A stretch of DNA of 64,000 nt from Pristiophorus japonicus. Its lineage: Eukaryota. This document shows, one piece after another, positions 1 to 64,000 of the stretch (positions within the stretch are counted from its first letter, which is position 1; every line of letters starts with the position of its first letter). Under the pieces are notes generated by a model, which did not search any database, was not told where the DNA came from, and saw only the letters and a list, made by a program, of their open reading frames with translations. The DNA lies in NCBI RefSeq assembly GCF_044704955.1, contig NC_091984.1:52886001-52950000 (forward strand). Direction: 5' to 3'. Both the position numbers and the translations under genes were made by a program.

Positions 1-52
1 CGGCATAACGCCGAGAAATGGATGGACCATCGATTTTGACCAATTCCGGCCC
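1..52. mobile_element. End of a Harbinger-type MITE inserted next to a CR1 fragment
   Basis: CpG-rich segment ending ccaattccggccc, resembling the GGGCYNNAATT termini of other MITEs in the window. Confidence 0.45.
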
Positions 53-59
53 ATCGATC

Positions 60-535
60 TCTAGACTTAAGGAAGGATATAGTTGCCTTAGAGGGAGTGC
101 AATAAAGGTTCACCAGACTGATTCCTGGGATGGGGAATTGTCCTATCTGGAGAGATTGAGGAGACTAAGCCGATATTCCCTAGAATTTGGAAGAATGAGA
201 GGTAATGAAACATATAAAATTCTTAAGGGGCTTGGGTAGATGCTGGGAGGTTGTTTTCCCTGGCTGGGGAGTCTAAAACTAGGGGTCAGTCTCAGAATAA
301 GGAGTCGGCCATTTAGGACTGAGAATTTTCTTCACTCAAAGGGTTGTGAAATTTTTCAATTCTCTACCTCCGAGGGTTGTGGATGCTCAGTTGTTGAGTA
401 TATTTTAGACAGAGATCAATAGATTTTTGGATACTAAGGGAACCAAGGGATATGGGGATAATGCAGGAAGGTGGAGTTGAGGTAGAAGATCAACCATGAT
501 CTTATTGAATGGCAGAGCTATCTCAAAGAGCCAAA
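60..535 (+). mobile_element. CR1 LINE 3' fragment
   Basis: Degenerate CR1 ORF2 C-terminus (LSYLERL.RL..YSLEFGRMRG..ETYKILKG) followed by a typical shark CR1 3' UTR. Confidence 0.85.
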
Positions 536-649
536 TCTCCTTTCCTATAAGGTCTTTCTTCTTTCAATATGTCATGGCACTAAATGGATAGAGATGCAAC
601 CAGGCTGGATATTTGTAAGCTATTGTCTCTAAAATAAAATTGGGCTTAA

Positions 650-795
650 ATTCATTATGGGATGTGGACATCACTGGCAAAGTCAGCATTTATTGCCCAT
701 CCCGAACTGAGAAGGTGGTGGTGAGCCATCTTCTTGAACCGCTGCAGTCCGAGTGGTGAAGGTACTCCCACAGTGCTGTTAGGGAGGGAGTTTGA
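650..795 (-). mobile_element. LINE 3' tail fragment, same family as 7204-8895
   Basis: ggatgtggacatcactggcaaagtcagcatttattgcccatcc matches 7215-7260, 9094-9135 and 62056-62090. Confidence 0.7.
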
Positions 796-2119
796 AAGTT
801 TATTACTATAAAATTGTGTAGAGAAAAGTCACATCCTCATCCATGGTATTTGTTATCTTCCAAACCGGGTCCAGTGACAGCAGCAATAATATGTTAAGTC
901 ATTCTCTACCATTTTTGATCGAGAGTTCTGAGCATCCTCAAAATACCCCTCAATCTAACGCACAATGCATTATTTTGTAGTAAAGTGTAACTGTGCCATT
1001 TTAAGTCTATTAAATCGAACTGATGTTATGTCAAACACCAGTTGAGTTCACTGAAGAGATAATTGCTATTGTGGCTGGAAATCAGAACCCTAACTTGATT
1101 TGTGGAAGGTGAGCTATGGGTCTGCAGACATTGTGGCCTGTTTTCTGGACTTTTTTTGTACATTGCAAATGACTACCAAGCAATTTACCTGGAATAAGTT
1201 CATGTACATTTCCTTAGGTCTATGCCAAATGTGATTCTCATGACAGGAAGTGCACATAACTGTACCATTTTATATATTATATAGATTTTTTGATGTGTGT
1301 GTGTGAGAGAGAGTGAGAAAGAGTGCGCAAGGGCAAGAGGTATCACATTCAAGGTCATATGAATTGCTAATAGTACAGTCCATACCAGGGGCATCAATCA
1401 GCTTCAATTACCACTAGATGCCTTTAGCACACTAGCAATTGTCAGATCCTGTAACTTATTTTGGCAATAGAGGGGAAGGTTTGAGAGAGAAAAAATAACT
1501 GGGCATCTGAGTGAAAACCTGAGATCTACACAGCCAATTACTTAGGCACTACAACTTGACAAGAGATTCTATATATAAAAAAATGATCAATGAAACAACA
1601 GGCTCCATCCAACTGTGACAACTATCATGCATGCTGTGCAAGGACCTCCCCTTCCTTGACTGGTGTTGGAGTAAGGCATATGCTTTGAAGAAGGATATCT
1701 CTCAGGATCTAGCGAATATAAAGCAAGGATGTGGGTGCACAAAGTAAAATGCACTTCACACAACAGCCCAGATCTTTACAGGCACCTGTCTGTTTAAAGT
1801 GAAAATTATCTTGGACCGAGAAGAAACTTATGTACTTCTCCTCAGATTTTCTCGCATTTCTCTTGCACATTATACAATGGATACCAGAGCAACACAATTT
1901 TCTTGCAACCAGTGACCAAACTGAATAATGCGCAGGTGGGGGTGGCACCCGTGTTGCGTTAGGTGACTGCTTCATGAAAATAAAGCAGTGCAATAGCACT
2001 TCAGTTTAAATCAAATAAATCAACTGGACAAGCTTATGGTTGGACACTATCTGCCGAAAACACTCGACACAGACAACAAACAAAAAACTTGCTAAAAGTG
2101 AAATACAATTATCCCATAA

Positions 2120-2330
2120 ACTGAAATAAATGCAGAAAATGCCGGAAACACTCAGTAAGTCAGGCAGCATCTGTGGAGAGAGGCAGGTAGGGTTAGCGTT
2201 TTAGGTCGATGACCTTTCTTGGTGAGACATTAACCCCGCCCTCCTCTCTCCACAGATGCTGCCTGGTCTGCTGAGTGTTTCCAGTATTTATTTCAGATTT
2301 CCAGCATCTACAGTATTTTGCTTTTTATTC
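2120..2330. mobile_element. Penelope-type foldback (inverted pseudo-LTR) repeat
   Basis: Arms ggaaacactcagtaagtcaggcagcatctgtggagag and ctctccacagatgctgcctggtctgctgagtgtttcc are reverse complements; related half-copy at 14277-14382. Penelope assignment is from family recognition. Confidence 0.65.
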
Positions 2331-4184
2331 AATACACTTACTGGCTGGAGACCTTTCAAAGATGCAACACATTTCGGGGTTAAGATGACATTAATGAACC
2401 ACTCAAGCTTTGTTGTCTTGACAACATATGATACTGCCTCATAACAGATTTCAGCCACTGTATTACCATATATGTAATAATTCCAGGGCATTTACTGTTT
2501 TTCAAACTATATTGTTTTAATCTGGTCTAGGGATATTCTTCATATTCAGGTTCATTTTAATGTTCCCACCTCCTGTCAGAATTACTGAGAAATACAGTCA
2601 ATTCTGTATCAGTGGGCGAGATTAATTGCTGAGGCATCACTGAAAACTTTTGATAAAGTGGGTAGTTGATTCCGAAAACATATATATTACATATGGTATA
2701 TTGTTAAAGACACAGCCGAATGTAATACCTGCCATGGTATTGATTCTGAGCTTCAGTTCCAAGGCTGCATTATGCAAATGAAGATATCAAAAGCTAGAAC
2801 TTATTTTTAAACTCAATGCCCAAGTAGAAATAATCGCCATAAATGTACCATTTGAAACAACAAGCACATTTCCGGGCAATATATATGGGGTTATCTACTG
2901 CAAATACTCTAGTACCCAAAGTGAAACCCTGACTAGTGCAGCAACTATAAATCAATTCAACGACTGCCTTTTAACTGTTGGGTGACAGTAGGTTGCCACA
3001 TCAACTTATACTTTCCAATAATACCTCATTCCTCAAGTAATACAGGGCTTGTAAGTAATCCGGGTGCTCTGCTCGCAGATTGACTGGTCTGATGAACCTG
3101 CGACTGACTCCACATAAACTTGCAAGTACACTTGTTGCACTCCGCACCAACACACAGGATGCTTCCTGCAGAGGCTTTTGCAAACTTCCTGCAACCCTTT
3201 AGCTCCCAGCCATATGTATACAGCATGCTGTGTTTCTATTACACTGGTGGAGCAATGACAGTTGTCATGCTTTGGATAGACTAGCTGCCTAATTCCAGTA
3301 CTCTACAGAGAAAAAAGAAACACGGTGCATATGAATGAAATGAAAATCCAAAATATGGAATATATTTGAAATTGGTTTACACATGGAGTGAAACTCATAT
3401 TACTCTTTATTTTGCAGGTTCAAAACATAGCAATTTTATAGTTATGATTGGGGAGAATGGAAGTTAATGATGGAAAAGTTTTATTTATAGTAAATAGAGG
3501 GCCAGTCAGACTGGATTATCGCCAAATAGCAAACTGCAGATTCTCGTAGGCTGAACATGCAGTTTAATTAGAAATCAACTACATGAAACTTGAAAACCTC
3601 TTGCAGTATCCTGTACAACAAAATAATCTGTGTACATCAGACCTGTCTTGTTTACAACAAAAGTCAGCCAACTGGGACAATCTTTGCTCTTTCTCCATTA
3701 CACCTGCTCTTTTGGTGCTCTTTGTGCCAGTGGAGTAACTGACGTTATTCTAGATGGCAGGGAGGTTTTGCACCTCACTCTTCCCTTCATATGGCTCTTC
3801 ACCTTCATTTCTCAATAACAATTGAAAAAGGTCCAGTGAGCTGGACTATTGATAACCCCACCCACTTCAACACTCAAACTCGAGAGAGATAGAGGGAGAA
3901 AATTGAGTACAGGGTACAACTGTACACAGGCTGTTCAATATCTTTTAAGTATCAATAACATTTCAATACCAGTTATTAACTACTCCAATTTGGTTCGCAT
4001 TTTATGATGCTTCTTAAGCCTCTCAATGAGTTTACTGTCTACTAATCATTTCTAGGTATCTTATTTTCTGCAGTAATAACCATAATATTGAATATGAGGA
4101 ATTTCAATCTGGACAACTATAGTAATTAAAGAAATATAGCAGATTGTCTTTCAAGTTTTTCTACACATACAGATTAGTACCCAC

Positions 4185-5372
4185 TAGGGCTGAAAGCCAG
4201 TAAAAAATATTAATTGCAATTAATTTCACGATTAGAATTTTTAATCTGTTAATCTCGGTTTTAATCGCATATTTAATTGATACAATTACAACATCCATTT
4301 TATTCAAGCTTATTTTTATTAGTGATGCTATTCTCATCCAAAAACCAACCCAGACTATAAATCCTTTTTTCCTATTTCTGGAAAAGCAACAGAAAAATAA
4401 ATAGAACTTAAGTTAGAGGGTACAAACTCAGGCTGTGACAGAGCTGGGGGAAGACATGGACTCAGGCTTTGACGGGCAGGGTATGCACAGACTCGGGTCG
4501 TGATGGACATGGGCACAAACCATGGCAGGGTGGGGACAGGCACCGACTTGGGATTATGACAGGGGAGGAGGGCACAGGCTTTAAGGTCCTGTGGATGGTT
4601 CTTCTGTCCAGGGTGAAATGGTGGGTGCAGTGGGCTGGTATTATTTACTTGTTTAACAATGGGACTGAATATTCAGCCCCTACAGGCGTGTGCACACCTC
4701 GTACGAATCCTCTTGACAGATTGCAAGCATCCGAAATAGGGCCTCCGCAGGCAGAGAGTTGGGTATTTGCCCAACTTCTGCCCAGCAAATGCTCTTGAAA
4801 TTCTTACGCTGGTAAAAGCAGGCGTAAGGCCCGCTTGTACCAGCGTAAGAGTTTAAAAAAAAGAAAATGTTATCACTCATTTATATATTAAAAATCCTGT
4901 CCATTAAGGTAAGTTTATTTTTAGCCCTGTTAAAACATATTAAAAAAGTCAAAACAATAAATGTTTGTATAAAATATTTAATTAAATTGCATTTTAATTA
5001 ATTTTAAATATGTAATGTTTTTATTTATTTATTTAATGTGTTTGTGTGTTTTGGTGGGTATCCCCATTAATACTTATGGCAGCTCCATAGAAACGGAACT
5101 TACCATACGTATGAATGTGGATTCCCCCTACTTTCATTGGTTTGGCCGGCCCATGTGTTCCACGGGGCGCTTGCGAAGCGCCTGCGTTCCTGGGATACGT
5201 GGGCCGCTACCAAGTCGCCGAACCACCTGGACCCACAGGTAAGTTCATAGATTTTTTGCAAGTCGGAGGCATTCGCCCATGGAAGCCTCCAACCGCAAAA
5301 TGTGGGCCAATGAATTTTTTAAAAACCTACCCATTAATTGCAGAAGTTAACTGCGATTAATTCACTGCCCCA
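4185..5372. mobile_element. hAT-like non-autonomous DNA transposon (TAGGGCTG terminus) interrupted by a Harbinger-type MITE
   Basis: Starts TAGGGCTG, ends ctgcccca (degenerate TIR), with subterminal TTAATCGC/GCGATTAA motifs at both ends. Confidence 0.55.
4661..5308. mobile_element. Harbinger-type MITE
   Basis: Termini GGGACTGAATATT / AAAATGTGGGCC, 3-bp TSD AAT on both sides, CpG-rich ends with AT-rich core. Confidence 0.65.
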
Positions 5373-6088
5373 ATAACTCACTACAATAAGTTTCAGCTAG
5401 AAATTACATTAGAAAAGCTGCAAGAGAGACCGCGTAGCTGTGTGATTATATAACAGTGATCTAATCGACACCTCAGATGATGTCATATACTAGAGGAGCA
5501 AAGCCCAGCTAGTTTATAACTGTTATCTGAACTCTGAGAAGGGATTCTGTTGAAATCATTCCAAATGGTCATGCTGTTGTTTTTGCATTTTTTAAAGTTT
5601 ATACTGCGAGTTTGATGGTGGTGTCTTTATTCTGTTTTGGGATAGTCTTTGTTGACAGTGTGGATGGCAATGGCTCTGCGGAGTTGATTACAAGAAACTT
5701 CTATGATTTATTGAATATACTTTTTAAAAGAACAAAAATACAAGTAAGTATAAATAAGAGCATTATAAAGATTAGACGAAATCATATCTATAAAAGTGTT
5801 GATATTGAAAGTATAGATACTAGTGTAACAACTATTAGTGCGTCACTTCCTCCCATTCAAAATAAATAGGCAAAAAGTTACTCAACGTAACATTAAGTTT
5901 GCTTATTAGACACTTACAATGGAAAATTCAGGAATTTGGGAAAACACTGAGATTACAAATTCAAAGCATATGTTTTGATTTTTTTTTTCAAAATATGTTG
6001 CTTTAATTCCAAACCATACTTCCAAAAAAAGCAGTTTTTTTTCCAAATCAATATTAAAAAGTTGCGTTATCAGTCAACATAACCTTAC

Positions 6089-6131
6089 CATTCAGCCTTG
6101 CTTGCCTGTTGGACCTTACTCGCAAAAATGT
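6089..6131 (-). CDS. RNF220: RNF220 coding exon (equivalent to mammalian exon 6), 43 nt, phase 0 to 1
   Basis: cttttctgtttttcttTAG|ACA TTT TTG CGA GTA AGG TCC AAC AGG CAA GCA AGG CTG AAT G|GTAAGG = TFLRVRSNRQARLN; recalled human TFLRVRANRQTRLN; continues in frame from the 96-nt exon. Confidence 0.95.
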
Positions 6132-6284
6132 CTAAAGAAAAACAGAAAAGAAAGGTGAAAAATAAACAAGAGGCACTCAAACTGTCAGATTTTGTTTGAA
6201 TATCTGTGAAAAATCTGCCTGAAGCAGCTAGATTGCAGTGGATTCTCTCAATGCCTAACTGCACAGGATGTAAACAAAACCTAC

Positions 6285-6335
6285 TTCCTCCTTGCCATTG
6301 GTCTGTTCTGTATCCTCCATTACTGCTGGGTCCAT
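6285..6335 (-). CDS. RNF220: Candidate alternative first coding exon of a short RNF220 isoform (MDPAVMEDTEQTNGKEE); in-frame upstream ATG at 6377 would add MPSNINRFSHFNPA
   Basis: ATG in good Kozak context (gctATGG), 17 codons, donor GAA|GTAGGT in phase 0, 153-nt intron to the phase-0 TFLRVR exon; directly downstream of a promoter motif cluster. Confidence 0.6.
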
Positions 6336-6379
6336 AGCAGGATTAAAATGGGAGAACCTGTTAATATTACTTGGCATGA

Positions 6380-6600
6380 ATGTAGCAGCTGGGAACTTTA
6401 CACCTTTATAATCCGATCCGGGCAGGTCACAGAAACAGAGAGGATGTCATTAGATTCAAACCAAGAGGCTGCATCTTGCTCAGCTTGCACCAGGCCTTGA
6501 AAACCGCCGGGTCACGTGACCGCCAGCGAAAGGTGAAAGTGCAAAGTACAAGGCGCACATGCGCAGATTGGCCGATAGGTGGCAGCAGACCAGCACTGAA
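6380..6600 (-). promoter_or_regulatory. Putative internal promoter of RNF220
   Basis: CpG-enriched non-repeat patch with CTCF-like TGGCCGATAGGTGGCAGCA (6569-6587, + strand), CCAAT (minus, 6571-6567), NRF1-like GCGCACATGCGCA (6553-6565), palindromic E-box GGTCACGTGACC (6510-6521), minus-strand TATAAAG (6410-6404) and Inr-like CTACATT about 27 nt downstream. Confidence 0.7.
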
Positions 6601-7203
6601 GCGCTGTACCTGAATTCCACCCTGGAGTTTCATTCTGCAGTTTAAACCAAAGCCTATTCTGCATCGGTCGCTGCTTTGCGTAGCAGACAATTCCTTCGTT
6701 AAATAATTACATCAAATCGATTAAAATAAATATTTTAATGCATTTAAAACACAAAGTCTCTTTTTGACCAGTTTTGGAAATAATGGAAAAAATTGCATTA
6801 ACTTTTTAAAGGAGTGCCTTGGACTGAAAATTCCTTATTGAAGAGATGCCACTCATTGGAACTGGGAAAAGGACAGCTAATATGTCAGTGGGCCTTTAAA
6901 GTGACAAGACTTTTTTTTAAATGGAAGGAAAGATGAACTTGTTTTCTATTTTTTTACATATAGACTAATATTACTCTGAGTAAGTTACAAGATTCAATAC
7001 AGGAAGTTTAGATGATGTTACACACTGCTCCAGTGGGTCGTAAAAGTTTTCTAAACCACTTTAGATAGCAACATATACTATATCAATTATTTTTTAAATC
7101 ACTTTTTAATCATTTTGTGGGCACTCCAGCAAAGGTTGCAAGGCTGTGATAACATAATGTTGAACACAAGATACAGCTATGAATCATGACCTATGACTTT
7201 TTA

Positions 7204-8895
7204 ATTAATTCATAGGATGTGGGCGTCGCTGGCAAGGCCAATTGCCCATCCCTAATTGCCTTGAGAAGGTCACTGCAATCCGCGTTGGGCAGGGAGTTCC
7301 AGGATTTTGACCCAGCAATGATGAAGGAACGGCAATATACTTCCAAGTCAGGATGGTGTGTGATTTGCAGGGGAACTTGCAGGTAGTGGTGTTCCTATGA
7401 GCCTGCTGCCCTTGTCCTTCTAGGTCGCGGATTTGTGAGGGGTTGTCAAAGAAGCCTTGGCGAGTTGCTGCAGTGCATCTTGTAAATGGTACACACTGCA
7501 GCCACGATGCGCCAATGGTGGAGGGGTGAATGTTTAAGGTGGTGGATTGGATACCAATCAAGCAGGCTGCTTTGTCCTAGATGGTGTCGAGCTTGACTGT
7601 TGTTGGAGCTGCACTCATCCAGGCAAGTGGAGAGTATTCCATCACACTCCTGATTTGTGCCTTGTAGATGGTGGAAAGGCTTTGGGGAGTCAGGAGGTGA
7701 GACACTCGCCACAGAATACCCAGCCTCTGACCTGCTCATGTAGCTACAATATTTATGTGGCTGGTCCAGTTAAATTTCTCCCCAAGATGTTGGTGGGGGA
7801 TTCGACGATAGTAATGACAATGGTTTGACTTTCTCTTCCTGGAGATGGTCATTGCCTGGCACTTGTGTAGCGCGAATGTTACTTGAATGTTGTCCAGATC
7901 TTGGTGCCTGCGGACAGGGACTGCTTCATTATCTGAGGATTTGCAAATAGAACTGAACACTGTGCAATTATCAGCAAACATCCCCACTTCTGACCTTATG
8001 ATGGAGGGAAGGTCATTATGAAGATACTTGGGCCTAGGACACTGCCCTGAAGAACTCTTGCAGCGATGTCCTGGGGCTGAGATGATTGGCCTCCAACAAC
8101 CACAACTCTCTTCCTTTGTGCTAGGTATGACTCCAGCCAGTGGAGAATTTTTCCCCTGATTCTCATTTTGACTTCCAAGTTTACTGATGCCACACTTCAT
8201 CAAATGCTTGATGTCAAGGGCAGTCATTCTCACTTCACTTCTGGTATTCAGCTCTTTTGTCCATGTTTGGACCAAGGTTGTAATGAGAACAGGAGCCGAG
8301 TGGTCCTGGCCGAACCCAAACTGAGCATAGGTGAGCATGTTATTGGTGACTAAGTGTCATTTGATAGCACTGTCGATGACACCTTTCATCACTTTGCTGA
8401 TGATTGAGAGTAAACTGATGGGCCGGTAATTGGCCAGATTGGATTTGTCCTGCTTTTGTGGACAGGACATACTTGGGCAATTTTTCAATTTGTTGGGTAG
8501 GAATTTTGAATTTTGGAGAGGAATTTTCCCAGATTTTTTCTCCCTAACTTGGCCTGGGTTTTTATCTGGTTTTTGCCTCTCCCAGGAGATCACATAGCTC
8601 CGGTTGGGGTGGAGTGTAGAATGTTTCAGTATAAGAGGTGTCGCAGTTGTGTGAGGCGGACTGGTTGGGCTGGGTGCTCTTTGTCTTTCCGTAATTGTTC
8701 ATAGGTTTATATGTAACCTTCAGGGCTGCTGACCAAGGGCCGTGTGGCTCTTTGTCGACCGGCGTGGACATGATGGGCCGAAATGGCCTCCTTCTGCGCT
8801 GTAAATTTCTATGTTTTCTATGCCAGTGTTGTCACTGTACTGGAACAGCTTGGCTAGAGGCACGGTTAGTTCTGGAGCACAAGCTCTCCGCACTA
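7204..8895 (-). mobile_element. Decayed CR1-clade LINE, RT region plus 3' UTR
   Basis: ORF fragments ANYRPISLLSIISKVM, QFGF...HSAP, ALDIK, QGSVLGP, MFADNCTVF (RT YADD-equivalent motif); multiple frameshifts. Confidence 0.9.
8501..8820 (+). mobile_element. SINE-like or truncated CR1-tail element inserted in the LINE
   Basis: Interrupts the LINE between gggtag and atgccag; ends with the CR1-type tail gggccgaaatggcctccttctgcgctgtaaatttctatg. Confidence 0.7.
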
Positions 8896-9612
8896 CCTGA
8901 ATCTGACGAATAACAGTTTCACATCAATGTGAAAGTATTCCAAGGCTGGGAATGACTTTCCATGTTATATACTACTTAGCATAAACTACTGTAATTGTTT
9001 TGCAGGCATACCTGTAAAATCACAAATTCAGCAGCATGTGCCCACGGTGGCAGAGGGAGAATACCCATAAGCAAAAGTGTTTTTTTGTTCTCAGGATGTT
9101 GGCAAGACCACATTTATTGACCATCCCTAATTGCACTGTGAGGATGTTGGGGCTTCTTAGTAGCAACTGAACAGATAATTATTTTTCCCTGATAATGGAC
9201 AATTGGGCAATTTCAACATATATGGTATTGAAGTACAATAAGGAAGAAAGTAAAAAAATAAACAAATTAAGAGTTATTCATTTTGGATCACAGTAAACGC
9301 ATGTTGGATCAGTCCGAAGAATAAACTTGTTAAAAGTGAACAAAGATGCAAAAATAAGATTGCAGACAACAGGCGAGCTTAACGTGGAGCCTACAGTTCC
9401 TCATGGAGAGAAGATTCTTAGGCCTTGTGTCTCTTCTGCATGTGAGAGGTTAATGATAGCACAACACAGTAAAACACACATTTTCATCAACTACAGGAGA
9501 ACGTCAATTATCCAAACTATTTATAATTAGAATTAGTGAGGATCCAATAATTCACTTGCTGAGATACTCAAACACCAATTAGGTCACATAGGTTTTTTCT
9601 TTCACTGTGTAG

Positions 9613-10095
9613 AAATATAGAATCATAGAAGCATACAGTGCAGAAGGACATTCGGTCCATCTTGCCTGTGCCGGCTCTTTGAAAGATTAGTCCCACTTCC
9701 CCACTCCTCCCCCATTTGCTCTGCAAATTTTTTCCCTTCAAGTATGTATCCAATTACCTTTTGAAAGTTATTATTGAATCTGCTTCCACTGCCCTTTCAA
9801 ACATTGCATTCCAGATCACAACAACCTGCTGTGTAAAAATAAGTCTACTCATCTCCCCTCTGGTTTTTATCTTAAATCTGTGCCCCCTGGTTACCAACCC
9901 TCCTGCCAGTGAAAACAGTTTCCCCTATTAAAGCCCCTCATAATTTTGACCACATCTATTAAATCTCTCCTTAACCTTCTCTGCTTGAAGGAGAACAATT
10001 CCAGATTTTCTAGTCTCTACACATAACTGAAGTTCCTCATCCCTGGTACCATTCTGGTAAGTCTCCTCTGCACCCTCTCCAAGGCCTTGACATTC
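9613..10095 (-). mobile_element. CR1 LINE 3' fragment
   Basis: Begins with the tail atagaatcatagaa on +; the minus strand encodes degenerate CR1 ORF2 C-terminus. Confidence 0.85.
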
Positions 10096-10301
10096 TATTG
10101 TACTTTTCACTGTACTTTAACAATTACCTGTATCCAAGACCCTAGTTATTTATAGTATACTAAGTTCCAGTAAATCCTGTTCAGTGACCTTATTATCAAG
10201 GATATCTCCACCATAATGCCGCAATAAATGCTGGCTGTCAGATCTTCCAACTCACCCACATTTTGCGCTGACACCCACATTCATCAACAATCACACCGCT
10301 G

Positions 10302-10800
10302 TCATCTGTGACCTAATTGATACATGTCACTCCAGCGAGCAGCGCAAGCTGGTGCAGGAGGGTGACAGCAATGAAGAGGGTGGCTGGATTGGACATCACC
10401 ATAATCCAGGTCGGTGACTGGAGTGTGGGCAGGTACAGCAGGAGCGGCGAGGTCGAGGCAAAGGAGCGGCAAAAGATTGCAGAGCGACGTGATCGGGGCC
10501 CAGGAGAGGCGCGAGTTCGGGGCCCAGGAGCAGCATGGACCAGCCCACACATAAACGATATGTGTGCGCAGTAGTCCATGCAGCAGAGCTCGTTTCCAGT
10601 CATCTTGGTTAGTCCTTGCCACTGGAGTTAGCTCTGTCAAGCCCGTGTGGTTAAAAAAAATCCATGCACAGGTATCTTCCACCCTTCAACATGTAGTTTT
10701 GGACCAGGAATATTAGGTCCTTCATTGAAACACCTGTGAACTCATTCCTTTTTGGCGTGGAAGCAAGTCATCCTCAATATGAGGGACTGCCTAAGAAGAA
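10302..10800 (+). mobile_element. RTE-derived non-autonomous retroelement
   Basis: 3' end ggaagcaagtcatcctcaatatgagggactgcctaagaagaa matches the RTE 3' ends at 57588-57641 (+) and 32900-32947 (-); no coding body. Confidence 0.65.
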
Positions 10801-11099
10801 ATGATTAAGAATTATGCGGTTAACAGACAATGGTATGCATGTTTGTATGTGTGATTGTTCAGGAATAAAGTTGCCACTCAGAAAATGCCATTGAGTTAGA
10901 AATTCTGACTTTATCCAGTCACAAGGCAAAAACACAGCAGCAGCGCCTTCAGAGATGTAATAGCAGCTTCAATATGATGACGTGAGAGCTAGAAGTCTCC
11001 CAGTTTCAGAAAATAAAGACATATTTCACAAAATAAAACAATTTTAACAAGCTTCAACATGCTCCTGGAATTTCCAATTAAATTGTGAACAATGAGAGA

Positions 11100-11520
11100 G
11101 AAGAACATAAGAAAGTAGAAAAAAGAAAAGGTCATTCAACCCATCTAGTTTGCCATTTTAACTCAGGATCTGGTCCAATAGATTATCTCTTCCTCATATC
11201 CTGGGACTGATGCTCTATTCAAGAATGTGTCAATTTCTTTTTTTTAATACTTCAACATAATGCATGTTCACTTTGTTACTTGTCAGTCTGTTAGAAGTGC
11301 AAAGTGCTTACTTCGTAAATGATATTTAGTTTTTGGCTACATTAGCTTACATTCAAGCCTCAGTTTCTATTTTGATTCAATGCAAATAGCTTCTCAACAC
11401 CCCGCCCACTGTTCTCATGATTTTAAAAATGTTGGTCATGATCTCTTCCCCTTCTCACCATGGTTTTCTTTTTTCCAATGAAAATATATTTAATTTTCTC
11501 AGCCTGTCTCCATCCTTATT
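11100..11520 (-). mobile_element. Old CR1 3' fragment
   Basis: aagaacataagaa tail and ggtcattcaacccatc motif; highly decayed. Confidence 0.45.
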
Positions 11521-11984
11521 GTCCTTCCCTGACCCTTTCTAATGGCTCTTCCCTTGATATAAATGAAGTAACCAAAGGAACACAGCTCAGACACAAAGGG
11601 ATTAAAATTTCTCCCCACACTTTTAGCAAAAAATTGTCATGAGTAGAAAACAGGATTTCTCACTTTGGACTCGCACCGACTCTCCAGTAAAACCTTTGAC
11701 AGAAGGAGTTTCTCCGGCAAGGCGTGGTTTCAGGAATGAATGATGGTGCCAGCTCTCATTACCTATTTCTACTGTTATAAAGTCACATTACATTCCAACA
11801 CATGATTTACACTATATGTTATATCATCTTCACCAGTAAAAACAAAGCAAAAAGATTCCACATTAAGAGATTGACACTTTACTGAATTTAGAATCACGGA
11901 AGAATGCAAGTGCAATAACACAAAAAGTAAAAACACATTTTTGCAAGATCAAACACTTGTAATTAGGCAATACAGTGCAGAGTT

Positions 11985-12432
11985 AGGCCCCTTAGTTTTG
12001 GGCGAGAAGTGCGGGGGGCGTGTGGTAAACGGGGTCAAGGTGGCTGCACGATGAGATCTCTTAGGTGTTGAGGTAACTCCCAGATGATATGCCCAGCAAT
12101 GGAAGTTCAGAACCAAATTAAACCCCTGGGGCACACACAGTAAGCTTGATACTAAGTCAGGCAGGCTCACAGTACTTCAGGGCAGTTGATAATTGACCAG
12201 CCAATCTAGCTCATTAATGGAACCTGGAAGGGTAGACTGGTCACTGGGTCTGGGATACTTTTTGCTCAGCTCCAGATAACTTTTCAAACCAATGGTGAAG
12301 CAGCAGGATGCTTACCAATGTTTGTGCTGGTAGGCTGTAAGTTGGTTAAACTCCAGTGCACAGTGGTATCCGTGTGCACTCTTAGAGATCTCTCAGCCCT
12401 GGCTTTACCAACCTTCGCCTAAAATCTTTGAG
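11985..12432. mobile_element. Old Harbinger-type MITE
   Basis: Subterminal inverted similarity ttttgggcgag / ttcgcctaaaa; GC-richer than the flanks. Confidence 0.4.
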
Positions 12433-12999
12433 CTTGGGTAAGTCGAGTGTGTGTACTCCATATAAGGAAATAGAATTTATATCTCTGTGCATTTCTTAGT
12501 AGCGTAGTCTGGAGACTTTTAAACATGGTGATGGGTTTCCGCACAGGTCAGACACACGCAAAAGGAAAAAACACTTCTTAGCAAACAGTGAGTTCATTTT
12601 TTTTTAAAGTGGTCGTGACATGCAACAGGGACAAATAAATCTGTACACAAAGGCTAGAGACAAACATTTACTCAAAATCTTAATTGTAAAAAATGGGCAA
12701 AGTGTATTAAACTTACTATTACAATCATTATTTTTGAAGTCAAACAGGAAAATTTGCATTATTTTAGTGATGTTCCAGCCTCATACTGTGAGGTATTTTA
12801 TTTTTTCATTTTTATTTGACAGCTAAAACTGTTCAGATAAAAATGTACATAGTTCACACATTGTGAAAGTGCTAAAATTAAACATGTAGAACAGCTTCTG
12901 TTCCCACCAAAAGAAAGCACTTGATGGTCGTTATTTGTGATGATTATTATTACTTTTTTTTCATTGTTCCTCCGATGACTGAGCCGGCAAATGCACCAT

Positions 13000-13365
13000 C
13001 TGGAATGGTACTGGGCCATACAGAACATGGTTTGAGCTGAGTTAACTGATATGAGCTGTGGCAACAGTAGGTGCACTGTAATTGGTCTCAGAACTCTTGA
13101 GCTATGGAAAGGTAAATCAACCAGGGTTCCCAATCTTGATCATTATCCAGTGACTTGAAAGTGCGTGTGTGTGAACTCCAGCTGAGAACAGATCAGGTTT
13201 GACTATGGTGGTTCCTGTGATTGAATAGCTTGCTAAAACTCACCTCCCAAGTTAACAAATGAATGGTTGCTTGTTCAAGATAATGGAGAGCTATTGATGC
13301 CTGAGGAAACATATTTCAGCATACGTTAAAGCCTTTGGGTTAGAAGAGAAGAAATTGGAAAATAA
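13000..13365 (+). mobile_element. Ancient SINE family copy (other copies about 25215-25420 and 38600-38985)
   Basis: Shared motifs gagtt(a/g)(a/g)ctgat, acaattgg, atccagtg, aggatcgggctc, gaatagc, gaatgg and gaaattgg in the same order in the copies. Confidence 0.6.
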
Positions 13366-14276
13366 ATGTTTCAAGATTATTTTGTTTTTAAACTAGCTTT
13401 ATGCCATAATTAAAATCATGAAAACTTTGGTTATTTGATATCCAGAGCCTGCCTACGTTAAGACACTTTGGTTTAATTATAATAGCTCTTTTTATTGACC
13501 CGCTCTTCTTAAGCTTATAGGGCTTTGATGTCAGCTCAACTGGGCTTTCCCGTAATGTCTTTATTAGAATAACTTTTTTTTTTACTGTTGATTAATAAGA
13601 TTGCAACAAAAAAATAGGAAAGATGCTATGTGTAAGCATTCCAGAAATTCCTTCAGTTAAAAGGATCTTAGTTAGACTGCAAAACTCCTTTATTTTTCTT
13701 CGTTTGCTTCCCCCAAGGGCAATCAAGGAAACCCATTCCCAAGTCTTCAATGTTGCTATCAAGTTAACCATTATAATGTGGCTCAAAGCAGCACAGGATG
13801 ATTGATGTAACAGATAGTAAACGGGTACTATTTTCCCCAAACCCCTACCGATGATGGCATGGGCCAGCTGATAATCTCACTGCAAGTGGAATCATTGGTC
13901 CCAATCCGTATCCACTGTGCCACACCACATCATGTTGAGGTAGCAAAATGAATGATCTCACTGGAGTCTCCTGATCTTTATCCAGCTAATTTTTTCACAG
14001 AGTGAGGCATTCTGTGTCTGCGATCCTTGGCAATTATGCTTTCGCATACACATCTCTGAAAAGATTACCATCACCAGCTCTTCAAAAAAATAAATCAAAT
14101 GAGAAACTCAAACTAACTGACTATTAACATGATGTCCTTTGCCTACAACTCACATACCTAGAAAATTGTGTTTTTTGCTTTTTGGGGGGATGACATTATG
14201 AACAGTTTCACAAACGCTTTTGCTCAAATATATTTATCCAATAATGGAATTCTACCACTAAAAACCATGCCATTTT

Positions 14277-14382
14277 TTCCCAGTTCTGCCGAAAGGTCAT
14301 CGACCTGAAATGTTAACTCTGTTTCTCTCTCCACAGAGGCTGCCTGGACCTGCTGAATATTTCCAGCATTTTCTGTTTTTAT
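14277..14382 (+). mobile_element. Penelope-type pseudo-LTR fragment with degenerate minimal hammerhead motif
   Basis: agtt CTGCCGA aaggtc atc gacct GAAA tgtta act..., followed by ctctctccacagaggctgcctggacctgctgaatatttccagcattttctg, homologous to 2120-2330. Confidence 0.6.
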
Positions 14383-14694
14383 ATGCTATTTTTTAATGGC
14401 CTACCACTTTTAAGTAAAAGCTCCTGGAAAGTAGAAGAGAATGCCCTTCTGCGAACTGGCTTAATAACAAACCAATCATTTGTTCCCAGTGATAGGAAAT
14501 GACTTGCTTCAAGAGCGCTGTTTGACTAACACGGTGAAATTTCTGCAACATTTCAGGACAAATGACATTATTTTGAATATGATTTTTTTGTTTTGAAAAA
14601 AAAATAATTGCCTGGGACTGTTGGGGTCATTGCCAGAATTCAGAGTACTCACCCCAGAGTCACTTTCTCCTTTCATCATTACTCATTGTAAGAC

Positions 14695-14888
14695 TTGGAT
14701 TTTTAAAAGAGATCCTACTGATGAAAATTCCTATTTAAAATGGGCCTTGCTGATGAGATTTACCATTTAAATGAAGTCCTGATTGAAAAGCGAGTTCTAT
14801 TGGTGGCGTACTCTATACAAATTACATCCTGTTGATGAGATTCTTTTTGAAATGGTTTCCTGATAGTGATATCTCACCCTTTAAAAGA
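14695..14888. repeat. Degenerate minisatellite, about 32-bp unit, 5-6 copies
   Basis: Recurring units such as atttaaaatgggccttgctgatgagatttacc, tttaaaagagatcctactgatgaaaattcct and atcctgttgatgagattct. Confidence 0.6.
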
Positions 14889-14986
14889 ATAAAAATAGTT
14901 GGAACATTGTTCGGGTACGCATAAGAATCACTTTGCACCTGGGTTCTTACAACAGTCAATGGATGCCGTTCTTCCCCCTTTCCCAC

Positions 14987-15082
14987 CTGGTATCTGTCCG
15001 AATGATGAGTGTCATCTGCAGAGAGAGGCGACGCTGTCGGAGACTCCCCTTCCCTTTTAATTGGTGCTGATAGCAGAACAGA
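14987..15082 (-). CDS. RNF220: RNF220 coding exon (equivalent to mammalian exon 5), 96 nt, phase 0 to 0
   Basis: Polypyrimidine tract ttttttttctctctctctacAG, then SVLLSAPIKREGESPTASPLSADDTHHSDRYQ, donor CAG|GTGGGA; matches recalled human SLLLSASIKREGESPTASPHSSATDDLHHSDRYQ. Confidence 0.96.
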
Positions 15083-15730
15083 CTGTAGAGAGAGAGAAAA
15101 AAAACATCCATCAAAAAAATATCAGTCGCAATACAACATTCAGTACTTATTGAATATGCAAAAATTCATGTAAGACATTGGAAAATATTAATATTGTCAA
15201 AATATGATTATGATTCATATCATTAAAAGAGCACAGACACCAGTGCAACCAAATCTGAAGGATCCTGGCAATGTCCCAGAGCACAAGCTCTTCTCATCAA
15301 CTCAAATTATTATGCTGGGCACCTGCTTCTCCTCCTCAGCATCGTGCCCACACTTCTGTGCAGTCATTCTTCTTTTCTTATCACAGAAACTCAAACATTT
15401 CTTAGCAGTTTCATGAAAAAAAAACAATACAACCCCAACCATTATAAATATGCTCAGGTGATCAGTTTTGATGCCATGGTACCATACATGTTTTGCTATT
15501 CTTTACATTAGCTTAACCTCTAATCCTACATAAATAGTTTTTTTTCCCCCTTTCTACCCACCTTCTCTTATTAGGTTAACATTGCTATAAAGCAGTTTCT
15601 GCTGTGCAGTGATGCGAAAGTTGTAATGTACACCTTGGGAGTCACAGCATGAGCCAAATCCAGTGAGAAGCAATGCGAAACTCCCTGAAGGTAGTCTTCA
15701 ATCTCTTTGGCTTGACACTACATGGAGTGT

Positions 15731-16020
15731 AACAACAACAACAACAACAACTTGCATTTATATAGCACCTTTAACGTAGTAAAACGTCCCAAGACACTTC
15801 ACAGGAGCGTTATCAAATAAAATTTGACACCTAGCCACATAAGGAGATATTAGGACAGATGAGATGTAGGTTTTAAGGAGCGTCTGAAAGGAGAGTGGTA
15901 GAGAGGTGAAAATGTTCAGGGAGGGAATTCCAGAGCTTAGGGCCCATGCAGCTGAAGGCACAGCCGCCAATGGTGGAGTGATTAAAACCGGGGATGCCCA
16001 AGAGGCTGAATTGGAATGCA
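15731..16020 (-). mobile_element. L2-clade LINE 3' fragment with (TTG)n tail
   Basis: (caa)n-cttgcatttatatagcacctttaacgtagtaaaacg; near-identical copy at 61015-61322 encodes the L2 C-terminal motif RAFS..GPKLWNSL..FK..LKTYL. Confidence 0.8.
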
Positions 16021-16974
16021 ACTCAAGTGTGGTGTCAAACTGGTTTCAAAAAGTGATCAGGAAGTTGACTGAACCATCTGGGCACTCTATAAATCTATTT
16101 GGAGTTAATTTGAAAGTTTGTAGAGCAGGGAAGATTGCTTCCTGTGCTCTCTAAACATTTAAATGTTAATTGTTGGGAGAGGAGCTCTGCTTATGTTGGT
16201 AACCACACATGCATACAGCTCTCTTGGGCAGGAGAATTGGGAATTCTAGCCAAGCAGTATAAACTGCTTGCCTGGTACTCGCACTTCAGCTATCTGTCTA
16301 TGAGATTGATAGCTGCAGTATATTTGCAGAATTTAAGTATTTGTACTTTTGTCTGTTTCTAGTTTTTACAGCTTTCGTACTTTTGTCTCTCTGAGTCTTT
16401 GTTTTTTGATAGTTTTTCTTTATTCTCATGCTATCATGCAGCTTCCCTTCTGATCAGCACCTCTCCAAATCAGTATGGTTGAAATTTGGAACTCAACATT
16501 TGGGGAAATCTCAGTTGTAAACAGAATTCTACTACTCAGTAACATAATGCATTGAAGTTACAAAGTGCTTCATAACCTTCATATCTTAATTAGTTTTATC
16601 ATCTATACTTCAACTGAACTGAGATAAATTACTGTTTCTCTAGAAAAGACTGAGGTATGAATGTTGTATTTCTAACTTGCCTCTGTTGAAATTAAGCTAA
16701 AAAGGCAATATTCAATGTGACGGGCACTCAGAACATGGATAACTGTTACACTGTACATTGAAATGGGTCAGCATTCTGGTTAATAAGAGCAATTGAGAAA
16801 TAGCATTGTCACATTGAAAACTTTGGCTTGTGCTAGAATTAGACCAGAAACAAATATGCATCTACTTGGAGTTACAATTAGCTGCATGCAACAATATATT
16901 AACATATACAAAGTAATAATATTCCAGTGGCAGTCTATTATTTATCAATAAAGCACTTAGGGTGAGAATCATAT

Positions 16975-17660
16975 TAAAAGTGAGATGCAAATACAAAATG
17001 AGAAAATCCCATATGCTCCATTAAGCCCACTCTTTCCAATGGGCTGCAAATAACTTGTACAGTCATGCACTCTCCCTAAGTTATTCAATCTGCTGAGAGA
17101 GGCAAATAACCACTCTGAACATTTCCATGAAAATAAAATTCAGTATAATCTCTTCTTGAGCCCAAAGGCTGTTGAGCAAAAACTCCAGGATATCCATCTA
17201 ACATTCTTCAGTTCTGACCTGTTCCTTTGGTCCCAAGAAATCTTGTCCCATAGTACTCCTTGGAATTTTTATTATCCGAGCCTATACTTATTCCTGCAAA
17301 CCTCAATCCCTTTCATAACCAGATATTTTGTCCTGGTCTTTTTAAAGGATTTAATCAACATAACATTAACTACTTTTGATAGAAATCTGTTCTGCATAGC
17401 TACAACTTTATGGGAAAAAACAATTTCTTCTAATCTCTAGTCTTGCTTGAGGCTTGTCAATTTTGTACTTGTGTGCTCCAGTGCTACAATCAAATTTTAA
17501 GTTAAATAACCTGCTTACATCCACGTTATCCATACCTTGCGGCATTTTAAAGACCTGAATCATGCCATATCTTTTTTTCAATGAGAACAAGTCAGATTCT
17601 GTCAGTCTCTCCTCATAACATAGCAGCGAGTGTTAGAATCATGCTTGTCATTCTGCTCCC
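16975..17660 (-). mobile_element. Old CR1 3' fragment
   Basis: Minus-strand peptide FSLKKR..MIQVFK..QGMDNVD..HKYKI....RLEIRRN.F is the CR1 ORF2 C-terminus. Confidence 0.7.
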
Positions 17661-19803
17661 AATCATTCACATAAAACCATTGTGATGCCAGAGAGCCAGT
17701 AACTCACACATGTCCTCTGGGCACATGGGTTGTATACTTTCAATAACTCATCATTCTCATTAATCCTTTAAATAAATACAGGAATGGCGCAACTTTGTAT
17801 CTAGTATTTAAAGAGTAACACACCCACAATCTACTTTAAAAAAAACTATTAGTAAGGACTGCAATTAGCATTGATTAGTTGTTTTTGCTGCGGATTTAGC
17901 GACTATTTATTGTTTTAACTGATGACATCATAAGGGGAGCTGGTGGAGGGGAGGGTCTATGGCTGACAGTGTGAAAGAGCTGAATTACTGACATTAGAGA
18001 TTCATTCAATGACCCAGGATACTTCACCAAACATATCAATCTACAGCGCGTGTTAGTTAATTCTTGTGCAGTGGTCATTCCCAATAGCTGCTCTTTGTCA
18101 ATTCCCCTCTCCCCAATGATGTCATCAACTTTCACCAATTAAACAAAAATGTATGTATATATTTTAATCAGCAGAAACAAACAGGGAGAAAAGTATGCTA
18201 AGGGTAATCATAATCCTTTGTAAATGTTTAATTTATAAGAGAAGTCTTGACAGTGCGACTTCTTTAACCACTGATTTAACATTTCCTTCTTCTCTAGTCC
18301 TAGGGTTGGTCTGATGTCCAGGATGTACCGAGACAGTATTTTTGTAATGTAAATTATTCTTTCTTTCCCTTCCAAAACCTTTTATTCAAAATAGGGTCAA
18401 ATGATTAATAGACCACAATAGTTTTAGTCAAGTAGAAGCTCATTCCTGTATTAATCAAATAACTGAATAATCGGTGTTCTCCCTATGCAGACAGTGGAAT
18501 TAAATGTTATGTATTGGTTTCATACTTTTGGCCAGCTGCTAAAGCAAGGCCCATTTATTTTGCAGCCTCTGAGATCCATGGAGACGACCTCTGAAAAATG
18601 TAGGGCCGAACTAATCCCAAACATGTCAATCTCAAGCCCTCTTCTACATACGGCTGCAGTTCAGCTTAATAAACTATTCTTAAATACTGTGGAGCTGCTC
18701 ACTTCCAAACACTCCCTTGCATGCGTAAGTGAAAGTGCAGAGCCACGGATACCAAATAATACTGTCCTCCTGCGGCTGTAGTGTATTATAGGAGTGTCAC
18801 AAATAATAGATCTTTTAATGCCAAACAGTCACGGGTTGCCTGGGTGAATAATCGATTATTTGGTGATGATCAAAAAGGGACGCATGCCAGTTGGTACAAT
18901 TTCAGCATTTTATTTTTTTAATAAATATTATTATTTTGAACTACAATCCAGAAATGAGACACTATCAATCATCCAACACTGTAAAGCACATTCCATTTTT
19001 CATGAGGGCCAACAGTTGGAGTTGCCAGTTGTGGTACTCAGCTAGATGAGAATGCGGCTGATGGGTGATGTAGTGGAGAAATAGCACAAATGTATGCAAC
19101 CTATGTCTTTAGCACATGCCTGGTGAATAAAATGTCATATTTATTAAATATGCTGGGGACATCTAGTGGTAAAATACTAATACTGAATCACTTTTAAAAA
19201 CTTATCAACCTATCATAGTGATACAGACTGCAAAATATCATAAGTATCACCGGAAGACAATTTGAACCAGCTTAAACCTTTTCTATCATGTCCAATATCA
19301 GCTGTTCATCAGGCACATATAGCTCAATCTGACACTGGAGAATCAAGTATTTTAAAGACTTGGATTTATCTAGCAGCTTTCACGACCAACAGACATCTCA
19401 AAGCGCTTTACAGCCAATGAAGTACTTTTGCAGTGTAGTCACTGTTGTAATGTAGTGATGGGCACAGAGTGTAGTTTGTTCATAAATGACTGACATACAT
19501 AATAAATAGACTGTTGGTAGTTTCGCTCCCAACTGGGTCACATGTTTAAGTCCCAGGTGCTGCCTGTCGCTTGAACTTGCGAGCCTCACATTGGGTGACC
19601 TTCATTTCTCAGCTGTGTAGAGCGTTGGACAACAGCAACCATTTCCATCCGGCAGCTTGTGACTACTTCTCCCCATAAATCACACTTCCTGCTGGATAAT
19701 GCGTAAGGCATTAGCAGTGTGCTATGAAAAGATTGACACCCAAATGAAGGAAAAGCCTACATACAAGAGGGGGAAAAAGATTTTGATTTTATTTAAATTA
19801 TTT

Positions 19804-20399
19804 GGGCTAGAAATTTGGCGATTTTGCGACCGGGTTTTTGATGCAATTTCATCTTTTTTGGCGAAAACCCGGTCGGCGGAAAATTCGTTGACGTTTTGCG
19901 GTGGCGCTTTTCAAATACTGCTGGAGAGGAGCGCCGCCGTGCAAGAATTGAAATATCGCTTTCACCTAAAATTTGGCTCTGTGTGCATCCATATTTTGCA
20001 CGAAAAAGACGGACAGGGAAAAAGCTGCATTGCAGCCCTTGGAGCAGCGGTAAGTATGAAGACCTGCAAAAAAGGTAAGTTAAAATTTTAATTATTTAAT
20101 TCTTTTGCAGCGATTCACTCGATAAGTCTCTTGTATACGTTTGGTGAATTTTTTTTGTTGGTTTTTTCCAATTTACTTTTAGGTGTTTTTCCGCCCTCCC
20201 AAGGCCCAACTCACAGCGGTTTCGGCCTCGGATTAAAGTTGGCAAGAATCGCGGTTTGAGTCGCGAATTCTCGTGCAACGCCGATTTTTACCGCTGCGCA
20301 AATTAAACCTTGAATTTACGGCCTCATAGCAATAGTGTTGCGATAACGGTAATTTTGGCAAAAAAATACAGTTATCGCTGAGAACCGAATTTCTAGCCC
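19804..20399. mobile_element. Harbinger-type MITE
   Basis: Perfect 12-bp TIR GGGCTAGAAATT / AATTTCTAGCCC; CpG-rich. Confidence 0.8.
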
Positions 20400-20414
20400 A
20401 TACTCTGTGATAAA

Positions 20415-21272
20415 AGGCCCAAATTTGGCCAGGAGTTGCTCCGCTTTTTTTTTTTAAGTGTCTTAAAAAACCCCATTCTGCATTTAATTTGCGCCAGTGT
20501 AAGTGAGTTAATTAGGATTTTTTTTAGTTTAGTTTAGTTTTTTTTTCCAAAAGGGGTTGTTACCAGCCACCTATGCCTGTTTTGGCCATTTAAGCCAGTT
20601 TGGACAGTTAATAGTTGCTCCAAACTAACTTAGGCCAGTGTATGTGGCCACTTGTGGCCCGCACAGAAAACCCTTGCGGAGAGTTAAGAAATCAGCGCAG
20701 GTAAGTACATTCTGAAGCACCAAGCACTAAACAAAGCACATAAATAAGCATTCAATAACAAATAAAAAATACAAGGAAGCTGAGAGGACCTGCACCTAGC
20801 ACCAAGACTAACAAAGCACTAAACAAAGCACAAAAAGTAATAAGCAATTAATTAACAAATAAAAAATAGAAGGAACCCTGCACCTAAAAGCACCAAGACC
20901 AAAGTAATAAGCAATCAATCAATCAATAATAAATAAAAAATAGAAGTTCTACCAAAACAAGGCCCGGGAAGGCTGCAGGCTGCCGATGAGGGAGACCATT
21001 CGGCCAGGGATAGGGGCGGCGCGCTTCGGCCCCTCCCACACAGCCTGCAGCACATTCTCACAGATTCTGGGGGTGAGGAGCTACTGTGCATGCGTGCACA
21101 CTCTAGTGCGCATGTGCAGAGGTCCTGTTCCGCCCCCGAATCCAGTGGCAACACTACGCCACCATCGAGGAGAGGCTGGGGAGCGGCCAAACTTGGCCCG
21201 AAGATTTTTGGAGCACTTCCAGGCGGACCTCTGGTGAGTGCGCCAGAAATCTGTACTGGCCAAATTCTACCT
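20415..21272. mobile_element. Harbinger-type MITE with internal tandem repeats
   Basis: TIR AGGCCCAAATTTGGCCAG / CTGGCCAAATTCTACCT; three A-rich units (agcaccaag...aataaaaaatagaag) at about 20714-20946. Confidence 0.75.
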
Positions 21273-21933
21273 CAATAAGAGTTGAATTTAAAGGGAAATC
21301 AATGCGACTTTCAACCACCTTAAATTTAATGAGATATGTTGTAACTTTATTATTATAAACTTTTATTAGAAGTCTCAGAAGAAGCGTCATCAAAGCCAAT
21401 TAAAGCCCTTGATACTAAGAAATAATTCTGCCAATGCGAAATTTATGACAATATTTTGCGATCTTTATTCGAACAGTTTGGTGCTGTGGTGGCAGGAGAT
21501 TTCACATTTGGCTATACAATAAATGGTTATGAGCTAAGCCATTACAAAAAGTGTCGTGGTTGCATACTGCTGGAAACCACGGAATGGGAATCAGTACACT
21601 TTCCGAATTGAATGATTTTTGAAGTTCAGACAGATGCAGCCACCAGAAGTGCAACCTTGAGTTGCTGGAAGTTCACATTTAATAGTAACCATCTAAATTT
21701 AAATGATTTGAAGGAAAGTCCAGGAATACTATCAAAATATTTTATCTTAAATTATCATTAGCTAACCAACATTGCACCCTCCTAATATAGTGATCCTGAA
21801 GCTTTTTGAACAGTAACAGTAAAGACTAAGGGGAAAAAGTGCTGGATTACTTAACCTTTCTGTGACATGAATTAGGAGGCCTTCTATTTCGCTTTTCCCA
21901 GTTTGTCTGCTGAGGGGAGCAACCAAAAATACG

Positions 21934-23437
21934 GGCCCGTAATTTGCAGTCAGTGGTGAAGCAAAGGCGCTCGCTCGCTCATTGGCCCCGAAGAAAGCTT
22001 CCCACAAAGATCCCACAATCTCTGTGGCGAGAAGTTCTGCTTTCTCGACATGCAGTTGAGTTTAGTGGGAATTTCGTAGCGCAAGCTGCTGGGACATCAA
22101 CAAGCTGTCGGAGCAGCCAATCACAACGCAGAGTTCCCACCTACAGCAAACTCGGAAGTGAGTAAGCTCCTTTGATTCTAACTCTTTAAAAATGTTAGTC
22201 GGCAAAACAAAGATTGGGGCTCTCACATGGGGAAAAGGGAAACCTGAAATAAAGATGAACAATCTTTTAAAAAATATACACTTTTTAAGTTTCTTAAACA
22301 TTTTAATTTTTTTATTAAAATGGAGAAATTTGACACTCCACAAAATTTAAATTAGTTTTTCAGGGTCATAATGTTTGTTTAGCCGTCAATACGCTGTTAA
22401 AATCCCAGTTACATCTGATCCAACAAGACCGAACATTGAATGGGGTATTTAACAGCGATATTACTGCAGGAAAGCCAAAGAGGTCAGAATTGCCCCTTTC
22501 CCTCTTTGAGGCGGCCACAGGTCGGTAAGGAATCACCACTGGGTCAGCGTGGAGGGGCCCACATTTTAAAAATTGCCCTGGTGGATTTTCCCACCAGAGA
22601 TTGTCTCCGCTCCGTCCGTTTTCCCACCCCGTCGGGCACCCTGCGGGAAATTTCCCCGTCCGGAATTGCCCCGCCGGTCAGTACCACTGACAACTTTTTC
22701 TGGCGGCAAACTTCTTGTGGCTGGGGAGGGGAGGGCGCACTACCACAGCCGTCTTTTTATTTTAATTGTCGGCCAACTGCCAGGTTGGCCCAACAATGGT
22801 AGTCATGGGTTCGGCCGGGCCGCCAACAGGCAGCCCCGCATGTCCTCTTGGGTACCGGGCCGCTGGCCCGGCCTAAACCCTCCCTGGTGGCCCAGTGTTT
22901 GCCACTAAAGTGGCTGCAGAGTTCACAGCGGCCCTCCCCTTTAACTGAAGGGGAAAGATGTTGTGATGCGTTAGCGCCACGCGGCACGTCCCGTCGCGCT
23001 GACATCATCACGGCACACTGATGACTCGGAGCGACGGCCACTCCGACCCGCCCGCACTTCCGCCCTGATGATGACACCACTTCCGTCCCGCTCCAAAAAA
23101 AACCCAACAAGGACCTGAATTTTTCCGGATTGTCCACCCTATGCATTGGGGCGGATGGAACCCTTATAAACTAATAGGTGCGCCCTGTTTCGGGCAGTAT
23201 CGGCCCCGAAGTTTTCATCAGTTTCACTGATATCCCCGATTACACTGATTGCCGGCTATGGGGGGACGGAGGGGGTTGCACACCACAGCCAGTGTCGGAG
23301 TAGTGAATGACTGACCATAACTTCAGGAGTTCCGTGTTAGGATGCGCTAAATCCTGAAGTTGCGGTCAGTTTCAAAGGGGTAATAACAGCGAACGCGATT
23401 CACTGACTGTTACTACACTGACTGCAAATTCCGAGCC
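21934..23437. mobile_element. Harbinger-type MITE containing a nested MITE
   Basis: 21-bp TIR GGCCCGTAATTTGCAGTCAGT / ACTGACTGCAAATTCCGAGCC. Confidence 0.75.
22480..23207. mobile_element. Nested GC-rich Harbinger-type MITE
   Basis: Termini GAGGTCAGAATTGCCC / GGGCAGTATCGGCCCC; internal similarity to 46400-47000 and 47583-47923. Confidence 0.65.
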
Positions 23438-24367
23438 ATTATTTTGTAAAACAGAACTCTCTATATGCATGGGAGCATGCATGGACCCAATTTAACAATA
23501 TCTTCAAGACTACCAACATTATAATCTGCTGCCTTCCTTGTCTTGGAATTGTGAATTTATGCCAGTAAGGACTGTGTCTGTAAGTCCTAACATCTCTCTT
23601 GTTTTCTCAAGCTGGAGAGAATGATATGGAAGTGCAGCTATCCCAGCATCCATAGTGGTAGTGAAAGCCCTCTATAAAAACTACAGACAAGTTTGCACCT
23701 CACATATGCCAACCTGCAAAACTAGGAAAAGCTGACTCAGCCTCAAATAAGCAGACCTGAATATTTATGACATATAGCTAAGGTGAAAGTGCAGGCCTGT
23801 CATGAACTAAGCGGCAGATATACCCACTATGTGAATCACTTATGTAGTGGAAGATTGTGGCAAAAAAAAATGGGGATTTCCCCTCATTTCTTGTGGGAAA
23901 ATTAGGGGCAGTTTTCCTCTGCAGGCCACCACTGGGTGCACAGTAGATTCAGTGAACCAGACACGCACTGTGCTTTTGAGTGAACTTCCCACAATTTTCC
24001 TGACACGGGCCATTTGCATGAGCTGGACATAGTCCTGGCTGCTCGCATCAGGACCTTCTGGCTACTGCTGCTGGAGGGACCTGAAAATTATCATGGGCGG
24101 GAATTAAAAAAAACTCACCAGTCACCACTTACCTCAGAGGTTCGAAGCGAAAGGCCTACTGCCAGGCTTCTGCAGGTACTCTTCGCTTGTTACCCAATGG
24201 TCAAGCAAAGAGGAAACTGAGGCAGGAGGCTGGGAAAGACCCCTCCTGCCTCATCTGCATAATTACACTGGAGCAACACTGATTTACAACTGCAGACACT
24301 GCACTAAAATTCAGACTGTACATGTGAAATGTGTGCCACAATCAGCCAGGGTACTGATTCTTGGTCG

Positions 24368-25215
24368 ATTGAAAGTGTATTAAACAGTGAGGAAGATAGT
24401 AATAGACTTCAAGAAGACATAGACAGGCTGGTGGAATGGACGGACACAAAGCAGATGAAATTAAATGCAGAAAATTGTGAGGCAATACATTTTGGTAGGA
24501 AGAATGAAGAGAGACAATACATGTTAAATGGTACAATTTTAAAGGGGGTGTGAGAACAGAGAGACCTGGGGTCGTGTGCACAAATCTTTTATGCAGTTCA
24601 TAAAGCATATGGGATACTAGGCTTTATAAATAGAGACATAGAGTACAAAAAGCAGGAAGTTACGCTAAACCTATTATAAAACACTAGTTCGGACCCATCT
24701 GGAGTATTGTATCCAATTCTGGGAAACACACTTTAGGAAGGACGTCAAGGTTTTAGAGAGGGTTCAGAAGAGATTTACTAGGATGGTTCCTGGGAAGAGG
24801 GGTTTCAGTTACATGGATGGATTGGAGAAGCTGGGGTTGTTCTCCTTGGAGAGAAGGCTAAGAGAAGATTTGATAGAGATGTTTTAGTTAGAGTAAATAA
24901 GGAGAAATTATTTGCAATGACTGAAGGGTCGATAACCAGAGGCCACAGAATTAAGGTGATGGGCAGTAAAATCAGAGGCGACATGAGGAAAAACTATTTT
25001 ACACAACGATTGGTTAGGATTTGGAATGCACTGCCTGACAGAGCGGTGGATATAGATTCAATAGTAGCCTTCAGAAGGGAATTGGATAAATACACAAAGG
25101 ATAAAAAATTGCAGGGATATGGGGAAAGAGTGGGGGCATGGGACTAACTGGATTACTCTGCAAAAGAGCTGGCGCAGACTCTATGGGCCGAATGGCCTCC
25201 TTCTGTGCTGTACTA
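24368..25215 (+). mobile_element. CR1 LINE 3' fragment
   Basis: Peptides NSEEDSNRLQEDIDRLVEW...CEAIHFGRKN and TRGHRIKV..RKNYFTQRLVRIWNALP; tail tgggccgaatggcctccttctgtgctgta. Confidence 0.9.
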
Positions 25216-25698
25216 TATCCAGTGGCCCTGCTGGAAACTGCAAATGCGGGATATTGAAGGAGGACAGGATTGGGCTGAACAGTCGTGTACCCCACAGTTG
25301 AATAGACTGTTAACACTCACTGCAATCTAGGCTCTGATATGATGAATAGCCACTCGCATTAGCTACTGGAGGTTGGCTGGACCCCAATATCAGTCGGCAA
25401 TTTGGGGGAGGGGAGAGGGGGGAGGATTTTTTTTTTAATTTGAAAATTTTTTTAATGCAATTTTATTCAAAAGTCAAAAGTCATCAGCAGAATCATCCAT
25501 TATAGTGTTTAGGCCATGTGAAAGGAAAGAGAATACTAAAAGCATTTTGATGAAAGAACTCGTAATGATACAGCACCATGTGACAGTAAAGGACAATGCC
25601 TTTTGCAGTGTGTTACTAGAATACTCAATTTGATAAATTTTTGCCACACTGAGCTCTAAAGGAAGCACAAAATCAAGGGGCCCCTGCAACTCATTCAC

Positions 25699-25773
25699 CT
25701 GTCCTCTCCCTCCTTTACTTCCTTCAGTGCTGGAAGAATGGTTGGTGTGCAGGTCAGCAGTTGTGCTGAGAGA
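25699..25773 (-). CDS. RNF220: Candidate RNF220 in-frame cassette exon, 75 nt (SLSTTADLHTNHSSSTEGSKGGRGQ)
   Basis: cgcttttatcgtttctcAG acceptor and CAG|GTGAAT donor; 25 codons open in phase 0, the phase of the host intron; lies in a repeat-free block. Confidence 0.55.
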
Positions 25774-27469
25774 CTGAGAAACGATAAAAGCGAGGAAAAA
25801 TTAATCAAAAAAATAATTTGCGCAGCATGATTAAAAAACATAACTTTTACACCACCAGCTAGCTCAGCACAAGTGACATTTGCAAGAGGGAAAAGTATCT
25901 TCAAAAGGTAAGAGCTTAAAAATAATAATTCATGGCTTTTCAACCTTTTACATGATGTTCCCCCACCAGCTAATTTTAGGTTTAATGGCAGCAAGGCAAT
26001 TAATCTTTGCAAGCCTGGTGGCTCCAACACCTCTGACTTCGAGACAGCTCCTTTTTAGAGAGAAGCATTAGACATCTTTCCCTTGCAATTTCTATCCCAC
26101 AAATTAATCTTCGTCGTACATCTCCAAAATGAATTGAAATTGCTAGCACATTGTAAATATTGTTTCCCTACGCGTGCAGGATCATGTGTCATAAAGTGAA
26201 TGGAAGTGCATTTCCCTCTGACATTTTGTTAACTGAATTCCCTTTAAGGCAGCCATTTGAGACTATTAAGTGCTATCCTCTCATTTACAGACGGCTGAAA
26301 GAAGAAATCGGGAAGGCTTTCTCTCTCGCTCTCTTTTTCCTGTATCTGCTGGGTTGTCAGTGGAATGAATTTTTAAAAATTCAGCTCAATGAAAAGCTGA
26401 CTCCCCAGTTCTATTTTTCTTTTCTTTGTTTGGACAAGTACTTCTGTACTTCTTTCCTCAAACCAGTCACTATTTAGCAGCCAAACTCTCTGGCATTGGA
26501 AACTGTATTTTAAACATGTCATTGATTCCAACAATCACTGAACGGATGCAGGGTTAAGGATCCCACTACATCATCACAGCAATGTACTAAACACTAACTT
26601 GAGAAGATTATTCCCTCCTGCACCAAAGTGAGAGGTCTAATTGTTCTAATTAACTTTGTGGAGTCAAAAATTGTTGCAGTGTAATAAAAATACTGGAATG
26701 GTGAATAAATTTGAATTCTTGTTGGGAGGGGATTGGCTGGCATACAGTTAATACATTGTTACCGCTGCAACCTGGTTTGAACAAAGTGAGAGAGAGGTTG
26801 ATGATTCGTAAGTCATGAGATGTAACTGCTCCACCGTACAGGAGAGAAAGGCACAAAGTCAGGATTTTGGCAAAACACACTGCAATGATTCCGGAAAACT
26901 AATGGTATTGTATCGAACTAATGCATAATATCTGTGGGGTTGGGAAGGGTATCACTATACTTGTAGGGCTTTTAGTCTGCCCTTCTTCAAATTCAACTCT
27001 TCTTGGGGGGGGGGAATTATAACCCCAAAAAGCAGCTGGTTTGGGCTCGGGTGATAGGCTAGTGTTAAAAATCTGAATCCCGACCCCAACCCGCCGACTT
27101 CCAGTTTTAACGGAGGCAGTACAGAGGGGTGGGCAGCCAACCCGCTCCCAGGAGGCGGATTGGCACTTTAAATATTACAATGAGGCCTCTGATTTTGAAA
27201 CTCAATTTTAAATTTACTCTGGCTTGTCCCCCGCTTCGGCTTTCCGCTGGCCCCCCCTCACTCCGCAGCCTCCGATTCCCCCGTCCGGCCTCCGATCCCT
27301 GGACCCTGACACCCGCTCTGGTCTCTGGTGCCCCCTGGCCTCATTTTCAAACTCAATTTGAAATTTACTCTGGTTGGTCGGGTTTCCCAGGCCTCAAAGA
27401 AGCCGCCAGCTAAAGGAAGGTGAGGACTGCTGGATCCAGGAGCTAAGTGCCTTTCCACTTACCTGCTGG

Positions 27470-28051
27470 ATCCAATATCCCTGCCTTGCCAACCCCTCAT
27501 GATCGGACACTCCTCCCACCCTTCCAATCTCCCAGCAACCTCTGTCCCAAGGCCTCCGACAGCCGCCCACAAGGCCTCCGCTCTCCGAACCTCCCCCACC
27601 CCCACGGCTTTCCGCTTACACCCCCTCCCTCCACAGCCTCCGATTCCCCCGTCAAGCCTCAGATCCCCCTCCCGGCTTTCCAACCCACGTCCCCGGACCC
27701 CAACTCCCCCACCGGTCTGTGACCCCGCCCCCCCCCCCCCCAGCCTCCGATCCTCAGCTCCCCAATCTCCCTTCCGGCCTTCCAACCCCCGTCCAGCGGA
27801 CCACAACTCCCCCTCCGGTCTGTGACGCCTCCCCTCCTCCGATCCTTCACCTACACTCTCTGATCCATGGTCCTGAGTGCCCATCCTGCCTTCCGAACGA
27901 CTCCAACCTCCAGCCTTCCTACCACCTCCGATGATCAAAGCCTTCCAATCCCCCCCTCCAGCCTTCCGGCCCCCTCCAACTCCCTTTGACCATCCCCAGC
28001 CTTCCAATCCCCCCTCCAGCCTTCCGACCACCTCCGACGATCAAAGCCTTC
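27470..28051. repeat. C-rich degenerate tandem repeat (gccttccaatccccc / gcctccgatcccc units)
   Basis: Repeated units visible directly; they generate the low-complexity Pro/Gly ORFs in the track. Confidence 0.75.
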
Positions 28052-31000
28052 TATTGTGTTTCAAACACAGTTGAGACTGCACACAGGGAGATTAAAGTAA
28101 CAGTAACCTCAGTCTTTATTAAGACACTCCAGAGTGAGGAACAGGCCTTAGGGGCCGGCTTATATAAAGTGCTCCCAAGGGATGCTGGGGTCCCTTGGGA
28201 CTTCAGGGGATGCGCTCCCTGGTGGCGGAACATGGGAGTGCATGCTTTACAGATACACAACATCACTCCACCACCCCCCCCCCACAAAAGTCAAAGTGAA
28301 AACTATTTACAAGGTGAAGCGGTTGGGAGCCTTTCTTTTCCTGGTGGACTGCCTCGGTACAAATATCTGTTCTGGTGTGTTGGCTGTGCCCTCACTGGGC
28401 TGGCGTGTTGTTGGCCCTGCAGGGCTGCTGGGTGAGCCTGGCCTTGCTGGGCTGTTGGGCGTGATGGGTTCGATTTCCTGGTCCGGGGTGGTGTCGTTGA
28501 TCCTTTGGGTGTGTGTTGTTGGCTCGAAAAAGGTGGTGTCGTGTGTGGGTTGTTCAGAGCAGTCTGTGAACCGCAGCCTCGTTTGGTCCAGGTGGTTTCT
28601 GCAAATTTGTCCATTGTCTATTTTGACTACAAACACCCTACTCCCTTCTTTAGCTATCACCGTGCCCGCACTCCACTTGGGACCATGTCCATAGTTTAGC
28701 ACATACACAGGATCATTCAGATCAATTTCCCGTGACACAGTGGTGCGACCATCGTTTACATTTTGTTGCTGCCGCCTGCTCTCTACCTCATCATGCAGGT
28801 TGGGGTGAACCAGCGAGAGTCTGGTTTTAAGTGTCCTTTTCATGAGTAGCTCAGCCGTGGGCACCCCTGTGAGCGAGTGGGGTCTGGTAGCTGAGCAGTA
28901 CTCGGGACAGGCGGGTTTGGAGTGAGTCTTCTGTAACTCGTTTAAGGCTTTGTTTGATGGTTTGTACTGCCCGCTCTGCCTGCCCATTGGAGGCTGGTTT
29001 AAACGGGGCCGAGGTTGACATGTTTGATTCCGTTGCGGGTCATGAATTCTTTAAATTCGGCACTGGTGAAACATGGCCCGTTGTCACTGACCAGTATGTC
29101 AGGCAGGCCGTGGGTGGCAAACATGGTCCTCAGGCTTTCAATGGTGGCGGTGGTGGTGCTTCCCGACATTATTTCACATTCAATCCATTTTGAAACAGCA
29201 TCCACTACCACCAGGAACATTTTACTGAGAAACGGGCCTGCCTAGTCGACATGGATCTTTGACCATGGTCTGGAAGGCCAGGACCACAAACTTAGTGGTG
29301 CCTCTTTGGGCGCGTTGCTCAACTGAGCACACACGCTGCATTGCCATACACAGGACTTAAGTCAGAGTCAATACCGGGCCACCACACGTGGGATCTGGCT
29401 ATCGCTTTCATCATTACTATACCCGGATGTGTGCTGTGGAGATCCGAGATGAACGTCTCCCTGCCCTTTTTGGGTAGCACTGCGCGGTTACCCCACATCA
29501 GGCAGTCTGACTGAATGGACAGCTCGTCCTTTCGCTGCTGGAATGGCTTAATTAGCTCTTGCATTTCAACAGGGATGTTGGCCCAGCTCCAATGCAGTAC
29601 ACAGTTTTTATTAGGGACAGCAGAGAATCTTGGCTGGTCCAAGTCCTAATCTGGCGGGTCATGACAGGTGATTTATCATTTTCAAATGCTTCCATGACCA
29701 TCAACAAGTCTGCGGGCTGCGCCACCATCAACACGTTTGCAGGCTGCACCATTTCCACCTCCGTGGTGAGCAATGGTAGCTGACTGAGAGCGATCCGCAC
29801 AGTTCTCAGTGCCTGGCCTGTGGCAGAGGGTATAGTTATACGCTGATAGCGCGAGTGCCCACCTTTGTATGTGGGCTGAGGCATTAGTATTTATCTCCTT
29901 GTTTTCAGCGAACAGGGATATGAGGGGCTTGTGATCGGTTTCCAGCTCAAATTTGAGGCCAAACAGGTACTGATGCATTTTCTTTACCCCGAACACACAT
30001 GCTAATGCCTTTTTCTCAATCATGCTGTAGGCCCTCTCGGCCTTAGACAAGCTCCTGGAGGCATAGGCGACAGGTTGCAACTTCCCCGCAACGTTAGCTT
30101 GTTGTAATACACATCCGACTCCATACGACGACGCGTCACATGCTAGCACAAGTCTTTTACACGGGTTATACAATACAAGCAGCTTGTTGGAGCATAAAAT
30201 GTTTCTGGCATTCTCAAAACAATTACTTGTTTTTTTCCCCATACCCAGTTCTCACCTTTACGCAATAATACATGCAGGGGCTCTAAGAGGGTGCTTAACC
30301 CCGGTAGGAAGTTATCAAAATAGTTGAGGAGTCCCAGGAACGACCGCAGCTCCGTGACATTCTGTGGCCTGGGCGAGTTCCTGATAGCCTCTGTCTTGGC
30401 GTCTGTGGGCCGAATGCCGTCCGCCGCGATCTTTCTCCCCAAAAACTCCACTTCTGTTGCCGTGAAGACGCATTTAGACCTCTTCAGTCGCAGCCCTATG
30501 CGATCCAGTCGCTGGAGGACCTCCTCCAGGTTTTGTAGGTGCTCGACGGTGTCCTGATCCGTGACCAATATATCGTCCTGAAAAACTACCGTGCGTGGTA
30601 CCGACTTGAGTAGGCGCTCCATATTTCTTTGGATGATCGCTGTAGCCGACCGAATTCCAAACGGGCATCTGTTGTAGATGAACAGTCCCTTGTGCGTGTT
30701 GATGCAGGTGAGGCCCTTCGAAGACTCCTCCAGCTCCTGCGTCATGTAGGCTGAAGTCAGGTCGAGCTTCGTGAACGTCTTGCCTCCTGCCAGCGTCGCA
30801 AATAGGTCGTCTGCCTTAGGTAGCGGGTATTGGTCCTGTTGCGAGAAACGATTAATAGTTGCTTTATAATCGCCGCAAATCCTGACCGTGCCATCACTTT
30901 TGAGTACTGGAACAATCGGGCTGGCCCACTCACTGAATTCCACTGGGGAGATGATGCCCTCGCGTTGCAGCCTGTCCAGCTCGATGTCAACTCTCTCCCT

Positions 31001-32649
31001 CATCATGTGAGGTACCGCTCGCGCCTTGTGGTGAATGGTTCGTGTCTCTGGGACCAAGTGGATCCGCACCTTCGCCCCGGAAAAGTTTCCAATGCCTGGC
31101 TCAAAAAGGCAAGGAAATTTGTTAAGAACCTAGGTACATAAGGCCTTATCGACATGTGATAGCGCTCGGATGTCATCCTAATTCCAGCGGATTTTGCCCA
31201 GCCAGCTCCTTCCAAGCAGTGTGGGGCCATCGCCTGGGACAATCCAGAGTGGCAGTTCGTGCACTGTGCCCTCGTAGGTGACCTTGACATGGCGCTGTCC
31301 AGGACAGTGACAAGCTCTTTGGTGTATGTTCTCAGTTTTGTGTGGTTGGGGCTCAGGGCTGGTCTGAGTGCCTTGTTGCACCACAGTCTCTCAAACATCT
31401 TTTTATTCATGATGGATTGGCTAGCACCAGTGTCCAGTTCCATGGCTACGGGTAAGCCATTCAATTGTACATTTAGCATTATAGGTGGACATTTCGTCAA
31501 AAATGTGTGCACCCCGTGTACTTCAGCATCTGCCTCCTCTCTCTGAGGCTCGAAATTGCTTTGATCCACCAAGGACCGATCTTCCTCTGCCACATGGTGG
31601 TTAGCAGGTCGAGCTGCAAGCTCGTTGGAGGTGCCCCATTGTTCCACAACTCTTGCAAACATACTCTTTGAAGTGGCAGGAATAGGCTGAATGGAAGCCT
31701 CCAAAACGCCAACATGGTGTGAATTGCCTTGCATTCATCCTTTGTTGCGGATTCTGAGTCATCTGGGTCACCTGAGGCCTGCTGGCAGTTGCAGACTCGT
31801 GGTTTCTGCCCTGTACATTTCTGCTTGCAAACACAGTTCCAGTTAATTTATGAACATTGCTAGCACATTTGTGCTGAGAGATTTGTTTGGTGTTATCACT
31901 GGTGGACATAATCGCCTATGCTATCGCAATGGCATTACTGAGGGTCGGTGTCTCTACAGTCAAAAGTTTTCGTAGGATGGTCTCATGGCCAGTGCCCAGT
32001 ACAAAAAAGTCTCTGAGCATTTGCTCCAGGTAGCCATCAAACTCACATTGTCCTGCAAGTCACCTTAGCTCGGCGACGTAGCTCGCCACTTCCTGACCTT
32101 CAGATCGCTGGCACGTGTAGAACCGATACCTCGCCACCAGCACGCTCTCCCTCGGGTTACGATGCTCCCAAACCAGTGTACACAGCTCCTCATGCGACAT
32201 ATCTGTGGGTTTCACCGGAGCCAGAGGATTCTTTATGAGGCCGTAGGTCGGTGCCTCGCAGACCGTGATTAGGACTGTTCTCCTTTTTGCAGCGCTTCCT
32301 TCTCCGTCCAGCTCGTTAGTTACAAAGTACTGGTCTAGCCGTTAGACATAGGCTTCCCAGTCCTCACCCTCCGAGAACTTCTCCAGGATGCCCACAGTTT
32401 GCTGCATCTTTGCGTTGAATTCATATACTCGTCGCCAGTTATTGTGTTCCAAACACAGATGAGGCTGCACACAGGGAGGTTAAAGTAATGTGACCTCAGT
32501 CTTTATTAAGACACTCCAGAGTGAGGAACAGGCCTTAGGGGCCGGCTTATATACAGTGCTCCCAAGGGATGCCGGGATCCCTTGGAACTTCAGGGGATGC
32601 ACTCCCTGGTGGTGGAACATGGGAGTGCATGTTTTACAGATACACATCA
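28052..32649 (-). mobile_element. Full-length decayed Ty3/Gypsy LTR retrotransposon, Mag-like (K02A2.6-like)
   Basis: LTRs 32440-32649 (5') and 28052-28265 (3'); 5-bp TSD CCTTC (28047-28051 and 32650-32654); PBS TGGCGACGAG (32437-32428) complementary to the 3' end of tRNA-Ser(GCU); G-rich PPT next to the 3' LTR; domain order gag-PR-RT-RH-IN. Confidence 0.97.
28307..32407 (-). pseudogene. Gypsy gag-pol, disrupted by stops and frameshifts
   Basis: gag MQQTVGILEKFSEGEDWEAYV*RLDQYF; paired Zn knuckles CWRFGGFHSAYSC...CKSCGTMGHLQRAC; protease ELDTGASQS; RT WASPIVPV, KLDLTSAY, FQDD; RNase H LACDASSYG, TDHKPL; integrase HSTHPG...VWWPGID, VVVDA, VSDNGP. Confidence 0.95.
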
Positions 32650-32896
32650 CCTTCCAAACCCTGCGACGATTCCCGGCCTTCCGATCCCCCCTACCCCGAT
32701 TCTTCCCTCCCTCCTCTCTGCAGTCTGGTGCCACAGGCCTACCCGCCCAACGGCCAGCCAGAGAAGTAAAATATTTATCAGGCCGTGCCATTAAATTCAG
32801 CAGGACCCGAGGAAACCCACTTTCCCGGGTTTCCCGAATGCAACCTAACACCCCACCCCCCCACCCACCTCCAAACAAAAATTCTGGCTCTTGTCA

Positions 32897-34080
32897 CTCA
32901 TCATCATCCTTGGCAGTCTCTCGAAATCGAGGAAGACTTGCTTCCACTCTAAAAGTGAGTTCTCAGGTGACGGTACAGTCCAATATGGGAATTACAGTCT
33001 CTGTCACAGGTAGGACAGTCAGTCTTTGAAGGAAAGGGTGGGTGGGACTGGTTTGCCGCACACTCCTTCCGCTGCCTGCGCTTATTTTCTGCATGCTCTC
33101 GGTGACAAGACTCAAGGTGCTCAGCGTCCTCCTGGATGCTTTTCCTCCACTTAGGGTGGTCTTTGGCCAGGGATTCCCAGGTATCGATGGGGATGTTGCA
33201 CTTTATCAAGGAGACTTTGAGGGTGTACTTGAAACGTTTCCTCTGCCCACCTGGGGCTCACTTGGTGTGTAGGGTGCTTGCTTTGGGAGTCTTGTGTCGG
33301 ACATGCGTACAATGTGGCCCGCCCAACGGAGTTGGCTGAGTGTGGTCAGTGCTTCGATGATGGGGATGTTGGTCTGATCGAGAACACTGATGTTGGTCCG
33401 TCTGTCCACGCAGGGGATTTACAGGATCTTACAGAGACATCGTTGGTGGTATTTCTCCAGCGATTTGAGGTGTCTACTGTTTTTGGCCCATGTCTCTGAG
33501 CCATACAGGAGGGCGGGTATCACTACAGCCCTATAGACCATAAGCTTGGTGCCAGATTTGAGGGCCTGATCTTTGAACACTCTCTTCCTCAGACGACTGA
33601 AGGCTGCGCTGGTGCACTGGAGGCCGTGTTCGACCTTGACGTCGAAGTCTACCCTAGCTGATAATAGCCTCCCAAGGTATGGAAAGTGGTCCATGTTGTC
33701 CAAGGTCATGCCATGGATTTTGTTGACTGGGGGGCACTTCTGTGTGGCGGGGTCAGGTTAGTGGAGGACCTTTGCCTTACGGATGTTTAGTGTAAGGCCC
33801 ATGCTTTCGTATGGCTCGGTGAAGATTGTGGTGTATGTAGCACACAAATCACTGACTCCACACGGTCTGGTGTAAATCTAACTGCTGTGACCTTCGTCCT
33901 TTATTGTTCAGCTCCAGAGTGCCTCTCAGGTGTGGTGGTCAGCCTTATATAGCACCTGTTGCAGGTACTACCAGGGTTTCCCACCACAGCGCCCTCTGTG
34001 GGGTGGCATAGTGCTTACATTACATTTAAGGTACTGGGACGATACACACATCATTACATAACATAACAAAGATGTTGACT
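32897..34080 (-). mobile_element. RTE-clade LINE 3' portion, interrupted by a solo LTR
   Basis: Peptides FPYLG, KLMVYRAVVIPALLYGSETW, QLRWAGHIVRM...RLPKQ and terminal CPTCDRDCNSHIGLYRHLRTH; (TGA)n tail. Confidence 0.9.
33827..34068 (-). mobile_element. Solo LTR (242 bp) of a Gypsy family related to the adjacent full element
   Basis: TG...CA termini; perfect 5-bp TSD AAGAT (33822-33826 and 34069-34073); shares gtgacct...tttatt...ctccagagtg...cttatata with the 28052 and 32440 LTRs. Confidence 0.9.
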
Positions 34081-35618
34081 AACAAAGCAACAAAGGCATA
34101 GAAGGCAGTGAGTGCAGAAATGAGTAGTGCAGAAGTGTTCTTCAGAGATTGGGTATTGAGGTACATTGTCAAAGCAGTGGTAGGGGAGCTTTGTACTCGA
34201 CATGACTGGTGCCCTAACTAATGTGAAAGGTAGATGATAATGTTACAAGGTGCAAAATGAAAAACAGGAATACCGCTCTCCTTTACTGTCATCTTTCCCA
34301 TATAGATCACTACCAAGAAACCCAAAGTTCCTGGCAAAACGCCTAGTACTAATAGGCCCGATTCATTCTAAGGCCTGGGCCTCAATTCCCTTTGCCAGTG
34401 AGCTGCTGATGACAGTTAGATCCATAGTAGTGGTGGCCTCTGATTGTTTTGTGGGCCCACTCCTGCTTCTCCTGGCCTCGCCAAAAAATATATATCTGGG
34501 GTCATTGTGGGAGTGCCATCCAACAGTCACACTTGCCCACCTGGTACAAATAGATGAAGCGTCCATGGCACACACTCCGCCTACTTGCACCACAAAATTG
34601 CCATCGGAGTCCGATGTATGTCATATGACCCCAATATCACCGTTGCAAATGCCCTAGCCAAAATGGTGATAGTACCAGATGATTTAAGAATCTGATTACT
34701 TGATCACCGTGGAAAACTATTGAGTAGCGAGGCATACAAGCTTATCTTTATATGCCCTCGCAAGCACAGGTAAGCCGTCGCTCGGGTGGGAGGACAAATG
34801 CCTTATGTTATCCCATGCACCAACCGCTCAGCGAGTCAACTGCTCAACCCATCCCGGGCTAAGCCAGAGGAGGGCAGCAAAGCAGAAATCAGATATCTGA
34901 AAAGAATGAATTCAGATGTTTTAAATGTGGTGTGGTAGGCCACAAATCAAACACCGCTGGTCTTCCAGAAATAATGCTACATAGACCGCAAGGCATTAGA
35001 TGGCCAGCTAATGTGCTGATTGTCGATGTAGGTAGATTGACTCCTTATGTCAATGAACCTGAGAGGTCCATCCATGACAGATACAAATTCGTAACGTAGG
35101 CATAGTCTGCTATCTATATTAAAATTCAAACTGAAAAATTGAATCTATTTGAAGACAAAAGATTCCAGGTAAACACATACTTGATCCAAGCACAGAATTT
35201 TAATCTACCTAGAGTCTTTCAGTTACACTGCAAGGAATTCCTAATCATAAGGCAACTCATAGAGCTAAATTATCCTTCTGACATGTAGAGAGTAAAATTA
35301 TTTGCGTGCAAATAGGCTCTAATTTCTAATTACATGCAACTGAATGTTGTATAAATATGTCATCTACTATAGACTGTATGCTACCATTTGGTCATTACTG
35401 CATCTCACCTTGACTACTGCAACTTCTCAATTCTTCTATTCTTTTTGCAGACTTCCCAGAATAACTGCAAGAGATCACAGAAGAAGGACCCCCTAACATC
35501 AGGCCTCATCCCCGATGTAAGGAAGAAGCCCTCCAAATGATCAGAAGGGAGGCCATAAAGAGTAGGGATGGGGAAGTAGAAGGTTCAAGATTCAGTACCA
35601 ACTTTGCTGCTCTTCTTT

Positions 35619-35775
35619 TAGAATCAAACAATAATACAGCACAGAAGGAGGCCATTCGCCTCAGCTCCCTGTGCCAGCTCTTTGAAAGAGCTACCAATTA
35701 GTCCCACCCCCCTGCTCTTTCCGCATAGTGCTGCAAATTTGTCCTTTTCAAGTATATTTCCAATTCCCTTTCTCT
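35619..35775 (-). mobile_element. CR1 or CR1-SINE 3' tail fragment (similar at 38298-38422, 42112-42210, 45355-45480, 58180-58425, 60480-60572)
   Basis: tagaatc...acagcacagaaggaggccattcg...gctctttgaaagagc matches the tail at 9613. Confidence 0.7.
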
Positions 35776-38700
35776 TTCACTAACTGCTAGAAAACATAAA
35801 CTGAAACCATTTACTATGCCACTCCTTCTTCGGAGAGCAAGCTGCTCATCAGGACATCAATGTAACTTGTCTTTCTGCTCTCTTTCTCTAGATATGCTAG
35901 ATAATGCTGAGCCAGGGCCCACTTCACCCAGCCAAGCCGGCACTTCACCACACACACCCCTTGCCTTCCAAGTATTAGCTCAGATGCATCCAGCCCAGGG
36001 TGTTTAGAGAGTGAATTAGAGGGCAGTGCACTGGGCAAGACACACAGTACAAACATGCAGGTACAGCTAAGTTGTGGCATAGGAGAAGGAGGAACCATCA
36101 GTCCAGAGGGCTGCTCCCGCCTCCACATTAATCTGCGAGCTGCTACAGGCCCGTGCTAACTCCTCTCCTGTTTGCCTCCCCCGCTTCCCTGGATTTACCT
36201 GCAGGTTGCTGCCAGAGAGGGAGCCGGCCCAAGTTGGATGCTGGCAAAATGATGACCAGCCTCTGGAGACACAACAGAATCCAGCAGTTCATCGCTGTTA
36301 TTTAAATGATGCCTAAGGCCCAATTTCTGTTGAGCCTTGGGCCTCCTGGTTTCGGCGCAAAAACAAATTTCTACCCCTTAGAGTCTAATCACTTAAAAAA
36401 AAAGGCAATTTTCTCCTTCAGTACACACTGGGAGCACATGTTTGGAAATTGTGCCCACCCATCCATTGTTTTCCACCTATTAAAAGTTATGGTGGGAAAT
36501 CATTTGCTAGAGGTGCACAATTTATCGATAATTAACTCCCAGCATTCGTAGGGAGTGAGAAAATAGAAACGTCTCCTCATATGCCTTTAAGAGTTTCCTA
36601 TTGTGTATTTATTGTAAAATAAACGGTGAAGTGGGCTGTGAGATAAAGGTTAACCAATTGCTTCCTTTTATTCACAATTTGTAGAAACCCTCATTCAAGT
36701 GTAACATTTCTTAGAAAACTAGTTCTTGGATTCAGCTGCACATCTTTGAGGAGTGAAATCTGTGGTAGGTTTTAGCATTACCTTTTAATGTCTGGGACCT
36801 GAAAAATCCAAGACAGATAGCTGGGTGAAAATATTCTTTAAACATATCTGCAACACATAATTCTCCATAAATATGAACTAATCTCAGCATGGAAGGCCAA
36901 GTAGGAATCGACGGTGTGAAAATAACAATTTATTAACAAAGATCTTTTGGGACTAAGGGCAGACCATAGGCATCATGTGAACTGAACTCAGTGGGGTTCA
37001 TCTGCGATTCATTTTAAAACTGTATTTTGTTCATCATTATTTTAATATTTTATCTTGTTGAATGTTTTATGGGTGTGAGTAACATTGGGGTAGATTCTCC
37101 TCTCGAGTAGTGTTTGGGTGGTCAGCCTGCGGAGCGCATCCCTAGGGCGCCCAGTGCTCCTGGTGGGAGACCCTGTCTATTTTGAGGTGTTGTTCGTATA
37201 GGGATGGCGGGCTGCAGGTGATAAACCAAGCAACCAGGGGCAGTGCCCCCACCACACCACAATATCATGAATAATATGCTTATCAAAGTGAAAGATATCA
37301 GTGCTGGGGAATGGTAATTTTTTTGTGTCAATATTGATGAATCTCAGTGCTGCCACTGCACTGTGTAGGCTAATTGCACAGCAAAGCTCCCTGTGCTTTT
37401 TCCCAACAATGTGCTTGAAACCAACCTTTGAACAGTGTCCCTTCTGCACTGGTGTGAGTTTTCATTTTTCACATCAGCTATCCATTATGTGAAGTTTCGT
37501 GCCAATCTGACAGGGTTGTGGGCAGTTTTGTGCTCTGGACTTATGCTTCTAGTGGATAGCACTTCTAGAGAGCTGGCACGAGGGCAAAAGGAATCCTCCT
37601 ATAAAATTCTAGCATTCTATGATTTTATTACTGGAGTGAAACTCTCCAAACTCATTTTATGTGAGGCCCTTATACCCAGCCAGAGAGGAGACTTTAAAAT
37701 CCCTTCAGTTTAGATTGGATTCAATCGAGATACCAGAGGTGAATGGGCAATATTCTAACCCACTGTCCTACCTCGTTTCCATTTTATTTTTGACCCCAAA
37801 ACTCTTTTCTTTGGTAATTTGGTCATGGAGGCTCGGTACTTTCCTTTTTGCATTGAAAGCAATCATGACTAACAAATATCTTCATGCACATGCCACCTAA
37901 AAATGAAGACCTGCTTCTAGGAATACCTGCCTAAAAAGCTCTGTGGCTGTAAAAGTGGCACCCAGGGTTCATTTCAAACAGCCATGGCGGATCTGTGCAA
38001 TATTGCCCAGGGGATCAACTGCCAAGCATTTGTCTGGTCACCGGCATACTTCTGAGGAAAGCTCGGGAATTCATCCAGTTTGGCACATCAGCAGGGCAGC
38101 AACATGATAGTGCCATCCAGTTTTATTGCATTGCTGTGTTTCCCAAAGTCCAGGATCTATAAGGTGGGTAATCATGTACCATTGCAAGATCATACTGATA
38201 ATTATACAACTTCTTTCACAGAAAGGGCTACCACTCACTGAGGTACCCCAGGTTGTGTGTGACTAGATGTAAAGAATCCTTCATGTGAATGCTGGGTTCA
38301 TAGAATCATAGAATGGTTACAGCATAGAAGGAGGCCATTCAGCCCTTTGAGCCTGTGCCAGCTCTCTGGAAGAGCACTTCAGCTAGTCCCACTTCCCCAT
38401 CTGTTCCCCATAGCCCTGCAAACTCATTCACATGAATCCACACATGTATAAAGAAAATCTCTAGAGCGGGCACTACGGAGTCGCAAAATATTAATCATCT
38501 GTTAAAGAATACATCAGTAAGGCTTGGTAACATTGTAATTTTGGCTCCTCCAATAGTTCAATGAATTGAGGATAAGTACTCAATACTTATCCTATTGAGT
38601 ATCCAGTGAGTCATATAGATAAGGAAGATCACAGGTTCAACCATTGCTATAATGAGTTGGCTGATCTTAGACATGGTGGCGGCACGAGTGCTACAATTGA

Positions 38701-39649
38701 CCCTGAACACACTTGGGTTAATGGTCAGGATCCCTGTTCCTGATCATTTCCCAGCCACCCATGCTTGAAGCATCCTAATATGGGCATCAGGTGAGGCTAG
38801 GATCGGGCTCAGATATGAAGTCCACTGCAGTCAACTAGCCTTCTGGCACTCAGCATCAAAGCCCATGTGAACAATGGTCATTTGGATGAGGCACCAGAGA
38901 ATTCCCAGTGCCTGTGGAATCTTCCCCAACAAGGTGTCAGCATCTTCAGAGGCGTAGGAGAAGGGAGAAATTGGCAGAGGAATTTTTTGAGGAGAAGAGA
39001 AGACTTATGAAGAAATATTACCATGATAAACCTTAAGCAGTGTCCATCCATCAAGTTGGTAAGTGAATAAATTTCTAGTGCCATATAACAGAACAGGTTT
39101 AAATATTCTCTGAGTTTCAAAGTTAGTTTGTGCAGCCCAATAGTTATAGATATGTTTTAAGTTCATTATTTATTTTAATAAACAGAATAACGTTAAAAAA
39201 AATTCTATTGACACTCTTTATTCATATCTAATAATATTCCAGTTACTAAGGGCATAAGATAATTCAAGAGTTATAAGGGAGAAAGTCTTGACTCCAGAGG
39301 AATGGAGGCCATATTTGAAAAAAAAAAGATGGTCTTGTAAATTCCCCTTTTAAAGGTCCTTGACATTAATATTCTCACAGCATCAACAAATTCGGGGAAA
39401 AGGTCTCTGCAATAAAGGCTACAGTAGCTGCCAAAAGTTAGTCATCTCCTGGTGCTGCCTGTTAACAGCTTATTTTTACACAGGATTGACGGGGGCCTGC
39501 AATATTTTCTGCTCCTTAATCCCACTCTGAAGGCAGCTGAAAATCCTTGAAGAGTGCTTGTTTAACAAGGACTTAATTCTAACTTAACTTGAAATGAGGC
39601 GCTCCAGGGACTAGACTGTTTTCATGCCAGTTAAAAGGCTCTGTCCCTC

Positions 39650-39900
39650 AGTCTCTCTTTCTAATTCTCTCCATTTCTTTGAGCTTTTTGCACTCTCATA
39701 TCTCTATGTCTTCTTTCTTTCAATTCCCATTTGAAATACTATATCATTTTTAGTTTCTCCGGTCTTTTTTTCCTTTGTACCTTGCTCATTTCTTGCACGC
39801 AGATTTCTTTTATTCCCTCTCTTTTTCTTTCTGTCTCTCTCCTCTCTTTCCTTCCCCATTCTATTTTCCTTCTTGTTTATTTCCACTCTCTTTCACCCAT
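39650..39900. repeat. Long CT-rich low-complexity tract
   Basis: About 250 bp pyrimidine-dominated on +, immediately downstream (in gene orientation) of the 46-nt exon. Confidence 0.7.
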
Positions 39901-39948
39901 CTTTGACATGTCTCTTTCATGTTTTAATATTTACTCAGGCTCACTTAC

Positions 39949-39994
39949 CTTCACAGTCCCCTGGATTGTGCTGTCCTTCAACATGGAATGCTTA
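39949..39994 (-). CDS. RNF220: RNF220 coding exon (equivalent to mammalian exon 4), 46 nt, phase 2 to 0
   Basis: Minus strand tttcctgtttcttcaacAG|T AAG CAT TCC ATG TTG AAG GAC AGC ACA ATC CAG GGG ACT GTG AAG|GTAAGT = (S)KHSMLKDSTIQGTVK; aligns to recalled human SKNSLLKDAMAPGTPK with the same length; strong splice sites. Confidence 0.9.
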
Positions 39995-42900
39995 CTGTTG
40001 AAGAAACAGGAAATAATTATTTTATTTTATTGCAGTTCATGTCTTGCCCATTGTTCCAGTTAATTTTCTGCACGAGTTCTATTACAACATGCTAATGTTT
40101 TTTGTTATTCATAATATTACCCAGTATTATTATTTCTTAAATCTCCCTCCAGTGCAAACTGTTGCAAAGCACGTTGTAATTATTTATATGTAGTGCAAAA
40201 TAATCAAATGTGTGTTTTGGCAGTTTCTGCATAACATATCACACAATAAATTGCATCTCATCTGAAAGCACATCAGCTGTCCAAACGCACACATGTCAAA
40301 GTGACATTACTTCTGTTTAGCAGAAGAGAAAAAGAGAGAAAAAATTGGATTTCAAGATTATCGCCAGCCAGAGCTGTACAAGGTTTTGTCCATGTACCAA
40401 AATTCCAAGGTGTTTTAAATAGATTTAGGAGACTAAGTTGAGAGTTGCATTATAAAGGTCAGTTATCACATTGATTTAGAGGTCTGTGCAATATTACTTT
40501 GAGTCATTTGATAGCGCATTAAAAGAGATAGCATCCTTTCTATTGCCACCTCTGGGATCTAACTAAAAGCGATTCAAGGAAAAATATATAATCTGCTTAA
40601 CATAAATGGTTTGTGCCTATGATTCCCCACAAAGAGAATTCCTGAGCCAGGGGAGATGCAGGGAAAAAGTCAGTTGATTCTCCACATGAAGAGGACACTT
40701 ACTCTGAACACCTCCTGACAGGCAGTTACCGATCAGTAGTTGTTTGTAATTAAACAGGAAGACAGTTCAGCCGTTTCCTGAGTGTTTACCCATGCTGCTC
40801 TTGAATCAGATGCTAACGGGTCTGCTCCTTACACCCTCTTGGTCTTTACCCTTAAGCGATCATTGATAGAGATTATATTAGCATTTCAAAATCATTTGAA
40901 TAAATCAGTCAAAAACTTAATGAATAAAGTTGGATGACGATTTATAATTTTTGTCAAGCAAAAATTGCAATTTTTCAAAAGTATTCCTTCACAATCTTTC
41001 ACACCCCCCCCCCCCCCGCAACCTCCACAACTCCCACTTTAACCATTGATTAGTTGTGCAAACTCTAGCTGGTCACTCCCATCTATCAATCCCCATTTTC
41101 CAAGGGAACATATACTACAGCAACAGAAACGATATAGGCTAAACTATCATATTGATCACCACCAGTTTAACTGGAGAGAAACCTCAAAAAGATCACGGAT
41201 AACAAAAATGGTAATTAAAAATATATGTTTTAAAAACTACCCTCAGTTGCATACTAAGCATGCTGCTCCTTTCCAAAATGTTTAATTTATCAGAAGTATT
41301 CACTGATGAGGGATTTACACTAATATTGTTTCTTAAAATATATATATATTTAAATTATATGATAGCATTTATCAAAATATTTAAACAATTTCATACTATG
41401 TTCATATTTTTTCCATCGCAAAGTTGAAATATTTTATTTTTGCCGCATCTTCTGAATCTGCAGGGCTGAGCTGATGACCTGCCACCATGCCTCCACCAGT
41501 TCTACCCTTAAGCCATCTGCTGGGAAATGCACAAAGTCAACTGGAATTTCTTTCCTTCCCTCTGATGGAGACGTTGACCTATGCCCAGGGATTGCACCTG
41601 ATAGCACGGCCAAGACTGGAATGTTGTCCTGATAAGAATTAAACAAATAAAAACCTTTCCTTTCATTCCGTGCTGCAGCACGTTAGATAGAATGTGGCCA
41701 TGTTCTACAATCACATCATCCTTTATTATTACAGTCAATTTACTGCCGTTATAGAGATTGTACAAATAGCAGAAGTGATGACTTTTTTACTCAATGTGGC
41801 CATAATTTGGGCTGGAAACCTGTTAAAAAATGTGTAAGCTGGCAAAAACGAATTCAATTAATAGAAGTAAACAGCTAAAATAATTCAGCTAATAGGCTGT
41901 AGAGCGAAAGTGGTTTGGGATTTTCAATTTCTACTCATTTAGGACAATAATAGTATTCATTTATCAGGTATTCACATATATCCTTACAGTAATAATAATG
42001 ACAGAATTTGCTATACCTGTACTCTAAATTACTGGCCATGTTTGACTATTATATTCCATGCATTACAAAGATAAAACCTGCCACCTCCAGATATGTTCCT
42101 TTCTCTCAATATCAAGCCTGCTCTGCCATTCAATGAGATCATGGTTGATCTTCTACAACAACTCCACTTACCTGCACTATTCCCATATCCCTTGATTCCC
42201 TTAATATCCAAAATGTATTTCTTGTATATATTTTTTTAGACAAGACTCCCCTTTTCAAGATGATTATTTTTATCTCTGTGCCTTTCTTGGTCTCAACGCA
42301 CTGCAAACTGAGGCCGTTGAGAGGGTGATCATGTGACTTGCTCCCAGGTTTCTCACGTACAGGAGAGTGGCCTCCAGTTTTCCTTGTGGGGAAAGTGCTA
42401 GCTTTCATCTAGTACCTCTATACCACAGCACGCCTGAGTGTGTGGGAGAGGGGGTGGGGGGATCGCAGTACTCCAAGGTGCAGCATGTTGTTTTAGGCAT
42501 GGCACTGCCATTCCCTGCACGTTCCATTTTCTCTTCTCTAGGTATCACCATGCCATACACATACCCAAAGATAAAATGTGCAGGAGACCTCTGCCAATCT
42601 CATTCTGTCATAGATTACCACAAGGTTTGTAAGAGAAACCTCAGCAGGTTATTTCTACCTCTACTGATCTCTCTTTCTCTTTAGTGGAAGCACCTGGTCT
42701 TTCTTCAGTGCCTCCTTATGGAATAAATGAGATTAGGAATTTACAGTTTGTGGAATTACTGGTGCAGATCCAATGTACTCTGTGTATGTGCACTGAGGTA
42801 CTACATCACTGCGGCTCTTAGAAGGTGACAGCAAAATAAATGTTGTAATCCGACAACTATAATACAAGCAGGAGAACATCTACTTTACAGGTTTTGCAGG

Positions 42901-45508
42901 GGGCAGTTATCAGGCAGGAGAATAGTATTAGGACTCGCCCAATGCTGTCTTCCACAATAAGAGCTTCATCCCTTTAACCAGCCTCTGGGCAAAGTTTCAT
43001 GCGTAGATCCAGCTAGAAACTTTCACACTGTAAAGCACCACACAATCAACACTACGCTAAAGAAAGGCGTGCAAAATACTGGCAGAGTAATAATGACAAA
43101 TGGACAGATGTGTGTGATAGATTGTGACAAAACATATTTGGAACCGTTCCGGGAACATTCTTTTTTTTATTAGTTTTCTATAAAACGGATTACTAACCTT
43201 TAGAATGTATTAATCTGTATTCTAGCCAGGAAGAATTTTCTTATTAATTACCCTGAAGTAAAACTCTTCAATTATACATTTAAATTATTGAAGTTTCAAT
43301 CTAATCTCTTATGAAATTTCCCCTTTTAGACAAGTTCAATTTGAAACAATTATATATCTTTAGAAAATGAGTTGGAAATAAATTTTTTATTAAAGTAATT
43401 ATGCAATGGCAGATGTACATTATTCTTTTACAAACGAAAACAGAGCACTGAGAAATAATGATTTTTTTTGTCACATCAAATTTGTAACTCTTTTCTCCTC
43501 CTTTCTTCATCATAGCACTTAACTGCTGAAAGATGTAGACGCTATAACATGCATCTATCTACTTGAGAATGTATTGTACAAAAATTACATACTTATAGCA
43601 CCAATGCCATCAGCCTCAGGGGGAAAGCAGCTTACTATAAAGGCCAGATCTTAACTGCATCCGCCTTGCAACTTTGGGAATGACTGATTATAAGGCAGCA
43701 AGTATTAAAAAGCATTGCTAAGCGCTGGTCGCCAATAAGGGAAGACAGATCAAATCATATCTGTGCTGCAGACACTAATATCCTAGGCTGCAAACAGGGA
43801 CATCAATACATTTTTATGAGACTTTGAAAAGATCAACACAGTAGATGTGACAAAAAACAATGCTCCTGTCATGTTCAGTTTGTCCGCAGTGCTCAGCCAC
43901 AGATGCCTAAGAGTATGTCAGCGGAGCGAAATTTAATTTTACAAGATTAAATCCACCTTCATTTGGCAGATGGCCGGATGCCTTGAAATGAGCACTGAAG
44001 GTGTCTCTTGAAGACATGCGGTGCTAAGCTCCTCCAGGACATTTTGTTTTAAAGCAGCATACAAACCAGAGAGGCAGAAAGAAGCGTCTAATATAAAGCA
44101 AGACTAATGCAATAAATGCATTATGGAAATGGAGAGTGTTATTGAGACAGAGAGAGGGAGAAAGAGAGAAAGAGGGGAGTGTTCAAATATAAAGTGGATT
44201 TGGAATTTCTTGTCTCCCCAGTCATGCATCTTGCTTTTCATCATGTTTATAATGCAGCCCGTGTGAGGTTTTTTTTGTCTTTCTTATAATCCAGTTTGCA
44301 GGATTTAAGGAAATAAAATCCCAAATCCACATACTTCTAAGGGAGCAGAGGGTTTACAATCTGCCAGTGACAATCCGAAGAAGTCAAAAAGAGACTAACA
44401 GTTTGACAAAAAAAAAAGGAAAAGAAAAGAAAAGGTACAAAGTGGAACAAATAGAAAAGGCAGATTATCTCTTTTTCTATAGAGTTGTTGTGAAACCCAG
44501 AGGACTGTATAGTTGAATGAGAGAATAAAAAGAGAGTTCTATGCTGTCTGGGAGGTGATGTCAACTCTTCTGATAATTAATCCACTGAAAACAGAGGGAC
44601 AGATTGTGCTCGTTTGTCAGAATTCAGCTTTTTGCAAACGTCTGTAAAAGCATGTTATGTATTTTGTCTAATAATGTCAATGATACTTCGTGTAAAATAG
44701 ATCAAAGTTAAACCAATTAAAAATGATAAGGGCTTCTTTAACCTTTGGGCTGCTGATCATTCCTCACAAACTAGCATTCAACAAAGTCAATAAATTCTTT
44801 GAAAAAGGAAAAAATCCTGTATTTAGGTTTGTTTTTATTTTCTCAGGGAAATTATTGACTTGTTTTCAGCACTGTAGAGTGAAGAAGAAATGACTAATTG
44901 AAAACCACAAATTTTCAATGCGTAACCAATTGAATAATTGGATTTTGGACTGAAAGTTTCATATTCAGCGATTCTCCACCATGTATCCTGCTTATAACAC
45001 AGGGGTGGGGATGAACAGCAGCACTTTCAATCACTTTCTTTAAATTATTTTCTTTATTGTCCTTTTCTCTAAGGGTGACGTGAGGCCACAGCCCAAGGAA
45101 CATAGCTCGATTTCAAGTGTTTAAGTCCCTGTTGTATTCAACAAGCTTCGGGCCCACTTTTGTTGTATAACAATACTGCAGTGTCCCGTTTCTAATGATC
45201 AATATAATTAACTTTCCAGTCAATTTTATGCATTCAGAGTAAGCCACCCTGGGATCTCTGTGACTAAGAGATCATATAAGACTAGAAGGTACACACATAC
45301 CATAATATTCACTCACTGACAATGTCGCAGCACCCCTACTTTCCTAAAGACCAATGGAACCATAGAACCACAGAGGTTTACAGCACAGAAGGAAGTTATT
45401 TGGCTAATTGTATCTGTGCCAGCACTTTGCTAGCGTAATTCAAAACCAATTCTTCTGCCTTGTTTTCTCCTCATCTACCACCTGTCTGCCCAATCCACTA
45501 AACAGTGT

Positions 45509-47000
45509 GGGGGAGAAATTGGGGTAGTTTGTGCCTCCCATTAGCGCACCCAGGGAGTGCTAACGGGGCGCAAACGACTTTTCACCCTGGCGTGGCGCTG
45601 CTAACGACTCCCGCTAACTTCTGCGGGAGTTTAGAGGTGGCGGTAAATGGTCGCGCCCCACTCCGCTGTACCGGCGAGGACGACGGCATCACCGTGTGCA
45701 GCGACCCGTTTTCGCCCCAGAGCAAAAGTTCGTGATCAACCCCTGAAACTGCGACGGGCGATGCCAGAGATAGCTTCAGGGAGAGCGTACATGGCGGCCG
45801 GCCGTTCGCGGGGCACTAGTTAAAGGGGAGATGGTGTGCGCGTCAATAAAAAAATCGGCCGACTTACTTGTCGTGGCCCGTTGCCTCCTTGAACGCGGGG
45901 TTCATGCCGAGATTTGGCAGCCCAGCACGCCGCTCGAGCGCTGGGCTAATGGCGCGGCACCTAAGGCCTCACAGAATCTGCAGCTTGGCCCTCCCCTTTG
46001 ATGAAGGGGAGAGCCCCTTCTACGCGGCAGCGCTACATGCCTTGTGCAGGAAGTCCTGCCTCACGGATGTTACCGCACACAAACAGGACGTTATGTAAGT
46101 TCCCGGTCTATATGTCTTCCTGAAGTTTCTTTACAGTCGTCCTCAAAATTTCCAAAACCCCCGGCTGTTGCGTCGTCAGCAAATATCAAGATTGTGCTCC
46201 CTATATTGAACCTCAAATCAATTACATATATATTGCTACCAAAAGGAGACCCAGCACTCACCCCTGGGGTAGACCACTTCCAACACTCTCCAGCCTGTGC
46301 AACACCCAACTCCTTGATTCCTGTATATCAACCAACTTTCTATCCCTATTGCTACACTTTGTCTTATTCTGCATGCCTGGATTTTTCCAGGAGTTTGAGG
46401 AGGGTCATGCCCTGCGGTTAGTACCCCAGGCCGCCTTACAAGCAGCAATGACGTCATTGGCGTGCGCGCCAACCCCTCACCACCCCACACCAACCACTTA
46501 CTGTCCCACGGGGGAAATTGCCCTGCGGGCAGCGAGGCTGGAGCGAGCGGATGTCAATGCCAGCAACGCGGGTCGCGAAGCGTCCCGGGCCACCACTATT
46601 TTTGGATTGCCGACTCTTAGGTCAGCTCCAGCATGGCGGCCCTAGCATGGTCTGGGCCACCATCGTACAGCCTGGCACTCCGTTTTGGATGATGGGCTAC
46701 AGGCCCGGTCCAACACTGCCCTGGTGGCCTAGTGGAGGCCATCAGAGGCCTTGCAGAGTGCGCAGAGGCCCTCCCCTTTAAGCGAAAGGGAAGGGCTTTG
46801 AAGCGCTTCACGTGGAGCATCTGCATCGCGCTTCCCTCACCGCCTCAGTAGCACCTCGATAACCACCCCCAAAGGAAGTGGATCGCGTGAGATTGCGCTC
46901 CAGTTCCTTTGAGGTGGGGTAAGCTGAATTCAGCGGCGGAGAACGTGCCGGCCCCAGATGGTTACCACCCCCAATCGGGGCACAGGACAATTTCACCCCC
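45509..47000. mobile_element. Harbinger-type MITE(s) enclosing a CR1 RT fragment (about 46165-46400)
   Basis: Termini GGGGGAGAAATTG / CAATTTCACCCCC; both ends homologous in reverse to 58435-59121; internal minus-strand peptide PFG..IYVIDL...IFADD. Confidence 0.65.
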
Positions 47001-48660
47001 TTAAATTTGTGAAATACTACTTGCATTTAATAGATTTGTGCTGGTTCTCTTTGTTTAACCCATGCATTTCTTACTAATTTGATCTCAAATTATGAATTCC
47101 AAGGGTTTATTCACAACTGATATTGGACTAATTGAGCCATAGTTTCCCAAATTATCCTTACCTCCCTCCTTGAACAAGGGTGTTATATCAGCTACTCTCC
47201 CGTCCCATGGCACCATTTGTATATTTAAGGAGGATTAAAAAATTGCTCCTGTGCATCTGCTATCTCCTCTCTGACTTCTTTCAACAGCCTAGTAACATGC
47301 AATCGAGGCCCAGTTACTGAACCATCTTGATCCCTGCTAATATTTTCAGAATCAGATGTTTTCCTGTGCTTATCTGTAACAGAATGTAAATATGCTGTGG
47401 CCATTATCTACTCATTGTTTTCCTACATTCACATCAATTATTTGCCTCAGTTCATTTTCCAGGACTAAATCAAGCAAGGCTTTTTTCCTTGTTAGACTAA
47501 AAACTTCCTGATCTGGGAAGTAGTCCTGAATGCATTCTGAAAAGCATTCCCCACTTTGAATTAGTTATAGCTACTATATCATGGGGGTGAAATTGCCCCC
47601 CTTCTTTAAGGGATGGTAATGGGGCGGTAAGGCCTTTCCGACCGGGGGCAGATGGATGGTCTGACTCATCCGAAATTGCCCCCGGATCGGGGGTGGCGAA
47701 AACGGGCACGCGCCGACCCCTTACTGCCCGGCGGCGACCCCTTCCCGCCCCGCGAAGGAAATTGCACTGCAGGAGCGGAGCTGTCGCCACTCGGTGCCCC
47801 TGACAGCTTTTCCTTTTAAAGAGACTAATTTCCCTCTATTCTCCGCCCCATGGATTCGGGCAGAGAATATTCATTTAATTTGAATTATCCGCCTCGTTTG
47901 GGGCGGAGGGCAATTTCGGCCGGCATAATTCTCCAGTCGTTAATGCTTCAAACTCTCATTTTGTTTTGAATATACTTACTACTCAATTCTGGCTCCAATT
48001 TTTTGGAATGTTGACCTTTATTTTTTTCCCCCTGGTTTTCTCATTTCGATTTTTGATATAATTTGTCCTCTCTGCAAGTGTTTATATCCCTCACTACCTC
48101 ATAGTCTATTTCTTTGCTTTTCTCGTATGATAGTATTTTCTCACTATTTATTTCAATTAACTTTGCTGCTTCTATTCCAATAGTTTTAATAATCCTTTTG
48201 TTCCTCTCTCGTCTCAAACCTACACTTTCTCCTGCCCCCTGCCGTACTAGTTTAGATCCCCGTGCCGCTGCTCTATCTACCATTTCTGCAAGGGCATGGG
48301 TGATGCTTCGGTTCAGGTGAACGTCCTCCCTTTAGTGTAGCCTTCTCATTTTCTCGAAATCTCTCCAGTGCCCTAAGAATATGAAGCTTTTCTTCCTGCA
48401 ATCACACATTGACTGTGTTAATTTTCCTCCTTTTAACCTGTCCAGCGTGTGGCACAGAAAACAATTTGGATATTGCCAGCCTTGTGGCTTTGTTTTCCAA
48501 TCTAGTGCCTAAATCCATAAACTCGCGCTGCAATAATTCAAATGTACCTCTATCTATGTCACTAGTTCCAATGACATTTGGCTGCTCTCCCACCCTTTCC
48601 ATGAGTTTTTTTTATACTTTCACCTGGCATCAGGGAGGCAGCCACCATTCGAGACTCCCA
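47001..48660 (-). mobile_element. Old CR1 LINE body (RT, endonuclease and ORF1 esterase remnants), interrupted by a MITE
   Basis: ORF 48402-48602 EQPNVIGTSDI...LQREFMDLGTRL...AIS.L.SVPHA resembles the CR1 ORF1 SGNH esterase; RT-like DNA near 47130-47290. Confidence 0.65.
47583..47923. mobile_element. Harbinger-type MITE
   Basis: GGGGGTGAAATTGCCC / GGGCAATTTCGGCCGG termini, apparent 3-bp TSD CAT. Confidence 0.7.
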
Positions 48661-49199
48661 ATCACAACTGCAATAAAGGCTCTGTATAGTCATGTCCATA
48701 GCCTGCAATGTACTCACTAATATAACAGCAAACCATTGTCTTGAAGTTGTAAAGATTTCAAAACATTTAACAAAATCATCTAAATTATTGATACAGTTAG
48801 CCTTAGAACACTGTTTTGGGTTTAAAATTATAATTGGGTATCATTCAAAATATGAGTTAAGGGAATGATATTTTTGGAACATATATAAAGAGCCACAAGC
48901 AAATGTGTTATATCAGAGATATTTTTGCAAAAGTATGTTAAGAACTGGACTACTGAAATGCTTAATGTATTTGTATGAATTCCACCAAATTTGGCCAGGA
49001 CACCGGGGATAACGCCCCTGCTCTTCTTCGAAATAGTGCCATGGGATCTTTTACGTCCACCTGAGAGAGCAAACTGGGCCTCGGTTTAATGTCTCATCCA
49101 AATGACGGAACCTATTTAAAACATGTAAAGGCAGGGGAACCTCGACTAATCTCTTTTCTGTTGATGTCCTTTTCCCCTTCACAATTAATTTTCTTATTA

Positions 49200-49500
49200 A
49201 CAAATATAATGTTCGTTCACAGTAAGGGGTGAATAAAACAATGGGTGTTGTATCAGAGGTCATGATATATCCAAAAATGTTAGAGAGAGGACATTTTATG
49301 CGTTTCTGTGTAGTGAGGAACTCATAATCAATGCGTGTTATACCTTGTGTTATGATATATCAGAGAGTGTAAGAGGGACCGGCTGTTTGATAGGGTTCTT
49401 GTTGGTGAGGGACCCATAAAGAAATCTAAACATAAACGAAGGTTGTAATAGATCAGTGTTATAGAGAAGGGAATGCTCAGAGCTAAATGTTCAATAATGA
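49200..49500 (-). mobile_element. Possible ancient L1/Tx1 endonuclease remnant
   Basis: Minus-strand peptides TRIDYEFL and IMTSDTTPIVL resemble the L1 EN motifs SRIDY and SDHxPI. Confidence 0.4.
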
Positions 49501-50362
49501 AACACTCATCTAAAACCGATCAGAAGTGTTAGCTTACATCAAATTTACCAGCTAAGAGCTGCAATAATATTTTTTCACACACACGACTGCTATTAGCTTT
49601 GCACTTTTCATCCTCTTCAACTCAAGATAAGAAAATCATGCAAAAGCTTCTCTGTCATTATTTGCTGTTGCACGGTGTACAACTACTTTAATCTAATAAC
49701 ACTGTATTGCACGAAAGGATTTTTAATATATTTTGAGGATCATGCTCTGACACAATTTGTATAATACAGTTTTGTTAATCCTTTATAGGAACATAGAAAT
49801 GAGTAAAGACTGTACAATTTATCCACAACTCTCACTTTAAGCCCAAGGATAGGACTTGCTCAAAACATTTTCACCTCTCCTGCCTTAGAATATCAAGCCC
49901 CTACCTCTCCAGTCCTTTCTCACAGCGATATGTCCATTTCTTTGCATGCTTGAACTAAATTCACTGGGATTTAAGTCCTACTACTGTTCTAAGTTTTCTA
50001 ATGTAACACTGTATCCTCTGAATTACTTGGATCGTCTTTATTTCATCTCTTTCAAAGTAATTGTTATAACTCATCAGCCTTGTTTGCTGTGTACCATACC
50101 CCAGTTCTGAGAGCAAGTAGGACATTTTCATTTGGACTTATGTCAATGCGTTGAAAAGAGAGAGGTGGCTCACTCTCTGATTTCCAATACCTCCCCTCCC
50201 TGGATGGCACAACCGATAGTTCAGCAAACTTGCCAATGGGGAATCATAGATACAAACATGAAGAGTGGCTGCAGCAGAGTTTTCTTCATCAATGAGGAGC
50301 TTGTCTTTAGAGACAGCGCCAGATCTATGCAGTAGGTGTCTTCTTTTATTTTAATACTTGAT

Positions 50363-53300
50363 ATCCTAGAAACGTGAAAGGGCCCCAAAACGGCTGGTGG
50401 CACCGCGGGGCAAAACTTTCTCGTGCCCGTTTAAAAATCTTAGGCAGCACATAATTTTGGTGTTGCCTGCTGATTTGAATGATTTCAATGCACATCCCAG
50501 CGACGAACACGCTGCTTCAGGCTGTGCGCTCAGTGGGAGGCCCAATGTCGCGTCCCTGGAGCGAGGCTGCATTTTCTTAAAGCAAGGCTGTCATTTTAGA
50601 AAGCAGTCTTGAGCCCTTAAAGGTGAACTCCTTCTGTAATTCTTTTTTTAAATCATTCCAAACTAGGCAGTCTTCAGTTCTTAAAGCTGAACTGACTTCT
50701 GCAGGTATAAAATGGTAAATGTGCTTCAGCATGAGCACAAATGGCTCAATAGGCAGGGGAAAGGGCACCCAGGGCCTCACGTACAACACTTCAGCTTTGT
50801 GCAGGAGGTCAATACTAGAAGAAAACATAAGACATAAGAAATAGGAGCAGGAGTAGGACATTTGACCCCTCGAGCCTGCTCCGCCATTTAACAAGATCAT
50901 GGCTGATCTGATCATGGACTCAGCTCCACTTCCCTGCCCGCTCCCCATAATCCTTTATTCCCTTATTGCTCAAAAATCTGTCGATCTCCACCTTAAATAT
51001 AGTCAATGACCCAGCTTCCACAGTTCTCTGGGGCCGAGAATTCCACAGATTTACAACCCTCAGAGAAGAAATTCCTCCCCATCTCAGTTTTAAATGGTCG
51101 GCCTCTTATTCTGAGACTATGTCCCCTAGTTTTAGTTTCCCATATGAGTGGAAATATCCTCTCTGCAACCACCTTGTCGGGCTCCCTCATTATCTTATAT
51201 GTTTCGATAAGATCATTTCTCATTCTTCTGAACTCCAATGAGTATTGGCCCAACCTACCTTCATAAGTCAACCCCACCATCTCCAGAATCAACCTAGTGA
51301 ACCTTCTCTGAACAGCCTCCAAGTATATCCTTCCTTGAATACGGAGACCAAAACTGTACGCAGATCTCAAGGTTTGGCCTCACCGATACTCTGTACAGTT
51401 GTAGCAGGACTTCTCTGCTTTTATACTCTATGCAATAAAGGCCAACATTCCATTTGCCTTCCTGATTACTTGCTGTACCTGCATACTAACTTTTTGTGCT
51501 TCATGCACAAGGATCCCCAGGTCTCTCTGTACTGCAGTACTTTGCAATTTTTCTCCATTTAAATTATAATTTGCTTTTCTATCTTTTCTGCCAAATTGGA
51601 TAACCTTACATTTTCCCACATTATACTCCATCTGCCAAATTTGCGCACACTCACTTAGCCTGTCTATATCCCTTTGCAGATTTTTTGTGGCCTCCTCACA
51701 ATTTGCTTTCCCACCCATCTTTGTATCATCAACAAACTTGGCTACATTACACTCGGTCCCTTCATCCAAGTCATTAATATAGATTGTAAATAGTTGAGGC
51801 CCCAGCACCGATCCCTGCGGCACCCCACTAGTTACCGTTTGCCAATCGGAAAACGACTCTGTTTTCTGTTAGTTAGCCAATCCTCTATTCATGCTAATAT
51901 ATTACCTCCAACCCCGTATACTTTTATTTTGTGTAGTAACCTTTTATGTGGCACCTTGTCAAATGCCTTCTGGAAATCCAAATACACCACATCCACTGGT
52001 TCCCTCTTACCCATCCTGCTCATTACATCCTCAAAGAACTCCGGCAAATTTGTCAAATGTGATTTCCCTTTCATAAAACCATGCTGACTCTGCTTGATTG
52101 AATTATGCTTTTCCAAATGTCCTGCTACTGTTTCCTTAATAATGGACTCCAGCATTTTCCCGACAGATGTTAGGCTAACTGGTCTATAGTTTCCTGCTTT
52201 CTGTCTGCCTCCTTTTTTAAATAGGAGGCCCACAGGGGGCCAGGAGGCACTCCAGAAAGGAGGATGTGGGATCAGATCGCGGAGGTCGTCACTGGCAGCA
52301 GTGTCGCCCCACCAGCTGGCTCCAGTGCCCAAAGAAGCTCCATGACCTCAGACAAGTGGTCAAGGTGAGTGCATGCATCTTCAAAAGCCGTCTCCTACCA
52401 CCTGCACCACTAGCCTCACACACTGCACAATCCCGCCTCCCAGCCCTCCCCATCACTCACCTACCAACAATCTCTACCAAACACGAGGCACACCTCACAT
52501 TCCTAGTTTCACCTCACCCCCTTGGAGGACGTGGTGCTGGCCATTCTTGGCGGGGGCATGGCTGAGCTCTTGTCCAGCGGCGGGGCTGAAAGAATAAGAG
52601 AGACCGGTATCTTCATACTCACATTTCACTTCCCCTCATTCTACAATACCTTCTGATGTACAAGCTGTGCATGGTTTAAGCATGCAGCTCTTGTTTCCCT
52701 ACCATACCCTGTGCCTTCCTCAGTTCAGACACCCAAGAATTACAGCCAGCCCAGCCAGTGGTTGACCAAGAAGAGGGAGAGGAGAGAGAAGAAGGAGAAG
52801 GAGAAACACCATCACTTGATTCACACTCCAAGCCACCAGCTCCTGCAAGGACCTCTGCAATCTCCCCCACTGAAAGTCAGCAGCCTTCTACCAGCCATGC
52901 TGCAGACACTGGTAGCACTGCATGACATCAGTGGGATAGGCAAAGGCACACGCAAGACAGTCACTAAGGGAATGCATAAAGGTGATGAGTTGATTCCTTG
53001 AATGGATAGATGTACAAAGTTGGATTGGAAAGTTTGCTTTGTGGTGGCTTTTATTTCAGCATCGTGGCCAGGAGGATGCTGTGATGGTCAGTAACAGAGA
53101 GAAGGTAAGGTTTGGGACTAATGTTGAAAGGGGAATTGGGGTTATGGTCACTCGTACTGCAGGCAGATCATTTGATTCCAGATATCCGGCCAGAATGGGG
53201 CTGTCTGGGTTGCCTCCTTCCTTTCGCTTCTTCCTCTTCTGCTTCCTCCTCCTCCCTCTGCAAGCAGCTTGTCCCCTTTGCTGCCTCTGCTTCATCTCCA

Positions 53301-53722
53301 TTTGATGTTACAACCCAAGGGGAACTTCTCAGAGTCATTCCTTTAAGATCGAAAGCCTTGCAAGCATCCAGCAGCACTCCCTGTACACTTTAACAACTTT
53401 TTTCAATGTATTGCGCCAAGCCACTACTTCAATAAAATATAAAAAGTCCAAAAGCTGAAATAGAAACTTACCTGAAAGATGTGGGTGTCCCTTTAAGAAG
53501 CACTGACAGCATCTCTGTACAACTGCTGATGGCACGTTCTTCCATGCGTGGTTATGAGAGGGCGTAATGGTGCCAATTGATATCACTATCTGCACATTTA
53601 CATTGGAGAGGCGAGCACAGGCAACGGAGGCGCTGCTGCCCTCTCCAAAATGGCGGCCACCGTGTCCCGTGCCAGAGGTGGGCGGAATCGAGGCCAGTGC
53701 TACTACGAGGAATTTCTAGGGC
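50363..53722. mobile_element. Internally deleted PIF/Harbinger transposon with Myb/SANT gene remnant (+) and transposase C-terminal remnant (-)
   Basis: Termini ATCCTAGAAA / AATTTCTAGGGC; + strand MAQ*AGERAPR...VQEVNTRR (50741-50822) resumes after a CR1 insertion as RRMWDQIAEVV...SWLQCPKKLHDLRQVVK|GTGAGT (to 52364); - strand acidic EEEEAEEEE..GRRQPRQP tail near 53170-53270. Confidence 0.7.
50823..52226 (-). mobile_element. CR1 LINE, 5'-truncated, inserted into the Harbinger Myb exon
   Basis: GNYRPVSLTSVGKMLE, YLDFQKAFDKVPH, PQGSVLGPQLFTIYINDL, FVDDTK; tail aacataagacataagaa. Confidence 0.93.
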
Positions 53723-54687
53723 ACTATCTCTGTGATTGCACCAGAATACACACAACTTGCTTCCACCCATTAAAAAAATGGAGCATGAGTGAGTAGGAAA
53801 AATGGTCGTTGTAGATAACAGGAATTTCGTATTCAAATTTCACATACAAAATACCACTGGAAGTCTCCCCACATAAGAAAATCCCTAAGCCAACCAAAAT
53901 TACTCTTCCTGTCCTCTTTAAAAAATATTACATAAGTAGTAGGTTGAATTCATATTAAAGAAAGCAGGATGTGTTATGTTAACCAAGATACAGCTTTTAG
54001 AAGCCTAGGCAGATGGATTTTAGGAATAGCTGCAATAGCCTTAAATCCAATATGGCATCTTAGTCAATAATCAATTATTATTTTGCTGATCATTCTAAAC
54101 CTGCACAATTACTATTAAAACTAAAACATGATGGCTGCTCCTAGTCAGAATAGAGTCGAATACAGTGCTGAACAAATTGAAATAATTGTCGGACACTGGT
54201 ATCACACTTCTTACTGAATATCAACAGCTTTTTTGGAAAGGTTATAGAACATATGAAGCCTGGAGGGAAAATCATCCAGCCACCAAGTTGCATTTTTCTT
54301 GCCCGCTCACTCATTACTTGTTAGTCAATGGAATAACGTGGGGAGAGAAGAATGTGTTGGAAACTCTAACCTTTCTTACTGACACATGCATCAGGGGGCA
54401 CTACATCTCACGTTGGAAGATAATTGCAGTCTAGGCAATTTTTTTAAAAAAGCTAATGGTGTCATATTGCAATTAGGTTTTCATAGTTTGCTTGGACCTT
54501 TCATAAATGCAAAAAATATCTGTGGAACATAACTCAATGTGTAAATATCTAAAGTGAAGCTAACTCATGTTTAGGCTGGATTGCAAGTCAAAAGCCATAA
54601 AGCTGATGAGATTTACAGCACAAGACCCAGAAAGTAACTGCTAATATATTTTATGTCTCTATTCATGTTTAAAATGTTATTTCTAAG

Positions 54688-54837
54688 CAATGTTCCCTCT
54701 AAGCTGTGCGACCACGCAGTAATGGGAAAGGTCCTGCGCAGGGCTTTTCCATTGTAAATACCGCACAGGCGAATAAATTTAAAGAGACCACACATTTAAA
54801 GAAACAGGCGGTGCAGAGCGGCGTACAGGGAACATTG
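54688..54837. mobile_element. hAT-like MITE, 150 bp
   Basis: Perfect 11-bp TIR CAATGTTCCCT / AGGGAACATTG; partially preserved TSD tttctaag / tttcag. Confidence 0.75.
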
Positions 54838-57296
54838 TTTCAGCGTATAATCAAATGATAACTTGATACATATATCATAGTATCTTTATGTATCTCTTTT
54901 GTTATTTTAGTGTTGAAATCCTTGTCTGTGAAGTCATATTCAGAGATTAAGAACCTGTTTTCTGTTTAGAATTATTCAAAGTGCTATTGCAATCATCCAA
55001 GTGCACAATTTAAAGTTTACTCTTTGCTAATTGTGCAGCTAATGGAATTCACCACAAATATCATGATGTCATCAGAAATGCTTCCAATACTGCTAGAAAC
55101 ATTCCCACCAATATCATTTGTAAACCTCCATAATCTACAAAAATTAGTTAAAAAAATTCTCCGTTTAAAAAAAATGTTAAACACTTGAAACTAGGAAGCA
55201 CGTGGATTATTAAAACACAAAATATAATTTTACACTTAAAATATGTGTTTATTAATTCCGTGCAGGCAGACACATAGAAGTGGAAATATTCTTTATAAAA
55301 CACTGCACAAATGATAAAGGATACCTTTTGAAAGTGTAAACCGATAATGTCCAGTATATACTGCGCATCACTTTGTGGGCTTGATGTATTTCACAATTTA
55401 ATATTCTATATACATTTAACTTTTTTTTATAATTTTGAAAGAAATTGGCCTGTTTGAGAATTTTGCTTCTGATCTACTATATATAGATAGGAAAGGGTTA
55501 ATTTGATAATACAGAGAAAAAATAAATTCTAAAAATAAAACCAGGCAAGGAAGACATATTTATTTTAAATTTGGGGAATACGCCTCGCTGTAAAACGACT
55601 AACCTGGCCCTGATGTGTTAGATAAAGACTCACACAGTCCTGTACATTATACCCACAGTGTAGCCCTGCTCTGCCCTGCCACTTGTTTACAGCTGCCCCA
55701 AGTCCTTGCAAGTCAGTTCCTGCACCAGGAAGCTGATCTCTTCTCCCTCTTGGCTTGGCTTTCCTGAGGCTGTCAATGGATGGAGCTATAGATCAATCAG
55801 GTCAGCCCATGAGGAGGCCTGTCAGAACTTTCTGTCAAAGCACTTAATAGTGTCAGTTCCTGTAACCTCACAGCTGTGAATTTATGCCTGGAAGCTCACC
55901 CAGGGATATGTTAAAATAACATACTTTATTAGTGTTTTTAGATCACAGGGTGTGTCATGCAGCCTTCCAATGTCCCCCTCAATCTTCATGTCAACCCTCA
56001 TTTGTAGGGTGCCGAAGAATTTATTACACAGGCAATTACAATGTTAATTGGAAAGTAAGAAAAATCAATTAATTCACAAATTTTCCAATTAAAATAGAGA
56101 TAAATCATAAAGCTGTTATTAGCAAAAGGCCAAATCTGTTAACTTTTAGCAGGGAAAAAAAAAGTAGCTGAGCCTTGCCTGGTGCCCTTGAGTGACTTTC
56201 CTCACAAAAGCTGCCATCAGCAGAACGGGGCAGAAGACAGATAAAAAGAATATCGACTGGGCAGGAGGAACACTTCTTCTTTATTGATCAGAGGAGAATT
56301 TAACTTTCTGTGCATACACACAGTGTCAGCAGGGCCACAGGGCAAATTGAAATGAGCTGGCTGCAAAGCTGACAAGCAAAGTGCAGGAACAGAGACGCAA
56401 CAAACTGGGCAATCTGTCCACATCCTACTGCAACCATTCACAGTGGTAAATTTACTAATCCTTATTGTTGCACTTTCTTGTAACAAAGAATAGCCTGTGA
56501 AGCTAACAGAGTGGAATTTGTTACTGATGCATATTTAAAGTTTTCCTACCTGTTGGTTGGTATTTTTGACTCACCCAGTTGATAAATCTAATGAAATGTG
56601 TTTTTTTTTTAAAGGAGCTATAGTTACCCAATACTTTAGAAGCAAACGGCAGTTTTGAAAATTTCCAGGAGTGTGCAAGAGATGCCACAAAATGTAATTT
56701 TTTTAATTACCCTCCTGCACAAAGGCCAAACAGGCAGGTTGCAGGGGCATGTCACAGGTGCAATAACCTAATGAAATGATGCACAGAAGAAATCTGATAG
56801 CTGATTAGATTGCAACAAATGATAAATACATGAAGTAAGACTCATCTGCAATCTTCTAATTTTTATCAACGTTCAGCAAGACACTGTATGGGAGAGACGG
56901 GGTAAACAAAACAGGAAGAAATCCATTCAATCTGATTTTGTCACGTTATTGGAGGATGCGCTGGAGAGATGTGTGACGTAATGTGGGAGCACTGTACATC
57001 TTTCTGCATATTTTATTTGCTCAAATCATGTTGCAGAAATGCTTGACAATATTTGAAACTGTCATCTACATATTCTTGTTAGACAATTATTAGCGAGTCG
57101 CACCTTTTATGTGGAAAGTGCAAACACATTAACATTGAAGTTGCTGGTGATCATTTTAATTAGAATGAAGACACAATAAAGTACTTGTAAAAACTTAAAA
57201 TTCATTCATTTGTTTTAAGTTGAAAAGAATTTATAATAATTATATATTGATGGTTAATGCTCTCCTTTTAATGTAATAACTTAATGTGCACCATGT

Positions 57297-57641
57297 AGGT
57301 GGGCAGCGGAAACATTTCAAGGACACCCTCAAAGCCACCCTGATAAAGTGCAACATCCCCACTGACACCTGGGAGTCCAAAGACCGCCCTAAGGGAAGGA
57401 AGTGCATCCGGGAGGGCACTGAGCACCTCAAGTCTCATCGCCCAGAGCATGCAGAAATCAAGCGCAGACAGCGGAAAGAGTGTGCGGCAAACCAGTCCCA
57501 CCCACCCTTCCCCTCAATGACTATCTGTGACAGAGACTGTGATTCTCGTATTGGACTGTTCAGCCACCGAAGAACTCATTTTAAGAGTGAAAGCAAGTCT
57601 TCCTCATTTCTGAGGGACTGCCTATGATGATGATGATGATG
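57297..57641 (+). mobile_element. RTE-clade LINE 3' fragment
   Basis: GGQRKHFKDTLKATL.KCNI...CDRDCDSRIGLFSHRRTH plus (ATG)n tail; same family as 32897-33826. Confidence 0.9.
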
Positions 57642-58434
57642 AGGCTTAGCAACTGTACACTCCAAAAGGGGAAAGAGCCACTTCAACTTTTCATTGAATA
57701 GGAAGACTAGAACATCACAAGCTAATCCTCCTTCCTCTACATCCCCCGAACGCTCTGTACTTCCTCTGTTCACGCGCTTCTGGAATTGGAGAATGCACCT
57801 CTAGATGACAGGAGCATAACCGTCATTGTAAGTACAGTACTGTATTCCCAGGACTACAGTAGATGCATCTGATTAATAACAAAAATGTTTACTTGAAGGC
57901 ACAGTCATGGATTCTTGAGCTTTGTGTCTGCCTGATTGGCGCTTCCATCCATCATTAAGTACAATTGCATTTTTCAATTCTCAGTACAAGCTAGGACTTC
58001 ACCAGGCGAGGGAGAAAATCTCTCATCCAGCCTCTTCTCCACCTTGCACCTCCAGTATATGCACCCTTGCTTCTACTGGAGATGCTAATCAAGGAGCATT
58101 AGATAGGATTCTTTGATACTAATGGCATTGTGCATACACTCTAGCTTTGCTTGGAAATATAGAATTTGTACACCATTGCACACATAGAAATTACAACATG
58201 GAAGCACACCATTTGGCCCAACCAGTCCGCCTTAGTGTTTACCCTCCAATCAAGCAGTAGCATAATCCCATGTTCCAGTCCTGTACCCATATCCCTTTAT
58301 CCCCTTTCTGTTAACTGCCTATCTCACCTATTCTTAAACGATGGCATGGTCTGTGCTTTAATCACTAACTCCAGTATTACATCCCACAGCCTCACTTACC
58401 TCTGTGTAAAATGTTTCTACTGCTCTTGAGCCTA

Positions 58435-59121
58435 AGACCTAGAAATTGGGTACCGCCCCGTTTGGGGGCAGTAACACTCACGAGGCTCGATCCTCACGAT
58501 AAATTGGGGTTACTGCCCCCGAAAGGAAGCTGAAGGCTAAATCAAGCGCTCAACTTCCTTCCTGGGGTGGGAGCGGGGCGCACGGCTCAGCAGCGCTACG
58601 TATTGGGCCGCGTAGTGCTGCCACGTACGAGGGGCTCTTCCCTGAATTAAAGGGAAGGGCCCAAGCTGCATATTCTGCAGAGTAGGAACCCACCTACCTG
58701 GACCACCGGGGAGCGGGGATGCCACACGATCAGCCTGGCACTCAAGCAGATTGTCAGGCCGAGCGATCGCGGAACTGAGCTCACAACTAAAGCGGCTCCG
58801 GAGCAGGAAGCGAAACAGGAGTTTTTTTCCAGCTGCAGCTGGCCAACTCCCCTTTAAATTTTGCCCTGGTAGCAGCCAGCTGCCGGTTACGTGATGCCAA
58901 AAGCTAGTGCTGTTACCACCGGCACAGCTTTAGGGGGCGAAACCCAATTTAGGTGCTGGTGCACAGGAGATAGGGGCACAATGCCATAGCGCCACCGCTA
59001 AACGCTCGCCGAATTTAGCGGGAGTTGTTAACGGCACCGTGCTCAGTACCAAAGTCATTTATGCCCCGTTAGCAGCCCCGGCGGAACTAACAGGACGCGC
59101 AAATGACCTCAATTTCTCCCA
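58435..59121. mobile_element. Harbinger-type MITE
   Basis: GACCTAGAAATTGGG / CTCAATTTCTCCCAC termini; homologous to the ends of 45509-47000. Confidence 0.7.
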
Positions 59122-60732
59122 CTAAATGTTTGCTCCATGAGGATCTAAGTTCGCACATGTGCATTGTTACACCTGATCTCTGCTAGGGTACAGAGAAATC
59201 AGGCATGTTTGCATCCAACGTTCCATTTTTCCAACAAAAAAAAGCAGCCCTCTGACTTTTCGTTCTTCATCAAAAGCTGTGGCACATTTGATTGCTTCAG
59301 AATATAATCGACATATATAGTCCTCAGGAGGTCCAAGGAGCTGTGTCCACTGTGATATAACCATCCCCTGGGATTGTTAGTTCTGTGAGTGGTGTAGGAT
59401 TTCCTATCTCTTGTTTTCCCTCTCCCACTAAATTATGGAATAACTGGCAACAGCCTCACCCACAGTGGAGGCATGTAAGCTGCACAATATTCGCTTCTGC
59501 CAGTACTCTGGTGAATCTTTGAAATCTTTCCTCTCATTAACAAAACCACCTCACATGTGGGTAATGAGCTCAATCTGTGCATTTGTCTCACTATAAGCAA
59601 AACTGCCTAAGTTTGTCTTGGTTGCCCGATAACAAAGACTTAAAATTCCTTAACAAGCAATATCTTTTTTCATGGGCAATTTTACACAAACACATTTTAG
59701 CATGGTGCCAGAATCTTCATAGAGAAAGAACAGAAATAAACTACATTACCAGTCTTGTTCACCTACTTATTCACATCTACCTTTTCATTAAACTTTATCA
59801 CAGAGATAAATGTAGCGCAGTGTTACATTTCAAACATACTGCTTCATTTTTTGCCCACTTCACATTCATTCTGTTCTTATTTTGCCAATATGACACACTA
59901 TCATTAAAGCAAGATTTTATAGAAATTGGTCAAATTTAAAATGTCATCTTCAATGAAACTCTTAAAAAATTTACATGCACGGCATGCTGCTGGACTGACT
60001 TTATATGGAATTACAAAGGATGATTTATGAATGAGTATCATATGAATACCGCATTGAAGAATGTGCTTAATGTATAACTGTGGGTCAAGGATGAGAATTT
60101 GGATTCAGAAGTGCCAGAATTTGTTTCCTCAAAATTTGACATTCAAAATAATAGAGATTCGTGCCCCCATCTCTGTTCTTTTCCTCCCTCCCCTTGCTTT
60201 GACTGCCAAGGAATCGGATGAATATTGCCACTAGATTAGTCAAATTTACAAATATTAGATCAGTAGAAGTCGAGTTCTATCCCACTCCCCATGAACACAG
60301 AAACTCCCACAACTAGGCCATCAGAGAGTGAATGCATTAATTTCCTGAGCGGTGTATCCATTTCGAGCCAAGTGACATTAATAAACAAATTCCTACACCA
60401 CCAGCTTTAAAGGACACATACCCATCACAAGACCATCAGAAAATTACAGCTGACTATTAAAAAAATAGATGCAAACCACAGCCATTGATGGCAGTAGATG
60501 AAGTTAAGATACATATCAGCCGTAATCTAATTGAATGGCGGAATGGGTTGAATGGCCTCCTCCTGTTTCTATGCACACCAACCCACAAATGACACATTGA
60601 ACAACAAAAAAAGTACCATTCTTCATGTATATTGTAAATCTGACCAAATATGCTATCACTTATTACAATTGGACAAGTATCATATTTCTGAATCTAAATT
60701 CCCTGTACCCCCAAACTGAACAAAACACAATA

Positions 60733-60888
60733 GGGGCAATCTTCATCTTCACTGCTTGGGTAGTAAACTGGAGGAGGGATCAGCTGCCAAATATAGAACT
60801 CACTTGATGGAAATTAAAAGTTCTATAATGGGCGGGCGACCCGTTCTGCCAGCTTACTGCCCAAGCAGTGAAAGTGGAAATTACCCCC
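60733..60888. mobile_element. Foldback MITE (related copy 62219-62388)
   Basis: Long inverted arms ttcactgcttgggtagtaaactgg / ccagcttactgcccaagcagtgaa; GGGG...CCCC ends. Confidence 0.7.
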
Positions 60889-61014
60889 AGTGTGACAAAC
60901 TTGATGTTAGGATTTGGGGTTCCCTGTTATAGACATACCGCTGGTACCATTATACAGGTCGTTTGATTTTTCTTTCCATTGAAATCTACCCCATTTAATA
61001 ATAATGCATACATG

Positions 61015-61322
61015 GCAACAACAACAACTTGCACTTATATAATGCATTTAACGTAGTAAAACGTTCCAAGGCACTTCACAGGAGCATTACCAAACAAAAT
61101 TTGACGCCGAGCCATATACGGAGATATCAGGACAGATGACCAAAAGCTTGGTCAAGCAGGTAGGTTTTAAGAAGCATCTTAAAGGAGGAGAGAGAGAGGT
61201 AGAGAGGCTTAAGGAGGGAATTCCAGAGCTTAGGGCCTCGGCAGCTGAAGGCACGGCTGCCGTTGGTGGAGTGATTAAAATCAGGGATGCTCAAGAAGCC
61301 AGATTTGGAGGAGCGCAGAGAT
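61015..61322 (-). mobile_element. L2-clade LINE 3' fragment
   Basis: Minus-strand LRSS.SG.LSIP...GSRAFSCRGPKLWNSL...FKMLLKTYLLDQAF; (TTG)n tail. Confidence 0.85.
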
Positions 61323-62484
61323 TCCAGCGAGATGGGCTGAAAGCTCACCAATATCCCGCATACACAGATCAGGGCATTCCACAAATAGAGGCACCATTGC
61401 AGAAATCAAGGAAAAATCTGATAGGTTGGATTGTTGTGCAACACCTACAGTGTGACAGGAAATGAGTCCAGTATCTGCACTAAGGCAGATGTTTTTTTTC
61501 CACTTAAAAGTGGCTATCTTCTCTCATTTCCATTTGATGGCCTCAATTTCTCTCAGTATGGCAGAGAAAACAGCCATAAGCATATGACGCAGAGCTGTTC
61601 CAACTTCAAAATTGTCACAGCTCTTAAGACTAGTGAGAAATGAATATATGTATCTCTTCACTGTCCATTACCCTGTCAGCACCTACAGAGGCATTTCTGA
61701 GCTCTGCCATTTTTACTCAATAATTGCCAGAGCAGGAATTACATTGCATTTTTCCAAGCGATATACAGTGCTAATAATAACACAAGTGGAGCTGATTTCC
61801 ATCAGAAATAAGGGTCTGAGCAGTCCATAGTGAGCCAAACTATATTTCTGTGGTAATACTTGTCTATAGGAAGCATGTCTCCATACTGAGTGATTGTACA
61901 AATGCTGGGAGAGAAAGAACTCCTTGTCTGATGACCTGTTATCTCTTTTGCAATGCCATTCTGATGCCATTTCTACCTACTACATTCAATTTGTGTTATA
62001 CCTTGCATCCCGACTATTACCCTCATCCTAAAAGTTTTTTTAAAAATTCATTCATGGGATGTGGGCGTCGCTGGCAAGGTCAGCATTTTTTTGTAGATTT
62101 TCCCTAGTCACCTGCTGCCTTCACACAGCCTGAACTGAGAGGGATTTGGGTCATGCAAATGAGTAGTTGGAGCCACAATGATGAGTCACATCGTGAAGAA
62201 GCAGCAATGAGTCACATAGGGGCAGATTTTCAGCCTGCTGCCCTGGTGTTACGGATCAGCCGCCCATTATAGAAACTATCCGCTTTTTTATTTCATTGAA
62301 ATGGAAATGAAAATCAGGCAGTTTCTCTCCTGGGCGGACAATCGCAACATCAGTCTTACGCCCAGACAGCAAGTGGAAAATCTATCCCACAGTAGGGCAG
62401 CAGTCAGGGATTATGTGATGGAATGGGAGCTAAGATAACAGTAAGAAATTGCATGAAGGCATATAACAAAAACCAGAGAGATTT

Positions 62485-62898
62485 AAATTTATATAGTGCC
62501 TTATCACAGCTCTCAGAAATATCTCAAAATAGTTCACAAATTATGAACTACTTTAAAGTGCAGTGACTGTTGTAGCTCAGGCAAATAAAGTAGCCATTTT
62601 GGGCAGAGAAAAACCCCACAAACAATAATGAAATAAGTGATGAGTTCATCTCTCTTTGATAATATTGGCCGAGGAAAAAAATGTTCTTTTGTTCTTTTTT
62701 GAATAATGCTATTGGATCTTTAATGTTCATCGAATCACTACAACCGGCATACAAACCAGTTTGGCGAATTATGGACTTGACAGTGATGTACTCCTTCAGT
62801 ACTGTACTGCACTATCAGCCTAGATTATATGTTCAAGTCCTGGAGTGGGACTTGAACCCACAACCTTCTGTCTCCGTGTTAAGAGTGCTACCAACTGA
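62485..62898 (-). mobile_element. tRNA-derived Deu-type SINE (fragments also about 19365-19460 and 48990-49110)
   Basis: Minus-strand head ctcagttggtagcactc...ggttgtgggttcaagtcccactcca with A and B boxes; body with aaagatccaatagcattattc; L2-type tail. Confidence 0.7.
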
Positions 62899-62919
62899 GG
62901 AGCTACTGAGCTCAACAGT

Positions 62920-63045
62920 GGGGGTGAAATTCCTCCTGTCGATAAATCGGGCAAAAATGTTGGTGAGAGCACAAAATGAAAAATCAAATTTTGTACAGGT
63001 GCCAACATTTCATTAAAACATTTTGGCATGAGGAATTTTACCCCC
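62920..63045. mobile_element. Short Harbinger-type MITE
   Basis: TIR GGGGGTGAAATTCCTC / GAGGAATTTTACCCCC; near-TSD agt/agc. Confidence 0.7.
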
Positions 63046-64000
63046 AGCATGAGGAAGCCAAATTATACAGTGCATTAGTCTCCACTATTCAGGTTAATTC
63101 CACTCTGGCACAGTATCAGACCTGGTAGTTGTTCAAAGTTAGATCTCCCGATTGCCTCATAAATACTCATTTGCCAAAATTGTTTTCAAAAAAACGAGAC
63201 AGAACTAAACATTTCTTAGCCATAATTCTTGAAAACAGTTTGATTTTTTTGTTCTTTAAAATCAGTGCTTTATTATTTTATTCCCTTTTGCCAGGCACCT
63301 CTCCTGGATGCAGGTACGATAAAGGTTGGATTTTTAAAAAGGACCCACTAAATTTCTGTTTAACATTGATTCGAATATTGTGCAGCTTAGAGCAACAGCA
63401 GAAATGCATTCCAAAATATCTGTAACAAGTTTACTTGATCAATAACTAACTAGCACCATGGGTTGTGAATGAGTTATGAAGATCTTTCCAATGAGTGAAA
63501 CAATGTCGGTAACACGCTTTCACTGGTGCGATAGTCTATTCCATGGGTGATTTGTTTTTAAGTTTTAATCCATTGTGGAATCAATTTGCTAAGTTATCAT
63601 CCGCGGCAGTGAGTTATCATGTTTGATTTCACTGCACTGAATTCTCGTGTCGCTGAGCAGTAAAATTCTCATTAACACCCACTGAGTAAAGGTTTGTCAG
63701 TCGTTTGAGTTGTGAAGTATTCCTAAAAGTATTAATTTATTATATATATCCATTTCCTGAGTTGTTTTCCAATAATCAAGGGTTGATTATCACTCGATCA
63801 CTTGATAATCTTTCAGCGATTATATCACATTCATTAATCCTCATATGAATTCCATTGCCCATCCACGACTGTCGTGACAGCAGCTGCTGACAGTTCTGCC
63901 ATCAGCAAACAAAGTGGAACAAAAGACCCGCAGAATAAATTATTAAAAAAAAATCATACCTACACGATATCGCAGTAAGGGGTTCAAATGTTGGTCACAA

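Follow-up and report, generated by a model that had tools for sequence, protein, structure and literature searches.

A spliced alternative exon in shark rnf220a, very likely the first exon of a deltaN-RNF220 ortholog

An exon between exons 5 and 6 of rnf220a

The 64-kb stretch of Pristiophorus japonicus DNA analysed here (the window) holds three exons of rnf220a on its minus strand, all of which match shark RNF220a proteins (Table 1). We refer to them as exons 4, 5 and 6, following a human numbering that is consistent with exon 5a and M38 of the deltaN-RNF220 paper considered below. The basic segment (RIGKMKRRK), the RING and the other downstream exons lie outside the window. A second in-frame donor (GTT/GTAAGA, with its GT at 14950) is present 36 nt beyond the exon 5 donor, and its use would add 12 residues (window 14986-14951, minus strand); the Narcine isoforms X3 and X4 (P0002, P0003) have an annotated 12-residue extension at the end of exon 5, which is partly similar in sequence.

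Table 1. Features of the rnf220a locus and of the region upstream of the alternative exon, in window coordinates.
Feature	Position	Strand	Basis or remark
Long-isoform exon 4 (46 nt)	39949..39994	-	Match to shark RNF220a proteins
Exon 5 of the long isoform (96 nt, phase 0 at both ends), skipped by the short isoform	14987..15082	-	Shark protein match
Alternative rnf220a exon (ortholog of human exon 5a, very likely), likely first	6285..6549	-	3' end 6285 exact; 5' end at least 6504-6549 in relatives' contigs
Common 43-nt exon (exon 6, human numbering), phase 0 to phase 1	6089..6131	-	Protein match and contigs
GT-AG intron, 153 nt, phase 0	6132..6284	-	Skipped in X1, X7 and X20; retained in X22
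Coding part, 17 codons from strong-context ATG 6335	6285..6335	-	0/51 nt variable among differences listed
In-frame upstream extension, weak-context ATG 6377, 14 extra codons	6336..6377	-	4/42 nt variable; start of the NCBI prediction
Out-of-frame uORF, 15 codons, ATGs 6474 and 6450	6427..6474	-	0/48 nt differing among those listed
Inr-like CTACATT	6385-6379	-	Its A is 27 nt past the first T of TATA
TATAAAG	6410-6404	-	18 copies in window
Palindromic E-box GGTCACGTGACC	6521-6510		12-nt perfect palindrome
NRF1-like site	6565-6554	-	One of 3 one-mismatch sites in window
CCAAT	6571-6567	-	155 copies in window
CTCF-like motif	6587-6569	-	2 mismatches to consensus
NRF1-like, CCAAT and CTCF-like motifs within a CpG-rich patch (6501-6700)	6554..6587		Likely proximal promoter

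Exons 5 and 6 are separated by 8,855 nt, and the alternative exon falls within this intron, 153 nt before exon 6 begins. The first-pass annotation had described a Kozak ATG at 6335 followed by 17 open codons and a phase-0 donor, GAA/GTAGGT, at the exon end 6285, and we found each of these on the minus strand. In a scan of 14980-6132, which takes in all but the first 6 nt of the intron, this was the sole mini-exon running from a strong-context ATG to a phase-0 donor that passed the filter.

To look for the predicted junction we used sequencing runs of relatives, 24 from 9 organisms, each of which contained 12-26% of the sampled words; four of the 24 were compared with the window. The runs have no RNA on record, their types are guessed, and their contigs are blind to start site, strand and level. 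In three of these four runs (X1, X7 and X20, from three organisms and three studies) one contig each joined 6131 to 6285 and skipped exactly 6284-6132, with GT-AG ends, as had been predicted. The exon pieces joined to 6131 were 6285-6504 in X1, 6285-6516 in X20 and 6285-6549 in X7, and at 6089 all three contigs run on into the next exon. The X20 contig had zero differences from the window across its exonic pieces. The fourth run, X22, is DNA-like and reads unbroken through the 153-nt intron. The 6285 exon is therefore genuine and spliced, is located between exons 5 and 6 of shark rnf220a, and is in frame with the 43-nt exon. Because the contigs are blind to starts and their three ends differ, the exon length that they give is a lower bound.

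Short RNF220 forms of other vertebrates

In humans an exon 5a, located between exons 5 and 6, starts isoform 4, or deltaN-RNF220 (PMC12296455, 2025); this shortened protein has been described in mouse as well. According to that paper, deltaN-RNF220 predominates outside the brain, its start is strongly marked by H3K4me3, and it acts in the differentiation of myoblasts. It also reports a second start at M38 (isoform 4b), which it calls conserved, and argues that the short form is the original one, as zebrafish is without a long form; the species compared were human, mouse, chicken, zebrafish and fly.

The shark form resembles deltaN-RNF220 in having a short coding exon to itself immediately before the 43-nt exon, in missing the N-terminal half, in keeping the basic segment, the RNF220 domain and the RING (the last two as read in the related protein P0218), and in its length. 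It differs in its leader, which is acidic and of 12, 17 or 31 residues and which contains three in-frame ATGs and a uORF, whereas the mammalian leader has 18 residues and is Arg/Gly-rich. Sharks also have Asn at the Met38 position and no 4b start there.

P0218 is isoform X6 of RNF220a from the basking shark, Cetorhinus maximus, a 325-aa NCBI prediction that contains PF15926 and PF13923 and belongs to a cluster of 14 sequences. It has the same exon, the same junction and the same 17 residues right before the shared exon, which supports the earlier proposal of an N-terminally truncated RNF220. Unlike the product favoured below, this predicted protein starts at the weak-context ATG (the 6377 equivalent), and its extension has one substitution. 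In the zebrafish Rnf220a reference protein (P0132, 307 aa) the junction is the same and the 12-residue leader is identical at 7 of 12 positions to the peptide that begins at the 6320 ATG. The zebrafish protein differs in starting where the third shark ATG lies and in having Met at the 38 equivalent. In PMC7288745 the CRISPR target in zebrafish rnf220a, which is located at the basic segment, is assigned to the third exon, which fits an exon of the 6285 type being exon 1.

The first-pass annotation had overstated the novelty of its finding, since a short isoform has been described in mammals and listed for zebrafish, and NCBI predicts one in a shark. The shark exon itself was undescribed in the RNF220 literature that we searched, which covered work on shark, on isoforms or promoters and on zebrafish, outside of subscription papers.

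We searched for short RNF220 proteins with an upper length of 311 aa, a limit that leaves the 325-aa shark form outside. Among the 120 of 360 matches listed, 49 had a Met-started leader of 8-18 residues directly before the shared exon; one of the 49 was an intron-like model and was excluded. The leader-bearing proteins came from bowfin, gar, sturgeon, teleosts, frogs, lizards and mammals. When the 3,644 open 12-codon stretches of the window that end at GT were scored against these leaders, the last 12 codons of the shark exon ranked first against 20 fish leaders (22.2, with the runner-up at 11.2) and first against 15 tetrapod leaders (15.3, with the runner-up at 11.1). Against three mammalian leaders alone they ranked 19th of 3,644; the link between shark and mammals depends on position and on the leaders of fish, amphibians and reptiles. 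The 18-residue mammalian leader sets the next Met at 38, which is the M38 of human isoform 4.

Based on the position between exons 5 and 6 and on the first rank against ray-finned fish and tetrapod leaders, the shark exon and the first exon of mammalian deltaN-RNF220 (human exon 5a) are very likely orthologs. Independent origins of the shark and mammalian isoforms within the same intron would account for the Arg/Gly-rich mammalian leader, for its weak score against the shark peptide and for promoter DNA for which we obtained no alignment to any bony vertebrate. We nevertheless regard such origins as extremely improbable, since the leaders change by degrees across shark, bowfin, gar, teleosts, frogs, lizards and mammals, and phase, position and a leader end of G-basic-acidic character are held in common.

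Two hagfish proteins of ~300 aa (P0186, P0187) are RNF220-like and have a 15-residue leader ahead of the shared-exon equivalent. As carriers of the same exon they were unsupported, since the shark codons ranked 752nd of 3,644 against these two N-termini. The Priapulus protein P0203 (307 aa) is exon-5-like in its ending before the shared segment and has no 5a-like leader. The short forms of invertebrates may not be orthologous at their start.

The position equivalent to Met38 was Asn in all 44 motif-matching cartilaginous-fish proteins (of 47 examined), and the loose ends of the X1, X7 and X20 contigs also read Asn there; in 117 other proteins it was Met in 111 and Leu in six. With Asn at this position the 4b start is missing, and from the sequences at hand sharks cannot produce isoform 4b in its described form. 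The first-pass annotation had the short isoform retain the basic RIGKMKRRK segment; the segment, which is beyond the window, has Asn in place of Met in sharks.

Start codons and candidate promoter

The exon contains three in-frame ATGs, at 6377 in a weak context and at 6335 and 6320 with G at both -3 and +4. The first and last of these, and the uORF at 6474-6427, were missing from the first-pass annotation. Across the four runs, and among the differences listed, in a listing that omits 11 rows, none of the 51 coding nucleotides from 6335 was variable, whereas 13 of the 121 leader positions compared were (Fisher p 0.011), and the same 17 residues are identical in P0218. The extension from 6377 was as variable as the rest of the leader, and the bony-fish start lines up with the ATG at 6320. 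The invariant coding nucleotides, set against a variable leader, together with the scanning rules of translation initiation, favour 6335 as the putative start in sharks. The product from 6335 would be 285 or 311 aa, consisting of 17 residues and 268 from the shared exon on, with or without an optional 26-residue insert; both the 268 residues and the insert are taken from proteins of relatives.

The uORF was also free of listed differences (Fisher p 0.02), but a 48-nt gap of this kind arises in ~15% of random placements, and given this post-hoc probability of about 0.15 we treat its conservation as a lead only. P0217, a read-through translation from a more distant relative, is compatible with retention of the uORF and of two ATGs, those at 6377 and 6335. 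Read in the same way, it is compatible with a kept CTCF-like site, E-box core, TATA-like site and Inr-like site, and appears, as judged from its amino acids, to be without the CCAAT box, the outer palindrome arm and the 6320 ATG.

All the motifs that had been claimed for an internal promoter (CTCF-like, CCAAT, NRF1-like, E-box palindrome, TATAAAG, and CTACATT ~27 nt further on) are located where they were placed. The E-box is a candidate site of the USF/MiT-TFE type, and the other factor names are likewise putative assignments. Taken singly, most of the motifs are common. GTCACGTGAC occurs once in the window versus 0.02 times expected, a count reached in 2 of 100 shuffles with the pattern chosen post hoc. 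Perfect palindromes of at least 12 nt are frequent, with 31 in the window. The CTCF-like site is the only match in the window to the consensus used, but 56 of 100 shuffles gave a match at the 3-mismatch setting. The region 6501-6700 has 13 CpG, an observed/expected ratio of 0.93 and a GC content of 53%; the median for the window is 3 CpG per 200 nt, and 7% of 200-nt segments have at least 11.

In the X7 and X22 contigs the 8-nt core of the E-box was unaltered, with one outer base altered in X7. Among the differences listed for X22 (23 of 31 in 645 nt), one was at the edge of the NRF1-like site and none was in the CCAAT box, the CTCF-like motif or the palindrome; since this contig is ~95% identical throughout, X22 provides a test of motif conservation with little power.

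The first-pass annotation had assigned the core promoter to the TATA/Inr pair, which is probably wrong. The TATA element has the sequence TATAAAGG, does not match the strict TATA consensus and is outside the 10 TATA-Inr pairs that were detected. The three spliced contigs extend 94, 106 and 139 nt upstream of TATAAAG (to 6504, 6516 and 6549), which puts the pair within the transcribed leader of at least some transcripts. These features are not those of a focused TATA/Inr core promoter. Such a promoter, initiating at ~6383 and supplying either the main start or an additional one that bypasses the uORF, would fit the 27-nt spacing from TATA to Inr, the constancy of the Inr-like 7-mer in all four runs and of TATAAAG in three of them, and the P0217 translation. 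We consider it rather unlikely, because TATAAAG is changed in X7, all three spliced contigs extend upstream of it, and the E-box and CCAAT box would sit ~130-190 nt upstream of the start. Broad H3K4me3 is typical of non-TATA promoters, and the mammalian start has broad H3K4me3 over tissues in PMC12296455. The CpG-rich cluster of CTCF-like, CCAAT, NRF1-like and E-box motifs (~6510-6590), with dispersed starts, is the likelier promoter, and the TATA/Inr pair could possibly serve, at most, as a second, minor start site.

As the contigs are blind to start site, strand and level and the run types are guessed, first-exon status and promoter position are both inferred. No splice from an upstream exon into the 6285 exon was found among the X1, X7 and X20 contigs, and the loose ends of the three spliced runs, in contigs that drop rare variants, showed no exon 5-exon 6 junction. 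In-frame stops are present upstream of 6377, which disfavours a coding cassette. The exon might instead be internal and fed by an upstream non-coding exon or by exon 5, with the motif cluster an enhancer or a product of chance, given that contigs are no proof of a start and that their ends differ. This is very improbable: the X7 and X20 contigs terminate within the region with no loose end and the X1 contig has only five unplaced letters; the CpG-rich patch sits at the contig ends; and orthologous leaders begin annotated proteins throughout the bony vertebrates. The shark ortholog of deltaN-RNF220 very likely begins with this exon.

Age of the two-start layout

We propose that an internal, CpG-rich promoter around 6500-6600 likely drives the short isoform. 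The start region would be broad and largely TATA-independent, near or just below the E-box, and the CCAAT, NRF1-like and CTCF-like sites would lie upstream of it. Ribosomes would scan past the uORF or reinitiate after it, mostly skip the weak ATG at 6377 and initiate at 6335, with some initiating at 6320. The predicted product would lack the long form's first 300 residues and would keep the basic segment, the RNF220 domain and the RING. By analogy with mammals, as described in PMC12296455, the short form may be a broadly expressed nuclear E3 ligase and the long form mainly neural.

Long forms made up 43 of 46 cartilaginous-fish matches and are annotated in sharks, rays, chimaera, sturgeon, bichir, gar and bowfin. 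Judged by these annotations and the spliced contigs, sharks have both long and short RNF220 forms. Given the long forms in these fishes, a zebrafish without a curated long form cannot prove that the short form came first, in contrast to the argument in PMC12296455. If the shark exon is orthologous to exon 5a, as is very likely, the two-start layout predates the split between sharks and bony vertebrates, as the first-pass annotation had suggested conditionally, and the internal RNF220 start would date to before the divergence of cartilaginous and bony vertebrates. The Met38 start, called conserved in the same paper, is absent from cartilaginous fishes. Neither correction alters the current view of how RNF220 works, and the exon was already among database predictions.

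A more extended reading is that two-promoter RNF220 is ancestral to jawed vertebrates, that the Met38 start is a bony-vertebrate addition, and that the shark leader tunes the short ligase through a conserved, damping uORF and a TATA/Inr start that bypasses it. We consider this combination distinctly unlikely; were it true, the published argument that the short form is original, with zebrafish without a long form, would also be undercut.

An Rfam scan of the window gave 0 matches. By eye, broken pol frames resembling those of an LTR retrotransposon (reverse transcriptase, RNase H and integrase) were seen at ~28000-32500 on the minus strand, with a repeated stretch on either side (near 28131 and 32518). 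Fragments resembling LINE reverse transcriptase were likewise seen at 7200-8700, 33000-33760 and 50900-52350. The CpG-rich stretches at 19500-23500, 45500-48000 and 58500-59000 are probably repeats.
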